NCBI RefSeq assembly: GCF_042675745.1
Contig: NZ_JBHTJM010000002.1
Location: 96,563-160,562 of the forward strand
Origin: Pseudofulvibacter geojedonensis
GTDB taxonomy: Bacteria > Bacteroidota > Bacteroidia > Flavobacteriales > Flavobacteriaceae
Direction of reading: 5' to 3'
DNA length: 64,000 nt
The notes beneath the pieces were generated by a model that did no database searches, was not told where the DNA came from, and saw only the letters and a list, made by a program, of their open reading frames with translations. Within the stretch, counting starts at the first letter, position 1, and each line of letters opens with the position of its first letter. Below, piece after piece: positions 1-64,000 of this stretch. The translations under genes and the position numbers were made by a program.

Positions 1-14
1 GTAAACATTATTCC

Positions 15-797
15 TTAATTGTTTATTTTATTTAAACTATCTATTGTTAATTCTTCTTCAAAAAGAAATTTATTCTTTTCTATTTTTTCAATAGACCAAT
101 TCCACCATTCAAGCTCTTCAAGTTTATCTATAACCTCTTTTTCAAATCTATAAGTAATAACTTTAGCAGGAGATCCAGCAACAATACTATAGGCAGGAAC
201 ATCTTTAGTTACAACACTATTTGCTGCAACTATTGCTCCATTATTAATGGTTAACCCTCCCAAAATAACACTATGAGCTCCTATCCATACATCATTTTTA
301 ATTTCAATATTTCCTTTACTTACTCTCTCATTAGACCATTTTTCATTAAATAAATTTTGCCCTATAAAATAGGTCGTAATTTTTTTATAGTTATGATTAA
401 ATACCTGCATAGACACATTACGAGCAATAGAACAAAAGCTCCCAATTGAAACCTCTTGTTCTTTTCTGGTTATAATATCAATATTTGGTCCCCAAAGTGA
501 GGAGTATTTATCTATTTTTATATTTCCAACTAAATTACACTTATACAACTTAGTATTTTCTTTTATTTCGCAATTTCCTTCTAATACAGCTTCTTCTATA
601 TAGGCTTTATTACCAATAGAACCCTTAAAAAAAAGAGTAGACTTTATAACCTTACTTTCATTTCCTAAAGTTACCTGATTAGATATTTTACTTCCTATTA
701 CTTTAGTAGATGATGGATAACTTATTGCTATAGAATTAAGTTTATCTAATTCCTTTTTTAAAGTCCTAATTATTTTATTTTTTATTCTAATAAGCAT
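15..797 (-). CDS. Hexapeptide-repeat (LbH) sugar O-/N-acetyltransferase
   Basis: The C-terminal half contains left-handed beta-helix hexapeptide repeats (IGAHSVILGGLTINNGAIVAANSVVTKDVPAYSIVAGSPAKVI), typical of WbbJ/maltose-acetyltransferase-like enzymes. It is the last gene of the minus-strand polysaccharide cluster. Confidence 0.75.
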   Translation of the reverse strand: MLIRIKNKIIRTLKKELDKLNSIAISYPSSTKVIGSKISNQVTLGNESKVIKSTLFFKGSIGNKAYIEEAVLEGNCEIKENTKLYKCNLVGNIKIDKYSSLWGPNIDIITRKEQEVSIGSFCSIARNVSMQVFNHNYKKITTYFIGQNLFNEKWSNERVSKGNIEIKNDVWIGAHSVILGGLTINNGAIVAANSVVTKDVPAYSIVAGSPAKVITYRFEKEVIDKLEELEWWNWSIEKIEKNKFLFEEELTIDSLNKINN

Positions 798-807
798 TTA
801 AAAAATA

Positions 808-1959
808 TTAATTGATCGTAGATATCACTGTTTTTAACTCTTCTTCCAATACACTTGAAGACAGTATACCTAACAAAACATTTCTATTATGATCTATTTC
901 TATCGTTTGTAATTGATTCTTAATATTTTGCTCATTAAAATCATTCTCATAACAATAAACATTTACTCCCTTCTCTTTTAAAAAATGATAAAAAGTATTT
1001 TTTTTACTTAAAAACACCTTTGCTCCCATCCAAATTAACGCTATTGTATTCCCTACTGCTTGTTGTCTTCTGTTATTAAAAACAACTACTTTACATTTTT
1101 TTATTATGCTATTGTATTCATCTAAAGCCAAAAAGCTAGTCAATGGACTAAACTTTTCACCAAATAAACGCTCTCCAAACTCAAGTATTTCTTTTATATA
1201 ATGGTTGTCTCCATAGCTTAAAGGAGCAACTATTTCTTTAAAATAAGAGTTACAATTCTCTAGTTTTTTAAAAGTATCTATATGGTTAGCATAAGGAACT
1301 CCTGAATGACCAATAAGTATATTGGTTTTATCTGCTTCTACAGCTAAGTCGTTTACATTTATTATTTCTTCTAGAGGATAATACCAAAAAGGGAAAAACT
1401 TTTTCTTATAACCTATAATTTTCTGAATATATTCATATTCATTTTTAAAAGAGCTCCCTAAATAGTCAATTCTTTCCATGGCTAGTTTTTTTAGCTCATA
1501 TTCAGAATAAGGCAATTTCTTTTTAAGTAATCTATAATAAGGCCTGCTCCATTCTTTAAAACGAGTCTTAAATTCTCTTCTCTTTTGACCGTATTTACCG
1601 AACGTTATTTGATCATATAACATTTTATCCGGAAACAATCTTTTATCATTATAAACCTCAAATCCAAAACATAACCAAACACATTTTACTTCTTTAGGTA
1701 AGTTTATTACTAAATTATAAAACCTAGGAACTAAACTATGGAATATGACTAAATCTGAACTTTTAATAGTTGAAAAAATTTCGACTTCAGGAGAATTAAC
1801 AATAACCTCGTTAATATTTTTTATTCTTTTTATTTTATTTTCTCCATCATCTGTAAACACATAAAATACATTCTTTCTAGGCATTACCTTTTCAAATTGC
1901 CTAATTGCAGAATCTATAAATATTCTATCTTCTGCTATATGTATAACTCTGTTAACCAT
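808..1959 (-). CDS. GT56-family glycosyltransferase, WecF-like (TDP-Fuc4NAc:lipid II 4-alpha-L-fucosaminyltransferase family)
   Basis: It is colinear by eye with E. coli WecF (N-term VIHIAEDRIF; ILIGHSGVPYANHID resembles ILVGNSGDRSNQHIAAL; C-terminal KCKVVVFNNRRQQAVGNTIALIWMGAKVFL resembles the WecF C-terminus). It sits next to a WecE-like aminotransferase. Confidence 0.6.
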   Translation of the reverse strand: MVNRVIHIAEDRIFIDSAIRQFEKVMPRKNVFYVFTDDGENKIKRIKNINEVIVNSPEVEIFSTIKSSDLVIFHSLVPRFYNLVINLPKEVKCVWLCFGFEVYNDKRLFPDKMLYDQITFGKYGQKRREFKTRFKEWSRPYYRLLKKKLPYSEYELKKLAMERIDYLGSSFKNEYEYIQKIIGYKKKFFPFWYYPLEEIINVNDLAVEADKTNILIGHSGVPYANHIDTFKKLENCNSYFKEIVAPLSYGDNHYIKEILEFGERLFGEKFSPLTSFLALDEYNSIIKKCKVVVFNNRRQQAVGNTIALIWMGAKVFLSKKNTFYHFLKEKGVNVYCYENDFNEQNIKNQLQTIEIDHNRNVLLGILSSSVLEEELKTVISTIN

Positions 1960-1962
1960 TAA

Positions 1963-3093
1963 CTAATTCTTATTAAAAAATTCGAGTATATTTTTAATAA
2001 CTAAAACTTGATCCTCTTTTTCTAACTCATAGTATAATGGCAACCTCAATAAAGTATCAGAATAATTCTCTACTGCCCTCAACTCTTTTCCTTCGTACAT
2101 GTCATTAAAAAACGGACTTTTATGCAATGATAAATAATGGAATACAGCTGTTATGTCTCTTTCTTTTAAAAAACGAATCAACGCTGTTCTTTCTTGTAAA
2201 GAAGAACATAATAAATAATACATATGAGCATTATTGGTACAGTTTTCTGGAATAGTAGGCAATTTAACTTGATTAGATTTCTCTAGTTTTTTTAACCCTT
2301 CATTATATGCATTCCAAATTTGCTTTCTTTTAGCTTGTATTTTATCTAGATTTTCTAATTGAGCCCATAAAAATGCCGAAATAATCTCAGAAGGTAAAAA
2401 AGAAGATCCTACATCTACCCATCCGTATTTATCAACTTCTCCTCTAAAAAAGGCTGAACGATTAGTTCCTTTCTCCCATATAATTTCTGATCGCTCTATA
2501 AACTCATCGTCATTAATAACTAACACTCCTCCTTCTCCAGATTGAATATTTTTAGTTTCATGAAAAGAGAAAGCCGCTAAATGACCTATACTTCCTAAAG
2601 GTTTTCCTTTGTAATAACTATCTATTGCTTGTGCTGCGTCTTCTACTACATATAACTTATGAGTATTTGCTATTTTCATTATTGCATCCATTTCACATGC
2701 TACACCTGCATAATGCACAACCACAATAGCTTTTGTCTTATTTGTTATAAGGTCTTCTAACTTAGATTCATCTATATTAGGATTATCTTTTCTAGAATCT
2801 GCAAAAATAATTTTAGCTCCTCTTAAAATAAATGCATTAGCTGTAGAAACAAATGTATAAGAAGGCATTATAACTTCATCTCCAGGTTGTATATTCAGTA
2901 ATATAGCACACATTTCTAAAGCATCTGTGCAACTTGTTGTTAGCAAGGCTTTTTTTACTCCTAACTTCTTTTCGAAATAAGCCTGACACTTTTTAGTAAA
3001 CATTCCATTACCCGAAATTTTACCTGAATTTACTGCTTCTTCAATATATTTGGTTTCGTTACCTGTTAAATATGGTTTGTTAAATGGAATCAT
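1963..3093 (-). CDS. wecE: DegT/DnrJ/EryC1 PLP-dependent sugar aminotransferase (dTDP-4-amino-4,6-dideoxygalactose transaminase, WecE-like)
   Basis: At 376 aa it is essentially full-length similar to E. coli WecE/RffA (MIPFNKPYLTGNE..., VIMPSYTFVSTANAF, FSFHETKN with the PLP lysine, VFHY..LH). Confidence 0.85.
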   Translation of the reverse strand: MIPFNKPYLTGNETKYIEEAVNSGKISGNGMFTKKCQAYFEKKLGVKKALLTTSCTDALEMCAILLNIQPGDEVIMPSYTFVSTANAFILRGAKIIFADSRKDNPNIDESKLEDLITNKTKAIVVVHYAGVACEMDAIMKIANTHKLYVVEDAAQAIDSYYKGKPLGSIGHLAAFSFHETKNIQSGEGGVLVINDDEFIERSEIIWEKGTNRSAFFRGEVDKYGWVDVGSSFLPSEIISAFLWAQLENLDKIQAKRKQIWNAYNEGLKKLEKSNQVKLPTIPENCTNNAHMYYLLCSSLQERTALIRFLKERDITAVFHYLSLHKSPFFNDMYEGKELRAVENYSDTLLRLPLYYELEKEDQVLVIKNILEFFNKN

Positions 3094-3095
3094 TA

Positions 3096-3728
3096 CTATC
3101 TTATAAATCTTGCAGGATTACCAACATACAATCCTTCTTTTTCTATATTGTTAATAAGCACAGTTCCTCCCCCCAGTTGAACATTGTTAACTGTAGTTAT
3201 ATTATCTATAACTGTGCTATTTATTCCTAAAATATTTTTTTCTCCAACAGCACAAAAACCTGCCAAAGCTACTCTAGGCGACAAAAAGCTATGAGCTCCT
3301 ATTTTGGTATCGTGTGCAACTGTTACAGCTACATTAAGCAAGCTATTCTCCTGTATCTCTACCTGAGCATCTATTAAGCAACCTGGGTAAATTACAACAC
3401 CATCTGCTATAATTGCACTTTCGTCTGCTATAACTGAACTGTGTATCAATTTACCAAAGGGAATTACTCCTTTAAGTTTTTTATAAATATTTGATTTAAA
3501 TTCAATGTGTTTATAACCAATTCCTATTAGAATAACATCAAAAACATTATTATTAAATGCCTCTTCAATTTCTGCTATTTTCCCTAAAACTGGAATATTT
3601 TTAACTAAAGCACCTTTTGGAGTAAAATCATCAAAAAAACCAACTACTTTATACTGCTTATCTGTTTCAGCATAATAAGCTATTTGTTGACCTAAATCTC
3701 CCGACCCTATAATAGCTAATCTTTTCAT
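3096..3728 (-). CDS. PglD/NeuD-family sugar N-/O-acetyltransferase (N-terminal Rossmann-like domain plus C-terminal hexapeptide domain)
   Basis: The N-terminus MKRLAIIGSGDLGQQIAYYA is followed by a C-terminal LbH repeat region (IGAHSFLSPRVALAGFCAVGEKNILGINSTV). The 210-aa size is typical of PglD/NeuD proteins. Confidence 0.75.
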   Translation of the reverse strand: MKRLAIIGSGDLGQQIAYYAETDKQYKVVGFFDDFTPKGALVKNIPVLGKIAEIEEAFNNNVFDVILIGIGYKHIEFKSNIYKKLKGVIPFGKLIHSSVIADESAIIADGVVIYPGCLIDAQVEIQENSLLNVAVTVAHDTKIGAHSFLSPRVALAGFCAVGEKNILGINSTVIDNITTVNNVQLGGGTVLINNIEKEGLYVGNPARFIR

Positions 3729-4366
3729 GCTTTTAAATAATCTTTAATTTCTTGAAAGCTCTTTATACTCTTATTATAGTTTGAATAAAATCCTTCTCTA
3801 TCTATTAAAACAGAATTCATATTACATTCCTTAGCTGGAATCATATCTAATTTAATAGAATCTCCTATGTAAAGTAATTCTTCTGGTTGAAAACCAGTTA
3901 AACTAATTGCTTTTTTATAAAACTTTTCATTAGGCTTTGCAACACCTAATTCTTCAGATATAGCATATGCTTTAAACTCTACACCTAGTAATGAGCTTAA
4001 CAGTTTTATTAGATTTTTATTAAAATTTGAAAAGACAAATAATGGTAAATCTATTTCTTTGAGTTCGGCAACATCATCATATATCTCCCAAGGTAGGTTC
4101 TTACAGGCGTAGAATATATCTTTTAACAATTGTTCTTTAGGAATTATACCTAAAGATAACAATAACTCACTATTAAATTTCTTATAAAACTCTTCGCCAG
4201 TAACATCTGGAAAAAAAACACATTCACTAATTAGTTTATGATGAAACATAAACTTTTTCATATCTATATCAAAACCGCTACCAACTAATACATTTAAATA
4301 AGCTTTATAAACTTCTGGTTTATAAATTAAGGTATTTGCCGCATCAAAAACAACTGCTTTAATCAT
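3725..4366 (-). CDS. HAD-superfamily hydrolase
   Basis: It has the N-terminal motif I VVFDAANTL (DxD-like nucleophile region) and the C-terminal motif YIGDSIKLD. Its start overlaps the upstream gene's stop by 4 nt. Confidence 0.7.
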   Translation of the reverse strand: MIKAVVFDAANTLIYKPEVYKAYLNVLVGSGFDIDMKKFMFHHKLISECVFFPDVTGEEFYKKFNSELLLSLGIIPKEQLLKDIFYACKNLPWEIYDDVAELKEIDLPLFVFSNFNKNLIKLLSSLLGVEFKAYAISEELGVAKPNEKFYKKAISLTGFQPEELLYIGDSIKLDMIPAKECNMNSVLIDREGFYSNYNKSIKSFQEIKDYLKA

Positions 4367-4371
4367 ACTTC

Positions 4372-5328
4372 TTAATAAATATAGGCATTTGATTCGTCAT
4401 TTAAATCTGGGTAAATAACATCCATCAATATTCTTATTGCTTTCCCCTTAGTTATTTTGGGTAGGTCTAATTTTTCTTTATATAAATACTCTTGCAAAGT
4501 ATATTTAACATCTTGAAATCCGAAATTATGTCTAATAGAGTTTGTTCCTGAAATTCTACAGTTAATTTCAAAAGGTACAATTTCTCCTTTATCAGTAACT
4601 ATAAATTGCATATTAGCGCTCCCTTTAATATCAATGCAATTGATTATTTTTAATAAAATATTTTTAATCTTATCATCATATTCAGTAACTACCTCACATT
4701 GTTTGGTAGCACCATTACTCAAGCTTCTCTCTAATGAAATAAAACCATGCAATTCATTATCTTTAGTTACATAAAATGCCGTTGTTAATTCCTTCCCTCT
4801 ATGTAGCTCTTGAATAAGGTAATCTTTATCTAGATAATTATATTGTTTTGGGTTAATTTCAATTCCCCTAGAACCTCTACCTTCTCTTGGTTTTGCTATG
4901 CACTCATTAAACTCTCCTTTATAATGAGATGGCAAAACAGATTGAGCAAATGGAATATTATTCTGTTTATGAAAGTTGTATGTTTTGTATTTATCTATAT
5001 AAACTTCTAAAGTTGAAAATGGTGAAGTAACTACAGTACAAGCTATTTTATTGATAAATTTTGACAAATAATATGATTCATAATCTGTAGAAGGCAAAAT
5101 TAAGTCTACTATTTCTTTTTTAACAATCTTTACTATTGAATCTACATAACCATCGTCATAAGCATATGGAGTAATATAAGTGGCATCACACAAATGATTA
5201 CCTTCTGTGAAAGCAATAACATTTGTTCCAATAATTTTAATATTATAAGATAAAGAACGGATGTTTCTAATAATTCCTTGACCAACATTCCCTCCTATTC
5301 CAGTAACAAGTACTACTTTTTCTTCCAT
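4372..5328 (-). CDS. ATP-grasp domain enzyme
   Basis: It has an N-terminal pre-ATP-grasp region (VLVTGIGGNVGQGIIRNI) and ATP-grasp core features (ELHRGKELT, E..N near the C-terminus). It lies between the HAD and SDR genes in the sugar-modification block. Confidence 0.65.
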   Translation of the reverse strand: MEEKVVLVTGIGGNVGQGIIRNIRSLSYNIKIIGTNVIAFTEGNHLCDATYITPYAYDDGYVDSIVKIVKKEIVDLILPSTDYESYYLSKFINKIACTVVTSPFSTLEVYIDKYKTYNFHKQNNIPFAQSVLPSHYKGEFNECIAKPREGRGSRGIEINPKQYNYLDKDYLIQELHRGKELTTAFYVTKDNELHGFISLERSLSNGATKQCEVVTEYDDKIKNILLKIINCIDIKGSANMQFIVTDKGEIVPFEINCRISGTNSIRHNFGFQDVKYTLQEYLYKEKLDLPKITKGKAIRILMDVIYPDLNDESNAYIY

Positions 5329-6158
5329 TCAATTAAAGATAATACCCCTTTATCTAAATTTATTTTAGGGTTAATTGCTAATATAAGATTTGTTTTAGAA
5401 TTGTCATAAACAAATGAAGGAGATAGATCTGAACCGTTAAACTTAATACTCACTTCTGGTAAATACGATTTAATCATTTCTGCTACTTCTCTATTAGAAT
5501 GCGATAGAGTATTCACTGCGAGATAAATTTCATTTTTTTTCTCTAAAGAAGCTTTATATAAATACTTTACTACATCACTTACATGAATATAATTTTGTTC
5601 TCTTTCGCCATTACCAAACAAACAAATAGTTTTCTTACTAATAGCATTGTCTATAATAATTGGCAAAAAAGTACTATTTGACATACCGCTTCCATACATA
5701 GATGAAATTCTAACTATTCCGTAATTTTTATGCTTACTAACTATTTGTTCTCCCCAAAACTTAGATATCCCATAAAAAGATTTTGGACTTATAACACTAT
5801 CTTCTTTAAGAACTTGGTTTGATAAATCGTATACTGAAACTGAAGAGCTGAAAACGATTCTAGCGTTTTTATTTTTTTGACAAATTTTGCTTACCAAAGA
5901 AACATTTGAATTAAACAAACTATCTAAATTATCTATAGAATCGCTATTAGGTATGAAAGCTGCTAAAATATAAACCGTAGTGTACTCTTTCTTACTCGAC
6001 AAGGCTTGTTCTATATTGATGTAATCTACACCTTCTATTGAATTGGCTCTATTTTTATGATATACACCAGTTACTTTTTGATTAAGGGAAATAAGGTATT
6101 TACATAAATAACTACCTAAAAAACCATTAGCTCCAACAACTAAATTTTCATTTTTCAT
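5313..6158 (-). CDS. NAD-dependent epimerase/dehydratase (extended SDR)
   Basis: It carries a GxxGxxG Rossmann motif (VVGANGFLGSYLCKYL) and a Y..K catalytic pair (YGISKFWGE). Confidence 0.75.
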   Translation of the reverse strand: MKNENLVVGANGFLGSYLCKYLISLNQKVTGVYHKNRANSIEGVDYINIEQALSSKKEYTTVYILAAFIPNSDSIDNLDSLFNSNVSLVSKICQKNKNARIVFSSSVSVYDLSNQVLKEDSVISPKSFYGISKFWGEQIVSKHKNYGIVRISSMYGSGMSNSTFLPIIIDNAISKKTICLFGNGEREQNYIHVSDVVKYLYKASLEKKNEIYLAVNTLSHSNREVAEMIKSYLPEVSIKFNGSDLSPSFVYDNSKTNLILAINPKINLDKGVLSLIEWKKK

Positions 6159-6298
6159 TCTTAAAACTTTGATTTAGTTTTTACAACGGTAAACTTCTTT
6201 TTCATTTTTAAAAAATAACTTTCAAACACCTAAATTAAAGCTATTTAGTTAAATAGCTTTAATAATGTTCAATATTAAAAGAGTTTAATCATTCTCTT

Positions 6299-7807
6299 TT
6301 ATATTTCTTCAATAGCTTTAATCAAATTAATCTGTGCTTTTTCTTTTAACCAAATTAACTCTCCAGCATCTTGCCAAGGTTTATCTAATTGTTTTGATAA
6401 ATAATCTTTTTCCCATTTCCAATTAGGAGAATCTATTTTTTTAACCTTAATCTTGAAAGTTGCATCATTTAATGATATTCCATTTTTACGGGCCCAAAAT
6501 GCAGTAAACCTAGCAATTCCATATTCAAACTTTTTAGGCTTTACTAGTGTTCCATTAGTTCTAAAGCCTAAAAAAGCCCATACAGATCCTGTGGCATTTT
6601 TATTTGCCATACCGTTCTCATTTACATACGGCAACCAAATTTCTTTTCCATCTTTTACATAAGTTATACCTACTACATGATTGTAACCATCAAAATGCCC
6701 ATCTAAAAAAACTGTATGATTTGTTATGCCTAATGTTACTTTTGAAAAAGCAGCAATATTCTTATTTACCATATTAAACCTACTATCTAAATTAAGCATA
6801 CTTAACACCTTGTAAACTTCTTTATTTAAAGGCTGCATAAAAGCTGCATTAAAGCTTGTATTTACTTGAAAAAATAGCATCGAAATAAACAAGACTTTTA
6901 AAATCATAAACTTTCTTTTCTGGGGAACTACTCCATAAGAAACATTTGATTTAAAGATCTTTTTTATATAAAAAACCAATTTTGTCGATACTTCCCAGGA
7001 GCTTATTTTTAAGAATAATTTATCCCATAAAGAAACAGGCACCATTAAAACATAAAAACTCATCATTCCTAAAGCAAAATATGGTATAGGGAACTCTAAT
7101 AAGATACCTAAATGCAAACCTACCCCAATAATCAATATGGGTATTCTGAGTTTTTTAATAAAGAAAACAAAAACAAATATAAACTCGAAAACTAATGTTA
7201 GATACCCTAAAAATAACATAAGGTATTTTTGATTTAACAACCACTGATCATTAAAAATAGTTATTTGAGGTGTTGATGCTGGCAACCATACTCCTAAACC
7301 ATTTAACCACATTTTAGATGTTAGCTTACATAATACAGAGTCAAAATACAAAAGTCCTACACATAAAAAAAGAGGGAAATAATAATACAAAACAGAAACT
7401 TTATGATCTGATGAATTATCTTGACTTATAAGCTTGTCTATAGAAAACTCTTTAGACAAAGGTAAAAACATAGCTAAAAAATTCATTCCACAATAAACAT
7501 AATCCATATGATACTCAAATGAACTAAGTGTAGAAATAAATATTAATGAAAATAAGTAATTTATAATAACCAAGAATCGAGTATGATAACCAATAACTAT
7601 AAATATTAGTATTGATAACCATATAATTAACGGGTAAGTAAAGTCTAATTCAAAAGGTTTTATAAAAGGTACAGTGTCAAAAAAAAGCTGTCTATTATTG
7701 TAAATATATTTAACTTCAAAAAAAAAGTTTAAAAAATATATAGCTCTAAAAACCCCTAAACCCGTGGCAGAAATTTTCTTTTCAAAAAGTTTATGCATCC
7801 ATTTCAT
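6299..7807 (-). CDS. HTTM-domain (vitamin K-dependent gamma-carboxylase-like) polytopic membrane protein with a C-terminal soluble domain
   Basis: The N-terminal LGVFRAIYFLNFFFEV signature is followed by at least 7 hydrophobic helices, as in HTTM domains. The remaining roughly 180 aa are hydrophilic and of unknown fold. Confidence 0.55.
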   Translation of the reverse strand: MKWMHKLFEKKISATGLGVFRAIYFLNFFFEVKYIYNNRQLFFDTVPFIKPFELDFTYPLIIWLSILIFIVIGYHTRFLVIINYLFSLIFISTLSSFEYHMDYVYCGMNFLAMFLPLSKEFSIDKLISQDNSSDHKVSVLYYYFPLFLCVGLLYFDSVLCKLTSKMWLNGLGVWLPASTPQITIFNDQWLLNQKYLMLFLGYLTLVFEFIFVFVFFIKKLRIPILIIGVGLHLGILLEFPIPYFALGMMSFYVLMVPVSLWDKLFLKISSWEVSTKLVFYIKKIFKSNVSYGVVPQKRKFMILKVLFISMLFFQVNTSFNAAFMQPLNKEVYKVLSMLNLDSRFNMVNKNIAAFSKVTLGITNHTVFLDGHFDGYNHVVGITYVKDGKEIWLPYVNENGMANKNATGSVWAFLGFRTNGTLVKPKKFEYGIARFTAFWARKNGISLNDATFKIKVKKIDSPNWKWEKDYLSKQLDKPWQDAGELIWLKEKAQINLIKAIEEI

Positions 7808-7814
7808 AAATAAA

Positions 7815-9089
7815 TTATGAATTTAAAACATTCCAGTTCAACTTTGGTCTTACAACCCCATTCACTTTTCCTAAAAATCCATTTTCTCTTTCTACATCTT
7901 TCACTTCAAAAACCAATAACTCAGATTTTAAATATATTCGTTTCATATTTTCATCATGAATATATAAACATATTTGGTATACATCATTGTTTAAAAAATT
8001 AGAAGGTATCGTACAAGTAACTATTGTTTCTTTAGATAAATTTGAATTGATCATACTACCTGAACCAAACACCACATCGCCTTTTAATGTCATTAAATCA
8101 TACCCTACAGATATCTGGCTATTCTGAGTTTTATTTAACAGTTTTATTTTAAGTATAAATTCATTTGTTATATCAATAACATCATAAATATTTGTTGAGG
8201 ATGTATTTTCTATACCCGCATATAAAATCTGTACAGAATCGTTCCCCTCAAAAATTCCTTTTTGTTCAAAATCGATTATTTTTTCATTTTGAGCACTTGA
8301 ATTTAAGTACTTAGAAATTACATCGCTAGGTCTTCCTTCAAATTCAACTTTTCCGTTATTTAAAGATATAGCTCTTGTACATAAAGTTTCTACCGCAGCC
8401 ATATTATGACTTACAAATAATACAGTTCTACCTTCACCGGTAGAGATATCTTGCATTTTACCAATGGCTTTTCTTTGAAATTCAGCATCACCTACAGCAA
8501 GAACTTCATCAACTACTAATATATCTGGCTCTAAATGAGCTGCAACAGCAAAAGCTAAACGAACTTTCATTCCAGAAGAGTATCTTTTCACAGGAGTATC
8601 TATATATCTTTGGCAGCCAGAAAACTCAATAATTTCATCAATCTTTAAATTGATTTCTTTTTTAGTCATCCCTAAAATAGCTCCATTCAAATAAATATTT
8701 TCTCTTCCTGTCATTTCTGGATGAAATCCTGTTCCAACTTCTAGTAAAGAAGCTATTCTTCCTTTAGATTTAATGCTTCCAGTTGTTGGCCCAGTAACTC
8801 TTGATAATATTTTAAGTAAAGTAGATTTTCCTGCCCCATTTTTACCAATAATCCCAAGCACTTCTCCTTTTTTAACCTCAAAATCAATATCTTTTATAGC
8901 CCAAACATACCCATGAGTACTTCCTGCAGTTGCTCTATCGTTTTCTTCTCCAACCTTTAAATAAGGATCTGATTTTCCTCTAATTTTGGCCCACCAACGA
9001 TTTACATCATGACTAATAGTTCCGGTACCTATAGTTCCTAATCTGTATTGTTTTGAGACATTACTAATTTTTAATATAACATCTTCCAT
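7815..9089 (-). CDS. wzt: Polysaccharide ABC exporter ATP-binding protein (Wzt/TagH-like) with a C-terminal carbohydrate-binding extension
   Basis: It has Walker A GKNGAGKSTLLKIL, the signature YSSGMKVRLAFAVA, Walker B ILVVDEVLAVGD and a C-terminal extension of about 170 aa typical of Wzt. Confidence 0.85.
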   Translation of the reverse strand: MEDVILKISNVSKQYRLGTIGTGTISHDVNRWWAKIRGKSDPYLKVGEENDRATAGSTHGYVWAIKDIDFEVKKGEVLGIIGKNGAGKSTLLKILSRVTGPTTGSIKSKGRIASLLEVGTGFHPEMTGRENIYLNGAILGMTKKEINLKIDEIIEFSGCQRYIDTPVKRYSSGMKVRLAFAVAAHLEPDILVVDEVLAVGDAEFQRKAIGKMQDISTGEGRTVLFVSHNMAAVETLCTRAISLNNGKVEFEGRPSDVISKYLNSSAQNEKIIDFEQKGIFEGNDSVQILYAGIENTSSTNIYDVIDITNEFILKIKLLNKTQNSQISVGYDLMTLKGDVVFGSGSMINSNLSKETIVTCTIPSNFLNNDVYQICLYIHDENMKRIYLKSELLVFEVKDVERENGFLGKVNGVVRPKLNWNVLNS

Positions 9090-9092
9090 ATA

Positions 9093-9956
9093 CTAAACTG
9101 TATCTATAAAGGACTTTTCAGTCTTGTTAAAAACAACCATACCAAACAACAATGTTATCAATGCTAAAGCAAAGATTTTAAGCATATCAACAAAAAGAAC
9201 ATCTCCTGTTCCTAAAATAATTCTTCTAAAAGATTCTATGATAGTCGTTAACGGGTTGTACTCAACTATCCATGAATATGCTGGCAACTTAGTTTTAACC
9301 AATTCTAATGGATAAACTACTGCAGATAAATACATTAACAACTGTACCCCAAAACTAACTAGAAAAGTTAAATCTCTATACTTAGTAACCATAGATGATA
9401 TTAACATTCCTATACCTAAACCAAACATTGCCATAAACAACACTAAAAAGGGTAAATAAAGCACACTTAATCCGATATTTACTTGCATACCATTAAAGGC
9501 ATAAATTGCATAAAATATAATAAACATCAGCATCTGTATTCCAAACTTTAACAAACCTGAAACCACTGTAGACATTGGCATAATAACTCTTGGAAAATAA
9601 ACCTTACCAAATATTGCTTGATTTTTTCTAAACGTGTCAGAAGTTTGCACTAAACAATCTTTAAAGTAATTCCAAGCTGTAATTCCTGCAAGGTTAAACA
9701 AAAAAGAAGGAACAGGATCGGTAGCAATATTAGCTATATTATTAAAAACCAATGTAAATATAACAGATGTAAACAAAGGCTGAATTATATACCACAACGG
9801 ACCTAAAATTGTTTGCTTATATACAGTTATTACATCTCTTTTTACAAACAAAAAAAGTAAATCTTTATAACTCCATACTTCTTTTAAATTAAGACTTAAA
9901 AGTTTAGTACTAGGTTTAATTTCGTATAACCACCTATCCTCATTATCTCTTTTCAT
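9093..9956 (-). CDS. wzm: ABC-2 type polysaccharide exporter permease (Wzm/TagG-like)
   Basis: It is a roughly 6-TM ABC-2 permease encoded immediately upstream of the Wzt ATPase. Confidence 0.8.
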   Translation of the reverse strand: MKRDNEDRWLYEIKPSTKLLSLNLKEVWSYKDLLFLFVKRDVITVYKQTILGPLWYIIQPLFTSVIFTLVFNNIANIATDPVPSFLFNLAGITAWNYFKDCLVQTSDTFRKNQAIFGKVYFPRVIMPMSTVVSGLLKFGIQMLMFIIFYAIYAFNGMQVNIGLSVLYLPFLVLFMAMFGLGIGMLISSMVTKYRDLTFLVSFGVQLLMYLSAVVYPLELVKTKLPAYSWIVEYNPLTTIIESFRRIILGTGDVLFVDMLKIFALALITLLFGMVVFNKTEKSFIDTV

Positions 9957-9966
9957 TAAAAGTGAT

Positions 9967-12414
9967 TTATTTTCTTTTAAAAATATTAACGATTCTTTTC
10001 CACCACGGTATTTCTACATCATTTTCATGATATCCATTTCCATACACGCCATAACCATATCCATAACCGTAGCCATAGCCATAACCGTAACCAGACTTTG
10101 CTTTGTAGTAATTTAATATGAAGCTTATATTATTAACTTCTCCGTTTTTATACTTTTCATTAATAAGACCTAACATTCCTTTTTTAGAATAATTCTGCCT
10201 TACCATATATAGGTTTGCATCAGAAAATCGAGTAAGATCTAAAGCATCTGTAACTAATCCTAACGGTGGAGTGTCTAATATTATATAGTCGTACACCTTT
10301 CTTAACTCATTTATAAACTCATCCATTTCCTTACTAATTAAAAGTTCAGAAGGGTTTGGAGGTATTGGTCCAGATGTAATTAAATCTAAGTTGGGTATGT
10401 GTGTTTTTTGTATAATTTCTGGCAATTCCTTATTTTTTACTAAATAATTTACAACACCAAAATTATTATGTAACTTAAAATCATCAAATATTTTTGGCTT
10501 TCTTAAATCTAATCCAACCAAAACCGTTTTTTTATTACTCATAGCGTACATTGTAGCTATATTTATAGTTGTAAATGTCTTTCCTTCTCCACTTACAGAT
10601 GATGTAACCAATACTACTCTAGTACTGTCTTCTTTCTGAGATTTTCTATAAACAAACTCTAAATTAGACCTTACAGACCTAAAAGCCTCTGCTACTGAAG
10701 ATTTTCCTTTCTCAAAAACTACAAGTGTTCTATCACTTTTACCAATAGCTCCTAAAATTGGAATTTTAGATAAAAATTCTATATCGTCTGGTCCAGTAAT
10801 TTTATTGTTTAGAAAGAATAACAATAACACTATTAAAGTTGGTACTATAAAGCTAATAGCTAACGCAAAAATATAATTTAGCCTTTTATTCGGTCCTATT
10901 AATCCTCCACCTACATCTTTTGCTGTATCAATAACCAACAAGTCAGAAACATTAGCAGCTTTTATAAGTCCAGCCTCATTTCGTTTAGCTAGAAATAAGT
11001 CATATAAATTATTACTTAAATTATATTTTCGTTCAATATTAATAAGCTTTTGTTGATTTTCTGGAAGCTTAGAGAACTTTCCTTCTACTTTAGCCAACCT
11101 ACTATTTACAGACTTTAATTCTATAGACAAAGCATTTCTATAAGAATTAATATTTTCTAGTAATACCGTTTTTATAGCTGAAATATTTCTATCTAAATCT
11201 TGGAAAACTGGTGATGTCTCTTGAAAACTGTTCTTTAGTTTTGAACGCTCAATAGATATTTGATGAATTTTAGATACGTTCCCTGTAATATTAGGATCTT
11301 CTATACCAGCTACTGATGGAGCAGGAACCTGCTGGTATTCTTTCCTGTTAATTAAATAGTCTTCTAATATTTTTAAATAATCAAATTTTTTATCAATCAT
11401 TTGCTTTTCTATATCTAGAGAAGTTAGTTCTCCAGACAATTTTGCTCCTTCAGAAGACAAGTCTAATGATTTCGTTTTTCTTCTAAAATCATTTAAGTTC
11501 GATTCGTTATCTTTTACATGAGATCGTAAACTATCTAGCATCTTATCAATAAATGTAATAGTTCTTGTAGCATATAGATTCTTTCTTTCTAATTGATCTC
11601 TACTAAGTACTTTTACCGATGCGTTTAAATAATCTACTAACCTTTTTTTATTAGTCCCTCTAAGTACTAAATTAACTATAGGCGACCCTGTATCCATACT
11701 GTTTACAGAAATCCCTTTATATTGAGATACCGTAGCATCAAAATCAGCAAAATAGATACTAAAGGGCGACAAATCTTCTATTAATTCTCCAGATAGCTTA
11801 TGTAGCTTAAATGACATGTTTGGTAATTTAACCAAGCTATCGTAATTAAATATTCTACTTATTTTTTCTCCTTTTTGTTGTACCCTCTTTTTATGTTTAG
11901 TACTATAATTTTGAGCTATTGCAGAAGTTTTCTCTGTATAAGTTACACTATACTTGTAATCATCTATTGGTTTTATTTTTACAGACTGATTTAAAATCTG
12001 ATATGAAGAGGTATCAACTTCAACCAAAAAGGGTACTTTTTTATATGCATCATACGACCAATATTCTGCTTTTTTTACATAGTTAACATAAAACTGTAAA
12101 TACTCTACTACCTTTTCTGTATGGGTTCTAGACTTTAATAAAGTAATTGTTGTTTGTATTTTATCTGATGCCCCTCCCCAATTAAAAGTCAAACTCGTAT
12201 TACTTGTAAAAAAAGGGTTTTTATCATTAGAAACAACAACATTTGTTGCCATTTGATAAACTGATTGCTTTCTTAAATTAATTTGATAAGCAGTTACTAA
12301 ACTAACTGCTAAAAAAATTGCATATAGAGGCCAAAAAGCTATAATCTTAAAAAACAAGTCTTTAAAATTAAGCATCGGCTTAACTTCCGAAATTTTAAAT
12401 TCTTCTTCCATCAT
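9967..12414 (-). CDS. wzc: Polysaccharide co-polymerase / tyrosine autokinase (Wzc-like, PCP-2a)
   Basis: It has an N-terminal TM, a coiled-coil periplasmic region, a second TM, a cytoplasmic P-loop domain (VTSSVSGEGKTFTTINIA) and a C-terminal Tyr cluster GYGYGYGYGYGYGVYGNGY. Confidence 0.9.
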   Translation of the reverse strand: MMEEEFKISEVKPMLNFKDLFFKIIAFWPLYAIFLAVSLVTAYQINLRKQSVYQMATNVVVSNDKNPFFTSNTSLTFNWGGASDKIQTTITLLKSRTHTEKVVEYLQFYVNYVKKAEYWSYDAYKKVPFLVEVDTSSYQILNQSVKIKPIDDYKYSVTYTEKTSAIAQNYSTKHKKRVQQKGEKISRIFNYDSLVKLPNMSFKLHKLSGELIEDLSPFSIYFADFDATVSQYKGISVNSMDTGSPIVNLVLRGTNKKRLVDYLNASVKVLSRDQLERKNLYATRTITFIDKMLDSLRSHVKDNESNLNDFRRKTKSLDLSSEGAKLSGELTSLDIEKQMIDKKFDYLKILEDYLINRKEYQQVPAPSVAGIEDPNITGNVSKIHQISIERSKLKNSFQETSPVFQDLDRNISAIKTVLLENINSYRNALSIELKSVNSRLAKVEGKFSKLPENQQKLINIERKYNLSNNLYDLFLAKRNEAGLIKAANVSDLLVIDTAKDVGGGLIGPNKRLNYIFALAISFIVPTLIVLLLFFLNNKITGPDDIEFLSKIPILGAIGKSDRTLVVFEKGKSSVAEAFRSVRSNLEFVYRKSQKEDSTRVVLVTSSVSGEGKTFTTINIATMYAMSNKKTVLVGLDLRKPKIFDDFKLHNNFGVVNYLVKNKELPEIIQKTHIPNLDLITSGPIPPNPSELLISKEMDEFINELRKVYDYIILDTPPLGLVTDALDLTRFSDANLYMVRQNYSKKGMLGLINEKYKNGEVNNISFILNYYKAKSGYGYGYGYGYGYGYGVYGNGYHENDVEIPWWKRIVNIFKRK
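10036..10093. repeat. Hexanucleotide-like tandem repeat (CCATAA/CCGTAG units) encoding the Wzc (GY)n tyrosine cluster
   Basis: On the plus strand the tract reads ccataaccatatccataaccgtagccatagccataaccgtaacc, the reverse complement of the YGYGYG codons. Confidence 0.8.
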
Positions 12415-12415
12415 A

Positions 12416-13258
12416 CTAGTTAAGTGTTCTAAACAACAAAATTGTTGTAGTTAACGCTGTAAAAACCGACATAATAGTTGTAAAAGTTTGTAAACCATTT
12501 GTTCCTGTTCCCCAAGATTTTTGAGGCAATGGCTTAATGTATATCATATCATTAGGTTGAACATAAAAAAAAGGAGATTCTAAAATTTTACTATCTGTCA
12601 AATCCAAATGATGAATTTTATGTCCACCCGGAAAAGGTCTTAGAATTAAAACATCTTTTTTATCTCCTAAAACAGGTATGTCACCAGAGTTAGCTATGGC
12701 TTCAAAAATATTTACTCTTTCTTGGTATAGTATACTGGTTCCAGGTCTTTTTATCTCGCCTAAAATAGTGTACTTTACCCCAGATAATTTAACTGTTAAA
12801 AAAATATTTGCCTCTTTTTTAAAGTATTCCTTAAGTAATTGACTTTTTATTTTCTCCTTAATTTCCTCTACAGTTAAATTCAAAACATTAACCTTTCCTA
12901 AAGTCGGTATATTTACATCGCCATGATCATCTACTAAAAAACCATCAAAATATAAATTCTGACCAGAAGTAGCATTTACATTATCTTCTGAAGCAATTGG
13001 ATTGAACATACCTACCAATTTTTGATCTAAAGCTTTTATCCTAATACTCAAAACATCGTTAATCTGAACACGATAAGGAGGTAATTGTTTATTTAAAAAA
13101 GCGCTTTCTAACTCTGCATTTTTTTTATTTTGAAAATATACTGTCTGTTTCCTTGATATACACGAGGTGAAAAACAAACTTCCTAGTAAAAAAACTAAAA
13201 ATAGTTTAAAATTCATTCTACCCATAAATTTAAGTAAGTTACAAATATAACTTTTCAA
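12416..13258 (-). CDS. wza: Outer-membrane polysaccharide export protein (OPX, Wza-like; Poly_export plus SLBB domains)
   Basis: It has a lipoprotein-type signal (FLLGSLFFTSC), a PES motif region (YRVQINDVLSIRI) and an SLBB domain. The true start is probably the internal Met near 13216 (MNFKLF...). Confidence 0.85.
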   Translation of the reverse strand: MKSYICNLLKFMGRMNFKLFLVFLLGSLFFTSCISRKQTVYFQNKKNAELESAFLNKQLPPYRVQINDVLSIRIKALDQKLVGMFNPIASEDNVNATSGQNLYFDGFLVDDHGDVNIPTLGKVNVLNLTVEEIKEKIKSQLLKEYFKKEANIFLTVKLSGVKYTILGEIKRPGTSILYQERVNIFEAIANSGDIPVLGDKKDVLILRPFPGGHKIHHLDLTDSKILESPFFYVQPNDMIYIKPLPQKSWGTGTNGLQTFTTIMSVFTALTTTILLFRTLN

Positions 13259-13325
13259 GCCTAATAATAAAACTTTATATTCTCTATCTAAGCTTTTTGC
13301 CTTTTATTTGTAAAAAAATAATTAC

Positions 13326-15188
13326 GTGAACTATTTATCGGTAGAAAACATCAGTAAATCTTTTGGAGAAAGAGTTTTATTTAATAATCTTTCTTTTGGA
13401 ATCAATAAAGATCAAAAAATAGCATTTATTGCCAAAAATGGAACTGGTAAAACCACTCTTTTGCATATTATTGCCGGCTTAGAAGAAGCTGATGCAGGGC
13501 AAATTGTAAAAAGAAAAGACCTGTATGTTGCATTTCTTTCTCAAGAAGACAAGTTAAATGAAAACTTTACAATAGAAGAAACCATTTTTGCTTCAGACAA
13601 CAAAACACTTCAGGTAATTAAACAATATAATAAAGTTTTAGAAAATCCTGAAAACACAGAAGCATATCAAAAGGCTTTTGATTTAATGGACCAACACAAT
13701 GCTTGGGATTTTGAAACTCAGTACAAGCAAATATTATTCAAATTAAAACTTGAAAACCTAAACCAAAAAGTTCATTTACTTTCTGGTGGTCAAAAGAAAA
13801 GATTAGCATTAGCCACAATCCTTATTAATAAACCCGATTTATTAATTCTTGATGAGCCAACAAACCATTTAGATTTAGAAATGATTGAATGGTTAGAATC
13901 CTATTTTAGAAAGGAAAACATTACTCTGTTTATGGTTACTCACGACAGGTATTTTTTAGAACGCGTTTGTAATGAAATTATTGAGTTAGAAAATGAACAA
14001 TTATATAGCTATAAAGGCAACTATTCTTACTACTTAGACAAAAAAGAAGCTCGTGTAACTGCTGAAAATGTAGAAATAGACAAGGCGAGAAATGTTTTTA
14101 AAAAAGAGCTCGATTGGATGCGCAGGCAGCCAAAAGCAAGAACTACAAAATCTAAATCTAGAATAGACGATTTCTTTGAAATAAAGAAAAAAGCACACTC
14201 TAGACGTAAAGAACATGTTATGCAACTAGAAATTAACATGGAGCGTTTAGGAAATAAAATTGTTGAGTTTCATAATGTAAGTAAAGCTTTTGAAAGTAAA
14301 ACAATACTTGATAAATTTAACTATACTTTTAAAAGAGGTGAAAGAATTGGTATTATTGGAAAAAACGGAACCGGAAAATCTACTTTTCTTAACATACTAA
14401 CCCATTCACTTACTCCAGACGCAGGAAAAGTTATTATTGGAGATACTATAAAATTTGGATATTATACCCAGAAAGGCATCAAGATAAAAGAGGGACAAAA
14501 AGTAATTGAAGTTATTAAGGAGTTTGGAGAATTTATCCCTCTAGCAAAAGGCAAAAAAATATCTGCAGCTCAATTATTAGAGCGTTTTTTGTTTAGCAAA
14601 AAAAGACAATATGATTTTGTAGAAAAGCTATCAGGTGGAGAACGTAAAAGACTTTATTTATGTACAGTGTTAATTCAAAACCCTAATTTTTTAATCCTTG
14701 ATGAACCAACTAATGATTTAGACATTATAACACTAAACGTATTAGAGAACTTCTTGTTAGATTACCCAGGCTGCTTGCTAGTAGTATCTCACGATAGATA
14801 CTTTATGGACAAAGTAGTAGATCACTTATTTGTTTTTAGAGGTCAAGGTATCGTTGAAGATTTTCCTGGTAATTACTCTGACTTTAGATCTTATGAAGAC
14901 AGCAATCCTCCGGAACAAAAAAAAATAGAGGCTAAAAAAGAAAAAAACACCTGGAAAAAGGAAAGTAAAGTTAAACTCTCATTTAACGAACAAAAAGAGT
15001 TTAACAAACTAGAAAACGATATTAAAAAATTAAACATACAGAAAAAAGAAACAGAAGAAATATTCAACAACCCAAATTTAAACCAAGAAGAAATTCAAGA
15101 AGCATCTAAAAAGCTTCAAGAAATTATCACAAGTATTGAAACTAAAGAAGATCGTTGGTTAGAATTATCTATGAAACTAGAAGAGTAA
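13326..15188 (+). CDS. ABC-F family ATPase (tandem ABC domains, no TMD; Uup/EttA/YbiT-like translation factor)
   Basis: There are two Walker A motifs (AKNGTGKTTLL; GKNGTGKSTFL) and two signature motifs (LSGGQKKRLAL; LSGGERKRLYL), with a linker and a C-terminal coiled coil. Confidence 0.9.
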   Translation: MNYLSVENISKSFGERVLFNNLSFGINKDQKIAFIAKNGTGKTTLLHIIAGLEEADAGQIVKRKDLYVAFLSQEDKLNENFTIEETIFASDNKTLQVIKQYNKVLENPENTEAYQKAFDLMDQHNAWDFETQYKQILFKLKLENLNQKVHLLSGGQKKRLALATILINKPDLLILDEPTNHLDLEMIEWLESYFRKENITLFMVTHDRYFLERVCNEIIELENEQLYSYKGNYSYYLDKKEARVTAENVEIDKARNVFKKELDWMRRQPKARTTKSKSRIDDFFEIKKKAHSRRKEHVMQLEINMERLGNKIVEFHNVSKAFESKTILDKFNYTFKRGERIGIIGKNGTGKSTFLNILTHSLTPDAGKVIIGDTIKFGYYTQKGIKIKEGQKVIEVIKEFGEFIPLAKGKKISAAQLLERFLFSKKRQYDFVEKLSGGERKRLYLCTVLIQNPNFLILDEPTNDLDIITLNVLENFLLDYPGCLLVVSHDRYFMDKVVDHLFVFRGQGIVEDFPGNYSDFRSYEDSNPPEQKKIEAKKEKNTWKKESKVKLSFNEQKEFNKLENDIKKLNIQKKETEEIFNNPNLNQEEIQEASKKLQEIITSIETKEDRWLELSMKLEE

Positions 15189-15191
15189 TAT

Positions 15192-15968
15192 ATGTTTCAA
15201 ATATTAGCATACATAAAATTTATATTTATCGCTAAAAGCAAACTCCGAACAAAATCGCTTTTTATTAATGAGGTTTTAAACGAGAGTTTACTCAATAAAG
15301 AACTTTTTCCTCTCTACACAACTTTAAAAAAATATCGCCATAAACTTTATCAAAATCATCAGACTATTCAAGTAACAGATTTTGGTTCTGGGAGTCGAGT
15401 TTTTAAAAGCAATACCCGAAAAATATCTGCTATTGCTAGAAATGCTGGCTTAGCCCCCAAACGAGCGGTATTGCTTAGCAAGTTAGCAAATTACTTCAAA
15501 CCTAAACACTCATTAGAAATAGGAACTTCTTTAGGTTTAGGCACAGCTGCTTTACATTTGGGCTACCCAAAAGGAAAAATAACAACCCTAGAAGGTTGCC
15601 CAGAAACTGGTAACATAGCTCAACAACAATTTACAAACTTCAATTTTAAAAACATTGATTTAGTAATAGGCGAGTTTAACAAATACCTTAACGATATTGA
15701 CTCCTCAAGTATATATGATTTGGTTTATTTTGATGGCAACCACCAAAAAGAGGCCACACTTAATTATTTTAATAAATTAATAAAACATTCTAATTCTAAT
15801 TCTGTCTTTATTTTTGACGATATACACTGGTCTAAAGAAATGGAAGAGGCTTGGGATGTAATTAAAAAAGATACTCGAGTAAAAACCACTATAGACACAT
15901 TTTTTTGGGGCTTAGTTTTCTTTAATTCAGAAGACACTCATCAAAAACATTTTAAAATAAGATTATAA
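15192..15968 (+). CDS. Class I SAM-dependent methyltransferase (O-methyltransferase family 3-like)
   Basis: It has the SAM-binding motif LEIGTSLGLGTAAL and an acidic motif II region (VYFDGNHQKE). Confidence 0.65.
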   Translation: MFQILAYIKFIFIAKSKLRTKSLFINEVLNESLLNKELFPLYTTLKKYRHKLYQNHQTIQVTDFGSGSRVFKSNTRKISAIARNAGLAPKRAVLLSKLANYFKPKHSLEIGTSLGLGTAALHLGYPKGKITTLEGCPETGNIAQQQFTNFNFKNIDLVIGEFNKYLNDIDSSSIYDLVYFDGNHQKEATLNYFNKLIKHSNSNSVFIFDDIHWSKEMEEAWDVIKKDTRVKTTIDTFFWGLVFFNSEDTHQKHFKIRL

Positions 15969-15971
15969 ACA

Positions 15972-16100
15972 ATGCCGTATCTTTGGGTTATATTAGCATT
16001 AATCTTCTTTTATCTTATTATAAAAGGATATGTTAACAGAAAAAACAGAAAGCGAAGTAAAAGAGACACTATTTTCGATAAAAGAAAAATGAGAAGATAA
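15972..16100 (+). CDS. Candidate 42-aa small membrane peptide (single TM plus polybasic tail)
   Basis: The ORF ATG..TAA encodes MPYLWVILALIFFYLIIKGYVNRKNRKRSKRDTIFDKRKMRR. It has the same architecture as two other unannotated mini-ORFs (29314, 57715) and lies between the methyltransferase and the adenosyltransferase. Confidence 0.3.
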   Translation: MPYLWVILALIFFYLIIKGYVNRKNRKRSKRDTIFDKRKMRR

Positions 16101-16139
16101 ATTTTTACTCATTTTCTTTCAATTTTAATATTATTAGTC

Positions 16140-16712
16140 ATGAAAGTATATACCAAAACAGGAGATAAAGGAACCACTGCTTTATTTGGAGGAACTAGAG
16201 TTCCTAAACACCATATTAGAATAGATAGCTACGGAACTGTAGATGAACTTAATTCATATATTGGACTTATAAGAGACCAAGAAATAGACCCCCGATCAAA
16301 AGAAATTTCAATCCACATTCAAGATCGATTATTTACCCTTGGAGCTATTTTAGCCACCGATCCAGAGAAAATGATTCTAAAAAACGGTAAAGAACGACTC
16401 AATATTCCTAAAATATCAGAAGAAAACATAGAGTTGTTAGAAAAGGAAATGGACATTATGAATGATTCTTTACCTCCAATGACGCATTTTGTTTTACCAG
16501 GCGGACACACAACCGTGTCATATTGTCATATAGCACGATGTGTCTGCAGAAGAGCAGAACGCTTAGCTAGCGCTCTTTTCGAAATAGAACCATTTGACGA
16601 TAGAGCTTTAAAATACTTAAACCGACTATCTGACTATCTTTTTGTATTGGCACGAAAGTTGTCACATGACTTACAAGCCGAAGAAGTTAAATGGGTTCCA
16701 GAAAAACTCTAA
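16140..16712 (+). CDS. PduO-type ATP:cob(I)alamin adenosyltransferase
   Basis: The N-terminus MKVYTKTGDKGTTALFGGTRVPK is the hallmark of PduO/MMAB-type adenosyltransferases, and the 190-aa size fits. Confidence 0.85.
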   Translation: MKVYTKTGDKGTTALFGGTRVPKHHIRIDSYGTVDELNSYIGLIRDQEIDPRSKEISIHIQDRLFTLGAILATDPEKMILKNGKERLNIPKISEENIELLEKEMDIMNDSLPPMTHFVLPGGHTTVSYCHIARCVCRRAERLASALFEIEPFDDRALKYLNRLSDYLFVLARKLSHDLQAEEVKWVPEKL

Positions 16713-16812
16713 TTTTGGGCGATTGCACTTAACCTTTTGCTCAATGTAAATTAGCAAATTGACAACTTAGAATACACGTTCTTATATATATGAATTAAAA
16801 TATGATTTTTTA

Positions 16813-16843
16813 CTTGATTTTTTCATATAAAAAATTATTTTTG
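16813..16843 (+). promoter_or_regulatory. Candidate Bacteroidetes sigmaA promoter (-33 TTG ... -7 TAttTTTG) for the DUF2795-secA transcription unit
   Basis: TATTTTTG at 16836-16843 matches the TAnnTTTG -7 consensus, with a TTG about 19 bp upstream and the ATG 28 nt downstream. Confidence 0.35.
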
Positions 16844-16870
16844 CTGAAGAATTAAAAATTAGTTACAATT

Positions 16871-17092
16871 ATGTATTGGACTTTAGAATTGGCATCGCAT
16901 TTAAGTGATGCACCTTGGCCAGCAACCAAAGACGAATTGATAGATTATGCTATTAGAACTGGAGCTCCGCTAGAAGTAGTAGAAAATTTACAGTCTATAG
17001 AAGATGAAGGAGATCAATATGAGTCTATTGAAGAAATATGGCCAGACTATCCTACCGAAGAAGACTATCTTTGGAACGAGGATGAATACTAA
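16871..17092 (+). CDS. DUF2795 domain protein
   Basis: It is a 73-aa acidic protein (WPATKDELIDYAIRTGAP...) and is the conserved small gene found immediately upstream of secA in Bacteroidota. Confidence 0.7.
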   Translation: MYWTLELASHLSDAPWPATKDELIDYAIRTGAPLEVVENLQSIEDEGDQYESIEEIWPDYPTEEDYLWNEDEY

Positions 17093-17112
17093 ACTATAAA
17101 AAACAACTAAAA

Positions 17113-17136
17113 AGTCTCTTCTAGAGGCTTTTTTTA
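17113..17136 (+). terminator. Candidate intrinsic terminator/attenuator between DUF2795 and secA
   Basis: The element AGTCTCT-tct-AGAGGCT forms a 7-bp stem (one G.U pair) followed by TTTTTTT. Confidence 0.45.
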
Positions 17137-17151
17137 TTATAAAATCACACT

Positions 17152-20100
17152 ATGAGTTTACTTAATAAAGTACTTAAAGTATTTGTTGGAGATAAGTCAA
17201 AAAAAGACTTGAAAGATATTCAACCATTAGTTAATAAAATTAAAAAAATTGAACCTACTCTGGTTGGTATTTCTAACGATGAACTTAGAAATAAAACAAT
17301 TGAATTTAAAGCTAAAATCAACGATGCAATAGCTGACATAAAATCTAAAATTGACGGACTAAAAACCGAAATTGAAGACACTTCAGATATTGACAAAAAA
17401 GAAGATTTATACACTCAAATAGATAAGCTAAACGAAGAAGCTTACGAAATATCAGAAAAAGTATTAATTGACATTTTACCAGAAGCTTTTGCTGTAGTTA
17501 AAGAAACAGCTAAACGTTTTACAGAAAATGATACTGTTTCTGTTACAGCTTCTGCCTATGATAGAGAACTTTCTGGAATCAAAGATTTTGTTGAATTAAA
17601 CGGAGATCAAGCTATTTGGCAAACTTCTTGGGATGCTGCAGGTACTGCCGTTACCTGGAACATGATTCATTACGATGTTCAATTAATTGGTGGTATTGCT
17701 ATGCACCAAGGTAAAATTGCAGAAATGCAAACAGGAGAAGGTAAAACCTTAGTAGCAACCTTACCTGTTTACTTAAATGCTTTAACTGGTAACGGTGTTC
17801 ATTTAGTAACTGTAAATGACTATTTAGCAAAACGAGATTGTGCTTGGATGGCTCCATTATTTCAATTTCACGGCTTAACAGTAGACTGTATAGATAACTA
17901 CCAACCTAACTCTGCCGAAAGAAGAGCAGCATATAATGCCGACATTACTTACGGAACTAATAACGAATTCGGTTTTGATTATCTACGTGATAACATGGCG
18001 CATTCACCAGATGATTTGGTGCAAAAAAAGCACAACTTTGCTATTGTAGATGAAATAGATTCTGTTTTAGTAGACGATGCACGTACACCTCTAATTATTT
18101 CTGGACCGATACCACAAGGAGACCGTCACGAGTTTAATGAATTAAAACCTAAAATTGCTAACGTTGTTGAAGTACAACGCAAATATTTGGTTGGTGTATT
18201 AGCAGAAGCTAAAAAACTAATTAAAGAAGGCAATACAGAAGAAGGTGGTGTTCTTTTATTACGTGTATATAGAGGTTTACCAAAAAATAAAGCTTTGATT
18301 AAGTTTTTAAGTGAAGAAGGAATTAAGCAATTGCTTCAGAAAACTGAAAACAAATACATGGCAGATAACAATCGTGAAATGCATAAGATTGATGCTGAAT
18401 TGTATTTTGTAATCGAAGAAAAGAACAATCAAATAGATTTAACAGACAAAGGAGTTGACTTTTTATCTAAAGACGATGGAGATAGAGATTTCTTTGTCAT
18501 GCCAGATATTGGAACCGAAATTGCTAAAATTGAATCTAAAGGTTTAGAAAAAGAAGAAGAAGCAGATTTAAAAGAAGAATTATACAGAGACTTTAGTATT
18601 AAAAGTGAACGTATACACTCTTTAAATCAACTATTAAAAGCATATACTTTATTTGAAAAGGATGTTGAGTATGTGGTAATGGATAACAAGGTTATGATCG
18701 TAGACGAATCTACTGGTCGTATCATGGATGGTCGTCGTTATTCAGACGGACTTCACCAAGCCATAGAGGCAAAAGAAAATGTAAAAATTGAAGCTGCCAC
18801 TCAAACTTTTGCTACTATTACTTTGCAAAATTACTTCAGAATGTACAACAAACTTTCTGGAATGACAGGTACAGCAATTACAGAAGCTGGAGAGTTTTGG
18901 GAAATTTATAAACTAGATGTTGTAGAAATTCCTACTAATCGTCCAATTGCAAGAAAAGACAAAGAAGATTTAGTTTACAAAACTAAGCGTGAAAAATACA
19001 ATGCTGTTATAGATGAAGTTACTAAACTATCTAACGAAGGAAGGCCTGTATTAATTGGTACAACCTCTGTTGAAATTTCGGAATTATTAAGTAGAATGTT
19101 AAAAATAAGAAACATTCCTCACAACGTTCTAAATGCAAAAATGCACAAAAAAGAAGCAGAGATTGTAGCCGAAGCTGGTCAAGGAGGTTTTGTTACTATT
19201 GCAACCAATATGGCAGGTCGTGGTACCGACATCAAACTATCTGACGCCGTTAAAAAAGCTGGTGGTTTAGCTATTATTGGTACAGAACGTCATGATTCTC
19301 GCCGTGTAGACCGTCAGTTAAGAGGTCGTTCTGGACGTCAAGGAGATCCAGGTAGTTCTCAATTTTATGTTTCTTTAGAAGATAACCTAATGCGTTTATT
19401 TGGTAGCGAACGTATTGCTAAAATGATGGATAGATTAGGTTTAGAAGAAGGAGAAGTAATACAACACGGTATGATCTCTAAATCTATAGAAAGAGCTCAG
19501 AAAAAAGTTGAAGAAAACAGCTTTGGAACTCGTAAACATTTATTAGAGTACGATGATGTAATGAGTAAACAACGTAATGTTATTTACAAGCGTCGTAAAA
19601 ATGCTTTATATGGTGAACGTTTAAGTATTGATATTGCTGACATGATTTATGACACAGCAGAGGTTATTACACTAAACAACAAACCTACTGAAGATTTTAA
19701 AAACTTTGAGTTTGAGTTAATTCGTTTCTTCTCTACTAGTTCTCCTATTTCAGAAGAAGAGTTTAAAAAGTTAAGTATTCAAGATATTACAGGAAAAGTT
19801 TATAAAGCTGTTATTGATCATTATCAGGAAAAAATGAAAAGAGCAGCAGATACTGCATTTCCAGTAATTAAAAATGTGTATGAAACTCAAGGCGATCAAT
19901 TTAGAAGGATTTTAGTTCCTTTTACAGATGGAATTAAAAGTTTAAATGTAGCTACAGATTTAGAAAAAGCATATAAAACAGAAGGAAAAGCTTTAATTAC
20001 CGACTTTGAGAAGAATATTACCCTAGCTATTATAGATGATTCTTGGAAGACTCACTTACGTAAGATGGATGAGTTAAAACAATCGGTTCGTTTAGCAGTT

Positions 20101-20520
20101 CACGAACAAAAAGATCCTTTATTAATCTATAAAGAAGAAAGTTTTAAACTATTTAGAACGATGGTTTCTGATATGAATAAAGAAATTATTTCTTTCTTAT
20201 TTAAAGGAGAACTACCTACTCAAGAAGATGCAAATATTAGTGAAGCTAGACAAGCAACTAAAAAACAAGACTACACAGAAAGCAAAGAAGAAGTCTTAAA
20301 TAGTGACGAGTTAGCTGCACAAAATAGAGCAGCAGGTGCAGCTGCCAGCCAACCTCAGCAACAACAGGTTACTGAAACTATTACTCGTGAAACACCAAAA
20401 ATTGGCAGGAATGATACTGTTACCATTAAGCATGTGTTAAGCGGAAAAACAGAAACAATGAAATTTAAAAAAGCAGAACCTTTACTTAAAAAAGGTGAAT
20501 ACGTTTTGATTCAAAACTAA
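17152..20520 (+). CDS. secA: Preprotein translocase ATPase SecA
   Basis: The 1122-aa protein has DEAD-like motor motifs (GEGKTLVATLP; DEIDSVLVDDARTPLIISG) and is collinear with SecA throughout. Confidence 0.97.
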   Translation: MSLLNKVLKVFVGDKSKKDLKDIQPLVNKIKKIEPTLVGISNDELRNKTIEFKAKINDAIADIKSKIDGLKTEIEDTSDIDKKEDLYTQIDKLNEEAYEISEKVLIDILPEAFAVVKETAKRFTENDTVSVTASAYDRELSGIKDFVELNGDQAIWQTSWDAAGTAVTWNMIHYDVQLIGGIAMHQGKIAEMQTGEGKTLVATLPVYLNALTGNGVHLVTVNDYLAKRDCAWMAPLFQFHGLTVDCIDNYQPNSAERRAAYNADITYGTNNEFGFDYLRDNMAHSPDDLVQKKHNFAIVDEIDSVLVDDARTPLIISGPIPQGDRHEFNELKPKIANVVEVQRKYLVGVLAEAKKLIKEGNTEEGGVLLLRVYRGLPKNKALIKFLSEEGIKQLLQKTENKYMADNNREMHKIDAELYFVIEEKNNQIDLTDKGVDFLSKDDGDRDFFVMPDIGTEIAKIESKGLEKEEEADLKEELYRDFSIKSERIHSLNQLLKAYTLFEKDVEYVVMDNKVMIVDESTGRIMDGRRYSDGLHQAIEAKENVKIEAATQTFATITLQNYFRMYNKLSGMTGTAITEAGEFWEIYKLDVVEIPTNRPIARKDKEDLVYKTKREKYNAVIDEVTKLSNEGRPVLIGTTSVEISELLSRMLKIRNIPHNVLNAKMHKKEAEIVAEAGQGGFVTIATNMAGRGTDIKLSDAVKKAGGLAIIGTERHDSRRVDRQLRGRSGRQGDPGSSQFYVSLEDNLMRLFGSERIAKMMDRLGLEEGEVIQHGMISKSIERAQKKVEENSFGTRKHLLEYDDVMSKQRNVIYKRRKNALYGERLSIDIADMIYDTAEVITLNNKPTEDFKNFEFELIRFFSTSSPISEEEFKKLSIQDITGKVYKAVIDHYQEKMKRAADTAFPVIKNVYETQGDQFRRILVPFTDGIKSLNVATDLEKAYKTEGKALITDFEKNITLAIIDDSWKTHLRKMDELKQSVRLAVHEQKDPLLIYKEESFKLFRTMVSDMNKEIISFLFKGELPTQEDANISEARQATKKQDYTESKEEVLNSDELAAQNRAAGAAASQPQQQQVTETITRETPKIGRNDTVTIKHVLSGKTETMKFKKAEPLLKKGEYVLIQN

Positions 20521-20531
20521 AATAAAAAAAA

Positions 20532-20558
20532 GGGTAGAATTTTAATTCTACCCTTTTT
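20532..20558 (+). terminator. Rho-independent terminator of secA
   Basis: GGGTAGAATT-tt-AATTCTACCC forms a 9-10 bp perfect stem followed by TTTTT. Confidence 0.8.
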
Positions 20559-20721
20559 ACTTCTTTTTAAATTGCTCACTAAAACTACAAAGCTATTTAA
20601 ACCTTATTTTCTTAAACATTTTTACACTTATTACCTCTTTTAAAGCCTACAGTTTTTTGTGTTTTAACTTTATCAATCAGATAAATGGATCACCTTATCT
20701 CCTACTGACAAAAAAACAGCT

Positions 20722-22860
20722 TTATTTAATCTGAATTTTTTTCATTATTATTTTGTCGTTATATTTTATTCTTAACAAATACATTCCCGAACTTAATGAA
20801 CTATTTATTGAAAAGTTAAGATTATACACTCCCTTATTAAAGTTAGTAGGCTCAATTATTTCATATACTTTTTTCCCTGTAAAATCATATAAAGCAAAAT
20901 TTAATTCAGTCTTATTGTTTACTATAAAATGAATATTACCTTGACTTTCTAATGGATTAGGATAAACTCCTATCACTATTAAATCTTCAGAAGAAGAGTT
21001 AGCTTCAACTGGGTATGGATATTCTCCATAAGACAATACAGCTTCTGTTGGCGCATTAGTTTCTACTACATTACAAACATCCTTATCTACAAACCAGCTT
21101 TTATAATAATATTGTCCAGAATTTGCAGATGTAATATCATTTATAAAATACCAATCTGCTTGCACTCTATTAGGACTTACATCTAATATATAATAACCAT
21201 GCCCATCTAAATTTACATCTTTCATATGAGAATTTGCTGTTAAAGCATAAGTCTCTGCCAACCAAGACGCTACTCCTCCATAAGCATCTAAATTTTCTGA
21301 AGTAATACTAGGAACTATAAATTCTACTGCCTGACAAGTGTTATTGTACTCAACATTACCAGAAAACATACTGTGAATATCTCCTGTTAATATTACGTTA
21401 TTCCTTATGGTATTATCATCTAAAAACTTTAACAATCTTTCTCTTTCTTCAGAATATCCATCCCAAGCATCATTAGTAGGAACCCCATTAAATGGCATTA
21501 ACATAACTTGATTCCCTATAATACGCCATGTAGCCGTAGAACCTTGCAGTAAACTGGTTAACCAATTATATTGTTCTTCTCCTAATATTGAGACATAAGA
21601 ATTTCTAATATCATGATTAGAATTTACATATGCTTTATTAATAACTTCTCTTGCTTTAGAACTTTCATATTTACTAGGTGATACTTTAACACCATTCTGC
21701 TTAAATTCATAAGCAATATGCGCAAAATGATGAATTAAAAAATCTATCTCTTCATTTGTTAATAAACTAATATCTAAATACAACGGTGCTATTTGCCTAA
21801 GCAATTCTTTACAGTCTTCTAAAGAATTGATAGATTTGGTTTGTATCAAATCTTTTATAAAACTTTTTTTCTCTTCTTTACTTAAAGATTGATTTGAAAC
21901 TTTAGAACTTAAAGCTTCTCCCCTACCAACTATCCTAGTATCTAGCATGTACAAATCAACCAAATTACCAAAAGAAAATTCTCTATACAATCTATATTCT
22001 TCAATTGAGTTAGCTCTAATTGGCAACCATTCAAAATAAGCTTTATAGGCATTATTCTTTCTTGTTTCCCAACTTCCTTCTGTTGCATTATCATGATTTT
22101 CAGCGCTGTATTTATTAGCATCATTACTAAACTCATGATCATCCCAAATAAGAATAAATGGATGCTGCTGATGCAAGTTTCGCAGCATAGGATCGAGTCG
22201 ATAATAAGAATACCTTACTCTATAATCATTTAGAGTTACCGTTTCATTAGCTGGCAAATGTCCTCTACCTATACTGCTACTATAACCATACCCTCCGCTT
22301 TCGTACTCATAAATATAATCTCCTAAATGAAGTATAACATCTATATCTGTTCTATTAGCAAGCTCTTGATAGCCTGTAAAATAACCATTTTGATAATTAG
22401 AACACGAAACAACTCCAAACCGAACATTGTTTACGGTTCCTGTTGGGGCTGTTCTTGTTTTACCTATAATAGACTTTTGCCCAGAAGACTCAAATTGATA
22501 ATAATAAGTAGCTCCAGCATTTAACCCTGTAACATCTACTTTTGCTGTATAATCTTTAGTATCATTAGTAATTACTATTCCTGACTGAACCACTGTATTC
22601 ATAGATGGGTCTGTAGCTACCGACCATTTAACTAAAGCTCCCGCGGCATTTGTTGTAATTCTAGTCCAAATAACAACAGCATTATCTGTAGGATCACCAG
22701 ATGCAACACCATGATAAAAAGGAGCTAAAGAAGAATCGAAATAGTCCTCTATATTACCACTAGAAATGTTTCTATTTATTTGAGTAATAGTAGCATTTTT
22801 AGATTGAGACCAACTTAAATAAAATGAGCCCATAAGAATTATAAATAACAACTTTCTCAT
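20722..22860 (-). CDS. phoD: PhoD-like alkaline phosphatase (metallophosphatase) with a T9SS C-terminal sorting domain
   Basis: It has a signal peptide, the PhoD N-domain motif FYHGVASGDPTDNAVVIWTR, calcineurin-like core motifs (GDYIYE, DDHEFSND) and a C-terminal beta-sandwich CTD ending MYLLRIKYNDKIIMKKIQIK. Confidence 0.8.
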   Translation of the reverse strand: MRKLLFIILMGSFYLSWSQSKNATITQINRNISSGNIEDYFDSSLAPFYHGVASGDPTDNAVVIWTRITTNAAGALVKWSVATDPSMNTVVQSGIVITNDTKDYTAKVDVTGLNAGATYYYQFESSGQKSIIGKTRTAPTGTVNNVRFGVVSCSNYQNGYFTGYQELANRTDIDVILHLGDYIYEYESGGYGYSSSIGRGHLPANETVTLNDYRVRYSYYRLDPMLRNLHQQHPFILIWDDHEFSNDANKYSAENHDNATEGSWETRKNNAYKAYFEWLPIRANSIEEYRLYREFSFGNLVDLYMLDTRIVGRGEALSSKVSNQSLSKEEKKSFIKDLIQTKSINSLEDCKELLRQIAPLYLDISLLTNEEIDFLIHHFAHIAYEFKQNGVKVSPSKYESSKAREVINKAYVNSNHDIRNSYVSILGEEQYNWLTSLLQGSTATWRIIGNQVMLMPFNGVPTNDAWDGYSEERERLLKFLDDNTIRNNVILTGDIHSMFSGNVEYNNTCQAVEFIVPSITSENLDAYGGVASWLAETYALTANSHMKDVNLDGHGYYILDVSPNRVQADWYFINDITSANSGQYYYKSWFVDKDVCNVVETNAPTEAVLSYGEYPYPVEANSSSEDLIVIGVYPNPLESQGNIHFIVNNKTELNFALYDFTGKKVYEIIEPTNFNKGVYNLNFSINSSLSSGMYLLRIKYNDKIIMKKIQIK

Positions 22861-22861
22861 C

Positions 22862-25225
22862 TTATTTCCTGGTTATTAGTTTAGAAATTATATTCCCTTT
22901 AGTATCGCTTATTCTTATATAATAGTTACCCTTTACTAAATGCTGAGTATTTACAACTACTTTATTATTTGCTACATACTGTTTTCTTGCATAAATTAAT
23001 TTTCCTGATAAATCATATATACCTAAATCTACCTGCTTAATAGAACTAGGAATTGATACAAATAGGTAATCTTTAAAAGGTATAGGATATACTTTTACAT
23101 TTTCAGTTAAAAATTCGTTCTCTTCAGTTTTTAATGTATTGCCATTAAATTGATATTCTATATGAAGTTTTGCTGCTTTAGCTGGATTATTATCGTAAGA
23201 ATAGGCTTTTCTTCTATCATTATCATTGTCTTTATCCCAAAGTATAAAACTCATCGCATTTCCATACTTCCAATCATTACGGTTTACAATAGCCTGAACC
23301 ATTCCGCTTAAACTGGGTGTTCTTGTATCTGTACTTATTTCATCGGTACTCCAGGCAGCTGGATTCCAATCAACTGTAGCTGTTCTAGACATACCAGAAA
23401 CACCATAATCTCCAACTATTTTTGGGGAATCTCCAGAATTATGAGCAGCTATACGCAAGGTTACAGCATTACTTTGTGAGTCTTCTGCAACAAATTGTAT
23501 GTAGGCATTTGTGATAATAGCATTTTCTGGAACAATTACATTCTGAAAACGTAAACCTATGTATTGATTAGTCCCAAAAGCTGTCCATGTATAATCAAAA
23601 GCTAATTCTAAATCGGAGCTATCGTAATACAATTCTCCATTATCATCAATACCTTCCTCTACATCATCATTACCACTTGAAATTGGTATTTCTACTGTTT
23701 CAGAAAAATTACCTACATTAACATAAATAGTTTCTTCATCGTAAGCAGAAAAATTATCATTATAAGCAAAAACAGTTATTTTATGCCTTCCGCTAGGGAA
23801 ATTATAGTTAACTGCATAAGGAGCTTCAGTGTCAATTCCTATAGAATTTCCATTTACATGAAAATCTACAGCTGCTATTCCTGAACCTGTATTTAATACA
23901 TTTAAATCTATAGGAGTTGTAACTCCACTAGCTATAGCTTGCCCATTAACCAAGTTTGCATATTCTACATCTGGCACAGTGGCCACTAAAGATTGATTGA
24001 TTATTTCTATTACAGATCCATTAGATGGATTCCATAAATTTAAATTAGAAGGTAAATTAAAAACGTTATTATTATCTACATCTGTTACAAGGTCTGCATT
24101 GTCTACAACTACAGTTCTAATTTGAATTTTATATTCATCAACAAAAATTAGTTTAAATTGGTTGAAAGAACTACTATCTCTTGTCCACGGCTTATTATCA
24201 TCATTAGCTCGTAAAGGCGCTCCCCAACAACCTTCACCAACATAAACAGAACCATTAACATCATCTCGTTCAAAACCTTCACTACAATTAGCTCCGCTAT
24301 TACATGGTTTTACTGGCCAAGTAGTTTTTACAGTGTGTGAATCACTTTCACATACCAACCTAACTCCATTATCATAAAATAATTGAGCCCAATTATTATA
24401 TTCATCATTACCTTCACTTTTACCACTTTCATGTGGCCTCATTGGCTTATGATATTGAGCCATTTTCCAAACAACATCACTATTCGAGCTGAGATCTGAA
24501 GATAACCAAGAACCCTGACTTCCACCAGCAGCAATTTCTGAATTTAATGTATAAGATCTTATTAAGTTGTTACCAAAAGTTAATGCATAATATACATCTG
24601 TAGAAGATGTGTCAAATAAATTATAAATATCTGCATTAGAACTTTCATGATTACCCCTAGCTGGTATTATAGGAAACATTCTACCATCTGAAGCTATTGT
24701 ATACTGCCAATCATCCATCCATTCTTGCCATTCTGAACTCGTATTGACATTGGTCATGTCTCCTCCAAAAAATACAGCATGTGGCTTTAACTTAGCTACT
24801 AGCTTATTAGCATTTTTCCTTGGTGTTCTATTGTTTCTAGAATCACCACCAGCAATAAAAGATAATTTCTCATTAGTATTTGGTGCTGTTTTAAACCAAA
24901 ACCTACTACTCGTTCCTTCAGAGTCTTTAATAACAAAATAATAAACCGTATTAGGAGATAAATCAGATAACCTTACAAATCTGTTATTCATTCCTTTATG
25001 AGAAACTGAACGATCTACCCCTTTAGAAGAAGGATAAGATGCCCAGTTGACACCTAAATCTGTATCGCCATAGTAAACAATAGGATTATTACCAGAAATT
25101 TGATTCCAACCAATTGTAATAGTTGAAGAAGGTGAGTTAGTTAATATAAGTCTGTATTTATCATTAGAAGAAAATGACAAATAGCTTATTAATAACACTA
25201 ATATAGAAAGTATTCTTTTTTTCAT
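22862..25225 (-). CDS. Purple-acid-phosphatase-like calcineurin-type metallophosphoesterase with an N-terminal FN3-like domain and a T9SS C-terminal domain
   Basis: It has a signal peptide, the metallophosphatase motifs GGDSRN ... GGDMT ... ARGNHE and a CTD ending NYYIRISDTKGNIISKLITRK. Confidence 0.75.
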   Translation of the reverse strand: MKKRILSILVLLISYLSFSSNDKYRLILTNSPSSTITIGWNQISGNNPIVYYGDTDLGVNWASYPSSKGVDRSVSHKGMNNRFVRLSDLSPNTVYYFVIKDSEGTSSRFWFKTAPNTNEKLSFIAGGDSRNNRTPRKNANKLVAKLKPHAVFFGGDMTNVNTSSEWQEWMDDWQYTIASDGRMFPIIPARGNHESSNADIYNLFDTSSTDVYYALTFGNNLIRSYTLNSEIAAGGSQGSWLSSDLSSNSDVVWKMAQYHKPMRPHESGKSEGNDEYNNWAQLFYDNGVRLVCESDSHTVKTTWPVKPCNSGANCSEGFERDDVNGSVYVGEGCWGAPLRANDDNKPWTRDSSSFNQFKLIFVDEYKIQIRTVVVDNADLVTDVDNNNVFNLPSNLNLWNPSNGSVIEIINQSLVATVPDVEYANLVNGQAIASGVTTPIDLNVLNTGSGIAAVDFHVNGNSIGIDTEAPYAVNYNFPSGRHKITVFAYNDNFSAYDEETIYVNVGNFSETVEIPISSGNDDVEEGIDDNGELYYDSSDLELAFDYTWTAFGTNQYIGLRFQNVIVPENAIITNAYIQFVAEDSQSNAVTLRIAAHNSGDSPKIVGDYGVSGMSRTATVDWNPAAWSTDEISTDTRTPSLSGMVQAIVNRNDWKYGNAMSFILWDKDNDNDRRKAYSYDNNPAKAAKLHIEYQFNGNTLKTEENEFLTENVKVYPIPFKDYLFVSIPSSIKQVDLGIYDLSGKLIYARKQYVANNKVVVNTQHLVKGNYYIRISDTKGNIISKLITRK

Positions 25226-25396
25226 TTTAATTAAAATTTTTGCGTAAAACTAAAATGAAAAAACCTACAAAACTATGCGTACATAATAATTAACCAAATC
25301 TTAAAAAGCATAACTTTTTAATAAAAAACGCGTAACAAAAAATCAAAGAAAAAATAACTTTAACAGCCTAGATTTGTATGTTAAATTGATTCAATT

Positions 25397-26284
25397 ATGA
25401 ATAAGAATATAATTCTCTTATTGAGAATATCTTGCTTTTGTGTATTAATAGGTAGAGCATACCAATTTATTTTTTGGGATGCTCCATTTAGAACTTTATT
25501 ATGGGATCAAAAACTAATTGAACCTTTAATCAACCTATTGGGTTACAGCTGGAAAGAATATGCTAACAGTTTAAGAATAGATTCTTTAATAAAACTATCA
25601 ATAAAATTAAATGGTATTTTTTTCTTTATTAGTGCTTTTTTAGTATTATTTTCTAATAACAAATCTAAAAACTGGATGAAAACTATTATCTGGTTAAGTG
25701 GAATAAGTTTAATAATTCTAGCTTTACTTCAGACCAAAGAAAAGTTTTATCATTTGGCGATGTTTTTTGAACACTCGATTCAGTTTAGTTTACCATTCTT
25801 ACTTATATATTTTACAAAAACCAATAACTATTTAAGCTTTACTTGGTATTTAAAAACCATCATTGCTCTTACATTTACTTGTCATGGTTTATATGCTATT
25901 GGCTGCATATATCCTTTGCCTGCAAATTTTGTAACCATGAGTTTAAATACTCTCCCTTTAACAGAAACTCAAGTAAAATACTTTCTATTTATTGCGGGTA
26001 TATTAGACTTTATAATAGCTATAGGTATATTTATTCCTAAGTTGTACAAACCAATATTAATGTACGCGATCTTTTGGGGAAGTATAACTGCTATAGCTAG
26101 AATAGCTAGCGGACTAACTTATGATGTTTCAATAAATATATTTCATCAATACTTATACCAAACCATATATAGAGTTCCTCATGGAATAGCTCCTATAATT
26201 TTATTGTACCTTACTATAAAATATTCTTCATTTATTTCCCCACAAAACAATATATTAAGCTCAGATTTAGATTGTAACAAATAA
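25397..26284 (+). CDS. Polytopic integral membrane protein of unknown function (about 8 TM)
   Basis: Only the hydrophobicity pattern is available, and I recognise no catalytic motif. Confidence 0.55.
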   Translation: MNKNIILLLRISCFCVLIGRAYQFIFWDAPFRTLLWDQKLIEPLINLLGYSWKEYANSLRIDSLIKLSIKLNGIFFFISAFLVLFSNNKSKNWMKTIIWLSGISLIILALLQTKEKFYHLAMFFEHSIQFSLPFLLIYFTKTNNYLSFTWYLKTIIALTFTCHGLYAIGCIYPLPANFVTMSLNTLPLTETQVKYFLFIAGILDFIIAIGIFIPKLYKPILMYAIFWGSITAIARIASGLTYDVSINIFHQYLYQTIYRVPHGIAPIILLYLTIKYSSFISPQNNILSSDLDCNK

Positions 26285-26334
26285 ATCTGTTTATAATTTA
26301 TAGTGAAAATCATTTAATGCAACACTAATTTTAC

Positions 26335-27018
26335 CTAATAAACTTTTAGCAACAAATTAGGGTCTGGACAATTATTCAGATCTCTTTTTTGTTCGTTCAA
26401 TGAAGTAACTCCTTTATAATCTCCAAAACTTCCCTCTAAATCTTTTATTATTTGAAAATGTAAATGAGGAGCATAATCACCATTAACAGACGCATCTCCT
26501 AAATAAGCTAATTCTTCTCCTTTTTTGAATTCTTGACCAATTGTTAGATTTGATATAGATTCTAAGCTTAAATGCCCATAAAGAGTATAAAAAATTACTC
26601 CTTCAATTACATGTTCAAGAATAATTGTTGGCCCATAATCTCCAAAAGCAGTATTGTTTTTAAAACTATGCACCTTACCCTCTAACGGTACAAGCACAGG
26701 TGTATTCGCACTACACCAGAAGTCCATTCCTAAATGAATATTTCTTTCTTTTTTATAATCAGTTTCGAAAAAATGATTGCTTCTTTGGTATATTTTTCGT
26801 GTTTCGTTATAACCACCAAAAGCAACTGAGGCTTGTTTTTTATCTAATAAAGAATTAATATAATTTTCAAATTCTTCTGCAGATGTAATATCAAAGTCTA
26901 ATAGCTCTTTATTAGACTCTGCTAAATCTAATGGAGTATACTTTTTATAATTAAAAGCATTTATAACATATAAAGGTTCACAACTATAATTAAATAGTAA
27001 TTGTTCAAAAGAATTCAT
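26335..27018 (-). CDS. M23-family metallo-endopeptidase (LytM/lysostaphin-like)
   Basis: It has the HxxxD motif (HLGMDFW) and the HxH motif (HLHFQI). It is immediately downstream of, and co-directional with, the XRE-S24 regulator. Confidence 0.75.
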   Translation of the reverse strand: MNSFEQLLFNYSCEPLYVINAFNYKKYTPLDLAESNKELLDFDITSAEEFENYINSLLDKKQASVAFGGYNETRKIYQRSNHFFETDYKKERNIHLGMDFWCSANTPVLVPLEGKVHSFKNNTAFGDYGPTIILEHVIEGVIFYTLYGHLSLESISNLTIGQEFKKGEELAYLGDASVNGDYAPHLHFQIIKDLEGSFGDYKGVTSLNEQKRDLNNCPDPNLLLKVY

Positions 27019-27021
27019 AAT

Positions 27022-27783
27022 CTACTCTCCTATTTTTCGTTTAATCTTACTTAATTCATTAGCCAATATAGACAATTGATCTTCTAAATCATCCTTATAA
27101 TCTGGTATACGCTTATAAAACACATATTTAATCTTCCATATTTCATCAATATCTTTCTTATCAAACTCTTTATCATCTATATTAATATGATCTGCACGTA
27201 AAACAACAGTGTTCTTTACCAAATACAACCTTCTTAATATTAATTTTCCTTTTACCAATACCAATACTAAAGTTCCATTAAGCAACTCTTTTATTTTATT
27301 GACTGGAAAATAATGACCTACAACAATATCATTGGGATACAATCCTTTGTCATGAGAAGTCATTTCCAAATTATTAATAGTATAACCACGCAAAGGCAAT
27401 GTATTCTTAACAGGTAACTTTAAAGCTGGCATTTGATTAACAAAAGTTTCTTTTTCATAAAACTGAATATAATCAGAACTATTACTTTCTGTAATACATG
27501 GTATACTTGCAAATTTTTCTTGAGTCAACTCGTTTACATCTGTAGTTATACCACTTTTAAACTGCAACAACTCATTAACGGTTAAATCTCTAGTAAGTAT
27601 ATCATCAATTTTTATGCTAAATTTATTAGCAACCATAATAATTGTATCTATCTTAGGCTCACTCCTACCTTCTTCGTAAGCCCCTAGTGTTGCGCGCTTT
27701 AAACCAAATAAATCTGCGAAAGCCTGCTGACTTAAGTTCTTTACACTTCGTATTTTTTTAATGTTTTTTCCAAAAAACGACAT
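27022..27783 (-). CDS. XRE-family HTH regulator with a C-terminal S24 (LexA/CI-like) self-cleaving peptidase domain
   Basis: It has an N-terminal HTH_XRE (IKKIRSVKNLSQQAFADLFGLKRATLGAYEEG). The C-terminal beta-domain carries a Ser region (EMTSHDKG) and a LexA-like Lys motif (LVLVKGKLILRRL, which resembles VTVKRL). Confidence 0.65.
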   Translation of the reverse strand: MSFFGKNIKKIRSVKNLSQQAFADLFGLKRATLGAYEEGRSEPKIDTIIMVANKFSIKIDDILTRDLTVNELLQFKSGITTDVNELTQEKFASIPCITESNSSDYIQFYEKETFVNQMPALKLPVKNTLPLRGYTINNLEMTSHDKGLYPNDIVVGHYFPVNKIKELLNGTLVLVLVKGKLILRRLYLVKNTVVLRADHINIDDKEFDKKDIDEIWKIKYVFYKRIPDYKDDLEDQLSILANELSKIKRKIGE

Positions 27784-28074
27784 AATTATGCTAATTTTAT
27801 TTGCAAATATGATTTTTTTATGTAAATTTACACTATAATTATTAGCAAAAGCTACAAATATTAGCTATAAATAATAATTAAGCTATCAAATATAGCAATA
27901 AAAACTAGAGTCGACTAAAAAAATTAGCAAATTACTAACTAAAAACAAAAAACAACTATGTTATTAATCGTATCAGAATTGGTAAAATATACCATCAGTT
28001 TAGTGAGTTATATCGTAAACTTTTTGTAATATTAAATCCCTAAAACTAATCATTAAAATCTGATTTTACCAAGA

Positions 28075-28473
28075 ATGAAAAAAACAAAATTTGACATCAT
28101 TAAAGACTACTTAATCGAGTTAAATTACAGTATTACTCACGAAGATAAATCTAGTGGTATACTGATGATTCAAAAAGAAAGTGAAGGAATTAAAAACTTA
28201 ATTATAGGTGTTGCAGATCCTATATTAATTATAGAACAATACATTTTTAAGATCAATACTCCTTCAGAAAATATCTTTAAACAATTGTTACAAAAGAACA
28301 GAGATATTGTTCATGGAGCATTTGTTTTAGATGAAACTGGACAAAAAGTAATCTTTAGAGATAGCTTACAACTAGAAAACCTAGACCTAAACGAGCTGGA
28401 AGGAAGTATCAACTCACTTAGCTTATTGCTTAGTGAATACTCAGAACAAATATTAGAGTTCTCAAAATATTAG
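28075..28473 (+). CDS. Hypothetical cytoplasmic protein (possibly a YbjN/T3SS-chaperone-like fold)
   Basis: It is a 132-aa acidic protein and the first gene of the co-directional PspA cluster. The fold assignment is a guess. Confidence 0.5.
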   Translation: MKKTKFDIIKDYLIELNYSITHEDKSSGILMIQKESEGIKNLIIGVADPILIIEQYIFKINTPSENIFKQLLQKNRDIVHGAFVLDETGQKVIFRDSLQLENLDLNELEGSINSLSLLLSEYSEQILEFSKY

Positions 28474-28528
28474 CAATTATTTGATGTTCTGACTTCTCTA
28501 AAAGTTTAACCTAAAAAACTAACCATTT

Positions 28529-28972
28529 ATGAGAAAAGAATATCAAATAAAACATAAGCTTTTTAAAAACTTTACAGATATAATTTATAATAACCAAAAG
28601 GTAGGAGAAATTAAACGAATGTCTTGGTATGGAAATCTTAATATTACAGTTAATGAGCTTTCATATACATTTATAAGAAAAGGAGTTTTAAATCCTATCA
28701 TAGAAATTTATAATACCAATAACGAATTGTTGGGAAAAATAAAAAATAATGGTTGGGGAAAGTTAACTGTAGAATTTGAAAATAAAACCTACTTGTTTAA
28801 ACCAATAAATAGATGGACAGGAATTTGGGGACTTTTTAAAAATGAACAAAAGATAAACTCTTTTAAAAATAAATTCTTAAAAGCCAGTTTAATTGACTAC
28901 ACAAACAACTTAAAACTACTTTTAATTAGTTTATCTATAATAAACTCAAGTCAACAAGTAGTTGTAGGATAA
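28529..28972 (+). CDS. Hypothetical protein
   Basis: It is a 147-aa ORF with compatible coding periodicity and no recognisable motif. Confidence 0.45.
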   Translation: MRKEYQIKHKLFKNFTDIIYNNQKVGEIKRMSWYGNLNITVNELSYTFIRKGVLNPIIEIYNTNNELLGKIKNNGWGKLTVEFENKTYLFKPINRWTGIWGLFKNEQKINSFKNKFLKASLIDYTNNLKLLLISLSIINSSQQVVVG

Positions 28973-28997
28973 AACTAACCAATAAAAAAACAATATT

Positions 28998-29312
28998 ATG
29001 ATTATATCAACCACAGATACCGTACCAAACAAAGAAATAGTAACCATTTTAGGTGTTGCTAGAGGGAGTACCGTAAGAGCAAGAAATATAGGACGTGACA
29101 TTTTTGCTGGCCTAAAAAATATAGTAGGTGGCGAAATTGAAGAGTATACCAAGTTGCAAGCTCATGCTAGAGAACAAGCTATGCAGCGTATGATAGAAGA
29201 TGCTAGAAAACTAGGTGCAGATGCCGTAATTAATATTCGCCTTACTACTTCAATGGTTATGCAAGGTGCTTCAGAAATATTAGCCTATGGTACTGCCGTA
29301 AAATTAAGTTAG
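28998..29312 (+). CDS. YbjQ/UPF0145 (DUF74) family protein
   Basis: The 104-aa protein contains VAR..VRARNIGRDIFAGLKNIVGGEI...ADAVINIRL..., characteristic of YbjQ. Confidence 0.85.
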   Translation: MIISTTDTVPNKEIVTILGVARGSTVRARNIGRDIFAGLKNIVGGEIEEYTKLQAHAREQAMQRMIEDARKLGADAVINIRLTTSMVMQGASEILAYGTAVKLS

Positions 29313-29313
29313 T

Positions 29314-29439
29314 ATGGAAGCTGCAGCAATTGGATTTCAGTTACTAGTATGGGCTGTCATCCTCATCATATTAGTCTATTTAATTTTTAGGCGAATACGA
29401 GTTAAGAAAACAGAAAATTTTGAACATAGAGATAATTAA
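29314..29439 (+). CDS. Candidate 41-aa small membrane peptide (TM plus basic tail)
   Basis: The peptide is MEAAAIGFQLLVWAVILIILVYLIFRRIRVKKTENFEHRDN. It starts 2 nt after the ybjQ stop, lies immediately upstream of pspA, and falls below the ORF-track length cutoff. Confidence 0.35.
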   Translation: MEAAAIGFQLLVWAVILIILVYLIFRRIRVKKTENFEHRDN

Positions 29440-29461
29440 ACACAAATTAAACCAATAAATC

Positions 29462-30187
29462 ATGAATATTTTTAGAAGACTATTTAGAATAGGGAAAGCA
29501 GAAGCTAATTCTGCTATAGATAAAATGGAAGATCCCATTAAAATGACTGAACAAGGTATTAGAGATATGAAAGAAGACCTTGATAAGAGCTTAGAAGCTT
29601 TAGCACAAGTAAAAGCTATGGCTATTAGAGCTAATAACGAAAAAGAAGAGTATGCTTCTAAAGCAGAAGATTATCAAAATAAAGCAATGTTAATCTTAAA
29701 GAAAGCACAAGCTGGAGATTTAGATATAGCTGAAGGAGATCGTCTAGCTAAAGAGGCTTTAATTAAAAAAGAAGAAGCTAGTACTCATGTTGAAAGAGCT
29801 AAGGGAGAAGCAGAAAAATTTAACAAATCGGTTGCTCAATTAGAAAAGAATGTTTCTGATATCAAATCAAGCATTAGCAAGTGGGAAAACGAATTAAGAA
29901 CCCTTAAAGCTCGTGTAAAGGTTGCAGATGCAACTAAAAATGTAAACAAGCAAATGGCAGAGATTGATAGTTCTAGTACTGTTTCTATGTTAGAACGTAT
30001 GAAAGAGAAAGTAACTCAGAGTGAAGCCTTAGCTGAAGCTTACGGGGATATAGCAAATGAGTCTAAAAGCATAGACGAAGAACTAGATGCTGTTGTAGAT
30101 ACTACAGAAGCAAATGCCTTAAGCGATTTAGAAAAACTAAAAGAGCAATTAGGCATGACTGATAAAGGAGATTCTAAAGAATCTTAA
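29462..30187 (+). CDS. pspA: PspA/IM30 (Vipp1, ESCRT-III-like) phage-shock protein A
   Basis: The sequence MNIFRRLFRIGKAEANSAIDKMEDPIKMTEQGIRDMKEDL... is the canonical PspA N-terminus, and the 241-aa protein is coiled-coil throughout. Confidence 0.9.
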   Translation: MNIFRRLFRIGKAEANSAIDKMEDPIKMTEQGIRDMKEDLDKSLEALAQVKAMAIRANNEKEEYASKAEDYQNKAMLILKKAQAGDLDIAEGDRLAKEALIKKEEASTHVERAKGEAEKFNKSVAQLEKNVSDIKSSISKWENELRTLKARVKVADATKNVNKQMAEIDSSSTVSMLERMKEKVTQSEALAEAYGDIANESKSIDEELDAVVDTTEANALSDLEKLKEQLGMTDKGDSKES

Positions 30188-30216
30188 AACAAATAACTTA
30201 AACTAACTAATAATAC

Positions 30217-30939
30217 ATGAACGGACTAACTGACATATTTTTTTCCTCGGTTAATATGCCTTTAACCATTCTACTAATCATCCTATTTTTATATTGGATA
30301 TTAACTATGATGTCGGGTTTAGATTTCGATTTAGACTTTGACGTTGAAGTAGATGTGGATATTGACACTGATATAGATATAGACACCGACACAGCTTTAG
30401 ATTCAGGTAATGTATCTTTTGATGATTTTGCAAATGCAGAGGTGAAAAAAGAAGACATCTTACCAAATAGAAAAAGAGATTTAAAGTGGTGGCAGATTGT
30501 ATTGGTATACTTCAATTTTGTTGAATTACCATTTATGTTCACTTTCACTTTTTGGATTTTATGCTGGTGGTTTTTAACCGTGTTTTTTACAAATTTCACT
30601 CATAGTTATGATAATAGTTTTGGATTCATAATATTCTTCATAGCTATTATACCATCATTAATTCTAACAAAAATATTAACAAGTCCTTTTAAAAGGTTCT
30701 TTAAAAATTTTAGTAAGAAAGGAGAAGAATCATTAGACTTATTAGGGAGAAGAGGAGTTCTTATATCTAACCTTTCTGGCGACAAATTAGGATCAATGAA
30801 ATTAATTGTAGATTCTAGTCCAATTAATGTTTACTGTAAATCTCTTAACGGGGAAAAAATCAACTCAGGTCAGGAAGTTTTGATTATAAAAGAATCATCT
30901 GATAAAAAATATTATTTTATTCAATCATATAAAAATTAA
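30217..30939 (+). CDS. NfeD-like membrane protein (acidic DxD repeat, TM region, C-terminal OB-fold) partner of the flotillin
   Basis: It has N-terminal and central TMs and a C-terminal beta-barrel-like segment (GRRGVLISNLSGDKLGSMKLIVDSSPINVYCKSLNGEKINSGQEVLIIKES). It is encoded 8 nt upstream of the flotillin gene. Confidence 0.5.
   Translation: MNGLTDIFFSSVNMPLTILLIILFLYWILTMMSGLDFDLDFDVEVDVDIDTDIDIDTDTALDSGNVSFDDFANAEVKKEDILPNRKRDLKWWQIVLVYFNFVELPFMFTFTFWILCWWFLTVFFTNFTHSYDNSFGFIIFFIAIIPSLILTKILTSPFKRFFKNFSKKGEESLDLLGRRGVLISNLSGDKLGSMKLIVDSSPINVYCKSLNGEKINSGQEVLIIKESSDKKYYFIQSYKN
30322..30405. repeat. GAT/GAC-rich low-complexity tract encoding (D-x)n DFDLDFDVEVDVDIDTDIDIDTDTALD in the NfeD-like protein
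   Basis: The tract is a direct triplet repeat. The antisense frame yields a spurious SISISVSIS ORF. Confidence 0.75.
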
Positions 30940-30946
30940 CTAATTT

Positions 30947-33055
30947 ATGGACACACTAAGTACAGGAGCACAAATAGCAATTTTCGCAGTTGTTGGTGTT
31001 ATCTTTTTATTCATTGTTTTCATTGCAATTATTGCAATGTTTTACAAAAAAATTGCTCAAGGTCAAGCCTTAGTAAAGACTGGTTTTGGAGGTACAGCAG
31101 TAGCTTTCGACAAAGGTATGTATGTTATACCTGTTTTACACAAAGTAGAAATCATGGATATTTCTGTTAAAAAAATAGAAATTGAGCGTATTGGTTCTGA
31201 TGGTTTAATATGTAAAGACAACATGAGAGCGGATATTAAAGTAGCTTTCTTTGTTCGTGTTAATAAATCTAAAGATGCTATTATCGAAGTTGCTCAGACT
31301 ATTGGCTGTGAAAGAGCTTCATATATAGACACTCTTAATGAATTATTTGAAGCAAAATTCTCAGAAGGTTTAAAAACTGTAGGAAAACAATTTGAATTTA
31401 TTGAATTATATGAATCTCGCAGTGAATTTAGAGATAAAATTATTTCAGAAATAGGTCGAGATTTAAATGGATATACACTAGAAGATTGTGCTATTGATTA
31501 TTTAGAACAAACAGATGTAAACCATTTAAAATCTGATAATATTCTAGATTCTGAAGGTATCAAGAAAATTACTGAATTAACTGCTGCACAAAACATAAAA
31601 TCTAACTTAATTAAGCGTGACGAAGAGAAAACCATTCGTAAGCAAGATGTAGAAGCACGAGAAGCCATTTTAGAGTTAGACAAGCAATTAGCAGAGAAAG
31701 AAGAACAGCAAAAACGTGAGATTGCAAATATTGTATCTCGTGAAGAAGCAGAAACTTTAAAAGTTGCTGAAGAAGAGCGATTAAAGTCTGAAACGGCTAG
31801 AATAGCAACTGAAGAAAAATTACAAATTGCTGAAGAAAACAAACAACGTCAGGTAATTGTTGCAGCTAAAAACAAAGAACGTACTGATGCTGTTGAAACA
31901 GAAAGAGTAATTAAAGACCGTGATTTAGAAGCTACAGAACGTGAAAGAATTGTAACACTTGCTCAAATTGATAAAGAGAAAGCTGTAGAGGTTGAGAAGA
32001 AAAACATTCAAGATGTTATTCGTGATAGAGTAATGCTAGAAAAAGGTGTTGTTGAAGAGCAGGAAAACATGAAAGATATTGAGGCATTTAAAGGTGCCGA
32101 TCGTGAAAAGCAAGTAGCCATTACCTTAGCTGAAAAATCTGCTCAAGAGCAATTAATTAAGCGTATTAAATTAGCGGAGGCTGAAAAAGAAGCAGCTAAG
32201 CAAAAAGCCGAAGAAATTAATATTCATGCTCAAGCACAGAAAGAAGCATCTGTTAAAGAAGCAGAAGCTCGTAAAATCTTAGCAGAAGCACAAGCAAAAG
32301 AAGAAGCTACTCTAGGTATGTCTGAGGCTCAAGTAATGCATGCTAAAGCTGAAGCTAGTGAAAAGCAAGGTTTGGTTGAAGCTACTATTATAGAAAAAAC
32401 TGCTATTGCTGAAGCAGCTGGAATTGAAGCAAAAGCAGAAGCTATTAAACTTCAAGGAATTGCAGAAGCTGAAGTAATTAAAGAAAAAGCATTAGCACAA
32501 GCTAGCGGAGATAAAGAAATTGCATTTGCTGAAGCAGCTGGAATTGAAGAGAAAGCAGAAGCTATGAAGAAACTTGATGGTGTAGGTAAAGAACACGAAG
32601 AGTTTAAGTTAAAGCTTGATAAAGAATTACAAGTAGACTTAGCAGAAATCAATATCCAGAAAGATATTGCAGATGCTCAAGCAGATGTAATTGGAGAAGC
32701 GTTAAAAGCGTCTAATATCGATATTGTTGGTGGTGAGACAATGTTCTTCGATCAGATTATTGGTCAGATTACCAAGTCTAAAGGAATTGACAGGTTAGTG
32801 AACCATTCAGATAACATTACTCAAGTTAAAGACGCTATTTTAGGTAGCGATGATGTAAAAGGTAATTTATTAGACAAAATAAAAGACTTTGCAACTGAAT
32901 ATGGTATTGGATCTGAAGATATCAAAAACCTAACCATATCTAAACTATTATTAGACTTACAAGCTAAAGCTAGCTCTACAGATGAACAAAACACTTTTGG
33001 TAATCTGTTCAACCTAGCAAAAGCCTTAGGATTATCAGATAAGAAATTGAAGTAA
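30947..33055 (+). CDS. Flotillin-like SPFH/Band-7 protein (YqiK/FloT family) with a long EA-rich coiled-coil tail
   Basis: It has an N-terminal TM, an SPFH domain (GQALVKTGFGGTAVAFDKGMYVIPVLHKVEIMDISVKKIEIER...) and extended E/A/K-rich flotillin repeats (AEAAGIEAKAEAIKLQGIAEAEV...). Confidence 0.85.
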   Translation: MDTLSTGAQIAIFAVVGVIFLFIVFIAIIAMFYKKIAQGQALVKTGFGGTAVAFDKGMYVIPVLHKVEIMDISVKKIEIERIGSDGLICKDNMRADIKVAFFVRVNKSKDAIIEVAQTIGCERASYIDTLNELFEAKFSEGLKTVGKQFEFIELYESRSEFRDKIISEIGRDLNGYTLEDCAIDYLEQTDVNHLKSDNILDSEGIKKITELTAAQNIKSNLIKRDEEKTIRKQDVEAREAILELDKQLAEKEEQQKREIANIVSREEAETLKVAEEERLKSETARIATEEKLQIAEENKQRQVIVAAKNKERTDAVETERVIKDRDLEATERERIVTLAQIDKEKAVEVEKKNIQDVIRDRVMLEKGVVEEQENMKDIEAFKGADREKQVAITLAEKSAQEQLIKRIKLAEAEKEAAKQKAEEINIHAQAQKEASVKEAEARKILAEAQAKEEATLGMSEAQVMHAKAEASEKQGLVEATIIEKTAIAEAAGIEAKAEAIKLQGIAEAEVIKEKALAQASGDKEIAFAEAAGIEEKAEAMKKLDGVGKEHEEFKLKLDKELQVDLAEINIQKDIADAQADVIGEALKASNIDIVGGETMFFDQIIGQITKSKGIDRLVNHSDNITQVKDAILGSDDVKGNLLDKIKDFATEYGIGSEDIKNLTISKLLLDLQAKASSTDEQNTFGNLFNLAKALGLSDKKLK

Positions 33056-33073
33056 TTCAACTTCGTCAAAAAA

Positions 33074-33099
33074 GCTCAGTATGAATATTCATACTGAGC
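33074..33099 (+). terminator. Perfect palindrome GCTCAGTATGAAtaTTCATACTGAGC downstream of the flotillin gene (terminator-like hairpin or operator)
   Basis: It is a 12-bp perfect inverted repeat with no following U-tract, separating flotillin from the downstream operon. Confidence 0.4.
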
Positions 33100-33187
33100 A
33101 ACAGACGGAGATTTAATAAGAACTAACCGGTTGTTCTCTCCTACTTCTCTTTCGTTACTATTATTAACCTTATTAACTTAAAGAATT

Positions 33188-33469
33188 ATGGGATTTGCAC
33201 AATTCATGGTTAGCTCTATTAAGAGTAATAACCGTAGACAACAACGTGTACAATTTGATAAAGAAGACATATTAAATAGCTATACTAAAAACAAAACTAA
33301 ACCTGTTTTTAAGAAAGCAAGTCAAGAACAACTTTTGAAAATTAGAAAGCGTTTACAAAAGAGTAATCAAGTCTATCAACAAAAATTAATTGGATATACT
33401 TTTTTATCAGTCGTATTCATTGGTACGATAATCTATTATTTTAATGAAATTATTTCATTTATATTTTAA
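33188..33469 (+). CDS. Small tail-anchored membrane protein (basic N-terminus, single C-terminal TM)
   Basis: It is 93 aa, and its stop lies 3 nt before the start of the giant ATPase gene, indicating translational coupling. Confidence 0.55.
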   Translation: MGFAQFMVSSIKSNNRRQQRVQFDKEDILNSYTKNKTKPVFKKASQEQLLKIRKRLQKSNQVYQQKLIGYTFLSVVFIGTIIYYFNEIISFIF

Positions 33470-33472
33470 TAA

Positions 33473-36400
33473 ATGCAAGAAGAAAACAACCAACATACTA
33501 ACCAATTAGAAGGCGGAACTTACGAGATTATTCAATCGCGTCTTCAAAAACATAAACAAGATTTAGTAGAGCGTTTACAGAAACTAAATACTTCTAGAAA
33601 AGATGTTTTTGGAGCTGTAGAAACCAAACTAATTGCTAACGATAGAATTAATACAGAAAACACTTGTATTGCTAGAGATATTGTGGCATTGGGTACAGCT
33701 TGTTTATTTGGCTATAACGTTCATTTTGGACTTCGTACAGAAATTAAACTTTCTGATGTATTTAGCCAATATACTTTTCAAGATCAAAGTTTTCACCAGC
33801 AAGAGCTAACCTTAATAAACGACGATATATTCTTAAACGATTTTCAAAATCTATATAAATACTATCGTAACACCTTTTTTGCTAAGTTTAACCTTATTGG
33901 TAATTACCTATACATGGTCTTTCAAATAAGCGAAAACACTACCGATATTAAAACCTTTAAGTGGTTAATTAAGGATAATACTTTGGTTTATATAGATAAC
34001 CGTAGTGATCATGAATACAAGTTTCCTACTCAACATGAATTCCGTTGGCAAGAAACCAATTATGATAATCATCGTAACGGAGCTCATCCGCATGTATCTA
34101 TACTAGACAAAATATTTGTAGAAACCATTGGTGGAGACTTAACCATAAAAGTTGAAGATAATACAGATGAAGGAAAAGGTATTTTAAATGAACCTGTAGA
34201 ACATAGAGACCAAACCTTAGAAGATGGTAAATTTCTATACGCAGACTTAGGTAACCTAACTGTTTTAAGTATTACACCTTACCAGGAAACGGCTCGTTAT
34301 TTTGTATATAACCACAAAGTACAACAAGTAGAACGTATACAAAGTATAGAAGATACCGCTGTACTCCTACCCGATAATCACGGATTAATTTTTCCAGATG
34401 GTTACTACTTACAAACTGGTGAATTTAAGAAGTTTGAAAAGAGTATTGAGCAAGTAAAATTCCAGAAAAAAGTTGCCTCTCCTAATGGTGAAGATTACTT
34501 GTACGTTTTTTACGAAGAAGGTAAAGGAGATTATGTGTTAATGACTTATAACATCATTGAACAAACCATTAACACACCTATTATATGTAACGGTTACACT
34601 GTTTTAGAAAATGGGGAGTTATGCTACTTTAAATCTGAAGATGATTCTACCAAACATCATGTTGTTCAGATTTGGCAAACACCTTTTTCAAAAACGGTTC
34701 AAACCAACACTGCTCATAACGATTCTTTAATCTATAAAATAGGTAATAAAGATATTGTAAAAGCAATGGCAGAATGCCAAGAGTTAATTACGCTTTTAAA
34801 TAAAGAAGATAATTACGATGGCCTTTACGATGATATTAGTAAACAAGCTACTGATGTTTTAGATTCTTATTATTGGATTAATGAACCCGACACTTCAAAC
34901 TTAAACATTCCATTAGCAGAACTAAAATCTACTGCTAATGCAGCTATTGATGAGTTTGAAAAAGTAGTACAGTTAAAAAAAGCGGCTACTCAAGCTACTC
35001 AAGAAGTAGAGCAAGATATAAAAGACTTATTCGATAAGATTAAGCACAGTAGTTTTAAATCTATTGACGATTTTGTTGAAGTACTTACTAGATTACGTGG
35101 AGCACAAGGAGCTACCATTAGTTTAAAAGATATTCGTTATACCAATGCTACTCGTATAGAAGAGTTATCAGCTGAAATTAGCGAACAAACTGAGCGTATT
35201 TCAAGAAGATGTGTTAGTTTTCTATTAGATGAAAAAGCGCTTCTACCCTATCATAATAGATTAGAAGAAAAAGTTACTGCTTTAGAAAACATAAAAAAGG
35301 TTGTTGAAGCCAAAGAGTTAGAAGAAGAAATCAATCAGATTAGTACCGATTTAGAAATGCTAATTGACATTGTAAACAATCTTCAGATAGAAGATACTTC
35401 GCACTCTACAGCTATCATAGATACTATTTCGTTGCTTTTTGCAGAGATTAATCAGTTAAAAGCTGGTTTAAAGCGTAAAGCCAAAAGTTTAAACGAATCA
35501 GAAAGTAAAGCAGATTTTATTGCTCAGCTGAAATTATTTGATCAAAGTATTATCAACTTTATAGATATTGCTAATACGCCTGAAAAATGTGATGAATACT
35601 TAACCAAATTATCGGTTCAGTTAGAAGAGTTAGAAGGGAAATTTGCAGATTTTGATGAGTATATTACTCAAATTATCGAAAAGCGTGAAGAAGTTTACGC
35701 GGCTTTTGAAACACGTAAAAATGCATTGGTAGAAGCTAAGAATAAGAAAGCTATTACCCTACAGAATGCAGCCCAACGAATTTTAGGAAGCATATCTAAA
35801 AAAGCAGCTACCTTTAATAATGCTGAGGAAATTAACGGATATTTTGCTTCCGACTTAATGGTTAGCAAAATTCAAAGTATCATTCAACAGTTAAAAGATA
35901 TTGATGAAGTTGGTAAAGCAGAAACTTTAGAGTCTAACCTAAAAACATCTAAAGAAGAGACCGTACGTAAGCTAAAAGATAAATTAGACTTATATGAAGA
36001 CGGTGATAATGTTATTAAACTAGGTAAGCACAAGTTTGGTGTAAACAAACAACCTTTAGATTTAAACATAGTTGCTAAAAATGATGCACTTTATTTCCAT
36101 TTAACCGGTACGGATTTCTATGAAAAAATAGAGAATGACATTTTAAATACTTCACAACATATCTGGAATCAGGAATTAATTTCAGAAAATAATGAAGTAT
36201 ACCGTTCTGAATATCTAGCGTATAAAATTTATAAGGCTGAAGGTTTAAAAAAGCTATCACTTTTAAACGCCGATGATTTAACTACTTTAGTTAAAAAACA
36301 AAGTAGTGAAAACTATGCAGAAGGGTATGTAAAAGGAGTTCATGATGAAGATGCTTTAGCCTTATTAACTACTTTAATTAAAACCGAAGAAAATTTAGGT

Positions 36401-38338
36401 TTATTAAAATACAATCCAACAATTAGAGCTTATGCTCAATTGTTTTGGAATAGTTTAGAAACAGCAGATAAAGATGTCCTTAACAAACAAATAAAAGCCT
36501 CTGGAAGTGTATTAGCTTTATTTCCGGAGTCTAATGAGTTTGAATTTGTTATTGAATCTTTAGATAGTCAAATAACTAATTTCTTAGATACATGGAACCA
36601 TTCTAATGTATCTAGCAAAAGTATTGCAGAATATTTATTTCATGAATTAAATAGTGATGACAACTTTTGCATTAGTGCTCATGCTCTAGAATTAAAAGAA
36701 GCTTTTAAGGAGTATTTAAAAGTTAACAATGGTACAGCTTCTTTTCAGAATAGTTTACAATCAATAACTATTATAGAAGATAAAGTTTCTTTAGCTAAAC
36801 AATGGCTACAGTCTTTTATACAAAGTACTAACGATAATCGTTCTTTTTATAGTTACGAAACCATTGCACTTCTTTTATTTAACGGGCATGTAAACAAAAA
36901 GATAAACCATATCAATGCCATAGAAAACATTACTACTTTAAAAGGTAGTCATGGTGTAATTAAAGGGCATGACTATGAGTTTAACTATCACTTGTTTATT
37001 GAAAAATTAGAAAAATACAATAAGCAAGTAATTCAAGATTTTATAGCTTACAAAAAGGCTAAAAAAGAATTAACAGAGCAACAAAAACACACTTTAAAAT
37101 TAGAAGAGTTTAAACCTAAGGTATTATCATCTTTTGTTAGAAATAAATTAATTGATCAGGTTTATTTACCGCTGTTTGGAGATAACTTATCTAAACAATT
37201 AGGTACCGTAGGCGAAAATAAACGTACCGATCGTATGGGTATGTTATTACTAATTTCTCCACCTGGTTATGGTAAAACTACCTTAATGGAGTATATCTCT
37301 GAACGATTAGGATTGGTATTTATGAAAATAAACGGTCCGGCAATTGGTCATGAAATTACTTCGGTAGATCCTATGGCGGCAAACAACTCAGCAACTAAAC
37401 AAGAACTAGAAAAACTGAATCTTGCTTTTGAAATGGGAAACAATGTGATGTTATATTTAGACGATATTCAGCACTGTAATCCAGAGTTTTTACAGAAGTT
37501 TATTTCATTAGCCGATGGTCAGCGTAAAATTGAAGGTGTTTATAATGGGGTTACTAAAACCTACGATTTTAGAGATAAAAAGTTCTGTGTAATTATGGCG
37601 GGTAACCCATATACAGAAAGTGGAGATAAGTTTAGAATTCCAGACATGTTAGCTAACAGAGCTGACATATACAATCTAGGTGATGTAATTGGAGATTCGG
37701 CCGATCTATTTAAACTGAGTTTAATTGAAAATGCCTTAACATCAAACGATTTATTACGCCAATTAAGCAGTAAAAACTTTGATGACATTTATAGCATCAT
37801 TAACTACATAGAACAAGGTAGTGAAGGTACACTAGACTTAAAAGGAAACCACACTAAGCAAGAAGTTCAAGATTACATTTCTGTATTAGAGAAAGTATTA
37901 AGAGTACGTAACGATGTGTTAAGTGTAAACGAACAGTACATTAAGTCTGCTGCTATGGAAGATGCCTACAGAACAGAGCCGTCTTTTAAGTTACAAGGTT
38001 CGTATCGTGATATGAATAAGTTGGTAGCTAAGGTAGTTCCCATTATGAATGAAAAGGAATTAACTACACTGCTACTTTCACATTACGAAAGTGAATCGCA
38101 AACTTTAACCAGTGCTGCAGAAGCTAATTTATTAAAGTATAAAGAATTGGCTAATACCCTATCTGAAGAAGAACAACAACGTTGGGAAGCCATTAAAACT
38201 ACTTTTGTAAAGAATAACAAGCTAAAAGGTTTTGGGAGCCAAAACGAAATGGCTCAAGTATTAAGTCAGTTAATGCAATTCTCTGATAATTTAGAAGGAA
38301 TTAAAGAAGTGTTGGCAAAAGGGTTTGAAAAGGAATAA
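33473..38338 (+). CDS. Giant (1621 aa) coiled-coil protein with a C-terminal AAA_5/MoxR-class AAA+ ATPase domain
   Basis: It carries Walker A LLLISPPGYGKTTLMEYI, Walker B NVMLYLDDIQHCNPE and a sensor-1-like FCVIMAGNPYTE, with an arginine in FRIPDMLANRADIYNLGD. Upstream are a beta-rich globular region of about 350 aa and about 800 aa of heptad-rich helical sequence. Confidence 0.7.
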   Translation: MQEENNQHTNQLEGGTYEIIQSRLQKHKQDLVERLQKLNTSRKDVFGAVETKLIANDRINTENTCIARDIVALGTACLFGYNVHFGLRTEIKLSDVFSQYTFQDQSFHQQELTLINDDIFLNDFQNLYKYYRNTFFAKFNLIGNYLYMVFQISENTTDIKTFKWLIKDNTLVYIDNRSDHEYKFPTQHEFRWQETNYDNHRNGAHPHVSILDKIFVETIGGDLTIKVEDNTDEGKGILNEPVEHRDQTLEDGKFLYADLGNLTVLSITPYQETARYFVYNHKVQQVERIQSIEDTAVLLPDNHGLIFPDGYYLQTGEFKKFEKSIEQVKFQKKVASPNGEDYLYVFYEEGKGDYVLMTYNIIEQTINTPIICNGYTVLENGELCYFKSEDDSTKHHVVQIWQTPFSKTVQTNTAHNDSLIYKIGNKDIVKAMAECQELITLLNKEDNYDGLYDDISKQATDVLDSYYWINEPDTSNLNIPLAELKSTANAAIDEFEKVVQLKKAATQATQEVEQDIKDLFDKIKHSSFKSIDDFVEVLTRLRGAQGATISLKDIRYTNATRIEELSAEISEQTERISRRCVSFLLDEKALLPYHNRLEEKVTALENIKKVVEAKELEEEINQISTDLEMLIDIVNNLQIEDTSHSTAIIDTISLLFAEINQLKAGLKRKAKSLNESESKADFIAQLKLFDQSIINFIDIANTPEKCDEYLTKLSVQLEELEGKFADFDEYITQIIEKREEVYAAFETRKNALVEAKNKKAITLQNAAQRILGSISKKAATFNNAEEINGYFASDLMVSKIQSIIQQLKDIDEVGKAETLESNLKTSKEETVRKLKDKLDLYEDGDNVIKLGKHKFGVNKQPLDLNIVAKNDALYFHLTGTDFYEKIENDILNTSQHIWNQELISENNEVYRSEYLAYKIYKAEGLKKLSLLNADDLTTLVKKQSSENYAEGYVKGVHDEDALALLTTLIKTEENLGLLKYNPTIRAYAQLFWNSLETADKDVLNKQIKASGSVLALFPESNEFEFVIESLDSQITNFLDTWNHSNVSSKSIAEYLFHELNSDDNFCISAHALELKEAFKEYLKVNNGTASFQNSLQSITIIEDKVSLAKQWLQSFIQSTNDNRSFYSYETIALLLFNGHVNKKINHINAIENITTLKGSHGVIKGHDYEFNYHLFIEKLEKYNKQVIQDFIAYKKAKKELTEQQKHTLKLEEFKPKVLSSFVRNKLIDQVYLPLFGDNLSKQLGTVGENKRTDRMGMLLLISPPGYGKTTLMEYISERLGLVFMKINGPAIGHEITSVDPMAANNSATKQELEKLNLAFEMGNNVMLYLDDIQHCNPEFLQKFISLADGQRKIEGVYNGVTKTYDFRDKKFCVIMAGNPYTESGDKFRIPDMLANRADIYNLGDVIGDSADLFKLSLIENALTSNDLLRQLSSKNFDDIYSIINYIEQGSEGTLDLKGNHTKQEVQDYISVLEKVLRVRNDVLSVNEQYIKSAAMEDAYRTEPSFKLQGSYRDMNKLVAKVVPIMNEKELTTLLLSHYESESQTLTSAAEANLLKYKELANTLSEEEQQRWEAIKTTFVKNNKLKGFGSQNEMAQVLSQLMQFSDNLEGIKEVLAKGFEKE

Positions 38339-38949
38339 TGAAAAACCTTATCAAAAATGAACAAATCAAATTTAACTTTAATCCTTTTGGAGGATTAGAT
38401 GATGATGAAAATAATTTTGTTCTACAACCTGAAATAGATTTTAAAGAAGTTGAGGAGCTCTTAAAAGATAATTCTGCTATTACAATAGAATTGGTAGGAA
38501 GAAAAGGCAGAGGTAAAACCTCTCATTTAAGAGCTCTTTCAAACTACATTAAAGATTGTGAATTTATTCAGTTATCAACAACTAACAAGGCGTTTAGTAC
38601 TAATACCAAAAAGTCTATATATATTATAGATAGTATTCATCATTTAAAATTAACCAACCGTTTAAGTTTATGGAGACAAAAAAACAATTCATTTATTATC
38701 TCCACTCACATTAGTAAAAAGTTAGAATTTATAAGTACTGGTAGAAAATTTAAATCATATAAAATTGGTCAAAACTCTAAAGAAGATTTAAAACTTTTAA
38801 TTCAAAAAAGAATAGCTTTAGCTTCTAACATTAATAACTTTCATGATATAGATTTAAATAACACCTTTTTAGAAAATCTTTCTGCAAAACATAAGTCTGA
38901 TAAGCGAGCGATATTAACTAACCTTTATTCTTCATTTAAGCAAAAATGA
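38338..38949 (+). CDS. Mini P-loop NTPase (AAA+/DnaA-IstB-like Walker A GRKGRGKTSHL)
   Basis: It has Walker A VGRKGRGKTSHLRAL, Walker B-like IYIIDSIHHL and a sensor-like IISTHIS. It is 203 aa, and its start overlaps the giant gene's stop (TAATG). Confidence 0.6.
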   Translation: MKNLIKNEQIKFNFNPFGGLDDDENNFVLQPEIDFKEVEELLKDNSAITIELVGRKGRGKTSHLRALSNYIKDCEFIQLSTTNKAFSTNTKKSIYIIDSIHHLKLTNRLSLWRQKNNSFIISTHISKKLEFISTGRKFKSYKIGQNSKEDLKLLIQKRIALASNINNFHDIDLNNTFLENLSAKHKSDKRAILTNLYSSFKQK

Positions 38950-39968
38950 AAAACTTACATGAATACATTAAATTTGAATTTATCCCTAATAACACTACTT
39001 ATAAAGCCTCAGAGTTTATTATTGGTACAATAACAATTCAAGCTCTAAAAGACTTTTCTGTTGATGCTTTTGGAGTTTATTTAAAAAAGAGAATAAAGGG
39101 TCAACTATCTACACCGCCTAATCAATCTTTTAGTATTACAAATATTATTCATGAAAATATTTGGAGAGCTGGACAAATTTATGAATATAACATTGAAATA
39201 CTAATCCCTGAAAACGCTTATAGCTATTCTGGCGAAAATGTTGAAGTATTATGGGCTATCGTATTTGAATTAGACCCATCTAGTGAAACTTCTTCTACTC
39301 TCAGAAAAGATTTCCTTAAAAATGTAGAGTTTCATAGCTTATTTAAATCATTTAGTAACTTCAAACATGAGTATTATATAAACATATTACCTAAAGAAGA
39401 TAATTACGAAATTATACCTATAAAAAACTCATTAGCAAACAATAACAAAATGTTCATCATACTTGGTGTTATCATTTTAATTATTGCAACCTGTATATTT
39501 CTTTTTTTAGACAACGGATTCTTTTTTGGATTAATAATAACTGGTTTGGGTGGTTATGTACTTTATAAAAACATTTATCATACTATTAGTATTGGTAAAT
39601 TAGGAAAGATTACTTACTCTACTCATTTGCATACAGATGATGAATTCATGCTTAGATTAAGACTCTCAAACAACCAACGATCTATTAAAAAACTAAACTA
39701 TTATTGCTCTATAACCGAAAAAGTTAGAGATGATAGAGGTACTTCGACTACTACTCGTTCAGAAACAGTTTATAAAAGTCCTAAAAATACTTTTAAGCAA
39801 AGCATAAAAAAGGATAATGAATTATTAATACCATATCCTAAAAAAAGTTTTCCTATTGACATTGATATAAATGATGTTGAATTAATATGGAATGTGAATT
39901 TAGATTTTGAATTTAAAAATGATACAACCTATATTCAAAAACTCCCTATAAAAATATCAAAATCCTAA
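38946..39968 (+). CDS. Two-TM membrane protein with N- and C-terminal beta-rich soluble lobes (arrestin-/Spo0M-like guess)
   Basis: The ATGA start overlaps the previous stop. There are two central hydrophobic helices (MFIILGVIILIIATCIFLFL; FFFGLIITGLGGYVLY), and the flanking domains are beta-rich. Confidence 0.55.
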   Translation: MKNLHEYIKFEFIPNNTTYKASEFIIGTITIQALKDFSVDAFGVYLKKRIKGQLSTPPNQSFSITNIIHENIWRAGQIYEYNIEILIPENAYSYSGENVEVLWAIVFELDPSSETSSTLRKDFLKNVEFHSLFKSFSNFKHEYYINILPKEDNYEIIPIKNSLANNNKMFIILGVIILIIATCIFLFLDNGFFFGLIITGLGGYVLYKNIYHTISIGKLGKITYSTHLHTDDEFMLRLRLSNNQRSIKKLNYYCSITEKVRDDRGTSTTTRSETVYKSPKNTFKQSIKKDNELLIPYPKKSFPIDIDINDVELIWNVNLDFEFKNDTTYIQKLPIKISKS

Positions 39969-41038
39969 AACAACTCTAATTGCCCACTCTTATATTGAGC
40001 ATGCAAACTCGTATTCAATTTAGGCATTTTTTTTCCTTTAAAATATTTAAAACGAGCCATAGTAACTAAATCATTTATCTGCTTGGCTATATTACCTTCT
40101 CCCCTCATTCTATTACCATAACGACTATCGTTTAAAGTTCCTCCATGGCAATCGGCAATTTGATTGAGTACTTTCTCTGCTTTATCGGGTAATGTTTTAT
40201 GAATCCAATCGGTAAAAATTTCTCCAATAGCACCATTTAACCTTACAATAGTATGACCAATAGACAATGCTCCTGCTTCAGATACTGCTTTGGCTAGAGG
40301 CAATACTTCATGACTATTAATAGCAGGAATTAAAGGTGCTAACATAGCGTTTACTGGTACTCCATTATCAGAAAGTATTTTAATAGCCTTTAAACGTTTT
40401 TGTATACTGGCTGTTCTGGGTTCTAAAACCCTCCTAGTTTCTTCAGACAATGATGTAACCGACACATTAACTGCTATTAAATTGTCTTTAGCTAACTCTG
40501 TAAGGATATCAAGATCTCTCAGTATTAAAGCGTTTTTAGTAATAATAGCTACTGGGTGTTTATACCTTAGAAAAACTTCTAAACACTTTCGAGTTATTTC
40601 ATATCTTTTTTCAGCAGGCTGATAACAATCTGTATTACCAGAAAGTACTATTGGGTAAGCTTGCCAAGATTTCTTCTTTAACATTGCTTCTAACAACTTA
40701 GGAGCATCTTTCTTAACCAATATCTTTCTTTCAAAATCCAGTCCAGCACTATATCCCCAATACTCATGGGTATTACGAGCAAAACAGTAAATACAACCGT
40801 GTTCGCATCCTTGATACGGATTCATAGAATATTGCATTCCTACATCAGGACTTTTAACTTTATTCACAATTGTTTTAGGGAAAACATCTATAAACTGTGT
40901 TTTGTTTTTATCTGCTTCTTCTTGTTCTTTGTAACAGAATTCTAAAAAATCATCACGTATTTCATGACTCAACTCAAAAAATCGGTTGTGTACATTTTTT
41001 TGGGCGCCTCGCCCTTTTATAGGTGATTTAGAATTCAT
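39965..41038 (-). CDS. Radical SAM protein, PA0069/SplB-like family (COG1533)
   Basis: It has a CxxxCxxC cluster (GCEHGCIYCFAR), and its N-terminus KGRGAQKNVHNRF is typical of this family. Confidence 0.7.
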   Translation of the reverse strand: MNSKSPIKGRGAQKNVHNRFFELSHEIRDDFLEFCYKEQEEADKNKTQFIDVFPKTIVNKVKSPDVGMQYSMNPYQGCEHGCIYCFARNTHEYWGYSAGLDFERKILVKKDAPKLLEAMLKKKSWQAYPIVLSGNTDCYQPAEKRYEITRKCLEVFLRYKHPVAIITKNALILRDLDILTELAKDNLIAVNVSVTSLSEETRRVLEPRTASIQKRLKAIKILSDNGVPVNAMLAPLIPAINSHEVLPLAKAVSEAGALSIGHTIVRLNGAIGEIFTDWIHKTLPDKAEKVLNQIADCHGGTLNDSRYGNRMRGEGNIAKQINDLVTMARFKYFKGKKMPKLNTSLHAQYKSGQLELF

Positions 41039-41164
41039 GAGTTTAATAAAACAATCTAGGAATGGTTATAAAATTACTGCTTAATTCTTCATGAAAATGT
41101 TAAAACCAAACTAGGTTATTAACAAATTAAATTGGTACTTTTACCTAAGTAATAAAACCTACTG

Positions 41165-42229
41165 GTGTCAAAAAAAAAGCAACATAAATCGGCTCTAACA
41201 GAAAATGATGGTGTACCACAACCCAAAATGGTTAATGCGAATGCTATGGTACGTAAAAAAGAAATTTCTGTAGAAAAATATGTTTCTGAAATTCAGAAAG
41301 GTAGTCGAGTATTTCTAAGTAAAGCCATTACATTAATTGAGAGTACCAATCCTAAGCACAAAGAAAAAGCAAATGCTATTTTAAAGACTTGTTTACAAAC
41401 TCCTAACAAATCAATAAGAATTGGAATTACTGGAGTCCCAGGTGCTGGAAAAAGTACCTTTATTGAAGCTTTTGGGACTTATTTAACCAGTTTAGGTAAA
41501 AAAGTAGCTGTATTAGCTGTAGACCCTAGTAGTTCTGTTACCAAAGGAAGCATTCTAGGCGATAAAACTAGAATGGAAGAATTAGTACGAAACGAAAATG
41601 CTTTTATTCGCCCTAGTCCGTCTGGAAATTCTTTAGGAGGTGTAGCCAGAAAGACGAGAGAAAGTATGATGCTTTGCGAAGCTGCGGGTTATGACACTAT
41701 TTTAGTAGAAACTGTTGGAGTTGGACAAAGTGAAACTGCTGTTCATTCTATGGTAGATTTCTTTTTATTATTAAAATTGGCTGGAGCTGGTGACCAATTA
41801 CAAGGAATAAAAAGAGGGATTATAGAAATGGCCGACACCATAGTCATTAACAAAGCAGATGGTGACAATATAAAACGTGCAAAACTAGCTAGAACCGAGT
41901 TTAAACGTGCTTTGCAATTATATCCTCATAAAGACAATGGATGGCTCCCTAAAGTAACTACTTGTAGTGCTTTAAAAAATGATAATATTGATGGAGTCTG
42001 GGACATTATTAATGAATATATTGAGTTGTCTACAAATAATAACTCTTTTAAAGACAGACGTGCAGAACAAAACAAGTTTTGGTTGGTTCAAACTATAGAA
42101 GAGCAATTAAAAGAAAACTTTTATTCTCATCCTGAAGTTGCCAAACAACTCATAATACTTACCAAAGAAGTAGAAAAAGGAACTATTTCTCCTTTTGATG
42201 CGGCTGAGCAATTATTAAGTTTGAAATAG
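41165..42229 (+). CDS. meaB: MeaB/ArgK-type G3E GTPase (methylmalonyl-CoA mutase accessory)
   Basis: It has a P-loop GITGVPGAGKSTFIEAF, the motifs VETVGVGQSE and VINKADGDN, and a C-terminal dimerisation helix. The true start may be an internal Met near 41231. Confidence 0.85.
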   Translation: MSKKKQHKSALTENDGVPQPKMVNANAMVRKKEISVEKYVSEIQKGSRVFLSKAITLIESTNPKHKEKANAILKTCLQTPNKSIRIGITGVPGAGKSTFIEAFGTYLTSLGKKVAVLAVDPSSSVTKGSILGDKTRMEELVRNENAFIRPSPSGNSLGGVARKTRESMMLCEAAGYDTILVETVGVGQSETAVHSMVDFFLLLKLAGAGDQLQGIKRGIIEMADTIVINKADGDNIKRAKLARTEFKRALQLYPHKDNGWLPKVTTCSALKNDNIDGVWDIINEYIELSTNNNSFKDRRAEQNKFWLVQTIEEQLKENFYSHPEVAKQLIILTKEVEKGTISPFDAAEQLLSLK

Positions 42230-42231
42230 AA

Positions 42232-43857
42232 TTATTTCTTTTCATACACTAACTCCCCTCCGATAAAAGTTTTTAGAACTTTAGCTTCTGGAACCTCATT
42301 GATATCAACAGTCATAATATCTCTATCTAATATTACAAAATCGGCAAATTTTCCTATTTCAATGCTTCCTTTTTCTTGTTCTTCAAAATTAGAATGTGCT
42401 GCCCAAATAGTCATACCTTTTAAAGTTTCTTCTCTAGTTAAAGCATTTTCCATTTGGTAACCATTCTCTGGGTATCCTTTTAAATCTTTTCTTGCTACAG
42501 CAGCATAAAACGTCAACATTGGGTTTACCTTCTCTACCGGGAAGTCTGTTCCTAAAGCTACTTTACCATAATTGTTTAGTAACTTTTTATAAGCATAACC
42601 ATTTTTAATTCGCTCTTTCCCTACTCTATCTTCTGCCCAATACATGTCTGAAGTAGCATGTGTAGGTTGTATAGAAGGGACAATTTTATCGAAAAAATGA
42701 AAATCTTTTTCATCTACAATTTGTGCATGCTCAATTTTCCACCTTCTATCTTCTTTACCTTCTAAAGCTTCTTTATAAGTCTTTAAAACTATATAATTAG
42801 TAGAATCCCCAATTGCGTGTGTATTCATCTGAAAATCTGAATTAGCAATTCTTCTAGCTGTCTCCTTTAAATTATCTACGCTAAATATTAACGCTCCATG
42901 GTGATGGTCTAAATCTGAATATGGTTCTTTCATAACAGCTCCTCTAGATCCTAAAGCACCATCTCCATAATACTTAAAAGAACGAACATTCATATAATCT
43001 GTTTTATAAATTCCTTTCTTTAAATAATAATCTAAATTTTCTTTACTTGCAGAAGCCATTGCATAAATACGCATTTTAAGCTCATTAGCTTGCTGTAAAC
43101 TATCCATTAACTTTATTTCATAACGTTCTAAACCAGCTTCATTTACTGTTGTTAACCCAAGGCTAAAACACTTTTCTGCAGCTAATTTTAAAGCTTGAGC
43201 AGACTCTTTTATAGTTGGTTTTGGTATTGTAGAACGTATTAACTCCATTGGAGCATCTATAAAAACACCTGTTAGTTTTCCGTCCTTTTTTAAAATTTCT
43301 CCTCCCGAAGCCGGAGTATCAATGGTTACTCCCGCCAAATCTATCGCTGCCTGATTTGCCAATAAAGCATGTCCGTCTACTCTACGTATGGCTACAGGTG
43401 TAGTAGGAAACAAGCTATCTAACTTTTCATTTGTTGGATATTCTTTTACTTCCCAATCGTTCTGATCCCAACCTCTACCAGTAATATAACTTAATTGATT
43501 CTTTTTCTGAAAATCAACTAAGACTTCTAAAACCTCTTCATAGCTCTTAGTTCCTTCCAGTCTTACTTTTTGCTCAACCAATCCCATTCCTAAAAAATGA
43601 CAATGAGCATCTATTAAACCTGGATAAACAGGTTTTCCTTCTGCGTCAATTACTTGATTTGATTGGTATTTATTTTTAATTTCTTCTGATTCTCCAATAG
43701 CTACAAACATTCCGTCTTTTATAGCAAATGCGCTAGCTTTAGGTAAAGAATCACTCACAGTATATATATTAGCGTTTGTTACTAATATATCTACAGTTTC
43801 TTTTTTTTGACTACATGCTACTAATAGTATGCTAACTAATAATAAAATATTTTTCAT
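42232..43857 (-). CDS. Amidohydrolase-family metal-dependent hydrolase (YtcJ-like), lipoprotein
   Basis: It has a lipobox LLVACSQ, the HxH metal motif GLIDAHCHF and downstream His/Asp ligands. Confidence 0.75.
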   Translation of the reverse strand: MKNILLLVSILLVACSQKKETVDILVTNANIYTVSDSLPKASAFAIKDGMFVAIGESEEIKNKYQSNQVIDAEGKPVYPGLIDAHCHFLGMGLVEQKVRLEGTKSYEEVLEVLVDFQKKNQLSYITGRGWDQNDWEVKEYPTNEKLDSLFPTTPVAIRRVDGHALLANQAAIDLAGVTIDTPASGGEILKKDGKLTGVFIDAPMELIRSTIPKPTIKESAQALKLAAEKCFSLGLTTVNEAGLERYEIKLMDSLQQANELKMRIYAMASASKENLDYYLKKGIYKTDYMNVRSFKYYGDGALGSRGAVMKEPYSDLDHHHGALIFSVDNLKETARRIANSDFQMNTHAIGDSTNYIVLKTYKEALEGKEDRRWKIEHAQIVDEKDFHFFDKIVPSIQPTHATSDMYWAEDRVGKERIKNGYAYKKLLNNYGKVALGTDFPVEKVNPMLTFYAAVARKDLKGYPENGYQMENALTREETLKGMTIWAAHSNFEEQEKGSIEIGKFADFVILDRDIMTVDINEVPEAKVLKTFIGGELVYEKK

Positions 43858-43908
43858 TGGGTAATAAGTCTTAAATTAAATAAAAAAGGAGCTTTCTCTT
43901 TGTAATAA

Positions 43909-44472
43909 CTAAGCATTATATTTAGCAATTAACCACTGCTGCAGTTTATACATTCCTAATGCTACTAAAGTTCCGAATACAAATCCTGTCAACACATCTC
44001 CAGGATAATGAACTCCAATATAAATACGGCTATAACCTACCATAAAAGCCCATAAGAATAACAAAACAGCTATGTACTTAAAATGCTTTTTTAATACTTG
44101 TCCCATAAAAATTGCTAATGCCATAGAACTTGTTGCATGAGCTGAAAAATAACCTCCTTTACCTCCACATGAATCCTTTACTAATCTTACCAAATCTGGC
44201 ATGTCATAGCAAGGTCTTAAACGCAACATTAATTCATATTTAAAATATTTAGAAACTTGATCGGTAACTAAAATCATTAATGCAACTGTTAACATAGTAA
44301 GTAAAGTACCCTTAAGTCCTAACTTTTTATATAGTAAAAACAGTAATAAAGCGTACAAAGGAATCGCATTCCATTTACCGGTAATAAACATCCAGAAACC
44401 ATCCCATGTAGAGCTTCCTAAGCCATTTAAGAATAAAAATAAATCGGTGTCTAACTGAAGAATACTTTCCAT
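43909..44472 (-). CDS. PAP2-family phosphatase (phosphatidic acid phosphatase type 2)
   Basis: It has PAP2 motif 2-like FSAHATSS and motif 3 SRIYIGVHYPGDV, with about 5 TM. Confidence 0.75.
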   Translation of the reverse strand: MESILQLDTDLFLFLNGLGSSTWDGFWMFITGKWNAIPLYALLLFLLYKKLGLKGTLLTMLTVALMILVTDQVSKYFKYELMLRLRPCYDMPDLVRLVKDSCGGKGGYFSAHATSSMALAIFMGQVLKKHFKYIAVLLFLWAFMVGYSRIYIGVHYPGDVLTGFVFGTLVALGMYKLQQWLIAKYNA

Positions 44473-44479
44473 ATAAGTA

Positions 44480-44707
44480 CTAGTTTTCGTAACGAGCTAC
44501 TTCTCTATCGTAAAACTCTGAAGCTTCTTTTATAGCAGTTTGAGATTCTGTAAGTAATTCTTGTTCGTCGTTTTTATCAAAATCTTCAAACCATTCAATT
44601 TCATCATTTTCTAAGTTAATTATAAACCTAGGAAAGTCGGTATGAATAACAAAAATAGCATCTGGTAAATCGGTATTATCTCCTAATATAAACTTTGGTA
44701 ATTCCAT
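44480..44707 (-). CDS. Hypothetical small acidic protein
   Basis: It is a 75-aa ORF wedged between the PAP2 and MATE genes with no recognisable motif. Confidence 0.35.
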   Translation of the reverse strand: MELPKFILGDNTDLPDAIFVIHTDFPRFIINLENDEIEWFEDFDKNDEQELLTESQTAIKEASEFYDREVARYEN

Positions 44708-44712
44708 AATAT

Positions 44713-46095
44713 CTAGTTCGACTCTTTCTGAGCGATTAATTTTTTAGTTAAATAATTAAAACGTAAAAATAACAATATAGCAGAAACTGTTAAACCAGCT
44801 AATAAGCCTAACCATATTCCTGCACTTTTATATTCTGTATGCAACCCTAAATAATAACTTATAGGGAAGCCAACTACCCAATAAGCTATAAAGGTGAACA
44901 ACATTGGCATCATAACATCTTGTAAGCCCCTTAAAGCTCCTAGAACTACGACTTGCACACCATCTGATATTTGAAAAAATGCCGCAATTAAAATTAAAAC
45001 ACCTGCTGTTTTTACAACATCGTAAGTATTTAGTAAATCTGCTTCATTATTGTAATTCACAAATAAGTCTGGAAACACCTTATAACCGGCAATAAAGATG
45101 CCTGCAAAGATAATCTCTATAAATAAGGTTAAAGCAAAAACTGAAAAAGCAATTCTACGCAACTCTACAAAGTTTTTCATCCCTTTTTGATTTCCTACTC
45201 TAATCATTGCAGCTACACTAAGCCCCATACCTACCATAAAAGTTAGAGATGATAATTTTAAAGCTATCTGATTTGCTGCCTGTGCGTTTTGTCCTAAAAC
45301 CCCCGACAACCATATTGCAGCTGTAAAAATTGCTACCTCAAATAACATTTGCATTGAAGATGGAAAACCTAGATTTACAATCTTCTTGATGACCGATTTT
45401 TGTATAGACAACATGTTTAAATTAGTAACATACATTCTAAATTTTTCTTTAGAACGTAATAGCCACCAAATAAATAATACCATAATAATTCTAGAAACTA
45501 AAGTTCCTATTGCCGCACCAGTAATCCCTAGTTTGGGAAAACCTAACTTACCATAAATTAATAAGTAATTTAATAAGACATTAATACCATTGGCTATTAA
45601 AGTTGCCCACATAGCGTACTTGGTTTGAGACAAACCATCTGAAAATTGCTTAAATGCTTGAAAAATAATTAATGGTATTAACGACGCCGCTACAATATTT
45701 AAATAAGGCATAGCTAGTTCTACTACTGCATCTGGCTGCTTCATATGATACATAAGTGGCTTGGCAATTAAAACTGAAGTAAATAAACCCAAGGCTAGCA
45801 CTGTACACAAAAACAAACCATGTTTAAAAGCCGCTTTTACTCTATCTTTATTTCCTTCTCCATCTGCCTCGGCAACTAAAGGTGTAATTGCTGTAGAGAA
45901 CCCAATTCCTAAAGACATGGCAATAAACAAAAAGCTATTACCTAAAGACACTGCAGCAAGTTCTGTAGTACCTATTTTACCTACCATGATATCATCTATT
46001 AAACCAACCATGGTATGACCAACCATACCCAATATTACTGGATAGGCAAGCTTTAAGTTATAACGAAACTCTTTAGTATAATTAGAAAAATTCAA
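44713..46095 (-). CDS. MATE-family multidrug/oligosaccharidyl-lipid efflux transporter
   Basis: It has 12 TM and a MATE N-terminal signature (LAYPVILGMVGHTMVGLIDDIMVGKIG). Confidence 0.8.
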   Translation of the reverse strand: MNFSNYTKEFRYNLKLAYPVILGMVGHTMVGLIDDIMVGKIGTTELAAVSLGNSFLFIAMSLGIGFSTAITPLVAEADGEGNKDRVKAAFKHGLFLCTVLALGLFTSVLIAKPLMYHMKQPDAVVELAMPYLNIVAASLIPLIIFQAFKQFSDGLSQTKYAMWATLIANGINVLLNYLLIYGKLGFPKLGITGAAIGTLVSRIIMVLFIWWLLRSKEKFRMYVTNLNMLSIQKSVIKKIVNLGFPSSMQMLFEVAIFTAAIWLSGVLGQNAQAANQIALKLSSLTFMVGMGLSVAAMIRVGNQKGMKNFVELRRIAFSVFALTLFIEIIFAGIFIAGYKVFPDLFVNYNNEADLLNTYDVVKTAGVLILIAAFFQISDGVQVVVLGALRGLQDVMMPMLFTFIAYWVVGFPISYYLGLHTEYKSAGIWLGLLAGLTVSAILLFLRFNYLTKKLIAQKESN

Positions 46096-46153
46096 ACCGC
46101 TGATTTAAGTGTGCAAAGGTAAAAGAAATACTTATCATTTAAATCAATAGCTA

Positions 46154-46705
46154 TTGTATTTATTATATTGCAGTATCAATAAAATTTATATTGTGAATAC
46201 CACCAACAATACTGTACAAAAAATTGTAGAAAAATTAGATTTACTACCGCATCCAGAAGGAGGATTTTATAAAGAAAATTATAGGAGTTCAGAATTCATC
46301 AAACAACCTCATTTACCCAATCGGTTTTCGGGTGATAGAAATTTCTCAACGGCTATTTATTTTTTGTTAACCTCTGGTAATTTTTCGGCTTTTCATAGAA
46401 TTCAACAAGATGAAGTTTGGCACTTTTATGAGGGATCACCCTTAAATGTTCATGTTATTACTCCAGAGGGAAATTATACAAAACATAAAGTTGGCCATAT
46501 TCACCAAGGATTACAACCTCAGTTAATAGTACCAAAAGGATGTTGGTTTGCTTCTAACATAGATGAAGAAGATTCTTATACTTTAGTAGGGTGTACTGTT
46601 GCTCCCGGTTTTGATTTTTCTGATTTCGAATTAGCAGTAGAAAAGGACTTAAGTAAGTTATATCCGCAACATTCTCATATCATTAACCAGTTAACTAGAA
46701 GCTAA
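46154..46705 (+). CDS. DUF985 cupin-fold protein
   Basis: It has the LLPHPEGGFYKENYRS motif. The true start is likely downstream of the listed ATG, perhaps the GTG near 46190. Confidence 0.65.
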   Translation: MYLLYCSINKIYIVNTTNNTVQKIVEKLDLLPHPEGGFYKENYRSSEFIKQPHLPNRFSGDRNFSTAIYFLLTSGNFSAFHRIQQDEVWHFYEGSPLNVHVITPEGNYTKHKVGHIHQGLQPQLIVPKGCWFASNIDEEDSYTLVGCTVAPGFDFSDFELAVEKDLSKLYPQHSHIINQLTRS

Positions 46706-46706
46706 T

Positions 46707-47213
46707 ATGTCTTATCAAATACATCCTACTCCAAATAATATTAGTTGTACGAATACTATTGCTAGAATGATCGATGGTCTTATATTTCGTTACTATTGGG
46801 CTACAGAAGGCTTAACTGATGATGATTATACTTTTAGACCAGTTGAAGGTAGTATGAATTTAACTGAGTTGCATATGCACATATACGATTTAGCTTTTAT
46901 CACCAATAAAACTTATGGTGGTTCACCTACCTATAAAAAGGAATATTTAACTAGTTTTGACAGCGCTAGACAAGAAATACTCAGATTATATGAAGATGTA
47001 AGCAATCGCTTAAAAGAAATGCAAGATGATAACCAACTCAATGAATTTGTAGTTAAACCTAAATCTTTAGATGGTGAATTTCCGTTTTGGTATACACTAA
47101 ATGGACACATTGCAGACTGTTTAACTCATATTGGACAACTAATTTCTTGGCGACGCATAAATGGTAATCCACAACCTAAAGGAGTAAATGTATTTTTAGG
47201 AAAACAACTTTAA
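46707..47213 (+). CDS. DinB/YfiT-like four-helix-bundle protein (putative metal-dependent)
   Basis: It has His clusters (ELHMHIYDL; GHIADCLTHIG) spaced as in the DinB_2 family. Confidence 0.4.
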   Translation: MSYQIHPTPNNISCTNTIARMIDGLIFRYYWATEGLTDDDYTFRPVEGSMNLTELHMHIYDLAFITNKTYGGSPTYKKEYLTSFDSARQEILRLYEDVSNRLKEMQDDNQLNEFVVKPKSLDGEFPFWYTLNGHIADCLTHIGQLISWRRINGNPQPKGVNVFLGKQL

Positions 47214-47214
47214 C

Positions 47215-47676
47215 ATGACAAACAACGATATACTAAAACGATTACGTTTTACCTTTGATTATAATGATGCCCAAATGGTGGCAATTTTTAAACTCGCCGA
47301 TTATGAGGTAGAAGTAGAAGAAATGACTGCTTGGTTAAGAAAAGATAATCACCCAGATTATTTAGAACTGATTGATAAAGATTTGGCTATTTTTTTAAAC
47401 GGATTAATTAACGAAAAAAGAGGTAAAAGAGAAGGTCCGCAACCTACACCAGAAAAAAGGTTAACCAATAATCTTATTTTAAAGAAACTTAAAATAGCTC
47501 TAAACCTAAAAACTGATGATATTATAGCTGTATTTGCTTTGGTAGACAGAAAGATTACGATGCCTGTTTTAAATTCTTTTTTAAGAAACCCTAAACAAGA
47601 CCAATACCGCATTTGCCAAGACCAATATTTAAGGTGGTTTTTAAGTGGTCTGCAAGCTAAGTATAGATCAAAATAA
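47215..47676 (+). CDS. DUF1456 (YehS-like) protein with two internal repeats
   Basis: NDILKRLRFTFDYNDAQMVAIFKL is repeated as NLILKKLKIALNLKTDDIIAVFAL. Confidence 0.7.
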   Translation: MTNNDILKRLRFTFDYNDAQMVAIFKLADYEVEVEEMTAWLRKDNHPDYLELIDKDLAIFLNGLINEKRGKREGPQPTPEKRLTNNLILKKLKIALNLKTDDIIAVFALVDRKITMPVLNSFLRNPKQDQYRICQDQYLRWFLSGLQAKYRSK

Positions 47677-47785
47677 TAACACAAGTACTTTTTTTATAAA
47701 ACCCGGGCAATATTCTGTAAGATAACGGCGTAATATTTGATGAGAAAAATATGCTTTTTACTCGTAAAAAAATTATACTACCAAT

Positions 47786-48398
47786 ATGATACTAAAAAAA
47801 ACTAACCCTATTTTTATGCTTTATCACTATTTATTCTTTTGGACAAAAAGAAAATTCAAATAATAATAGAAGCTCATACAAAAACAAAGGTTTTTTTAAT
47901 ATCACTAAGATATCTTTTACAAATATTAATAGCTTAGAACGAGATATTTTCATTCCTGGGGAAGGGGGATTTTATTCAGAACTTGACGATAGTAATTCTT
48001 TTGCTTGGAGCCTTCAAACTATTAATGGTTATTTCATTTCACCTTATTTTTCTTTAGGAATTGGTGTAGGACTTGATGGTTATCATAAACCTGATTTTAA
48101 TACATTTCCTATTTTCTTAGATATTAGGGGATATTTTTCAGATAAAGAAAATTCTATTTACTCGTTTCTAGATTTAGGGCCGACTTTAAATATTGGTGGA
48201 GAAAATTCTAATTTACGAAAAGGATTCTTAGCCAATATAGGTATTGGATATAAATTTAAAATTCATAAGAATCTAAATTTAATATCAGATATATTCTATT
48301 CTCATAAAACGGTTAGCTTAACAAATGAAGGTATAGCTAAATCCAATGATAAAATAAAAGCAAACGGAATTGGTCTAAGTTTAGGTCTTATATTTTAA
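47786..48398 (+). pseudogene. Outer-membrane beta-barrel (OMP_b-brl_2/OmpW-like) gene interrupted by a +1 frameshift in an A8 homopolymer at 47794-47801
   Basis: ATG 47786 gives MILKK, then an A8 run. In the +1 frame, LTLFLCFITIYSFGQ (a signal peptide) continues through about 200 aa of alternating amphipathic beta-strands ending ...GIGLSLGLIF. Deleting one A restores a 203-aa protein. Confidence 0.6.
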
Positions 48399-48417
48399 TT
48401 ATTAAATTATAAGAATT

Positions 48418-49854
48418 TTACTTTTCCAACTTCTTACTCTGAATTACCTCATACTTATCAAACAAATACACTAAAGAAGTCATAGTAGCAGCTCCTAATT
48501 CTAATTCGCGTTTGTTTACATGTTCAAAGGTATCATTAGCTGCATGATGGTGGTCGAAATAACGCTGAGAGTCTGGTCTTAATCCGCACAATACATTGTC
48601 TCCTTTTAGCGGGCCAATATCTGCACCACTTCCTCCCTTTTCAAAAAAGTGAATTAAATAAGGTTTAAATAGTTTTCTCCAACTTTCTACTTTTTTAAAG
48701 TTTTCTTGAGAACAATCAAAAGAAAAACCTCTAGGTGTAAAACCTCCTGCATCACTCTCTAAAGCAAATACATGGTTTTCTCCCTTCTCTTTAGCCACTT
48801 TTGCATACTTTTTCCCTCCACGTAAACCGTTCTCTTCATTCATAAACAATACCACTCTAATAGTATGCTTAGGTTTATAACCTGTTTCTTTAAACAAACG
48901 CAATACTTCCATAGATTGTACCACTCCTGCTCCATCATCGTGAGCGCCATCTCCTAAATCCCACGAATCTAAATGACCACCCACTACCATAATTTTATTA
49001 GGATAGGTACTTCCTCTTATTTCTCCTATTACATTATAAGACTCTACATCTTTTAACTGTTTACAGTGCTGAGCAAAAAAGAATTGAGTTGTTGGGTCTA
49101 ATTTTAACATAGAACTCAATAATTCTGCCCCGTTAGTGCTTATTGCAGCAGCAGGTATTCGTTTACTTACTGGAGTATCTCCATAACTCATTGATCCTGT
49201 ATGTGGCAAATCGTCTAAACGCAAATTAACAGACCTTACCAAAACCCCAACCGCACCATATTGAATTGCTTTCTCAGCACCTTTATATCGCTGATCTACA
49301 CAACCTCCATAAGCACGAAATGTTTGAATTAAATCGGCTTGCATAGGCCTATTGTAAAAAACTATTTTGCCTTGTATTTTTTCTCTACCTAAAGTAGCTA
49401 ATTCATCAAAGTTTTGTACTTCTACCACTTCGGCTTTTAATCCGCCAGCTGGTGTTGCAACAGAACCTCCTAAAGCGCAAATAGGTACCGTAGTAGTGTT
49501 ACCTGGTGCCGATTCTATATAAGCAAACTCTTTAGCTCCTCTTACCCATTTAGGTACCATAACAGGTTGTAACCAAACCTTATCAAGGCCAAGTTCTTCA
49601 AGCTCATCTTTGGTATATTTAACCGCTTTTTCTGCATTATAAGAACCAGATAATCTCCCTCCTATTTGATTAGATAAATGATCTAACCATTTGTATGATT
49701 TACCATTTAACAAAGATGTATCATAAATAGCCTTTAACATCTTCTCATCATCTGATTGAGCTTTTACTTCAATAAAGCCTGTAAACAATATCAAAAACAA
49801 TATTAAAATATTTAACTTACCCAGCCTGCTGTTAATTTTGAAACTCTTATCCAT
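48418..49854 (-). CDS. M28-family zinc aminopeptidase with a PA domain, secreted
   Basis: It has a signal peptide and zinc ligands (GGHLDSWDLGDGAHDDGAGV; ..EENG..). It is 478 aa. Confidence 0.8.
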   Translation of the reverse strand: MDKSFKINSRLGKLNILILFLILFTGFIEVKAQSDDEKMLKAIYDTSLLNGKSYKWLDHLSNQIGGRLSGSYNAEKAVKYTKDELEELGLDKVWLQPVMVPKWVRGAKEFAYIESAPGNTTTVPICALGGSVATPAGGLKAEVVEVQNFDELATLGREKIQGKIVFYNRPMQADLIQTFRAYGGCVDQRYKGAEKAIQYGAVGVLVRSVNLRLDDLPHTGSMSYGDTPVSKRIPAAAISTNGAELLSSMLKLDPTTQFFFAQHCKQLKDVESYNVIGEIRGSTYPNKIMVVGGHLDSWDLGDGAHDDGAGVVQSMEVLRLFKETGYKPKHTIRVVLFMNEENGLRGGKKYAKVAKEKGENHVFALESDAGGFTPRGFSFDCSQENFKKVESWRKLFKPYLIHFFEKGGSGADIGPLKGDNVLCGLRPDSQRYFDHHHAANDTFEHVNKRELELGAATMTSLVYLFDKYEVIQSKKLEK

Positions 49855-50378
49855 TCTTTTCCATTAAACTTATATATATCATACCTACTTATAGCAGCTC
49901 TATTACCTGTTGCTATAAGAACTTGAATTAAAGCTATTGACTTATTCTTATTAAAAATTGGCTCAGAAAAGTACACAAAACTATAACGGCCAAACTTTTT
50001 ATAATAAGTGTTCCATCCTGCAACCCCATGCTTTTCAAATATCCCAAACACTTCATTTTTTGTTAAGTACTCAACACTCTCAAGTTCGAAATTAATTTTT
50101 TTTGCTTTATTATTTACTTTTATTCCATTAAGAGAATTTTCACCAAAATATTTAACTATACTATCATAGCTTTTTTTATATACTTTTTTATCATTATTTA
50201 CATTAACCAAATATTTATTTAACTCAAATGAATACTCATCAATAACATAAACCTTATCCTTTCTATTTACCTTATTAACAACAGTTTGAAGTAAACTAAC
50301 TATAGCTTCTTCTTTACTTTGTGATAAAGTAACATGAGAAACAACAAACAACAATAATATTAAACTTAATATTTTCAT
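49812..50378 (-). CDS. Hypothetical secreted protein/lipoprotein
   Basis: It has a signal peptide MKILSLILLLFVVSHVTLSQ and overlaps the M28 start by 43 nt. Confidence 0.5.
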   Translation of the reverse strand: MKILSLILLLFVVSHVTLSQSKEEAIVSLLQTVVNKVNRKDKVYVIDEYSFELNKYLVNVNNDKKVYKKSYDSIVKYFGENSLNGIKVNNKAKKINFELESVEYLTKNEVFGIFEKHGVAGWNTYYKKFGRYSFVYFSEPIFNKNKSIALIQVLIATGNRAAISRYDIYKFNGKEWIRVSKLTAGWVS

Positions 50379-51250
50379 TCTTGCTCTAGTTCTTTTCTAT
50401 ATTGATCTAAGTTGGCTTTTATCTCATCGTCTAATTCTGGCTCTTGTATATCTGTATATTCAGAAAGTGTATCATAAATAATTTTTGCTACCATATAGCG
50501 AGCAGAAGGTTTATGATCTGCTGGAATTACAAACCATGGCGCCATTTCTGTAGATGTTCTATTTATTGCATCCTGGTAACAGTCTTGGTATTTATCCCAT
50601 AATTTTCTTTCCTTTAAATCACCTGGAGAAAATTTCCAATTTTTTTCTTTTAATTCTATTCTACGCAATAAACGTTTTTTTTGTTCTTCTTTACTAAGGT
50701 TTAAGAAAAATTTAAATATTAACGTGCCATTCTCTGCTATATGCTTTTCAAAATTTCTGATTTGCTCAAAACGTTGTTCCCAGAAAGAATTGTTTACATC
50801 TGCAACCGAGTGTATATCGGGTAAGTTTTCTCCTAAAATATATTCTGGATGCACTCTAGTAACTAATACATTTTCATAATGAGTTCTATTAAAAATAGCA
50901 AATTTACCTCTGGCTGGTAAAGCCATATAGTGCCTCCATAAATAATCGTGGCTTCTTTCTAAATCGGTAGGCACCTTAAAACTGTGTACTACTACACCAC
51001 GAGTATTAAAATCTTTAAAAACTTCTCTTATTAAACTATCTTTACCCGCTGTATCCATACCTTGCAAACAAACCAATACTCCATATTTACCATGAGCATA
51101 AAGGGTATCTTGAAGCTTACCTAACTTTTTTCTAAGTTTTTTTAGTTGTTTTTTTATTTTTTCTTCATCTTCATTTAAAATAACTTTTGTTGAATAACTT
51201 TCTAATTCTATCCTTTTCTTTACTTGATAATCTGTGATTTTAAATTTCAT
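50375..51250 (-). CDS. ppk2: Polyphosphate kinase 2 (PPK2, polyphosphate:nucleotide phosphotransferase)
   Basis: It has Walker A VLVCLQGMDTAGKDSLIREVF and a PPK2 lid region, and the 291-aa size fits. Confidence 0.85.
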   Translation of the reverse strand: MKFKITDYQVKKRIELESYSTKVILNEDEEKIKKQLKKLRKKLGKLQDTLYAHGKYGVLVCLQGMDTAGKDSLIREVFKDFNTRGVVVHSFKVPTDLERSHDYLWRHYMALPARGKFAIFNRTHYENVLVTRVHPEYILGENLPDIHSVADVNNSFWEQRFEQIRNFEKHIAENGTLIFKFFLNLSKEEQKKRLLRRIELKEKNWKFSPGDLKERKLWDKYQDCYQDAINRTSTEMAPWFVIPADHKPSARYMVAKIIYDTLSEYTDIQEPELDDEIKANLDQYRKELEQE

Positions 51251-51321
51251 TGTTTCTTTATAAATAGAAATGAGTTTAAATATATTAAAATTTAATATCT
51301 TTCGGACTTTAATAGAACTAA

Positions 51322-51939
51322 TTGATGTCTAAAGAAATTATAAATATTATTGCTGAAGCTTTTAAGGCTATTCCTGCTGGAAATCATTTGGTAAAACAAG
51401 ACAGCAAAAGGGACAAACGTTATAAAAAATTAGGAGCTTTTGTATACAATAATGCCGTAAAAAGAAATGGTTTACGACTATCTGGAAATAAACAAGGTGT
51501 TGCAATAGCTTATATTATTGATCCCCTTAATAATAAAAAGACTTTTAAGGATTTTATTAATGATTTAAAATTTGTTTTTGGAATATCTGGACTTAAAAAT
51601 GGTTTGGCTATTGCTAAACGACAAAAATACATTCAAGAGCAAAGACCAAAAGACAAAAAATATATGTACTGGGAGTTTACTGGTGTTAATCCTAACCACC
51701 AAGGAAATGATAATGGTGTTTTTGCAATGGGACAGCTAAGGGACCAGGTATATACTGAAGCCCACGAAAAGCAATTAGATATATATACCGAGACATCTAT
51801 TAAAAAGAATATGATTGTCTACAGACGTTATGGATTTGATATTTACCATGAATGGAAAATGCCAGATGGTTCTACTATGTGGTTTTTACATTATGATACT
51901 AAAAGTAAACCAGACTTTAAACCTATTTCACCTAAATAA
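51322..51939 (+). CDS. Hypothetical protein, possibly a GNAT-fold acetyltransferase
   Basis: The C-terminal VYRRYGFDIYHEW resembles the GNAT motif B region. The match is weak. Confidence 0.35.
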   Translation: MMSKEIINIIAEAFKAIPAGNHLVKQDSKRDKRYKKLGAFVYNNAVKRNGLRLSGNKQGVAIAYIIDPLNNKKTFKDFINDLKFVFGISGLKNGLAIAKRQKYIQEQRPKDKKYMYWEFTGVNPNHQGNDNGVFAMGQLRDQVYTEAHEKQLDIYTETSIKKNMIVYRRYGFDIYHEWKMPDGSTMWFLHYDTKSKPDFKPISPK

Positions 51940-51943
51940 AAAA

Positions 51944-51972
51944 AGCGTTTCGGAATCCGAAACGCTTTTTTG
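51944..51972. terminator. Bidirectional rho-independent terminator between convergent genes
   Basis: AGCGTTTCGG-aat-CCGAAACGCT forms a 10-bp perfect stem flanked by an A-run 5' and TTTTTT 3'. Confidence 0.85.
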
Positions 51973-51979
51973 TTATTTT

Positions 51980-53143
51980 TTATTTACTAGCAAAGAGTTT
52001 AACATCTTTTTCTGATATCTCTTTCTCCCCTAAAATAATTAATCGTTCAACTACATTTCTCAATTCACGTATATTTCCTGTCCAATCGTATTCTTGGAGC
52101 AGTTTTATAGCTTTGGCCGAAAATTTCTTTTCTGCTACACCTTGTTCTTTTGCTATTTTTTTAGCAAAATGTTTTATTAACAAAGGTATATCATCTCTTC
52201 TATCGTTTAATGCAGGAACTTTTATTAAAATTACCGCCAAACGATGATATAAATCTTCTCTAAAATTTCCGTCTGCTATTTCCTTTTTTAAGTCTTTATT
52301 GGTTGCAGCAACCACTCTAACATTTACCTTGATATCTTTATCACTACCTACTCTCTGAATTCTACTTTCTTGCAATGCACGCAAAACTTTAGCCTGAGCT
52401 GATAAGCTCATATCTCCAATTTCATCTAAAAAAATGGTGCCTCCGTTTGCTGCTTCAAATTTACCGGCTCTATCCTTATTAGCAGAAGTAAAAGCCCCCT
52501 TTACATGACCAAATAATTCGCTTTCTATTAATTCTGAAGGAATTGCAGCACAGTTTACTTCTATCATTGGTCCTTTAGAACGCTCACTTTTTTGATGCAA
52601 CCAATGTGCTACTAATTCTTTCCCTGTTCCATTAGGTCCAGTAATCAAAACTCTAGCGTCTGTTTGAGCTACTTTCTCTACCATTTCTTTTATTCTAGAA
52701 ATAGCTTCACTCTCTCCTATCATTTCATAATTCTTAGATACCTTTTTCTTTAATCGCTTATTCTCTACAACCAATTCTTTTTTATCTAGAGCATTACGAA
52801 CTGTATTTAATAATCTATTTAAATCTGGTGGTTTAGAAATATAGTCAAAAGCGCCTAAACGCATCGTATTTACAGCTGTATCTAAATCGCCATGACCTGA
52901 AATCATAACCATTGCTGTTTCTGGTTTTATCTTTTTAACAGCTTCTAATACTTCAACACCATCCATTTTTGGCATCTTAATATCACATAAAACCAAATCA
53001 TAATCTGTAGCTTTTATTTTTTCAATTCCCACCAAACCATCTTCAGCTTCTTCTACTTGATAAGAATCGTTTTCTTCTGATAATATTTTTACTAATACGC
53101 GCCTTATAGCCGACTCGTCTTCTATTACTAATATTTTTGACAT
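51980..53143 (-). CDS. Sigma54-dependent response regulator (REC plus AAA+ sigma54-activator domains) lacking a C-terminal HTH
   Basis: It has the REC residue D (LVLCDIKMP), the AAA+ sequence LITGPNGTGKELVAHWLH, a GAFTSA (GAFTGA-like) motif and ESELFGH. The protein ends about 25 aa after the AAA lid. Confidence 0.8.
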   Translation of the reverse strand: MSKILVIEDESAIRRVLVKILSEENDSYQVEEAEDGLVGIEKIKATDYDLVLCDIKMPKMDGVEVLEAVKKIKPETAMVMISGHGDLDTAVNTMRLGAFDYISKPPDLNRLLNTVRNALDKKELVVENKRLKKKVSKNYEMIGESEAISRIKEMVEKVAQTDARVLITGPNGTGKELVAHWLHQKSERSKGPMIEVNCAAIPSELIESELFGHVKGAFTSANKDRAGKFEAANGGTIFLDEIGDMSLSAQAKVLRALQESRIQRVGSDKDIKVNVRVVAATNKDLKKEIADGNFREDLYHRLAVILIKVPALNDRRDDIPLLIKHFAKKIAKEQGVAEKKFSAKAIKLLQEYDWTGNIRELRNVVERLIILGEKEISEKDVKLFASK

Positions 53144-53247
53144 GAAATGTATTTAAATAATTTAATTGACTTGTTAATGTATATGTTTTGATTACAAAAA
53201 CTTGGCCAAATCTTAATCTTTTCTAAAAATAGAAAAAATATAATGCA

Positions 53248-54075
53248 TTAGTTATTAGTGTTTAGATAAATTTCTCGCTGTGGAAAAGGAATGGTTATAT
53301 TGTGCTCTCTAAATACTTTATCTATTTCAAATCGAATATCACTTTTAACCATAACAGCTTCAAAGCTATTATTAAGAGTAAATATTAATTTAAACTGTAA
53401 GGCGCTATCGCCAAAATCTGTAAATAATACAATAGGTTCCGGGTATTTCAGCACCGATTTATTTCTTAAAGCTACATTTAATAATAAATCTTTAACCAAT
53501 TCTAAATCTGTGCCATAAGCAACTCCAACCGTAACATTTTCTCGGGTAGTTTCACCGTTTTCTGTCCAATTATATAAACTAGACGTTAGGTATTTATGGT
53601 TAGGTATAATTACAACTTTATTATCTAAAGTTACTGCCCTAGTAGTTCTTAGTTTTATATCTGTTACCTTACCAACTTTACCATCTAGCTCTAAAATATC
53701 GCCAACATGAACTGTTTGATCTATTAAAATAAATACTCCTGCTATGATATCTTGAAAAAAGGTTCGTAACGCCAAGCCAACACCAACCAATAAAGCTGTT
53801 GAAGCAGCAAGTATTGCTGTTACGTTGATACCCATATTATCTAATGTAATAAGGCAAACTACTATATAAACAAAATACTTTACAAATGAAAAAACAGTTC
53901 TAAACTTAACTTTATCACTTAAAGGAAGTTTTTTGGTTGCTATTTTATAAACCCATTTTAAAATATAGGTAGTTATTATAAAAACAAAGACTACAAATAA
54001 TAAGTGCTTAACTTTTATATGTATTTCACCTCCAAATTCAAAGTTATAATTTAATATTTCTAAAAGTTTTTCCAT
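53248..54075 (-). CDS. MscS-family mechanosensitive channel
   Basis: It has 3 TM, a conserved pore-helix/beta-domain (ALRTFFQDIIAGVFILIDQTVHVGDILELDGKVGKVTDIKLRTT) and is 275 aa. Confidence 0.8.
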   Translation of the reverse strand: MEKLLEILNYNFEFGGEIHIKVKHLLFVVFVFIITTYILKWVYKIATKKLPLSDKVKFRTVFSFVKYFVYIVVCLITLDNMGINVTAILAASTALLVGVGLALRTFFQDIIAGVFILIDQTVHVGDILELDGKVGKVTDIKLRTTRAVTLDNKVVIIPNHKYLTSSLYNWTENGETTRENVTVGVAYGTDLELVKDLLLNVALRNKSVLKYPEPIVLFTDFGDSALQFKLIFTLNNSFEAVMVKSDIRFEIDKVFREHNITIPFPQREIYLNTNN

Positions 54076-55392
54076 TTAGTATTTTAACCATTTATACAGT
54101 TCTTTATAGCTTGGTTTTTTACCGTACATTAAAATTCCTACTCTGTATATTTTAGAGGCAAACCAAACTGTACCTATAAATGTTCCGAAAAGCATTACTA
54201 CTGATATTAATTGCTGCCATATAGGAACCCCAAACGGTATACGCATTAACATTACTACAGGTGAGGTAAATGGTATATATGAAAAAATTTGTGCTACTGT
54301 ACCGTGTGGCTCATCTAGAACTGTAAACCCTCCTACGTATACAGCCAACATTAATGGTAAAATTATAGGCATCATAAATTGCTGTGTATCCGTTTCGTTA
54401 TCAACTGCCGCTCCTATAGCTGCATACAAAGAACTATAAAGCAAGAAACCACCTATAAAGAATAAAATAAACATTATAACTAAATTAGTTAATGGAAGAT
54501 TAAAAATTTCTGCCATCCATACGCTAACCTTTTCCTGCATATCACCATTCTTCATAATCTCTTTAAAAGCCTCTTGTTGTGGCGTTTCTAATTCTGCCAT
54601 ATTTACCCCAAATACTGAAGCCATTATAACAGAGGCTACTGCCATTACAATAACCCAAATAGCCACTTGGGTAATACCTGCAAGAGATGTTCCCATTATT
54701 TTACCTAACATTAATTGTATAGGTTTTACAGATGATATGATAATTTCGATAATACGATTGGTTTTTTCTTCTATAACACTACGCATAATCATATTTCCAT
54801 AAATAATAATGAACATAAATAAAATATATCCAGCCACTAATCCGAATCCAAGCTTTAACCCTCCTCCTATTTTAGAAGTTTTTTCTCCGCTATAGCTTTC
54901 TTGATTAATATTAACTCTAACTTTTGCATCTTTAATCTTATCTATATCAAATCCTTTATTTTTATAATTAAGATCTGTTAACTTTTTAGCTATTTTAGAT
55001 TCTATATCAGAAATTAAAGTAATAGAAGGGGTATCTTTTGTATAGAAGGTAACGTTCTTAGCTATTCCTTTTAGGCTATCAGACTTTTTAATATATAATA
55101 AACCATATATTTCCTTTTCTTTTACATTTTTTAAAGCAGCATCGTAATTGATATCTGTAAGGATGTTATATGTTGTAGTTGACTTATTATCTGAAAAAAT
55201 TGTTGAGGCATAGCCAGATTCATCTATGACATCTATAACCCTTTCTTTATTCTTATTTAAATTCGTTAAATAGGCTATTAACAAACCAACTCCCACCATT
55301 ATTAATGGTGTTACAAAAGTCATGATGATAAAAGATTTATTCTTAACCTTGTTTAAGTACTCTCTTTGTATAATTATAGGTAAATGATTCAT
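54076..55392 (-). CDS. ABC-2 family transporter permease (NatB-like)
   Basis: It has an N-terminal TM, a large extracytoplasmic loop and 5 C-terminal TMs. It is adjacent to its ATPase. Confidence 0.7.
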   Translation of the reverse strand: MNHLPIIIQREYLNKVKNKSFIIMTFVTPLIMVGVGLLIAYLTNLNKNKERVIDVIDESGYASTIFSDNKSTTTYNILTDINYDAALKNVKEKEIYGLLYIKKSDSLKGIAKNVTFYTKDTPSITLISDIESKIAKKLTDLNYKNKGFDIDKIKDAKVRVNINQESYSGEKTSKIGGGLKLGFGLVAGYILFMFIIIYGNMIMRSVIEEKTNRIIEIIISSVKPIQLMLGKIMGTSLAGITQVAIWVIVMAVASVIMASVFGVNMAELETPQQEAFKEIMKNGDMQEKVSVWMAEIFNLPLTNLVIMFILFFIGGFLLYSSLYAAIGAAVDNETDTQQFMMPIILPLMLAVYVGGFTVLDEPHGTVAQIFSYIPFTSPVVMLMRIPFGVPIWQQLISVVMLFGTFIGTVWFASKIYRVGILMYGKKPSYKELYKWLKY

Positions 55393-55410
55393 ATTGGTAA
55401 GAATGTCTTA

Positions 55411-56334
55411 TTAGTTATTTTGAACAGATTGAATAAAAATATCGCTTGCAGAAGGAATTACTTCAACAAAGTGATTTACTTGTCCATGATTAGTTAAAAA
55501 AGATAATAACTCATTAGAACTATTACCGTTCACTTTTATATTCATTTTTAAATCGTTATTAATTGATTTAAATGTTGCAGGAGCAATTTTAAATTTATCT
55601 TTCAATAATTGATTTAATTCGGTTTCATTGTTAGCATGAATTCCTACTTCAAAAGTATTAGACTTAAACTGCCTTTTGATATCAATTAAATTTCCATCTA
55701 ATATTTTATTCGATTTGTTTATTAAAGCTATATCGTCGCACAACTCCTCTACAGATTCCATTCTATGTGTAGAAAAAATAATTGTTGCCCCATCTTCTCT
55801 TAACTTTAAAATTTCATCTTTTATTAAATTGGCATTTATTGGGTCAAAGCCACTAAAAGGCTCATCAAAAATTAATAATTTTGGTTCATGTAATACAGTT
55901 ACAACAAACTGTATTTTTTGCGCCATTCCTTTAGATAATTCTTGAATTTTCTTATTCCACCAATCTCCTATCTCTAACCGTTCAAACCAATGCTTCAATC
56001 TTTTTTTAGCCTCGGTTTTAGAAAGCCCCTTTAATTGTGCCAAGTACAATGCCTGCTCTCCTACTTTCATAGATTTATATAAACCTCTCTCTTCTGGTAA
56101 ATATCCAATATCTTTTATATGATTGGCTTCTAAAGGTTTACCATCTAAAGTTACTAAACCAGTATCTGGCATGGTAATTTGATTGATAATTCTAATAAAA
56201 GAGGTTTTTCCAGCTCCGTTTGGACCTAATAATCCAAATATACTCCCTTTAGGAACCGACAAGGATATATTATTAAGTGCTACATAATCACCATAAGTTT
56301 TGGTAATATTTTTAGCTTCGAGAAGATTGTTCAT
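55411..56334 (-). CDS. ABC transporter ATP-binding protein (NatA-like) with a C-terminal extension
   Basis: It has Walker A GLLGPNGAGKTS, the signature LSKGMAQKIQF and Walker B LLIFDEPFSGFD. Confidence 0.85.
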   Translation of the reverse strand: MNNLLEAKNITKTYGDYVALNNISLSVPKGSIFGLLGPNGAGKTSFIRIINQITMPDTGLVTLDGKPLEANHIKDIGYLPEERGLYKSMKVGEQALYLAQLKGLSKTEAKKRLKHWFERLEIGDWWNKKIQELSKGMAQKIQFVVTVLHEPKLLIFDEPFSGFDPINANLIKDEILKLREDGATIIFSTHRMESVEELCDDIALINKSNKILDGNLIDIKRQFKSNTFEVGIHANNETELNQLLKDKFKIAPATFKSINNDLKMNIKVNGNSSNELLSFLTNHGQVNHFVEVIPSASDIFIQSVQNN

Positions 56335-56590
56335 GTAGTATTATTTTTACTATTGGTATCTAATTTAAATAGTTTGTTACATATTTTAAACAAAAATAAA
56401 ACCCACCCTTGTAAAGAACAAGGATGGGAAAAAAAATTGCTATGAAATAATCACAAATTATTTATTTGCGATATTGATCAAATATACAACAATTCTTAAA
56501 TAAATGTTAAAATAATGTATTCAATTAACACCTTAATTGTTTTTTATAACTCCATAAAAAAAGTCTTCTACTAAGTAGAAGACTTTTTAG

Positions 56591-56665
56591 GGTGGAAGAT
56601 GGGATTCGAACCCACGACCCTCGGTACCACAAACCGATGCTCTAACCAACTGAGCTACAACCACC
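56591..56665 (-). tRNA. tRNA-His (anticodon GUG) with encoded G-1 and discriminator C73
   Basis: The minus strand reads GGTGGTTGTAGCTCAGTTGGTTAGAGCATCGGTTTGTGGTACCGAGGGTCGTGGGTTCGAATCCCATCTTCCACC, a full cloverleaf. The G-1:C73 pair is diagnostic of His, and the acceptor stem has tandem U5.U68/U6.U67 mismatches. Confidence 0.85.
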
Positions 56666-56778
56666 ATGTAATTGCGGTTGCAAATTTAGAAAATAATATC
56701 ACTTAAAAAAAAGAAAAAAACATTTTTTTTCAAGTATTTTTACTTTGCTACTCTAACTATTTCAAATACAGTTAGCTA

Positions 56779-57495
56779 TTATTTTAAATCTAATATAGAA
56801 TTTACTCCTATATACCTTTCAACAGTAAAACCTTCTGCTGCATCTACCCCTATAAGCCTTCCTAAATCATTAGCTCTATACCTTACACTATTGATAAAGT
56901 TCTTACTAGTTATAGGTGTTTCTACTTCTTTACTATTAGGGTTGTAGAATTGAGAATCATATGCCATTACCGATTCAATCTTTTTATCAACATAACCACT
57001 AATATCTACTACAAAATCTGGTTCTATATTTTTCCACTGTATGTAATGATACACTTGTTTTGGCCTCCATTTTTCTTGTTTAACACCATTTAACTCTGTT
57101 TCTATTTTAATTAATCCTGATAAAAAACAAGCATCTGACACTAATTTACTTCCCTTAGGATGATCTATATGCCTATCATCTATAGCATTGCATATTACTA
57201 CATCTGGCTTATATTTTCTTATCATTTTTATAACTTCTAGCTGGTGTTCTTTATTATTCATAAAAAAACCATCAGCGAAAGCTAAGTTTTCTCTAACTGA
57301 AACCCCTAAAATTTCTTTTGCTTTTGCCGCCTCTTCATCTCTTTTCTTTGCAGATCCTCTAGAGCCTAACTCTCCTCTAGTTAAATCTATTATACCTACT
57401 TTACGACCTAAAGCTACTTCCTTAGCAATAGTACCTCCACATCCTAATTCTACATCATCTGGATGAGCACCAAAAGCTAGTATGTCTATTTTCAT
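56779..57495 (-). CDS. bshB1: PIG-L/LmbE-family deacetylase, BshB1-like (bacillithiol biosynthesis)
   Basis: MKIDILAFGAHPDDVELGCGGTIAK...GIIDLTRGELGS is nearly collinear with B. subtilis BshB1. The start was chosen at the internal MKIDIL, whereas the ORF track extends it to 57582. Confidence 0.75.
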   Translation of the reverse strand: MKIDILAFGAHPDDVELGCGGTIAKEVALGRKVGIIDLTRGELGSRGSAKKRDEEAAKAKEILGVSVRENLAFADGFFMNNKEHQLEVIKMIRKYKPDVVICNAIDDRHIDHPKGSKLVSDACFLSGLIKIETELNGVKQEKWRPKQVYHYIQWKNIEPDFVVDISGYVDKKIESVMAYDSQFYNPNSKEVETPITSKNFINSVRYRANDLGRLIGVDAAEGFTVERYIGVNSILDLK

Positions 57496-57532
57496 ATTAT
57501 TAATTAATTTATGAGCTAATATAATTAAAAAG

Positions 57533-57708
57533 AAAAGACCAGCTCCCCAGCTGGTCTTTATCAACCCAAAATTAATAAGCACCCGAGTAATTTAGTACTT
57601 ATTGTTTTTTAATTTTTATATTTATTAATATAAGAAAAGGACCAACTCCCCAGTTGATCCTTTATCAACCCAAAATTAACAAGTACCCAAAATAATTTAG
57701 TACTAATT
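57533..57708. repeat. Two tandem imperfect copies of a ~73-bp hairpin-containing intergenic repeat, each with a GACCAGCTccccAGCTGGTC-type stem-loop
   Basis: Copy 1 (57533-57604) and copy 2 (57635-57708) are about 85% identical. Each has a palindrome followed by TTTATCAACCCAAAATTAA...TTTAGTACT. Confidence 0.7.
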
Positions 57709-57714
57709 AAAGTT

Positions 57715-57837
57715 TTAATACCTTTTTTTAGTTATTCCGTAATAACGTTGTATTTCTCTTCTCTTTCTTTTTTTATAATACTTAATTAACAAACCTAGCA
57801 TTATAACCGATATAACTCCTATTGTAAAAGCACTCAT
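57715..57837 (-). CDS. Candidate 40-aa small membrane peptide (TM plus polybasic tail)
   Basis: The peptide is MSAFTIGVISVIMLGLLIKYYKKRKRREIQRYYGITKKRY. Its start abuts the stop of the giant T9SS gene, and it has the same architecture as the mini-ORFs at 15972 and 29314. Confidence 0.3.
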   Translation of the reverse strand: MSAFTIGVISVIMLGLLIKYYKKRKRREIQRYYGITKKRY

Positions 57838-57839
57838 AA

Positions 57840-60800
57840 TTACTTAATAATTATTTTCTTGGTTACTGATACTTTATCGTTATAACTAAACTGAACCAAA
57901 TAAGAACCTGATGATACTTGTGTTGGTAACAACAACTCGGTAACCCCTTGGTATTGCTTATTACTTTTTAATACTTCTTGACCCAGTATATTATATACCT
58001 TAATATTTGAAGCATTAAATGGTTTAGAATTATTAATACTTATTGCTCCTAATTGTGCATTGTAATACACTACCATATCTTCTGGAGTAAATTCTTCATC
58101 ATCAATATTTAATATCTCTGATGTTCTAAACACTACAGAAAAACGATTGTTATACACTCCGGTATCTAAAGTAAACTCGGCAGCTATATTTTGTTCTAAC
58201 CTTGTTTCTGTTTGTAGTTCTGAATCTTTAAAATATACATCTATATTTTCATCTAAATCAGCTAAACTAGATACATTAAACTTACATAACCCTGATGTTC
58301 CCACATTAATACTTAGTGGTAACTCTAATCCCTCATGAATTAAACCTATTCCTTGTATTACATATGGCTCTTCTGTTATTTTCCAGCCACAATCGGTATG
58401 TTGCTCATTAAATCGTTTGGCATCATAACCATAATCTATCTCTTGTGTTAAACCTTCTTTTACTCCTAATAACAATTGCCTTACTGTTCCTTCTGGAGTC
58501 GTAAAATGAAAATAAACTCTGTCTATTGACTCTTCTGATGTTGATGAAGTTGATACTTCTTCTGATGCTCTTACAAAGGTTGAGTTTCCTCCTGATTCTT
58601 TTTCGAATGCTCGCTGACCATTGTTAAACTCTACCGTTCCTCCATCTGAATCACCATAGACCATAAAACCTTGACCTACTGGAATGTATCGCTTAGGAAC
58701 TATCGTTCCTGAACCATTACTTGACACCATAGGATCTGATACTGCCATAACATGACCTGTTAAATTTAATGATGAGTATCCTCCCTCATAAGCATCTAAA
58801 TTATGTGAGTTACCTCCCCAATGTTCCCAAAAATACAAGGCCCCTGTGGTAGACGGATTTCCTCCTATATTATCATTTATAAACGCATGGGCATCTAAAG
58901 CACTCGCATATGGATTTCCTAATAAAGACATATTATTCCCTCCTATACTGTGTTGAATAACTCCGTTATTAGGTTTTCCTACAAATGTATAGTTTTGTGT
59001 TGCTGTTGCAGCTCCTGATCCTTTTAAAGTAAATCCTTGCCCTACACTAAATGTTCCTGTAGACTGTGGGTGTGTCCAGTTAGCATAAGCGTCAGGACTG
59101 TTATCGAATTTAAAAATCCAAAATTCAGCTAAACTTATTGGGTTGCCTGTAGCTCCATCATAACCAGCTATCCAATTAATAGCCTGAGGGCTAGAAGGTG
59201 TTGTTCCATCTCTCAATATATCAGATACTGTGTAAGAAGTATTATTAGCCGTTGTATTTATAGGGTTTACAGGTGAAGACCAATAATTATAATGATACAA
59301 ATTACTCTTTCCGTCTTGATCTCTCTCTATGTATCCTGAGCTTGATATAGCTAAATCTGAGTTTGATGTCTGAATTAACTGACTCTCGCCTACTAAATCT
59401 ATTTCACCATCTAACTCTAGGTAACTAGTATTTTGTAATAACTGATCGTTCTGAACCTCTAACTCTGAACCCAAATCTACCAAAAGCCCCAAATGAGTAT
59501 GGCTAGCTGTAGTAGTAACTTTAGAATTGTTGGTTACCTGTACTATTGCCCAATCTTTGTTTGGTAAACTTGTTATATCCCAAACAGAACCATTTTGCCA
59601 AGTTCCTACTGTTGACCAATCACCTGATGCATTAGCTACATATGGAAGTGGTGCGGTTTGCACCATAACAGAAGTTATATTATTTAAAAATCCGTTTTTA
59701 GCTGCACCAGAATTGTCTATTAACGTGATATCATAGATAAGATCCATATCATAATATAAAACTAAATCACTCCAATTAATTGAGCCATTATCTATATCTT
59801 TAGGTATAGTGCTACCGTGAACTTTTCCTCCTACATTTTCTACTTCCTGGTAAATTTGTTCTCTTATTTGGTTATCTATTAGTGCCTTATTGTATACTTT
59901 TACCTCATCTATAGCTCCACTAAAATAGTTATTAGTTCCTGCAGAACTCCTACCTACAGCAAAATCGCTTGTATCATCTTTTAAGTTTAAGTTAGCGCCT
60001 AAACCGGTTCCTTGCCAAACTTGGCTTCCATTTAAAAACAACGTTACATTTCCTGTTGTTCCATCAAATTTTGTAGTAGCATGATACCATAAATCACGTT
60101 GTAAAACAGGTGCACTTCCGTTAGGAGTTTCAATTGTAGTTACTGGAGCACACCCACTGCAGGTTGCCGTATATGTCCAAGTATTATTTGTTTTATTAGT
60201 TCCTATTGGAGAGTTATGTATTTGTGTACCATCTTCTACAGTTAGTGTAAACGCCTCTTGCTGTGTTTGGTTATTTGTAGCTCCATTTCTATCATATTTT
60301 AAGTCAATTGTATCTCCAGGGTTAGCTTCAAAAGTAACTGATGTGTTAGGTTGGCCTACTTCGGTAGTTAACCAATCAGTGGGGAAACCTCCAATAGGAA
60401 ACTGCATCCAAGCACCACCATTAATTCTTACTTGCAGATATCCTATCCACCCATCGGCTGGTGAGCTATCTTCCATATTTAAGGTATAAGTATAAGTTGG
60501 TGAGCCTGTTCTTACCCTAGTTTTTAATCTTCTAGAACCATCTACATATAATTTAAAATTATCTTGACCACAAACATCACCAGTAGCAGAAAACCCATTA
60601 CTTAATTTTATCCAAGCAGACATAGTGCTTCCTGTAAATCCTCCAAAAAATGGAGATGAATTTACATAATCATCTACCCCATCAAAATCAATATCAGACT
60701 TAGGAGGTAGATCAAATATTTGGATTGGTGCTATAAAAATACCCGAGTCATAAACAGCGTCATTAGTATCTGCTATTGCCATTTTCATATGATAAGTAAT

Positions 60801-61592
60801 ACCCGGTCGTAAAATAGTATAAGCCCTTAATAATTTGGTAAAACCATTATACATCATATGATGAGGACCATTAGTAGCTGTATCTAAAAAATCATCTGAA
60901 GTATCTGCAGGAGTTCCATTATCATCCATTACATAATTTACATTAAAAGAACTTGTATTGGTTAACACACAAGGATTTAATGCTGCGTCTCCACTAGCTC
61001 CTACGGTTCCATTATTTACATAATTTACCGCTACATTATTTCCTCCTACAGATGCAATGTTTGTGGTTCCTGTTAAATCTCCTCCAGAAATAAAAAAACC
61101 AAAAATGTCATTTTTATCTGAACAAACATAATCTGGATACTCCTCTGAAGCAAATTGATAATCTAGTGCAAATATCTTAGGTTCTGTACCGGCTATTGTA
61201 AAGTCATATTCATAAATAACAACATCATAGTTGGCTTTAGTATCTATTGCTATTAAATCTACATCGTTGTATTGAGTACTACTTTGTTCATCATCATCAC
61301 CTTGTACAGAACTCTGACTATTAATAGACCTATTAACTCTTCCGGTTGTTAATATTATACCACTATCTATATCTAAACCTGCACCTGCTATACCATTAGA
61401 AAACAGACCTCTCTGCCTATTTCCTCCGTTAGTTATAACAGGACTTGTAATTGTAAAACCACCGTTAACTGATAATTGAGTAGCTAATTGGGCGGCAGAT
61501 GAACCTTGGGTTGGTGTTGCCTGGGCATTTATATCTGAAAAAGTAAACAAGACAGATAAAAACAATATCACCCCAATAATATTTGTTTTCAT
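57840..61592 (-). CDS. Large (1250 aa) T9SS-secreted cell-surface protein with a LamG/ConA-like jelly-roll domain
   Basis: It has a signal peptide, a LamG-like segment (MSAWIKLSNGF...NFKLYVDGSRRLKTRVR...ALIDNQIR), abundant beta-rich sequence and a C-terminal Por sorting domain (...SGSYLVQFSYNDKVSVTKKIIIK). Confidence 0.75.
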   Translation of the reverse strand: MKTNIIGVILFLSVLFTFSDINAQATPTQGSSAAQLATQLSVNGGFTITSPVITNGGNRQRGLFSNGIAGAGLDIDSGIILTTGRVNRSINSQSSVQGDDDEQSSTQYNDVDLIAIDTKANYDVVIYEYDFTIAGTEPKIFALDYQFASEEYPDYVCSDKNDIFGFFISGGDLTGTTNIASVGGNNVAVNYVNNGTVGASGDAALNPCVLTNTSSFNVNYVMDDNGTPADTSDDFLDTATNGPHHMMYNGFTKLLRAYTILRPGITYHMKMAIADTNDAVYDSGIFIAPIQIFDLPPKSDIDFDGVDDYVNSSPFFGGFTGSTMSAWIKLSNGFSATGDVCGQDNFKLYVDGSRRLKTRVRTGSPTYTYTLNMEDSSPADGWIGYLQVRINGGAWMQFPIGGFPTDWLTTEVGQPNTSVTFEANPGDTIDLKYDRNGATNNQTQQEAFTLTVEDGTQIHNSPIGTNKTNNTWTYTATCSGCAPVTTIETPNGSAPVLQRDLWYHATTKFDGTTGNVTLFLNGSQVWQGTGLGANLNLKDDTSDFAVGRSSAGTNNYFSGAIDEVKVYNKALIDNQIREQIYQEVENVGGKVHGSTIPKDIDNGSINWSDLVLYYDMDLIYDITLIDNSGAAKNGFLNNITSVMVQTAPLPYVANASGDWSTVGTWQNGSVWDITSLPNKDWAIVQVTNNSKVTTTASHTHLGLLVDLGSELEVQNDQLLQNTSYLELDGEIDLVGESQLIQTSNSDLAISSSGYIERDQDGKSNLYHYNYWSSPVNPINTTANNTSYTVSDILRDGTTPSSPQAINWIAGYDGATGNPISLAEFWIFKFDNSPDAYANWTHPQSTGTFSVGQGFTLKGSGAATATQNYTFVGKPNNGVIQHSIGGNNMSLLGNPYASALDAHAFINDNIGGNPSTTGALYFWEHWGGNSHNLDAYEGGYSSLNLTGHVMAVSDPMVSSNGSGTIVPKRYIPVGQGFMVYGDSDGGTVEFNNGQRAFEKESGGNSTFVRASEEVSTSSTSEESIDRVYFHFTTPEGTVRQLLLGVKEGLTQEIDYGYDAKRFNEQHTDCGWKITEEPYVIQGIGLIHEGLELPLSINVGTSGLCKFNVSSLADLDENIDVYFKDSELQTETRLEQNIAAEFTLDTGVYNNRFSVVFRTSEILNIDDEEFTPEDMVVYYNAQLGAISINNSKPFNASNIKVYNILGQEVLKSNKQYQGVTELLLPTQVSSGSYLVQFSYNDKVSVTKKIIIK

Positions 61593-61746
61593 AATTTATA
61601 ATTTTGGATTAATGTTACATATAACACACCTGTGTTAAATTGATATCGCAAAATTATACCAGAGACCTAGTTCTTAAGGCTAAATAAACTCACAAGCTTC
61701 TCATATTACTTTAGTTTTAACTCATTTTTTTCTAATATAGCAAACT

Positions 61747-63732
61747 TTGAATACTGAATTTCAAAACATTAACCCTTATCATGCATATATGAAGAAGTTT
61801 GTTCTTTATTTATTATTACTAATGTCTTTTTCTATCTTTTCACAAAATAGCAATCAATACCGAGAAGATGATTTAAAAAGAATTGATAGTTTAAAAACCT
61901 TACTTGAAAATAAAAATTTAACGACCAGAGAGCGTGTTCAATTTTTAGAAGATTTAACCTATACTTATTTCCTAAATAACGAAACTCAACTTGCGGATAA
62001 ATACATTAACAAAATTGAACAAATTGCTATAGAAGAAAAGGATACTATTTCTTTAGCAATTAGCTATAAAGGAAAAGCTTTTATCTCCTATAGAAAAGGG
62101 GAAGACAAAGACAAAATTCCTAATCTAAAAAAAGCTATTTCACTCTTCTCAAACTACAAAGGTAATTTTCCTAATAAAAACCAGCAGTTATACTCTTGTT
62201 ACACTTTTTTAAGTGAGCTACATATTGAAGTAAATAATTATGGTGATGCTAGTAAGGCCGTTTTAAAAGCTAAGGAATTTATCTCCAATAAAGATGATAT
62301 CAATTCTAATTATGCCAAAATCGATGTACTAAACATTCAAGGTTACATTAATAGCGAAATTGAAAATAATGCGGAGGCTTTAAAAAACCTCAAAGACGCT
62401 CTAGTTTTAGAAACTAAAATAAATGATGATTTTGGAAAAGCTAATACTTATAATGCTATAGGTATTATTTACAGTAAACAAAAAAACGAAACCAAAGCTT
62501 TAGAATATTATCAACTTGCCTTAGACATACATTTAAAACTAAAAAATAAAGATGCTATTGGTACATGTTATAACAATATTGCCATCTCATATTATGAATT
62601 AGGTGAGTACAAAAAAGCAAGAAATTTATTGTTTAAATCCATTGAAATTGCATTAGACATTAACCACAAGACTCTATTAGCCGACAGTTACTTATATATG
62701 GGGAAATCTTATATTGCTGAAAACAAAATAGACTTAGGTTTATTAAACATTACTAAGTCTATAAATTATTCTCACGAAATAAAATCTCCTACCCTTATAG
62801 TTGAAAATTTATTAGTAAAAGTAGATGTTGCTAATAAACACAATAACACGGCAAAAGCAATAGCGTTATTAAATGAAGCATTACCATATATAAATAAAAC
62901 AGAAACCATAGACCTTAAAAAAAGGGTCTACGAAAGTCTAACTAAAACTTACGCTAAAACCAATGTTGAAAAATCTAATTTTTATAACCAGAAATATAAA
63001 GAAGTTAAAGATAGTATTGAATTTACTCAACAAAAACACAAAACTGATGTTCTAAAAGCAGAATTTGACAACCTAAAAATAAAAGCTGATTTAAAAAATA
63101 GAGATCATGCACTATTACTAGCAAAAGAAAGAGAAAATGCAGCAAAAACTAAGTTTAGATTGCTTACAGCTATGGCTTCACTATTTATTATTGCTTTAGT
63201 TATAATTACTCTTAGACAAGTTAAATTGAATAAAACTAGAAAGAAAATGTGGCTAGCACAAAAAGAAGTTCTAGCCTTGAAACAAGAAAAATTGGACAAT
63301 GAAATTAGTTTTAAAAACCAACAGATTACAGATTTTGCCATTCATATTTCTGAAAAAAATGAGCTTTTAGAAAAAATTAAACAAAAAATTAAAAATGTAA
63401 ATATTCCTAACCAAACAAGCTCAAGGCAGATTAGTGATTTAATTTTATTTATAAACGATGACATTAATCAAAATAAAGAGAAAGCACAGCTATATTCTGA
63501 AATAGATGAAACAACCGAATCGTTTAATCACAAAATAGACAGCCTTTATAATAATTTAACTGAAAAAGAAAGAAAAATTGCCACTTTAGTAAGACTTAAT
63601 CATACTTCTAAACAAATAGCCTTGCAACTTAATATCACTCCTGCTAGTGTAGACAATTACAGGTCTAACTTAAGAAAGAAAATGAATATACCTAAAGAAA
63701 TTTCACTCGCTAAATTCATTAAAAACATTTAA
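61747..63732 (+). CDS. One-component transmembrane regulator: signal peptide, periplasmic TPR repeats, a single TM, a cytoplasmic coiled coil and a LuxR-type HTH
   Basis: It has TPR-like repeats (AIGTCYNNIAISYYELGEYKKARNLLFKS...), a TM (LLTAMASLFIIALVIITL) and a C-terminal HTH (LTEKERKIATLVRLNHTSKQIALQLNITPASVDNYRSNLRKKM). Confidence 0.75.
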   Translation: MNTEFQNINPYHAYMKKFVLYLLLLMSFSIFSQNSNQYREDDLKRIDSLKTLLENKNLTTRERVQFLEDLTYTYFLNNETQLADKYINKIEQIAIEEKDTISLAISYKGKAFISYRKGEDKDKIPNLKKAISLFSNYKGNFPNKNQQLYSCYTFLSELHIEVNNYGDASKAVLKAKEFISNKDDINSNYAKIDVLNIQGYINSEIENNAEALKNLKDALVLETKINDDFGKANTYNAIGIIYSKQKNETKALEYYQLALDIHLKLKNKDAIGTCYNNIAISYYELGEYKKARNLLFKSIEIALDINHKTLLADSYLYMGKSYIAENKIDLGLLNITKSINYSHEIKSPTLIVENLLVKVDVANKHNNTAKAIALLNEALPYINKTETIDLKKRVYESLTKTYAKTNVEKSNFYNQKYKEVKDSIEFTQQKHKTDVLKAEFDNLKIKADLKNRDHALLLAKERENAAKTKFRLLTAMASLFIIALVIITLRQVKLNKTRKKMWLAQKEVLALKQEKLDNEISFKNQQITDFAIHISEKNELLEKIKQKIKNVNIPNQTSSRQISDLILFINDDINQNKEKAQLYSEIDETTESFNHKIDSLYNNLTEKERKIATLVRLNHTSKQIALQLNITPASVDNYRSNLRKKMNIPKEISLAKFIKNI

Positions 63733-63784
63733 TTAATTTAGTATTTTAAAATATCAATCATCCCTTTATTATCAATTACTCACT

Positions 63785-64000
63785 ATGAGATTATTCTATA
63801 TATTTTTATTATCCTTTTATATTGGTAATACTCAAACGCCTTTCTATCAAAAAAAAGTAGACAGCATTGAGACTATTATTAAAAATAACTCTGACAATTA
63901 CTCTACTCTAGTTAAAGAGATAAATGCTTTATTAAAATTACACCAAAACAATAATAACTTTGACAATCAATTAGAATTAATAAATACTTTAGAACAATTA
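63785..64000 (+). CDS. 5' fragment of a second secreted TPR-type regulator, truncated by the window end
   Basis: The sequence starts MRLFYIFLLSFYIGNTQTPFYQKKVDSIE..., with the same N-terminal architecture as the preceding gene. Confidence 0.45.
   Translation, partial: MRLFYIFLLSFYIGNTQTPFYQKKVDSIETIIKNNSDNYSTLVKEINALLKLHQNNNNFDNQLELINTLEQL

Follow-up and report, generated by a model that had tools for sequence, protein, structure and literature searches.

The window, i.e. the whole 64,000-nucleotide stretch of Pseudofulvibacter geojedonensis DNA that was analyzed, contains four tightly joined genes, and the question they raise is whether a single membrane-associated machine or more than one system is encoded. 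Two independent modules, transcribed and translated head to tail in this lineage by chance, are favored here with a probability of roughly 0.6: a flotillin/PspA-linked AAA+ remodeler (module A), followed by an unrelated AAA+–arrestin membrane pair (module B).

Gene organization

The four open reading frames are as follows:
33188–33469, + strand: p93, 93 aa, small tail-anchored membrane protein specific to the clade, N-terminal half basic; homologues in close relatives only
33473–38338, + strand: giant DUF3686–coiled-coil–AAA+ ATPase, 1621 aa, terminal gene of module A; Pfam DUF3686, DUF7902 and AAA_5
38338–38949, + strand: p203, 203 aa, minimal initiator/switch-type AAA+ ATPase opening module B
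38946–39968, + strand: p340, 340 aa, putative arrestin-type N-lobe, TM hairpin and beta-rich C-lobe, following p203 in module B; assigned by synteny and by Pfam matches of its family

These positions and the junctions described in the first-pass annotation were borne out by the DNA, which reads TAA-TAA-ATG with a 3-nt gap between p93 and the giant, TAATG with a 1-nt overlap between the giant and p203, and ATGA with a 4-nt overlap between p203 and p340. Purifying selection acts on all four genes (omega 0.19–0.48 for p93, 0.12–0.13 for p203, and 0.13–0.45 for p340), which are therefore real. The domain readings given for the giant, p203 and p340 at first pass hold as well, as detailed below.

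The giant ATPase and its family

Residues 30–467 of the giant were assigned to Pfam DUF3686 (E 1.4e-178), residues 588–671 to DUF7902, and residues 1258–1381 to AAA_5 (34 bits, cut-off 22), in agreement with its earlier reading, in which a beta-rich N-domain is followed by a helical or coiled-coil scaffold and then by a complete AAA_5-type module. GYGKTT, LDDIQH, MAGNP and IPDMLANR were all found. In an alignment of 20 homologues, covering Bacteroidota, Pseudomonadota, Actinomycetota, Deinococcota, and MAGs labelled Verrucomicrobiota and Chitinispirillaceae, the segments SPPGYGKT, YLDDIQH, MAGNPYTE..G..F.IPDMLANR and RTEP.F.LQGSYR were invariant. Because this invariance extends over several phyla, the AAA+ motifs are not degenerate, and their description as complete stands. 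The family is large: 5227 homologues were found at E ≤ 1e-10, and among clusters of 50% identity 709 matched at E ≤ 0.001. Of the earlier statement that the architecture matches nothing characterized, one part remains: the protein is experimentally uncharacterized, but it belongs to a Pfam-defined DUF3686, DUF7902 and AAA family with more than 5000 homologues, and its operon has been described in silico.

This description was given by Ravi et al. 2024 (mSystems, PMC11237479) for the same operon in Dokdonia donghaensis (example ANH61663.1), whose ATPase was termed 'Betapropeller+Coiled-coil+AAA-ATPase' and for which a role in membrane dynamics was proposed; the assignment of DUF3686 as a beta-propeller is theirs. 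Gene set and order (CesT/Tir, PspA, Band-7/flotillin, YqiJ/YuaF, 'novel AAA+ ATPase') are alike, as are the ATPase architecture of beta-rich N-domain, coiled coil and AAA+, and the family Flavobacteriaceae, the Dokdonia orthologue being 66% identical to the window protein; both operons are known in silico alone. Judged from sequence, the giant is the terminal gene of this already described PspA–flotillin membrane-stress operon, here module A (28075–38338). The published description differs in that it does not include p93, YbjQ with a 41-aa peptide, or the p203–p340 pair, which are lineage-specific additions to, or neighbors of, the operon.

The PspA–flotillin operon

Upstream of p93, module A comprises the following features:
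28075–28473, + strand: CesT/Tir-like chaperone, first gene of module A; Pfam CesT_Tir_1, E 2.5e-57
28529–28972, + strand: 147-aa orphan ORF without Pfam match
28998–29312, + strand: YbjQ-family protein, movable insert; Pfam YbjQ_1, E 1e-39
29314–29439, + strand: previously unlisted 41-aa single-TM mini-ORF travelling with YbjQ; translation MEAAAIGFQLLVWAVILIILVYLIFRRIRVKKTENFEHRDN
29462–30187, + strand: PspA/IM30 of the bacterial ESCRT-III superfamily; Pfam PspA_IM30, E 1.7e-45
30217–30939, + strand: YqiJ/YuaF (NfeD-like) multi-TM partner of flotillin; identified via homologues
30947–33055, + strand: flotillin-like SPFH scaffold with an N-terminal TM and a long Glu/Ala/Lys-rich helical region; identified via homologues
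33074–33099, no strand: perfect palindromic hairpin with an 11-bp stem between flotillin and p93, the only one of its kind in the window

The four genes had been placed downstream of PspA, NfeD and flotillin, which was confirmed for PspA by a direct Pfam match and for the other two via homologues. The window NfeD-like protein itself gave no Pfam match; 3 of 10 scanned members of its family did, to YqiJ_N (two) or NfeD (one), and the RefSeq name of its homologue is DUF1449. Likewise, no Pfam match was obtained for the window flotillin-like protein itself, and 2 of 10 scanned family members matched Band_7 (best E 1.3e-12). With homologues from Pseudomonadota, Actinomycetota and Deinococcota the window protein shares 35–46% identity across more than 600 aa; two of these homologues are called 'flotillin family' or 'SPFH domain-containing' in RefSeq.

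Flotillin was the gene immediately 5' of the giant, small or mobile inserts aside, in each of the 34 related loci that extended far enough 5', namely 24 genome loci, L032, L038, three plasmid records (Pseudomonas, Streptomyces, Deinococcus) and five further records (Proteus, Nonomuraea, Halomonas, Vibrio, Hymenobacter). The link to PspA and flotillin, called purely speculative at first pass, has thereby become the best-supported part of that annotation. The NfeD-like gene was found 5' of flotillin in all 30 loci checked by blastp, the four others being assigned by position only, and it was directly adjacent in each of the 24 genome loci with room. In distant phyla, too, the unit ends with the giant. 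The cross-phylum invariant core of module A is the triad of NfeD-like protein, flotillin and ATPase. CesT and PspA precede this triad in roughly 60% of the loci (about 20 of 34); among the 24 genome loci, 17 have the CesT/Tir orthologue 5' of PspA. PspA is absent from about 40% of the loci and may be just a frequent neighbor of the flotillin triad, not a substrate.

Lineage-specific inserts in module A are the 147-aa ORF, for which no homologue was found in any of 31 related loci, YbjQ with the 41-aa TM peptide, and p93. The position of YbjQ within the operon varies among the loci L003, L009 and L038, in all of which the mini-ORF is kept directly 3' of YbjQ and has the C-terminal motif KTExFExRDN in common. 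p93 is a clade-specific insert with one hydrophobic segment, located C-terminally as in its homologues, which occur at the same position in close relatives only (L001, L003 and L032 with 56–62% identity, L038 with 32%); it is missing from most giant loci. The hairpin ahead of p93 follows an A-run on the + strand and is not followed by a T-run, for which reason it is not a canonical + strand terminator; it may serve as an intra-operon attenuator or RNA-stability element.

The giant as a possible client chaperone

MoxR-class ATPases are maturation chaperones, and the giant has in common with MoxR/RavA the AAA_5 match above cut-off and the sensor-1/Arg region NP.TE..G....P..L.NR. It is conceivable, though doubtful, that the giant acts as an unfoldase or disaggregase on membrane clients gathered by flotillin microdomains, with DUF3686 binding the client or an adaptor. 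The AAA_5/MoxR-type motifs fit this function, a CesT/Tir chaperone is encoded in the same operon, and bacterial flotillin is reported (PMC11222466) to confine and stabilize unfolded proteins in membrane microdomains. However, the strict and exclusive synteny of the giant is with the flotillin/NfeD pair, and not with a candidate client, protease or vWA adaptor. In contrast to MoxR/RavA, it carries ~1200 extra N-terminal residues and, as stated at first pass, its operon has no vWA-domain partner. The computational evidence cannot distinguish between the chaperone and scaffold-remodeling models.

Proteins of module B

p203 has a minimal Cdc6/ORC/DnaA-like AAA+ fold, in keeping with its first description as a DnaA-like mini P-loop protein. 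The Walker A motif (GRKGRGKT) and the Asp of Walker B (IIDS) do not vary among 74 members of its family, and the sensor-1 position is an invariant His. Since Walker B is D-S rather than D-E, p203 is probably a nucleotide-dependent switch and not a motor. Sequence searches gave no significant match to the Cdc6/ORC, DnaA/Hda, MuB or clamp-loader families, from whose members p203 differs in its length of only 200 residues, in having no DNA-binding or winged-helix domain, and in its Walker B and sensor-1 residues. Nor is it specifically related to the AAA+ domain of the giant (hhalign probability 16%).

In p340, two adjacent hydrophobic helices (residues 160–187 and 191–217 of the model) are located between two beta-rich lobes, as the earlier description of a two-TM protein with two beta lobes had it. 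The window protein itself gave no direct Pfam match, and AF2 modeled it poorly (pLDDT 52); Arrestin_N was matched by 11 of 21 family members, in three cases above the gathering score. By transitive homology, the N-lobe is thus assigned to the arrestin type, and the fold of the C-lobe, which carries the conserved motif E-x-V-x-D-x-RGT, is weakly indicated. To our knowledge, the known proteins of the arrestin clan (arrestin, alpha-arrestin, Vps26, Rgp1, bacterial Spo0M) are soluble. Unlike these, p340 has a two-helix TM hairpin between its lobes, and its family is paired with a mini AAA+ gene, p340 lying immediately 3' of a p203 homologue and co-oriented with it in 28 of 29 loci with room. p203 would control the membrane-anchored p340, the arrestin-like N-lobe and beta-rich C-lobe of which would both be cytoplasmic and flank the TM hairpin.

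Cassette replacement and a possible role in conflict

Compared with the near-identical relative L034, dS was 1.06 for p203 and 1.90 for p340, versus 0.31 for the giant 3' end, 0.27 for MeaB, and 0.15 for the amidohydrolase in the flanks; the values for the pair were thus 3–12 times those of the flanks, and omega stayed at ~0.13. The islet content also differs between the window genome and L034. A dS of 1.1–1.9 against 0.15–0.31 in the flanks therefore points to cassette replacement in a variable islet. The p203–p340 cassette, positioned in this islet 3' of the giant, has been swapped by recombination.

Such a pair could be an anti-phage or abortive-infection system, in which the STAND/ORC-like ATPase senses an invader and activates p340 as a membrane-damaging effector; its location here would be due to the giant's 3' flank being a variable islet. 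This is considered unlikely. The two-gene architecture of NTPase and TM protein, the allelic replacement, the islet content differing between genomes 93–96% identical, and the scattered positions of the pair across genomes are all in line with it, as are the structural neighbors of p203, which include the STAND NTPases CED-4, Avs5, NOD2 and NLRP3, and a weak nSTAND3 match. However, the p340 family matched none of 5027 PADLOC models, p203 members matched them only in scattered, generic P-loop fashion, and the pair was not found in IMG/VR viral contigs. Its neighbors are housekeeping genes (tRNA synthetases, dehydrogenases, MTHFR, OmpA-family proteins), the window itself is a housekeeping context, and an omega of ~0.13 corresponds to ordinary purifying, not diversifying, selection. 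The four-part anti-phage or abortive-infection machine considered at first pass is likewise unsupported, in view of no specific PADLOC match, a housekeeping window, and no finding in viral contigs.

Distribution of the four genes

It had been proposed that all four genes form one obligate, co-translated, energy-driven and membrane-associated machine with two anchors and two NTPases, which is now improbable. The tight or overlapping junctions in the window genome support it, and the order p93-like, giant, p203, p340 was also found in Aquimarina rubra and in the metagenome relatives L032, L033, L041 and L042. Because the TAATG-like giant/p203 junction recurs in form in Aquimarina (gap 2 nt), modules A and B may be functionally linked in the window clade and Aquimarina, the only groups in which the giant adjoins the pair. 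When neighborhoods were compared, however, the four genes did not form a conserved unit: among 39 independently sampled giant loci, a p203 homologue was found in none (family HMM on 34, blastp on five more), p340 in one (L003, without p203), and p93 in two (L001, L003). Conversely, the pair occurs in about 20 other contexts, another Flavobacteriaceae genome, Bizionia, among them, with no giant, flotillin or PspA in the flanking DNA examined (7–10 kb where the contig allowed). The sole defense gene seen near a pair, as an exception, was a McrBC gene 6 kb off in L079. In L034, three extra genes separate the giant from the pair. The raised dS of the pair and the hhalign result for the two AAA+ domains likewise speak against a single machine, and the distribution of the giant without the other three genes already implies that in most taxa it works normally with flotillin in their absence. 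p203 and p340 are an autonomous, exchangeable and so far undescribed pair (module B, 38338–39968), no such pair having been found in the literature searched.

Proposed function of the giant in module A

That the giant is a DNA-repair ATPase, as it is labelled in Pfam (PF12458, 'ATPase involved in DNA repair') and RefSeq ('DNA repair ATPase'), is scarcely credible, since beyond these labels there are only weak RuvB matches in its Walker A region, which span ~45 residues around the P-loop and fall far short of the family cut-offs (22 bits versus 282), no DNA-binding or nuclease domain was detected in it by Pfam, and its conserved neighbors are all membrane-scaffold genes. In the literature searched, no mention of DUF3686 or PF12458 was found.

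HflK/C–FtsH is an SPFH cage enclosing an AAA+ protease. Module A resembles it in that an SPFH-family scaffold and an AAA+ enzyme are coupled, genetically or physically, at the inner membrane (see also PMC13220708), but the giant has neither a protease domain nor a predicted TM segment, and the flotillin SPFH assembly, from its N-terminal TM topology, would be cytoplasmic and not periplasmic. With Vps4–ESCRT-III of archaea and eukaryotes, module A shares an AAA+ gene encoded beside an ESCRT-III-superfamily gene, PspA, and the proposed nucleotide-driven remodeling of a membrane-bound polymer. In contrast to Vps4, no MIT domain was detected in the giant, its motifs are those of AAA_5/MoxR ATPases rather than of the classical clade, it is four times larger, and its invariant neighbor is flotillin, not PspA; it would be an analogue at most, with no homology past the AAA+ fold. 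According to a 2025 review, a Vps4-like ATPase appears to be absent in bacteria; the same review cites an SPFH protein as required for linking PspA to the membrane in B. subtilis.

For the flotillin/PspA-linked remodeler, the genes are ordered CesT/Tir chaperone, PspA, YqiJ/NfeD-like membrane protein, flotillin (SPFH scaffold), and 1621-aa ATPase. Via its single fully intact AAA_5-type module the giant would assemble into an AAA+ ring, from which helical arms of ~700 residues would hold out the DUF3686 beta-rich domains. These domains may engage flotillin in its cytoplasmic assembly, or PspA polymers recruited to it, and ATP hydrolysis could then drive the assembly, remodeling or disassembly of sub-membrane scaffolds, or the extraction of clients. 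The giant's action, as deduced from gene order and fold, would thus be the functional analogue of that of Vps4 on ESCRT-III, or of FtsH inside HflK/C cages.

Gene arrangement

The four open reading frames were recovered from the DNA exactly where the first-pass annotation had placed them, all on the forward strand:

33188–33469, +, 93-aa tail-anchored protein (p93)
33473–38338, +, 1621-aa DUF3686-DUF7902-AAA_5 ATPase (the giant)
38338–38949, +, 203-aa mini AAA+ protein (p203)
38946–39968, +, 340-aa protein with two transmembrane (TM) segments (p340)

They are joined first by a 3-nt gap (TAA TAA ATG) and then by two overlaps, TAATG and ATGA, and all four genes are under purifying selection (ω 0.12–0.48 versus the closest homologues). 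The 203-aa and 340-aa products were 100% identical to NCBI proteins of Pseudofulvibacter geojedonensis. The window DNA is chromosomal, and its surroundings, with genes for SecA, ABC-F, a Wzc-like kinase, T9SS cargo, MeaB, an amidohydrolase and a MATE transporter, are ordinary housekeeping DNA and no defence island.

The first-pass annotation had read these genes as one membrane machine, to be judged by their conservation as a unit in related genomes; by that measure the single machine was given up, as p93, p203 and p340 fall outside the conserved unit of the giant. Its avowedly speculative link to PspA and flotillin was the part that proved robust, and it is already known in silico from the description by Ravi et al. 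2024 (PMC11237479). The locus is hence treated as two modules: module A (28075–38338), a CesT/Tir-PspA-NfeD-like-flotillin-giant operon, and module B (38338–39968), consisting of p203 and p340 (the pair).

Family and architecture of the giant ATPase

Residues 30–467 of the giant matched DUF3686 (PF12458, 'ATPase involved in DNA repair'; E 1.4e-178, profile positions 1–448 of 448), residues 588–671 matched DUF7902 (PF25472), and residues 1258–1381 matched AAA_5 with 34 bits (cut-off 22) and AAA with 27.8 bits (cut-off 21.2), both above the gathering scores. The stretch of residues ~480–840 is poor in Pro and Gly and rich in Glu, Lys, Gln and Leu, a composition compatible with an extended helical or coiled-coil arm. 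Homology searches at E ≤ 1e-10 returned 5227 database proteins, mostly named 'DNA repair ATPase' in RefSeq. The N-domain alone gave 709 clusters at 50% identity, the complete members being ~1600–1900 aa long and the rest fragment-like; the 120 close homologues listed all measured 1604–1659 aa.

For motif analysis, 20 homologues with 47–86% identity across the C-terminal region were aligned, originating from Bacteroidota, Pseudomonadota, Actinomycetota, Deinococcota and MAGs labelled Verrucomicrobiota and Chitinispirillaceae. All of them share, without variation, the motifs SPPGYGKT, YLDDIQH, MAGNPYTE..G..F.IPDMLANR and the C-terminal RTEP.F.LQGSYR, so that the ATPase is intact; the degenerate AAA+ motifs that would have spoken against the earlier proposal were not encountered. 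There is a single C-terminal AAA+ module, in which Walker A, Walker B, sensor 1 and the Arg are all intact. Judged by its DUF3686 domain, this one module and its full-length architecture, the protein is assigned to the DUF3686-type 'DNA repair ATPase' family, with a sensor-1/Arg signature of the MoxR/AAA_5 kind. It is a further member of a known, uncharacterised family, and its novelty is modest; the 'DNA repair' function in the database label was found to be unsupported.

When the giant, its AAA profile and its N-domain profile were compared with PDB sequences, matches were obtained at P-loop level only, and none with the N-domain profile. With the MoxR/AAA_5 class the giant shares the AAA_5 profile match and the NP.E..G...P..L..R sensor-1/Arg signature, but a cognate vWA partner gene is missing from its operon: none of the 10 ORFs listed between 28075 and 39968 has a detectable vWA domain. 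The PDB sequence matches of the giant were restricted to the P-loop region. It differs from the Vps4 family in having no MIT match and in that its best AAA sub-family is AAA_5 rather than a classical-clade module; matches to Vps4-related classical AAA structures were confined to ~35 residues at Walker A.

Conserved neighbourhood of the giant

One genome per species was scanned for giant loci, yielding 31 loci (45–87% identity), and the window proteins were compared with the locus ORFs by local blastp. A YqiJ/NfeD-like gene followed by a flotillin gene lay directly upstream of the giant in all 24 loci with enough upstream sequence, and two further contigs ended inside the flotillin gene; CesT/Tir and PspA were also present in 17 of the 24. 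The same triad (NfeD-like, flotillin, giant) was found in Aquimarina and in metagenome relatives, as well as in eight distant records (Pseudomonas fluorescens SBW25 pQBR103, Streptomyces, Deinococcus, Proteus mirabilis, Nonomuraea, Halomonas, Vibrio campbellii and Hymenobacter), and the unit ends with the giant in distant phyla. Altogether, flotillin was upstream of the giant in 34/34 loci and PspA nearby in ~60%, and the NfeD-like-flotillin pair accompanies the giant in four or more named phyla and also in MAGs placed in other phyla. The Dokdonia orthologue of the giant is 66% identical to the window protein.

In the window, a CesT/Tir-PspA gene pair lies upstream of the giant on the same strand (Pfam CesT_Tir_1, E 2.5e-57; PspA_IM30, E 1.7e-45). 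The window flotillin and NfeD-like proteins (30217–33055) gave no Pfam match to Band_7, Flot or NfeD even at E ≤ 10, and PDB sequence searches with both returned no useful relative. Their orthologues are annotated as SPFH, flotillin or DUF1449 or match Band_7, YqiJ_N or NfeD; by orthology, the window copies count as the flotillin and NfeD-like components of the operon of Ravi et al. Annotation pipelines relying on the Pfam Band_7, Flot and NfeD models would overlook the SPFH context of the giant in the window.

Ravi et al. 2024 described the PspA-CesT/Tir-flotillin-AAA+ arrangement, assigned the ATPase N-domain as a beta-propeller and proposed an ESCRT-analogous role in sub-membrane assembly dynamics. 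A search of the literature library for DUF3686, PF12458 and 'DNA repair ATPase' together with flotillin found no papers. According to a 2025 review, a Vps4-like ATPase appears to be absent in bacteria, none is known for the bacterial ESCRT-III proteins PspA/Vipp1, and the roles of PspA's Band-7/flotillin partners are undetermined.

Inserts and possible regulatory elements of module A

The following additional elements were located within the operon:

28529–28972, +, 147-aa beta-rich ORF between CesT/Tir and YbjQ
29314–29439, +, unlisted 41-aa single-TM peptide ORF, MEAAAIGFQLLVWAVILIILVYLIFRRIRVKKTENFEHRDN, directly after YbjQ
33074–33099, perfect palindromic hairpin with 11-bp stem, GCTCAGTATGA-ATAT-TCATACTGAGC, 19 nt past the flotillin stop
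38200–38207, +, TAnnTTTG -7 motif, TACTTTTG, inside the 3' end of the giant gene, 138 nt upstream of the p203 start

As the 147-aa ORF has neither a Pfam match nor a homologue in the 31 related loci, it was classed as an orphan insert. The same peptide, with a KTExFExRDN ending, also follows YbjQ in the related loci L003, L009 and L038 (L numbers denote loci from other genomes or metagenomes), where the position of this cassette in the operon differs. The hairpin, preceded by an A-run, may serve within the operon as an attenuator or stabiliser that separates the giant from the abundant scaffold genes; a repeated REP-like element was rejected, the hairpin being single-copy in the window. No Bacteroidota-type TAnnTTTG promoter motif was present in the intergenic gaps of the operon, and a sigma-70 scan stayed below shuffle expectation. 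The motif at 38200–38207 was the sole Bacteroidota-type -7 motif detected in the operon or its vicinity; it may be an internal promoter serving the pair, or a chance match.

Plain blastp detected p93 homologues in only two (L001 and L003) of the 31 giant loci; they are limited to the closest clade and, weakly, Aquimarina, and always lie between flotillin and giant. In other loci this gap is empty or holds unrelated GIY-YIG, DUF559, YbjQ, beta-lactamase-like or small transposase-like ORFs, and it may be an insertion hotspot. Selfish-looking inserts recur there in L007, L008, L010, L011, L014, L016, L019, L032 and L038, among them GIY-YIG genes (Pfam-supported in L032) and a DUF559/MTES_1575 gene (L038); the small ORFs resemble REP-associated or IS200-type transposases, judged by eye only.

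Autonomy of the p203/p340 pair

No p203 homologue was found by plain blastp in the 31 giant loci, by the p203 family HMM in the 34 independently sampled giant loci scanned, or by blastp in five further loci, and p340 was found by plain blastp in L003 only, among the 31. The giant adjoins the pair solely in the window clade (L032, L033, L034, L041, L042) and in Aquimarina rubra. About 20 other contexts of the pair contained no giant, flotillin or PspA in the flanks fetched (7–10 kb where the contig allowed); they include Bizionia, also of the Flavobacteriaceae, and the neighbours are unrelated housekeeping genes. An OmpA-family gene adjoins the pair on the opposite strand in L040, L076 and L077 (3 of ~10 annotated stand-alone contexts), an adjacency that may be due to chance, since OmpA-family genes are abundant in Bacteroidota.

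Between the window and its near-identical relative L034, which gave the most informative comparison, nucleotide identity was 94.6% at the 3' end of the giant, 92.9% in MeaB and 96.0% in the amidohydrolase gene, as opposed to 73.5% in the pair, and dS was 0.31, 0.27 and 0.15, respectively, versus 1.06 for p203 and 1.90 for p340 (ω of the pair ~0.13). The low identity and high dS of the pair relative to its flanks indicate a cassette that was replaced by a diverged allele and did not co-evolve with the giant. In L034, an islet at L034 positions 1281–5657 places three extra genes, for a 101-aa 2-TM protein, an 82-aa protein and a 717-aa TM+TPR protein, between the giant and its diverged pair. The window has a gene of its own at this end, absent from L034:

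39965–41038, −, radical-SAM gene, convergent to p340, its end overlapping the p340 stop by 4 nt

In other close relatives, the giant is followed by different cargo or, with nothing between, by a DUF4178-DUF350-spermine-synthase module. The different cargo, together with the L034 differences, marks the 3' flank of the giant (window 38339–41164, from the giant stop to MeaB) as a variable islet. On this comparative evidence, the pair behaves as an autonomous, mobile and exchangeable cassette.

The polyamine-type PspA-associated module follows the giant, directly or after islet cargo, in the close relatives L001, L002, L003, L010, L013, L018 and L032/L033, and is fullest in L032 (DUF4178, lipoprotein, 8-TM DUF350, 7-TM spermine-synthase-like protein, AdoMet decarboxylase and K+ channel); it was not found anywhere in the 64-kb window.

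Families and folds of p203 and p340

The p203 family comprises 126 detectable members of ~200 aa, the named ones all from Bacteroidota. Invariant features are N15-P16, within an NPFGG segment where AAA+ proteins have their N-linker, the GRGK of Walker A, a Walker B Asp followed by Ser instead of Glu, and His124 at the sensor-1 position. Its AAA+ core and lid, which carry Walker A, Walker B and the sensor-2 Arg, show the fold expected of the initiator/switch clade. Its chain stops after the lid at residue 203, with no DNA-binding domain or initiator-specific motif; DnaA, Cdc6 and IstB profiles gave nothing significant, and its profile gave P-loop-level matches only against PDB sequences. An origin as a duplicate of the giant's AAA module was rejected (hhalign probability 16%).

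In 28 of the 29 loci with enough downstream DNA, the next same-strand gene after p203 is a p340 homologue (326–354 aa), whose start usually overlaps the p203 stop; only L068 departs from this, with an unrelated ORF lacking a TM segment in that place. Word-indexed search found only four p340 homologues, and the family derived from the loci aligns over its full length at 14–27% identity, with invariant SY.G in the N-lobe and E.V.D.RGT in the C-lobe. Arrestin_N was matched at E ≤ 1 by 11/21 members, three of them above the gathering score (L058, L061 and L080 with 41, 50 and 28 bits; cut-off 24.9); seven members matched Vps26 and two Spo0M, and all of these matches mapped to the N-lobe. Window p340 has no direct Arrestin_N match and is tied to the matching members by full-length homology. 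For the C-lobe, a weak match to the Rgp1 C-terminus (E 0.0047) was obtained, Arrestin_C matches mapped to the N-lobe, and the AF2 pLDDT was 52. From these profile matches, p340 is assigned to the arrestin clan, with a TM hairpin that separates its two lobes. As it has no signal peptide, both lobes, by inferred topology, probably face the cytoplasm, the side of p203.

GC-rich, distant versions of the pair occur outside the AT-rich Bacteroidota set in metagenome contigs L058–L062, L069 and L073–L075. Their arrestin-TM proteins give the clearest Arrestin_N/Spo0M matches (scanned: L058, L061). Versions of 500–590 aa with a C-terminal extension occur among the GC-rich distant relatives, and L059, L062, L069 and L073–L075 have a Pro/Glu-rich linker and a conserved ~100-aa C-terminal domain. 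A literature search for arrestin-like and AAA+ proteins in Bacteroidetes found no papers; the AAA+/TM-arrestin pair appears to be undescribed so far and to be the most novel element of the locus.

Interpretation of the pair

Module B is best stated as a switch ATPase that would regulate a membrane-anchored arrestin-like adaptor. A conflict system is a serious alternative, in keeping with the variable-islet location, the allelic replacement and the combination of an NTPase with a TM protein; yet neither a defence neighbourhood nor a viral copy was found, IMG/VR viral contigs containing no relatives of the p203 family or of the giant's AAA region, and PADLOC-DB v2.0.0 gave no significant match. 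In that catalogue p93 and p340 matched nothing, the giant gave a 31-residue P-loop match to IetA and p203 weak generic matches, none specific for any of the four proteins, while 0/21 members of the p340 family matched and the p203 family gave nothing specific. The anti-phage role considered in the first-pass annotation found no significant component match and no defence neighbourhood.

Because the pair adjoins the giant in two clades, there is still a slight chance that the two are truly linked in function. The extended proposal, in which an ATP-switch AAA+ protein controls a membrane arrestin-fold adaptor and the pair, translationally coupled to the giant, was recruited to the PspA-flotillin-AAA+ operon in the Pseudofulvibacter and Aquimarina lineages, is considered improbable. 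If true, the recruited pair could pick membrane cargo or damage sites for the PspA (ESCRT-III)-flotillin-AAA+ machinery, which would give bacteria an equivalent of the pathway that leads from arrestin-related adaptors to ESCRT in eukaryotes. Independently of this, a mini AAA+ protein with a TM-split arrestin-like partner, unrelated to the giant and apparently unreported, would be a new entry to bacterial arrestin-fold biology.

Interpretation of the giant operon

We infer that module A is a flotillin-centred AAA+ remodeller. The giant would assemble into an AAA+ ring, its DUF3686 domain would bind the cytoplasmic flotillin assembly or PspA recruited there, and ATP hydrolysis would drive assembly, turnover or client extraction. 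This reading is based on the intact single AAA+ module, the long helical spacer, the large conserved beta-rich N-domain, the strictly conserved linkage to NfeD-like and flotillin genes and the frequent linkage to PspA and the CesT/Tir chaperone. The main rival retains the same enzyme and directs it at clients in flotillin microdomains, not at the scaffold.

Among candidates for an energy source at flotillin/PspA scaffolds, the DUF3686 ATPase is the most consistent. The target is sharpened, as the invariant partner is the NfeD-like-flotillin pair (34/34 loci, PspA in only ~60%) and the ATPase motifs are fully intact, and the misleading database name 'DNA repair ATPase' is corrected. Tractable carriers of the triad include Proteus mirabilis, Vibrio campbellii and the Pseudomonas fluorescens SBW25 plasmid pQBR103.
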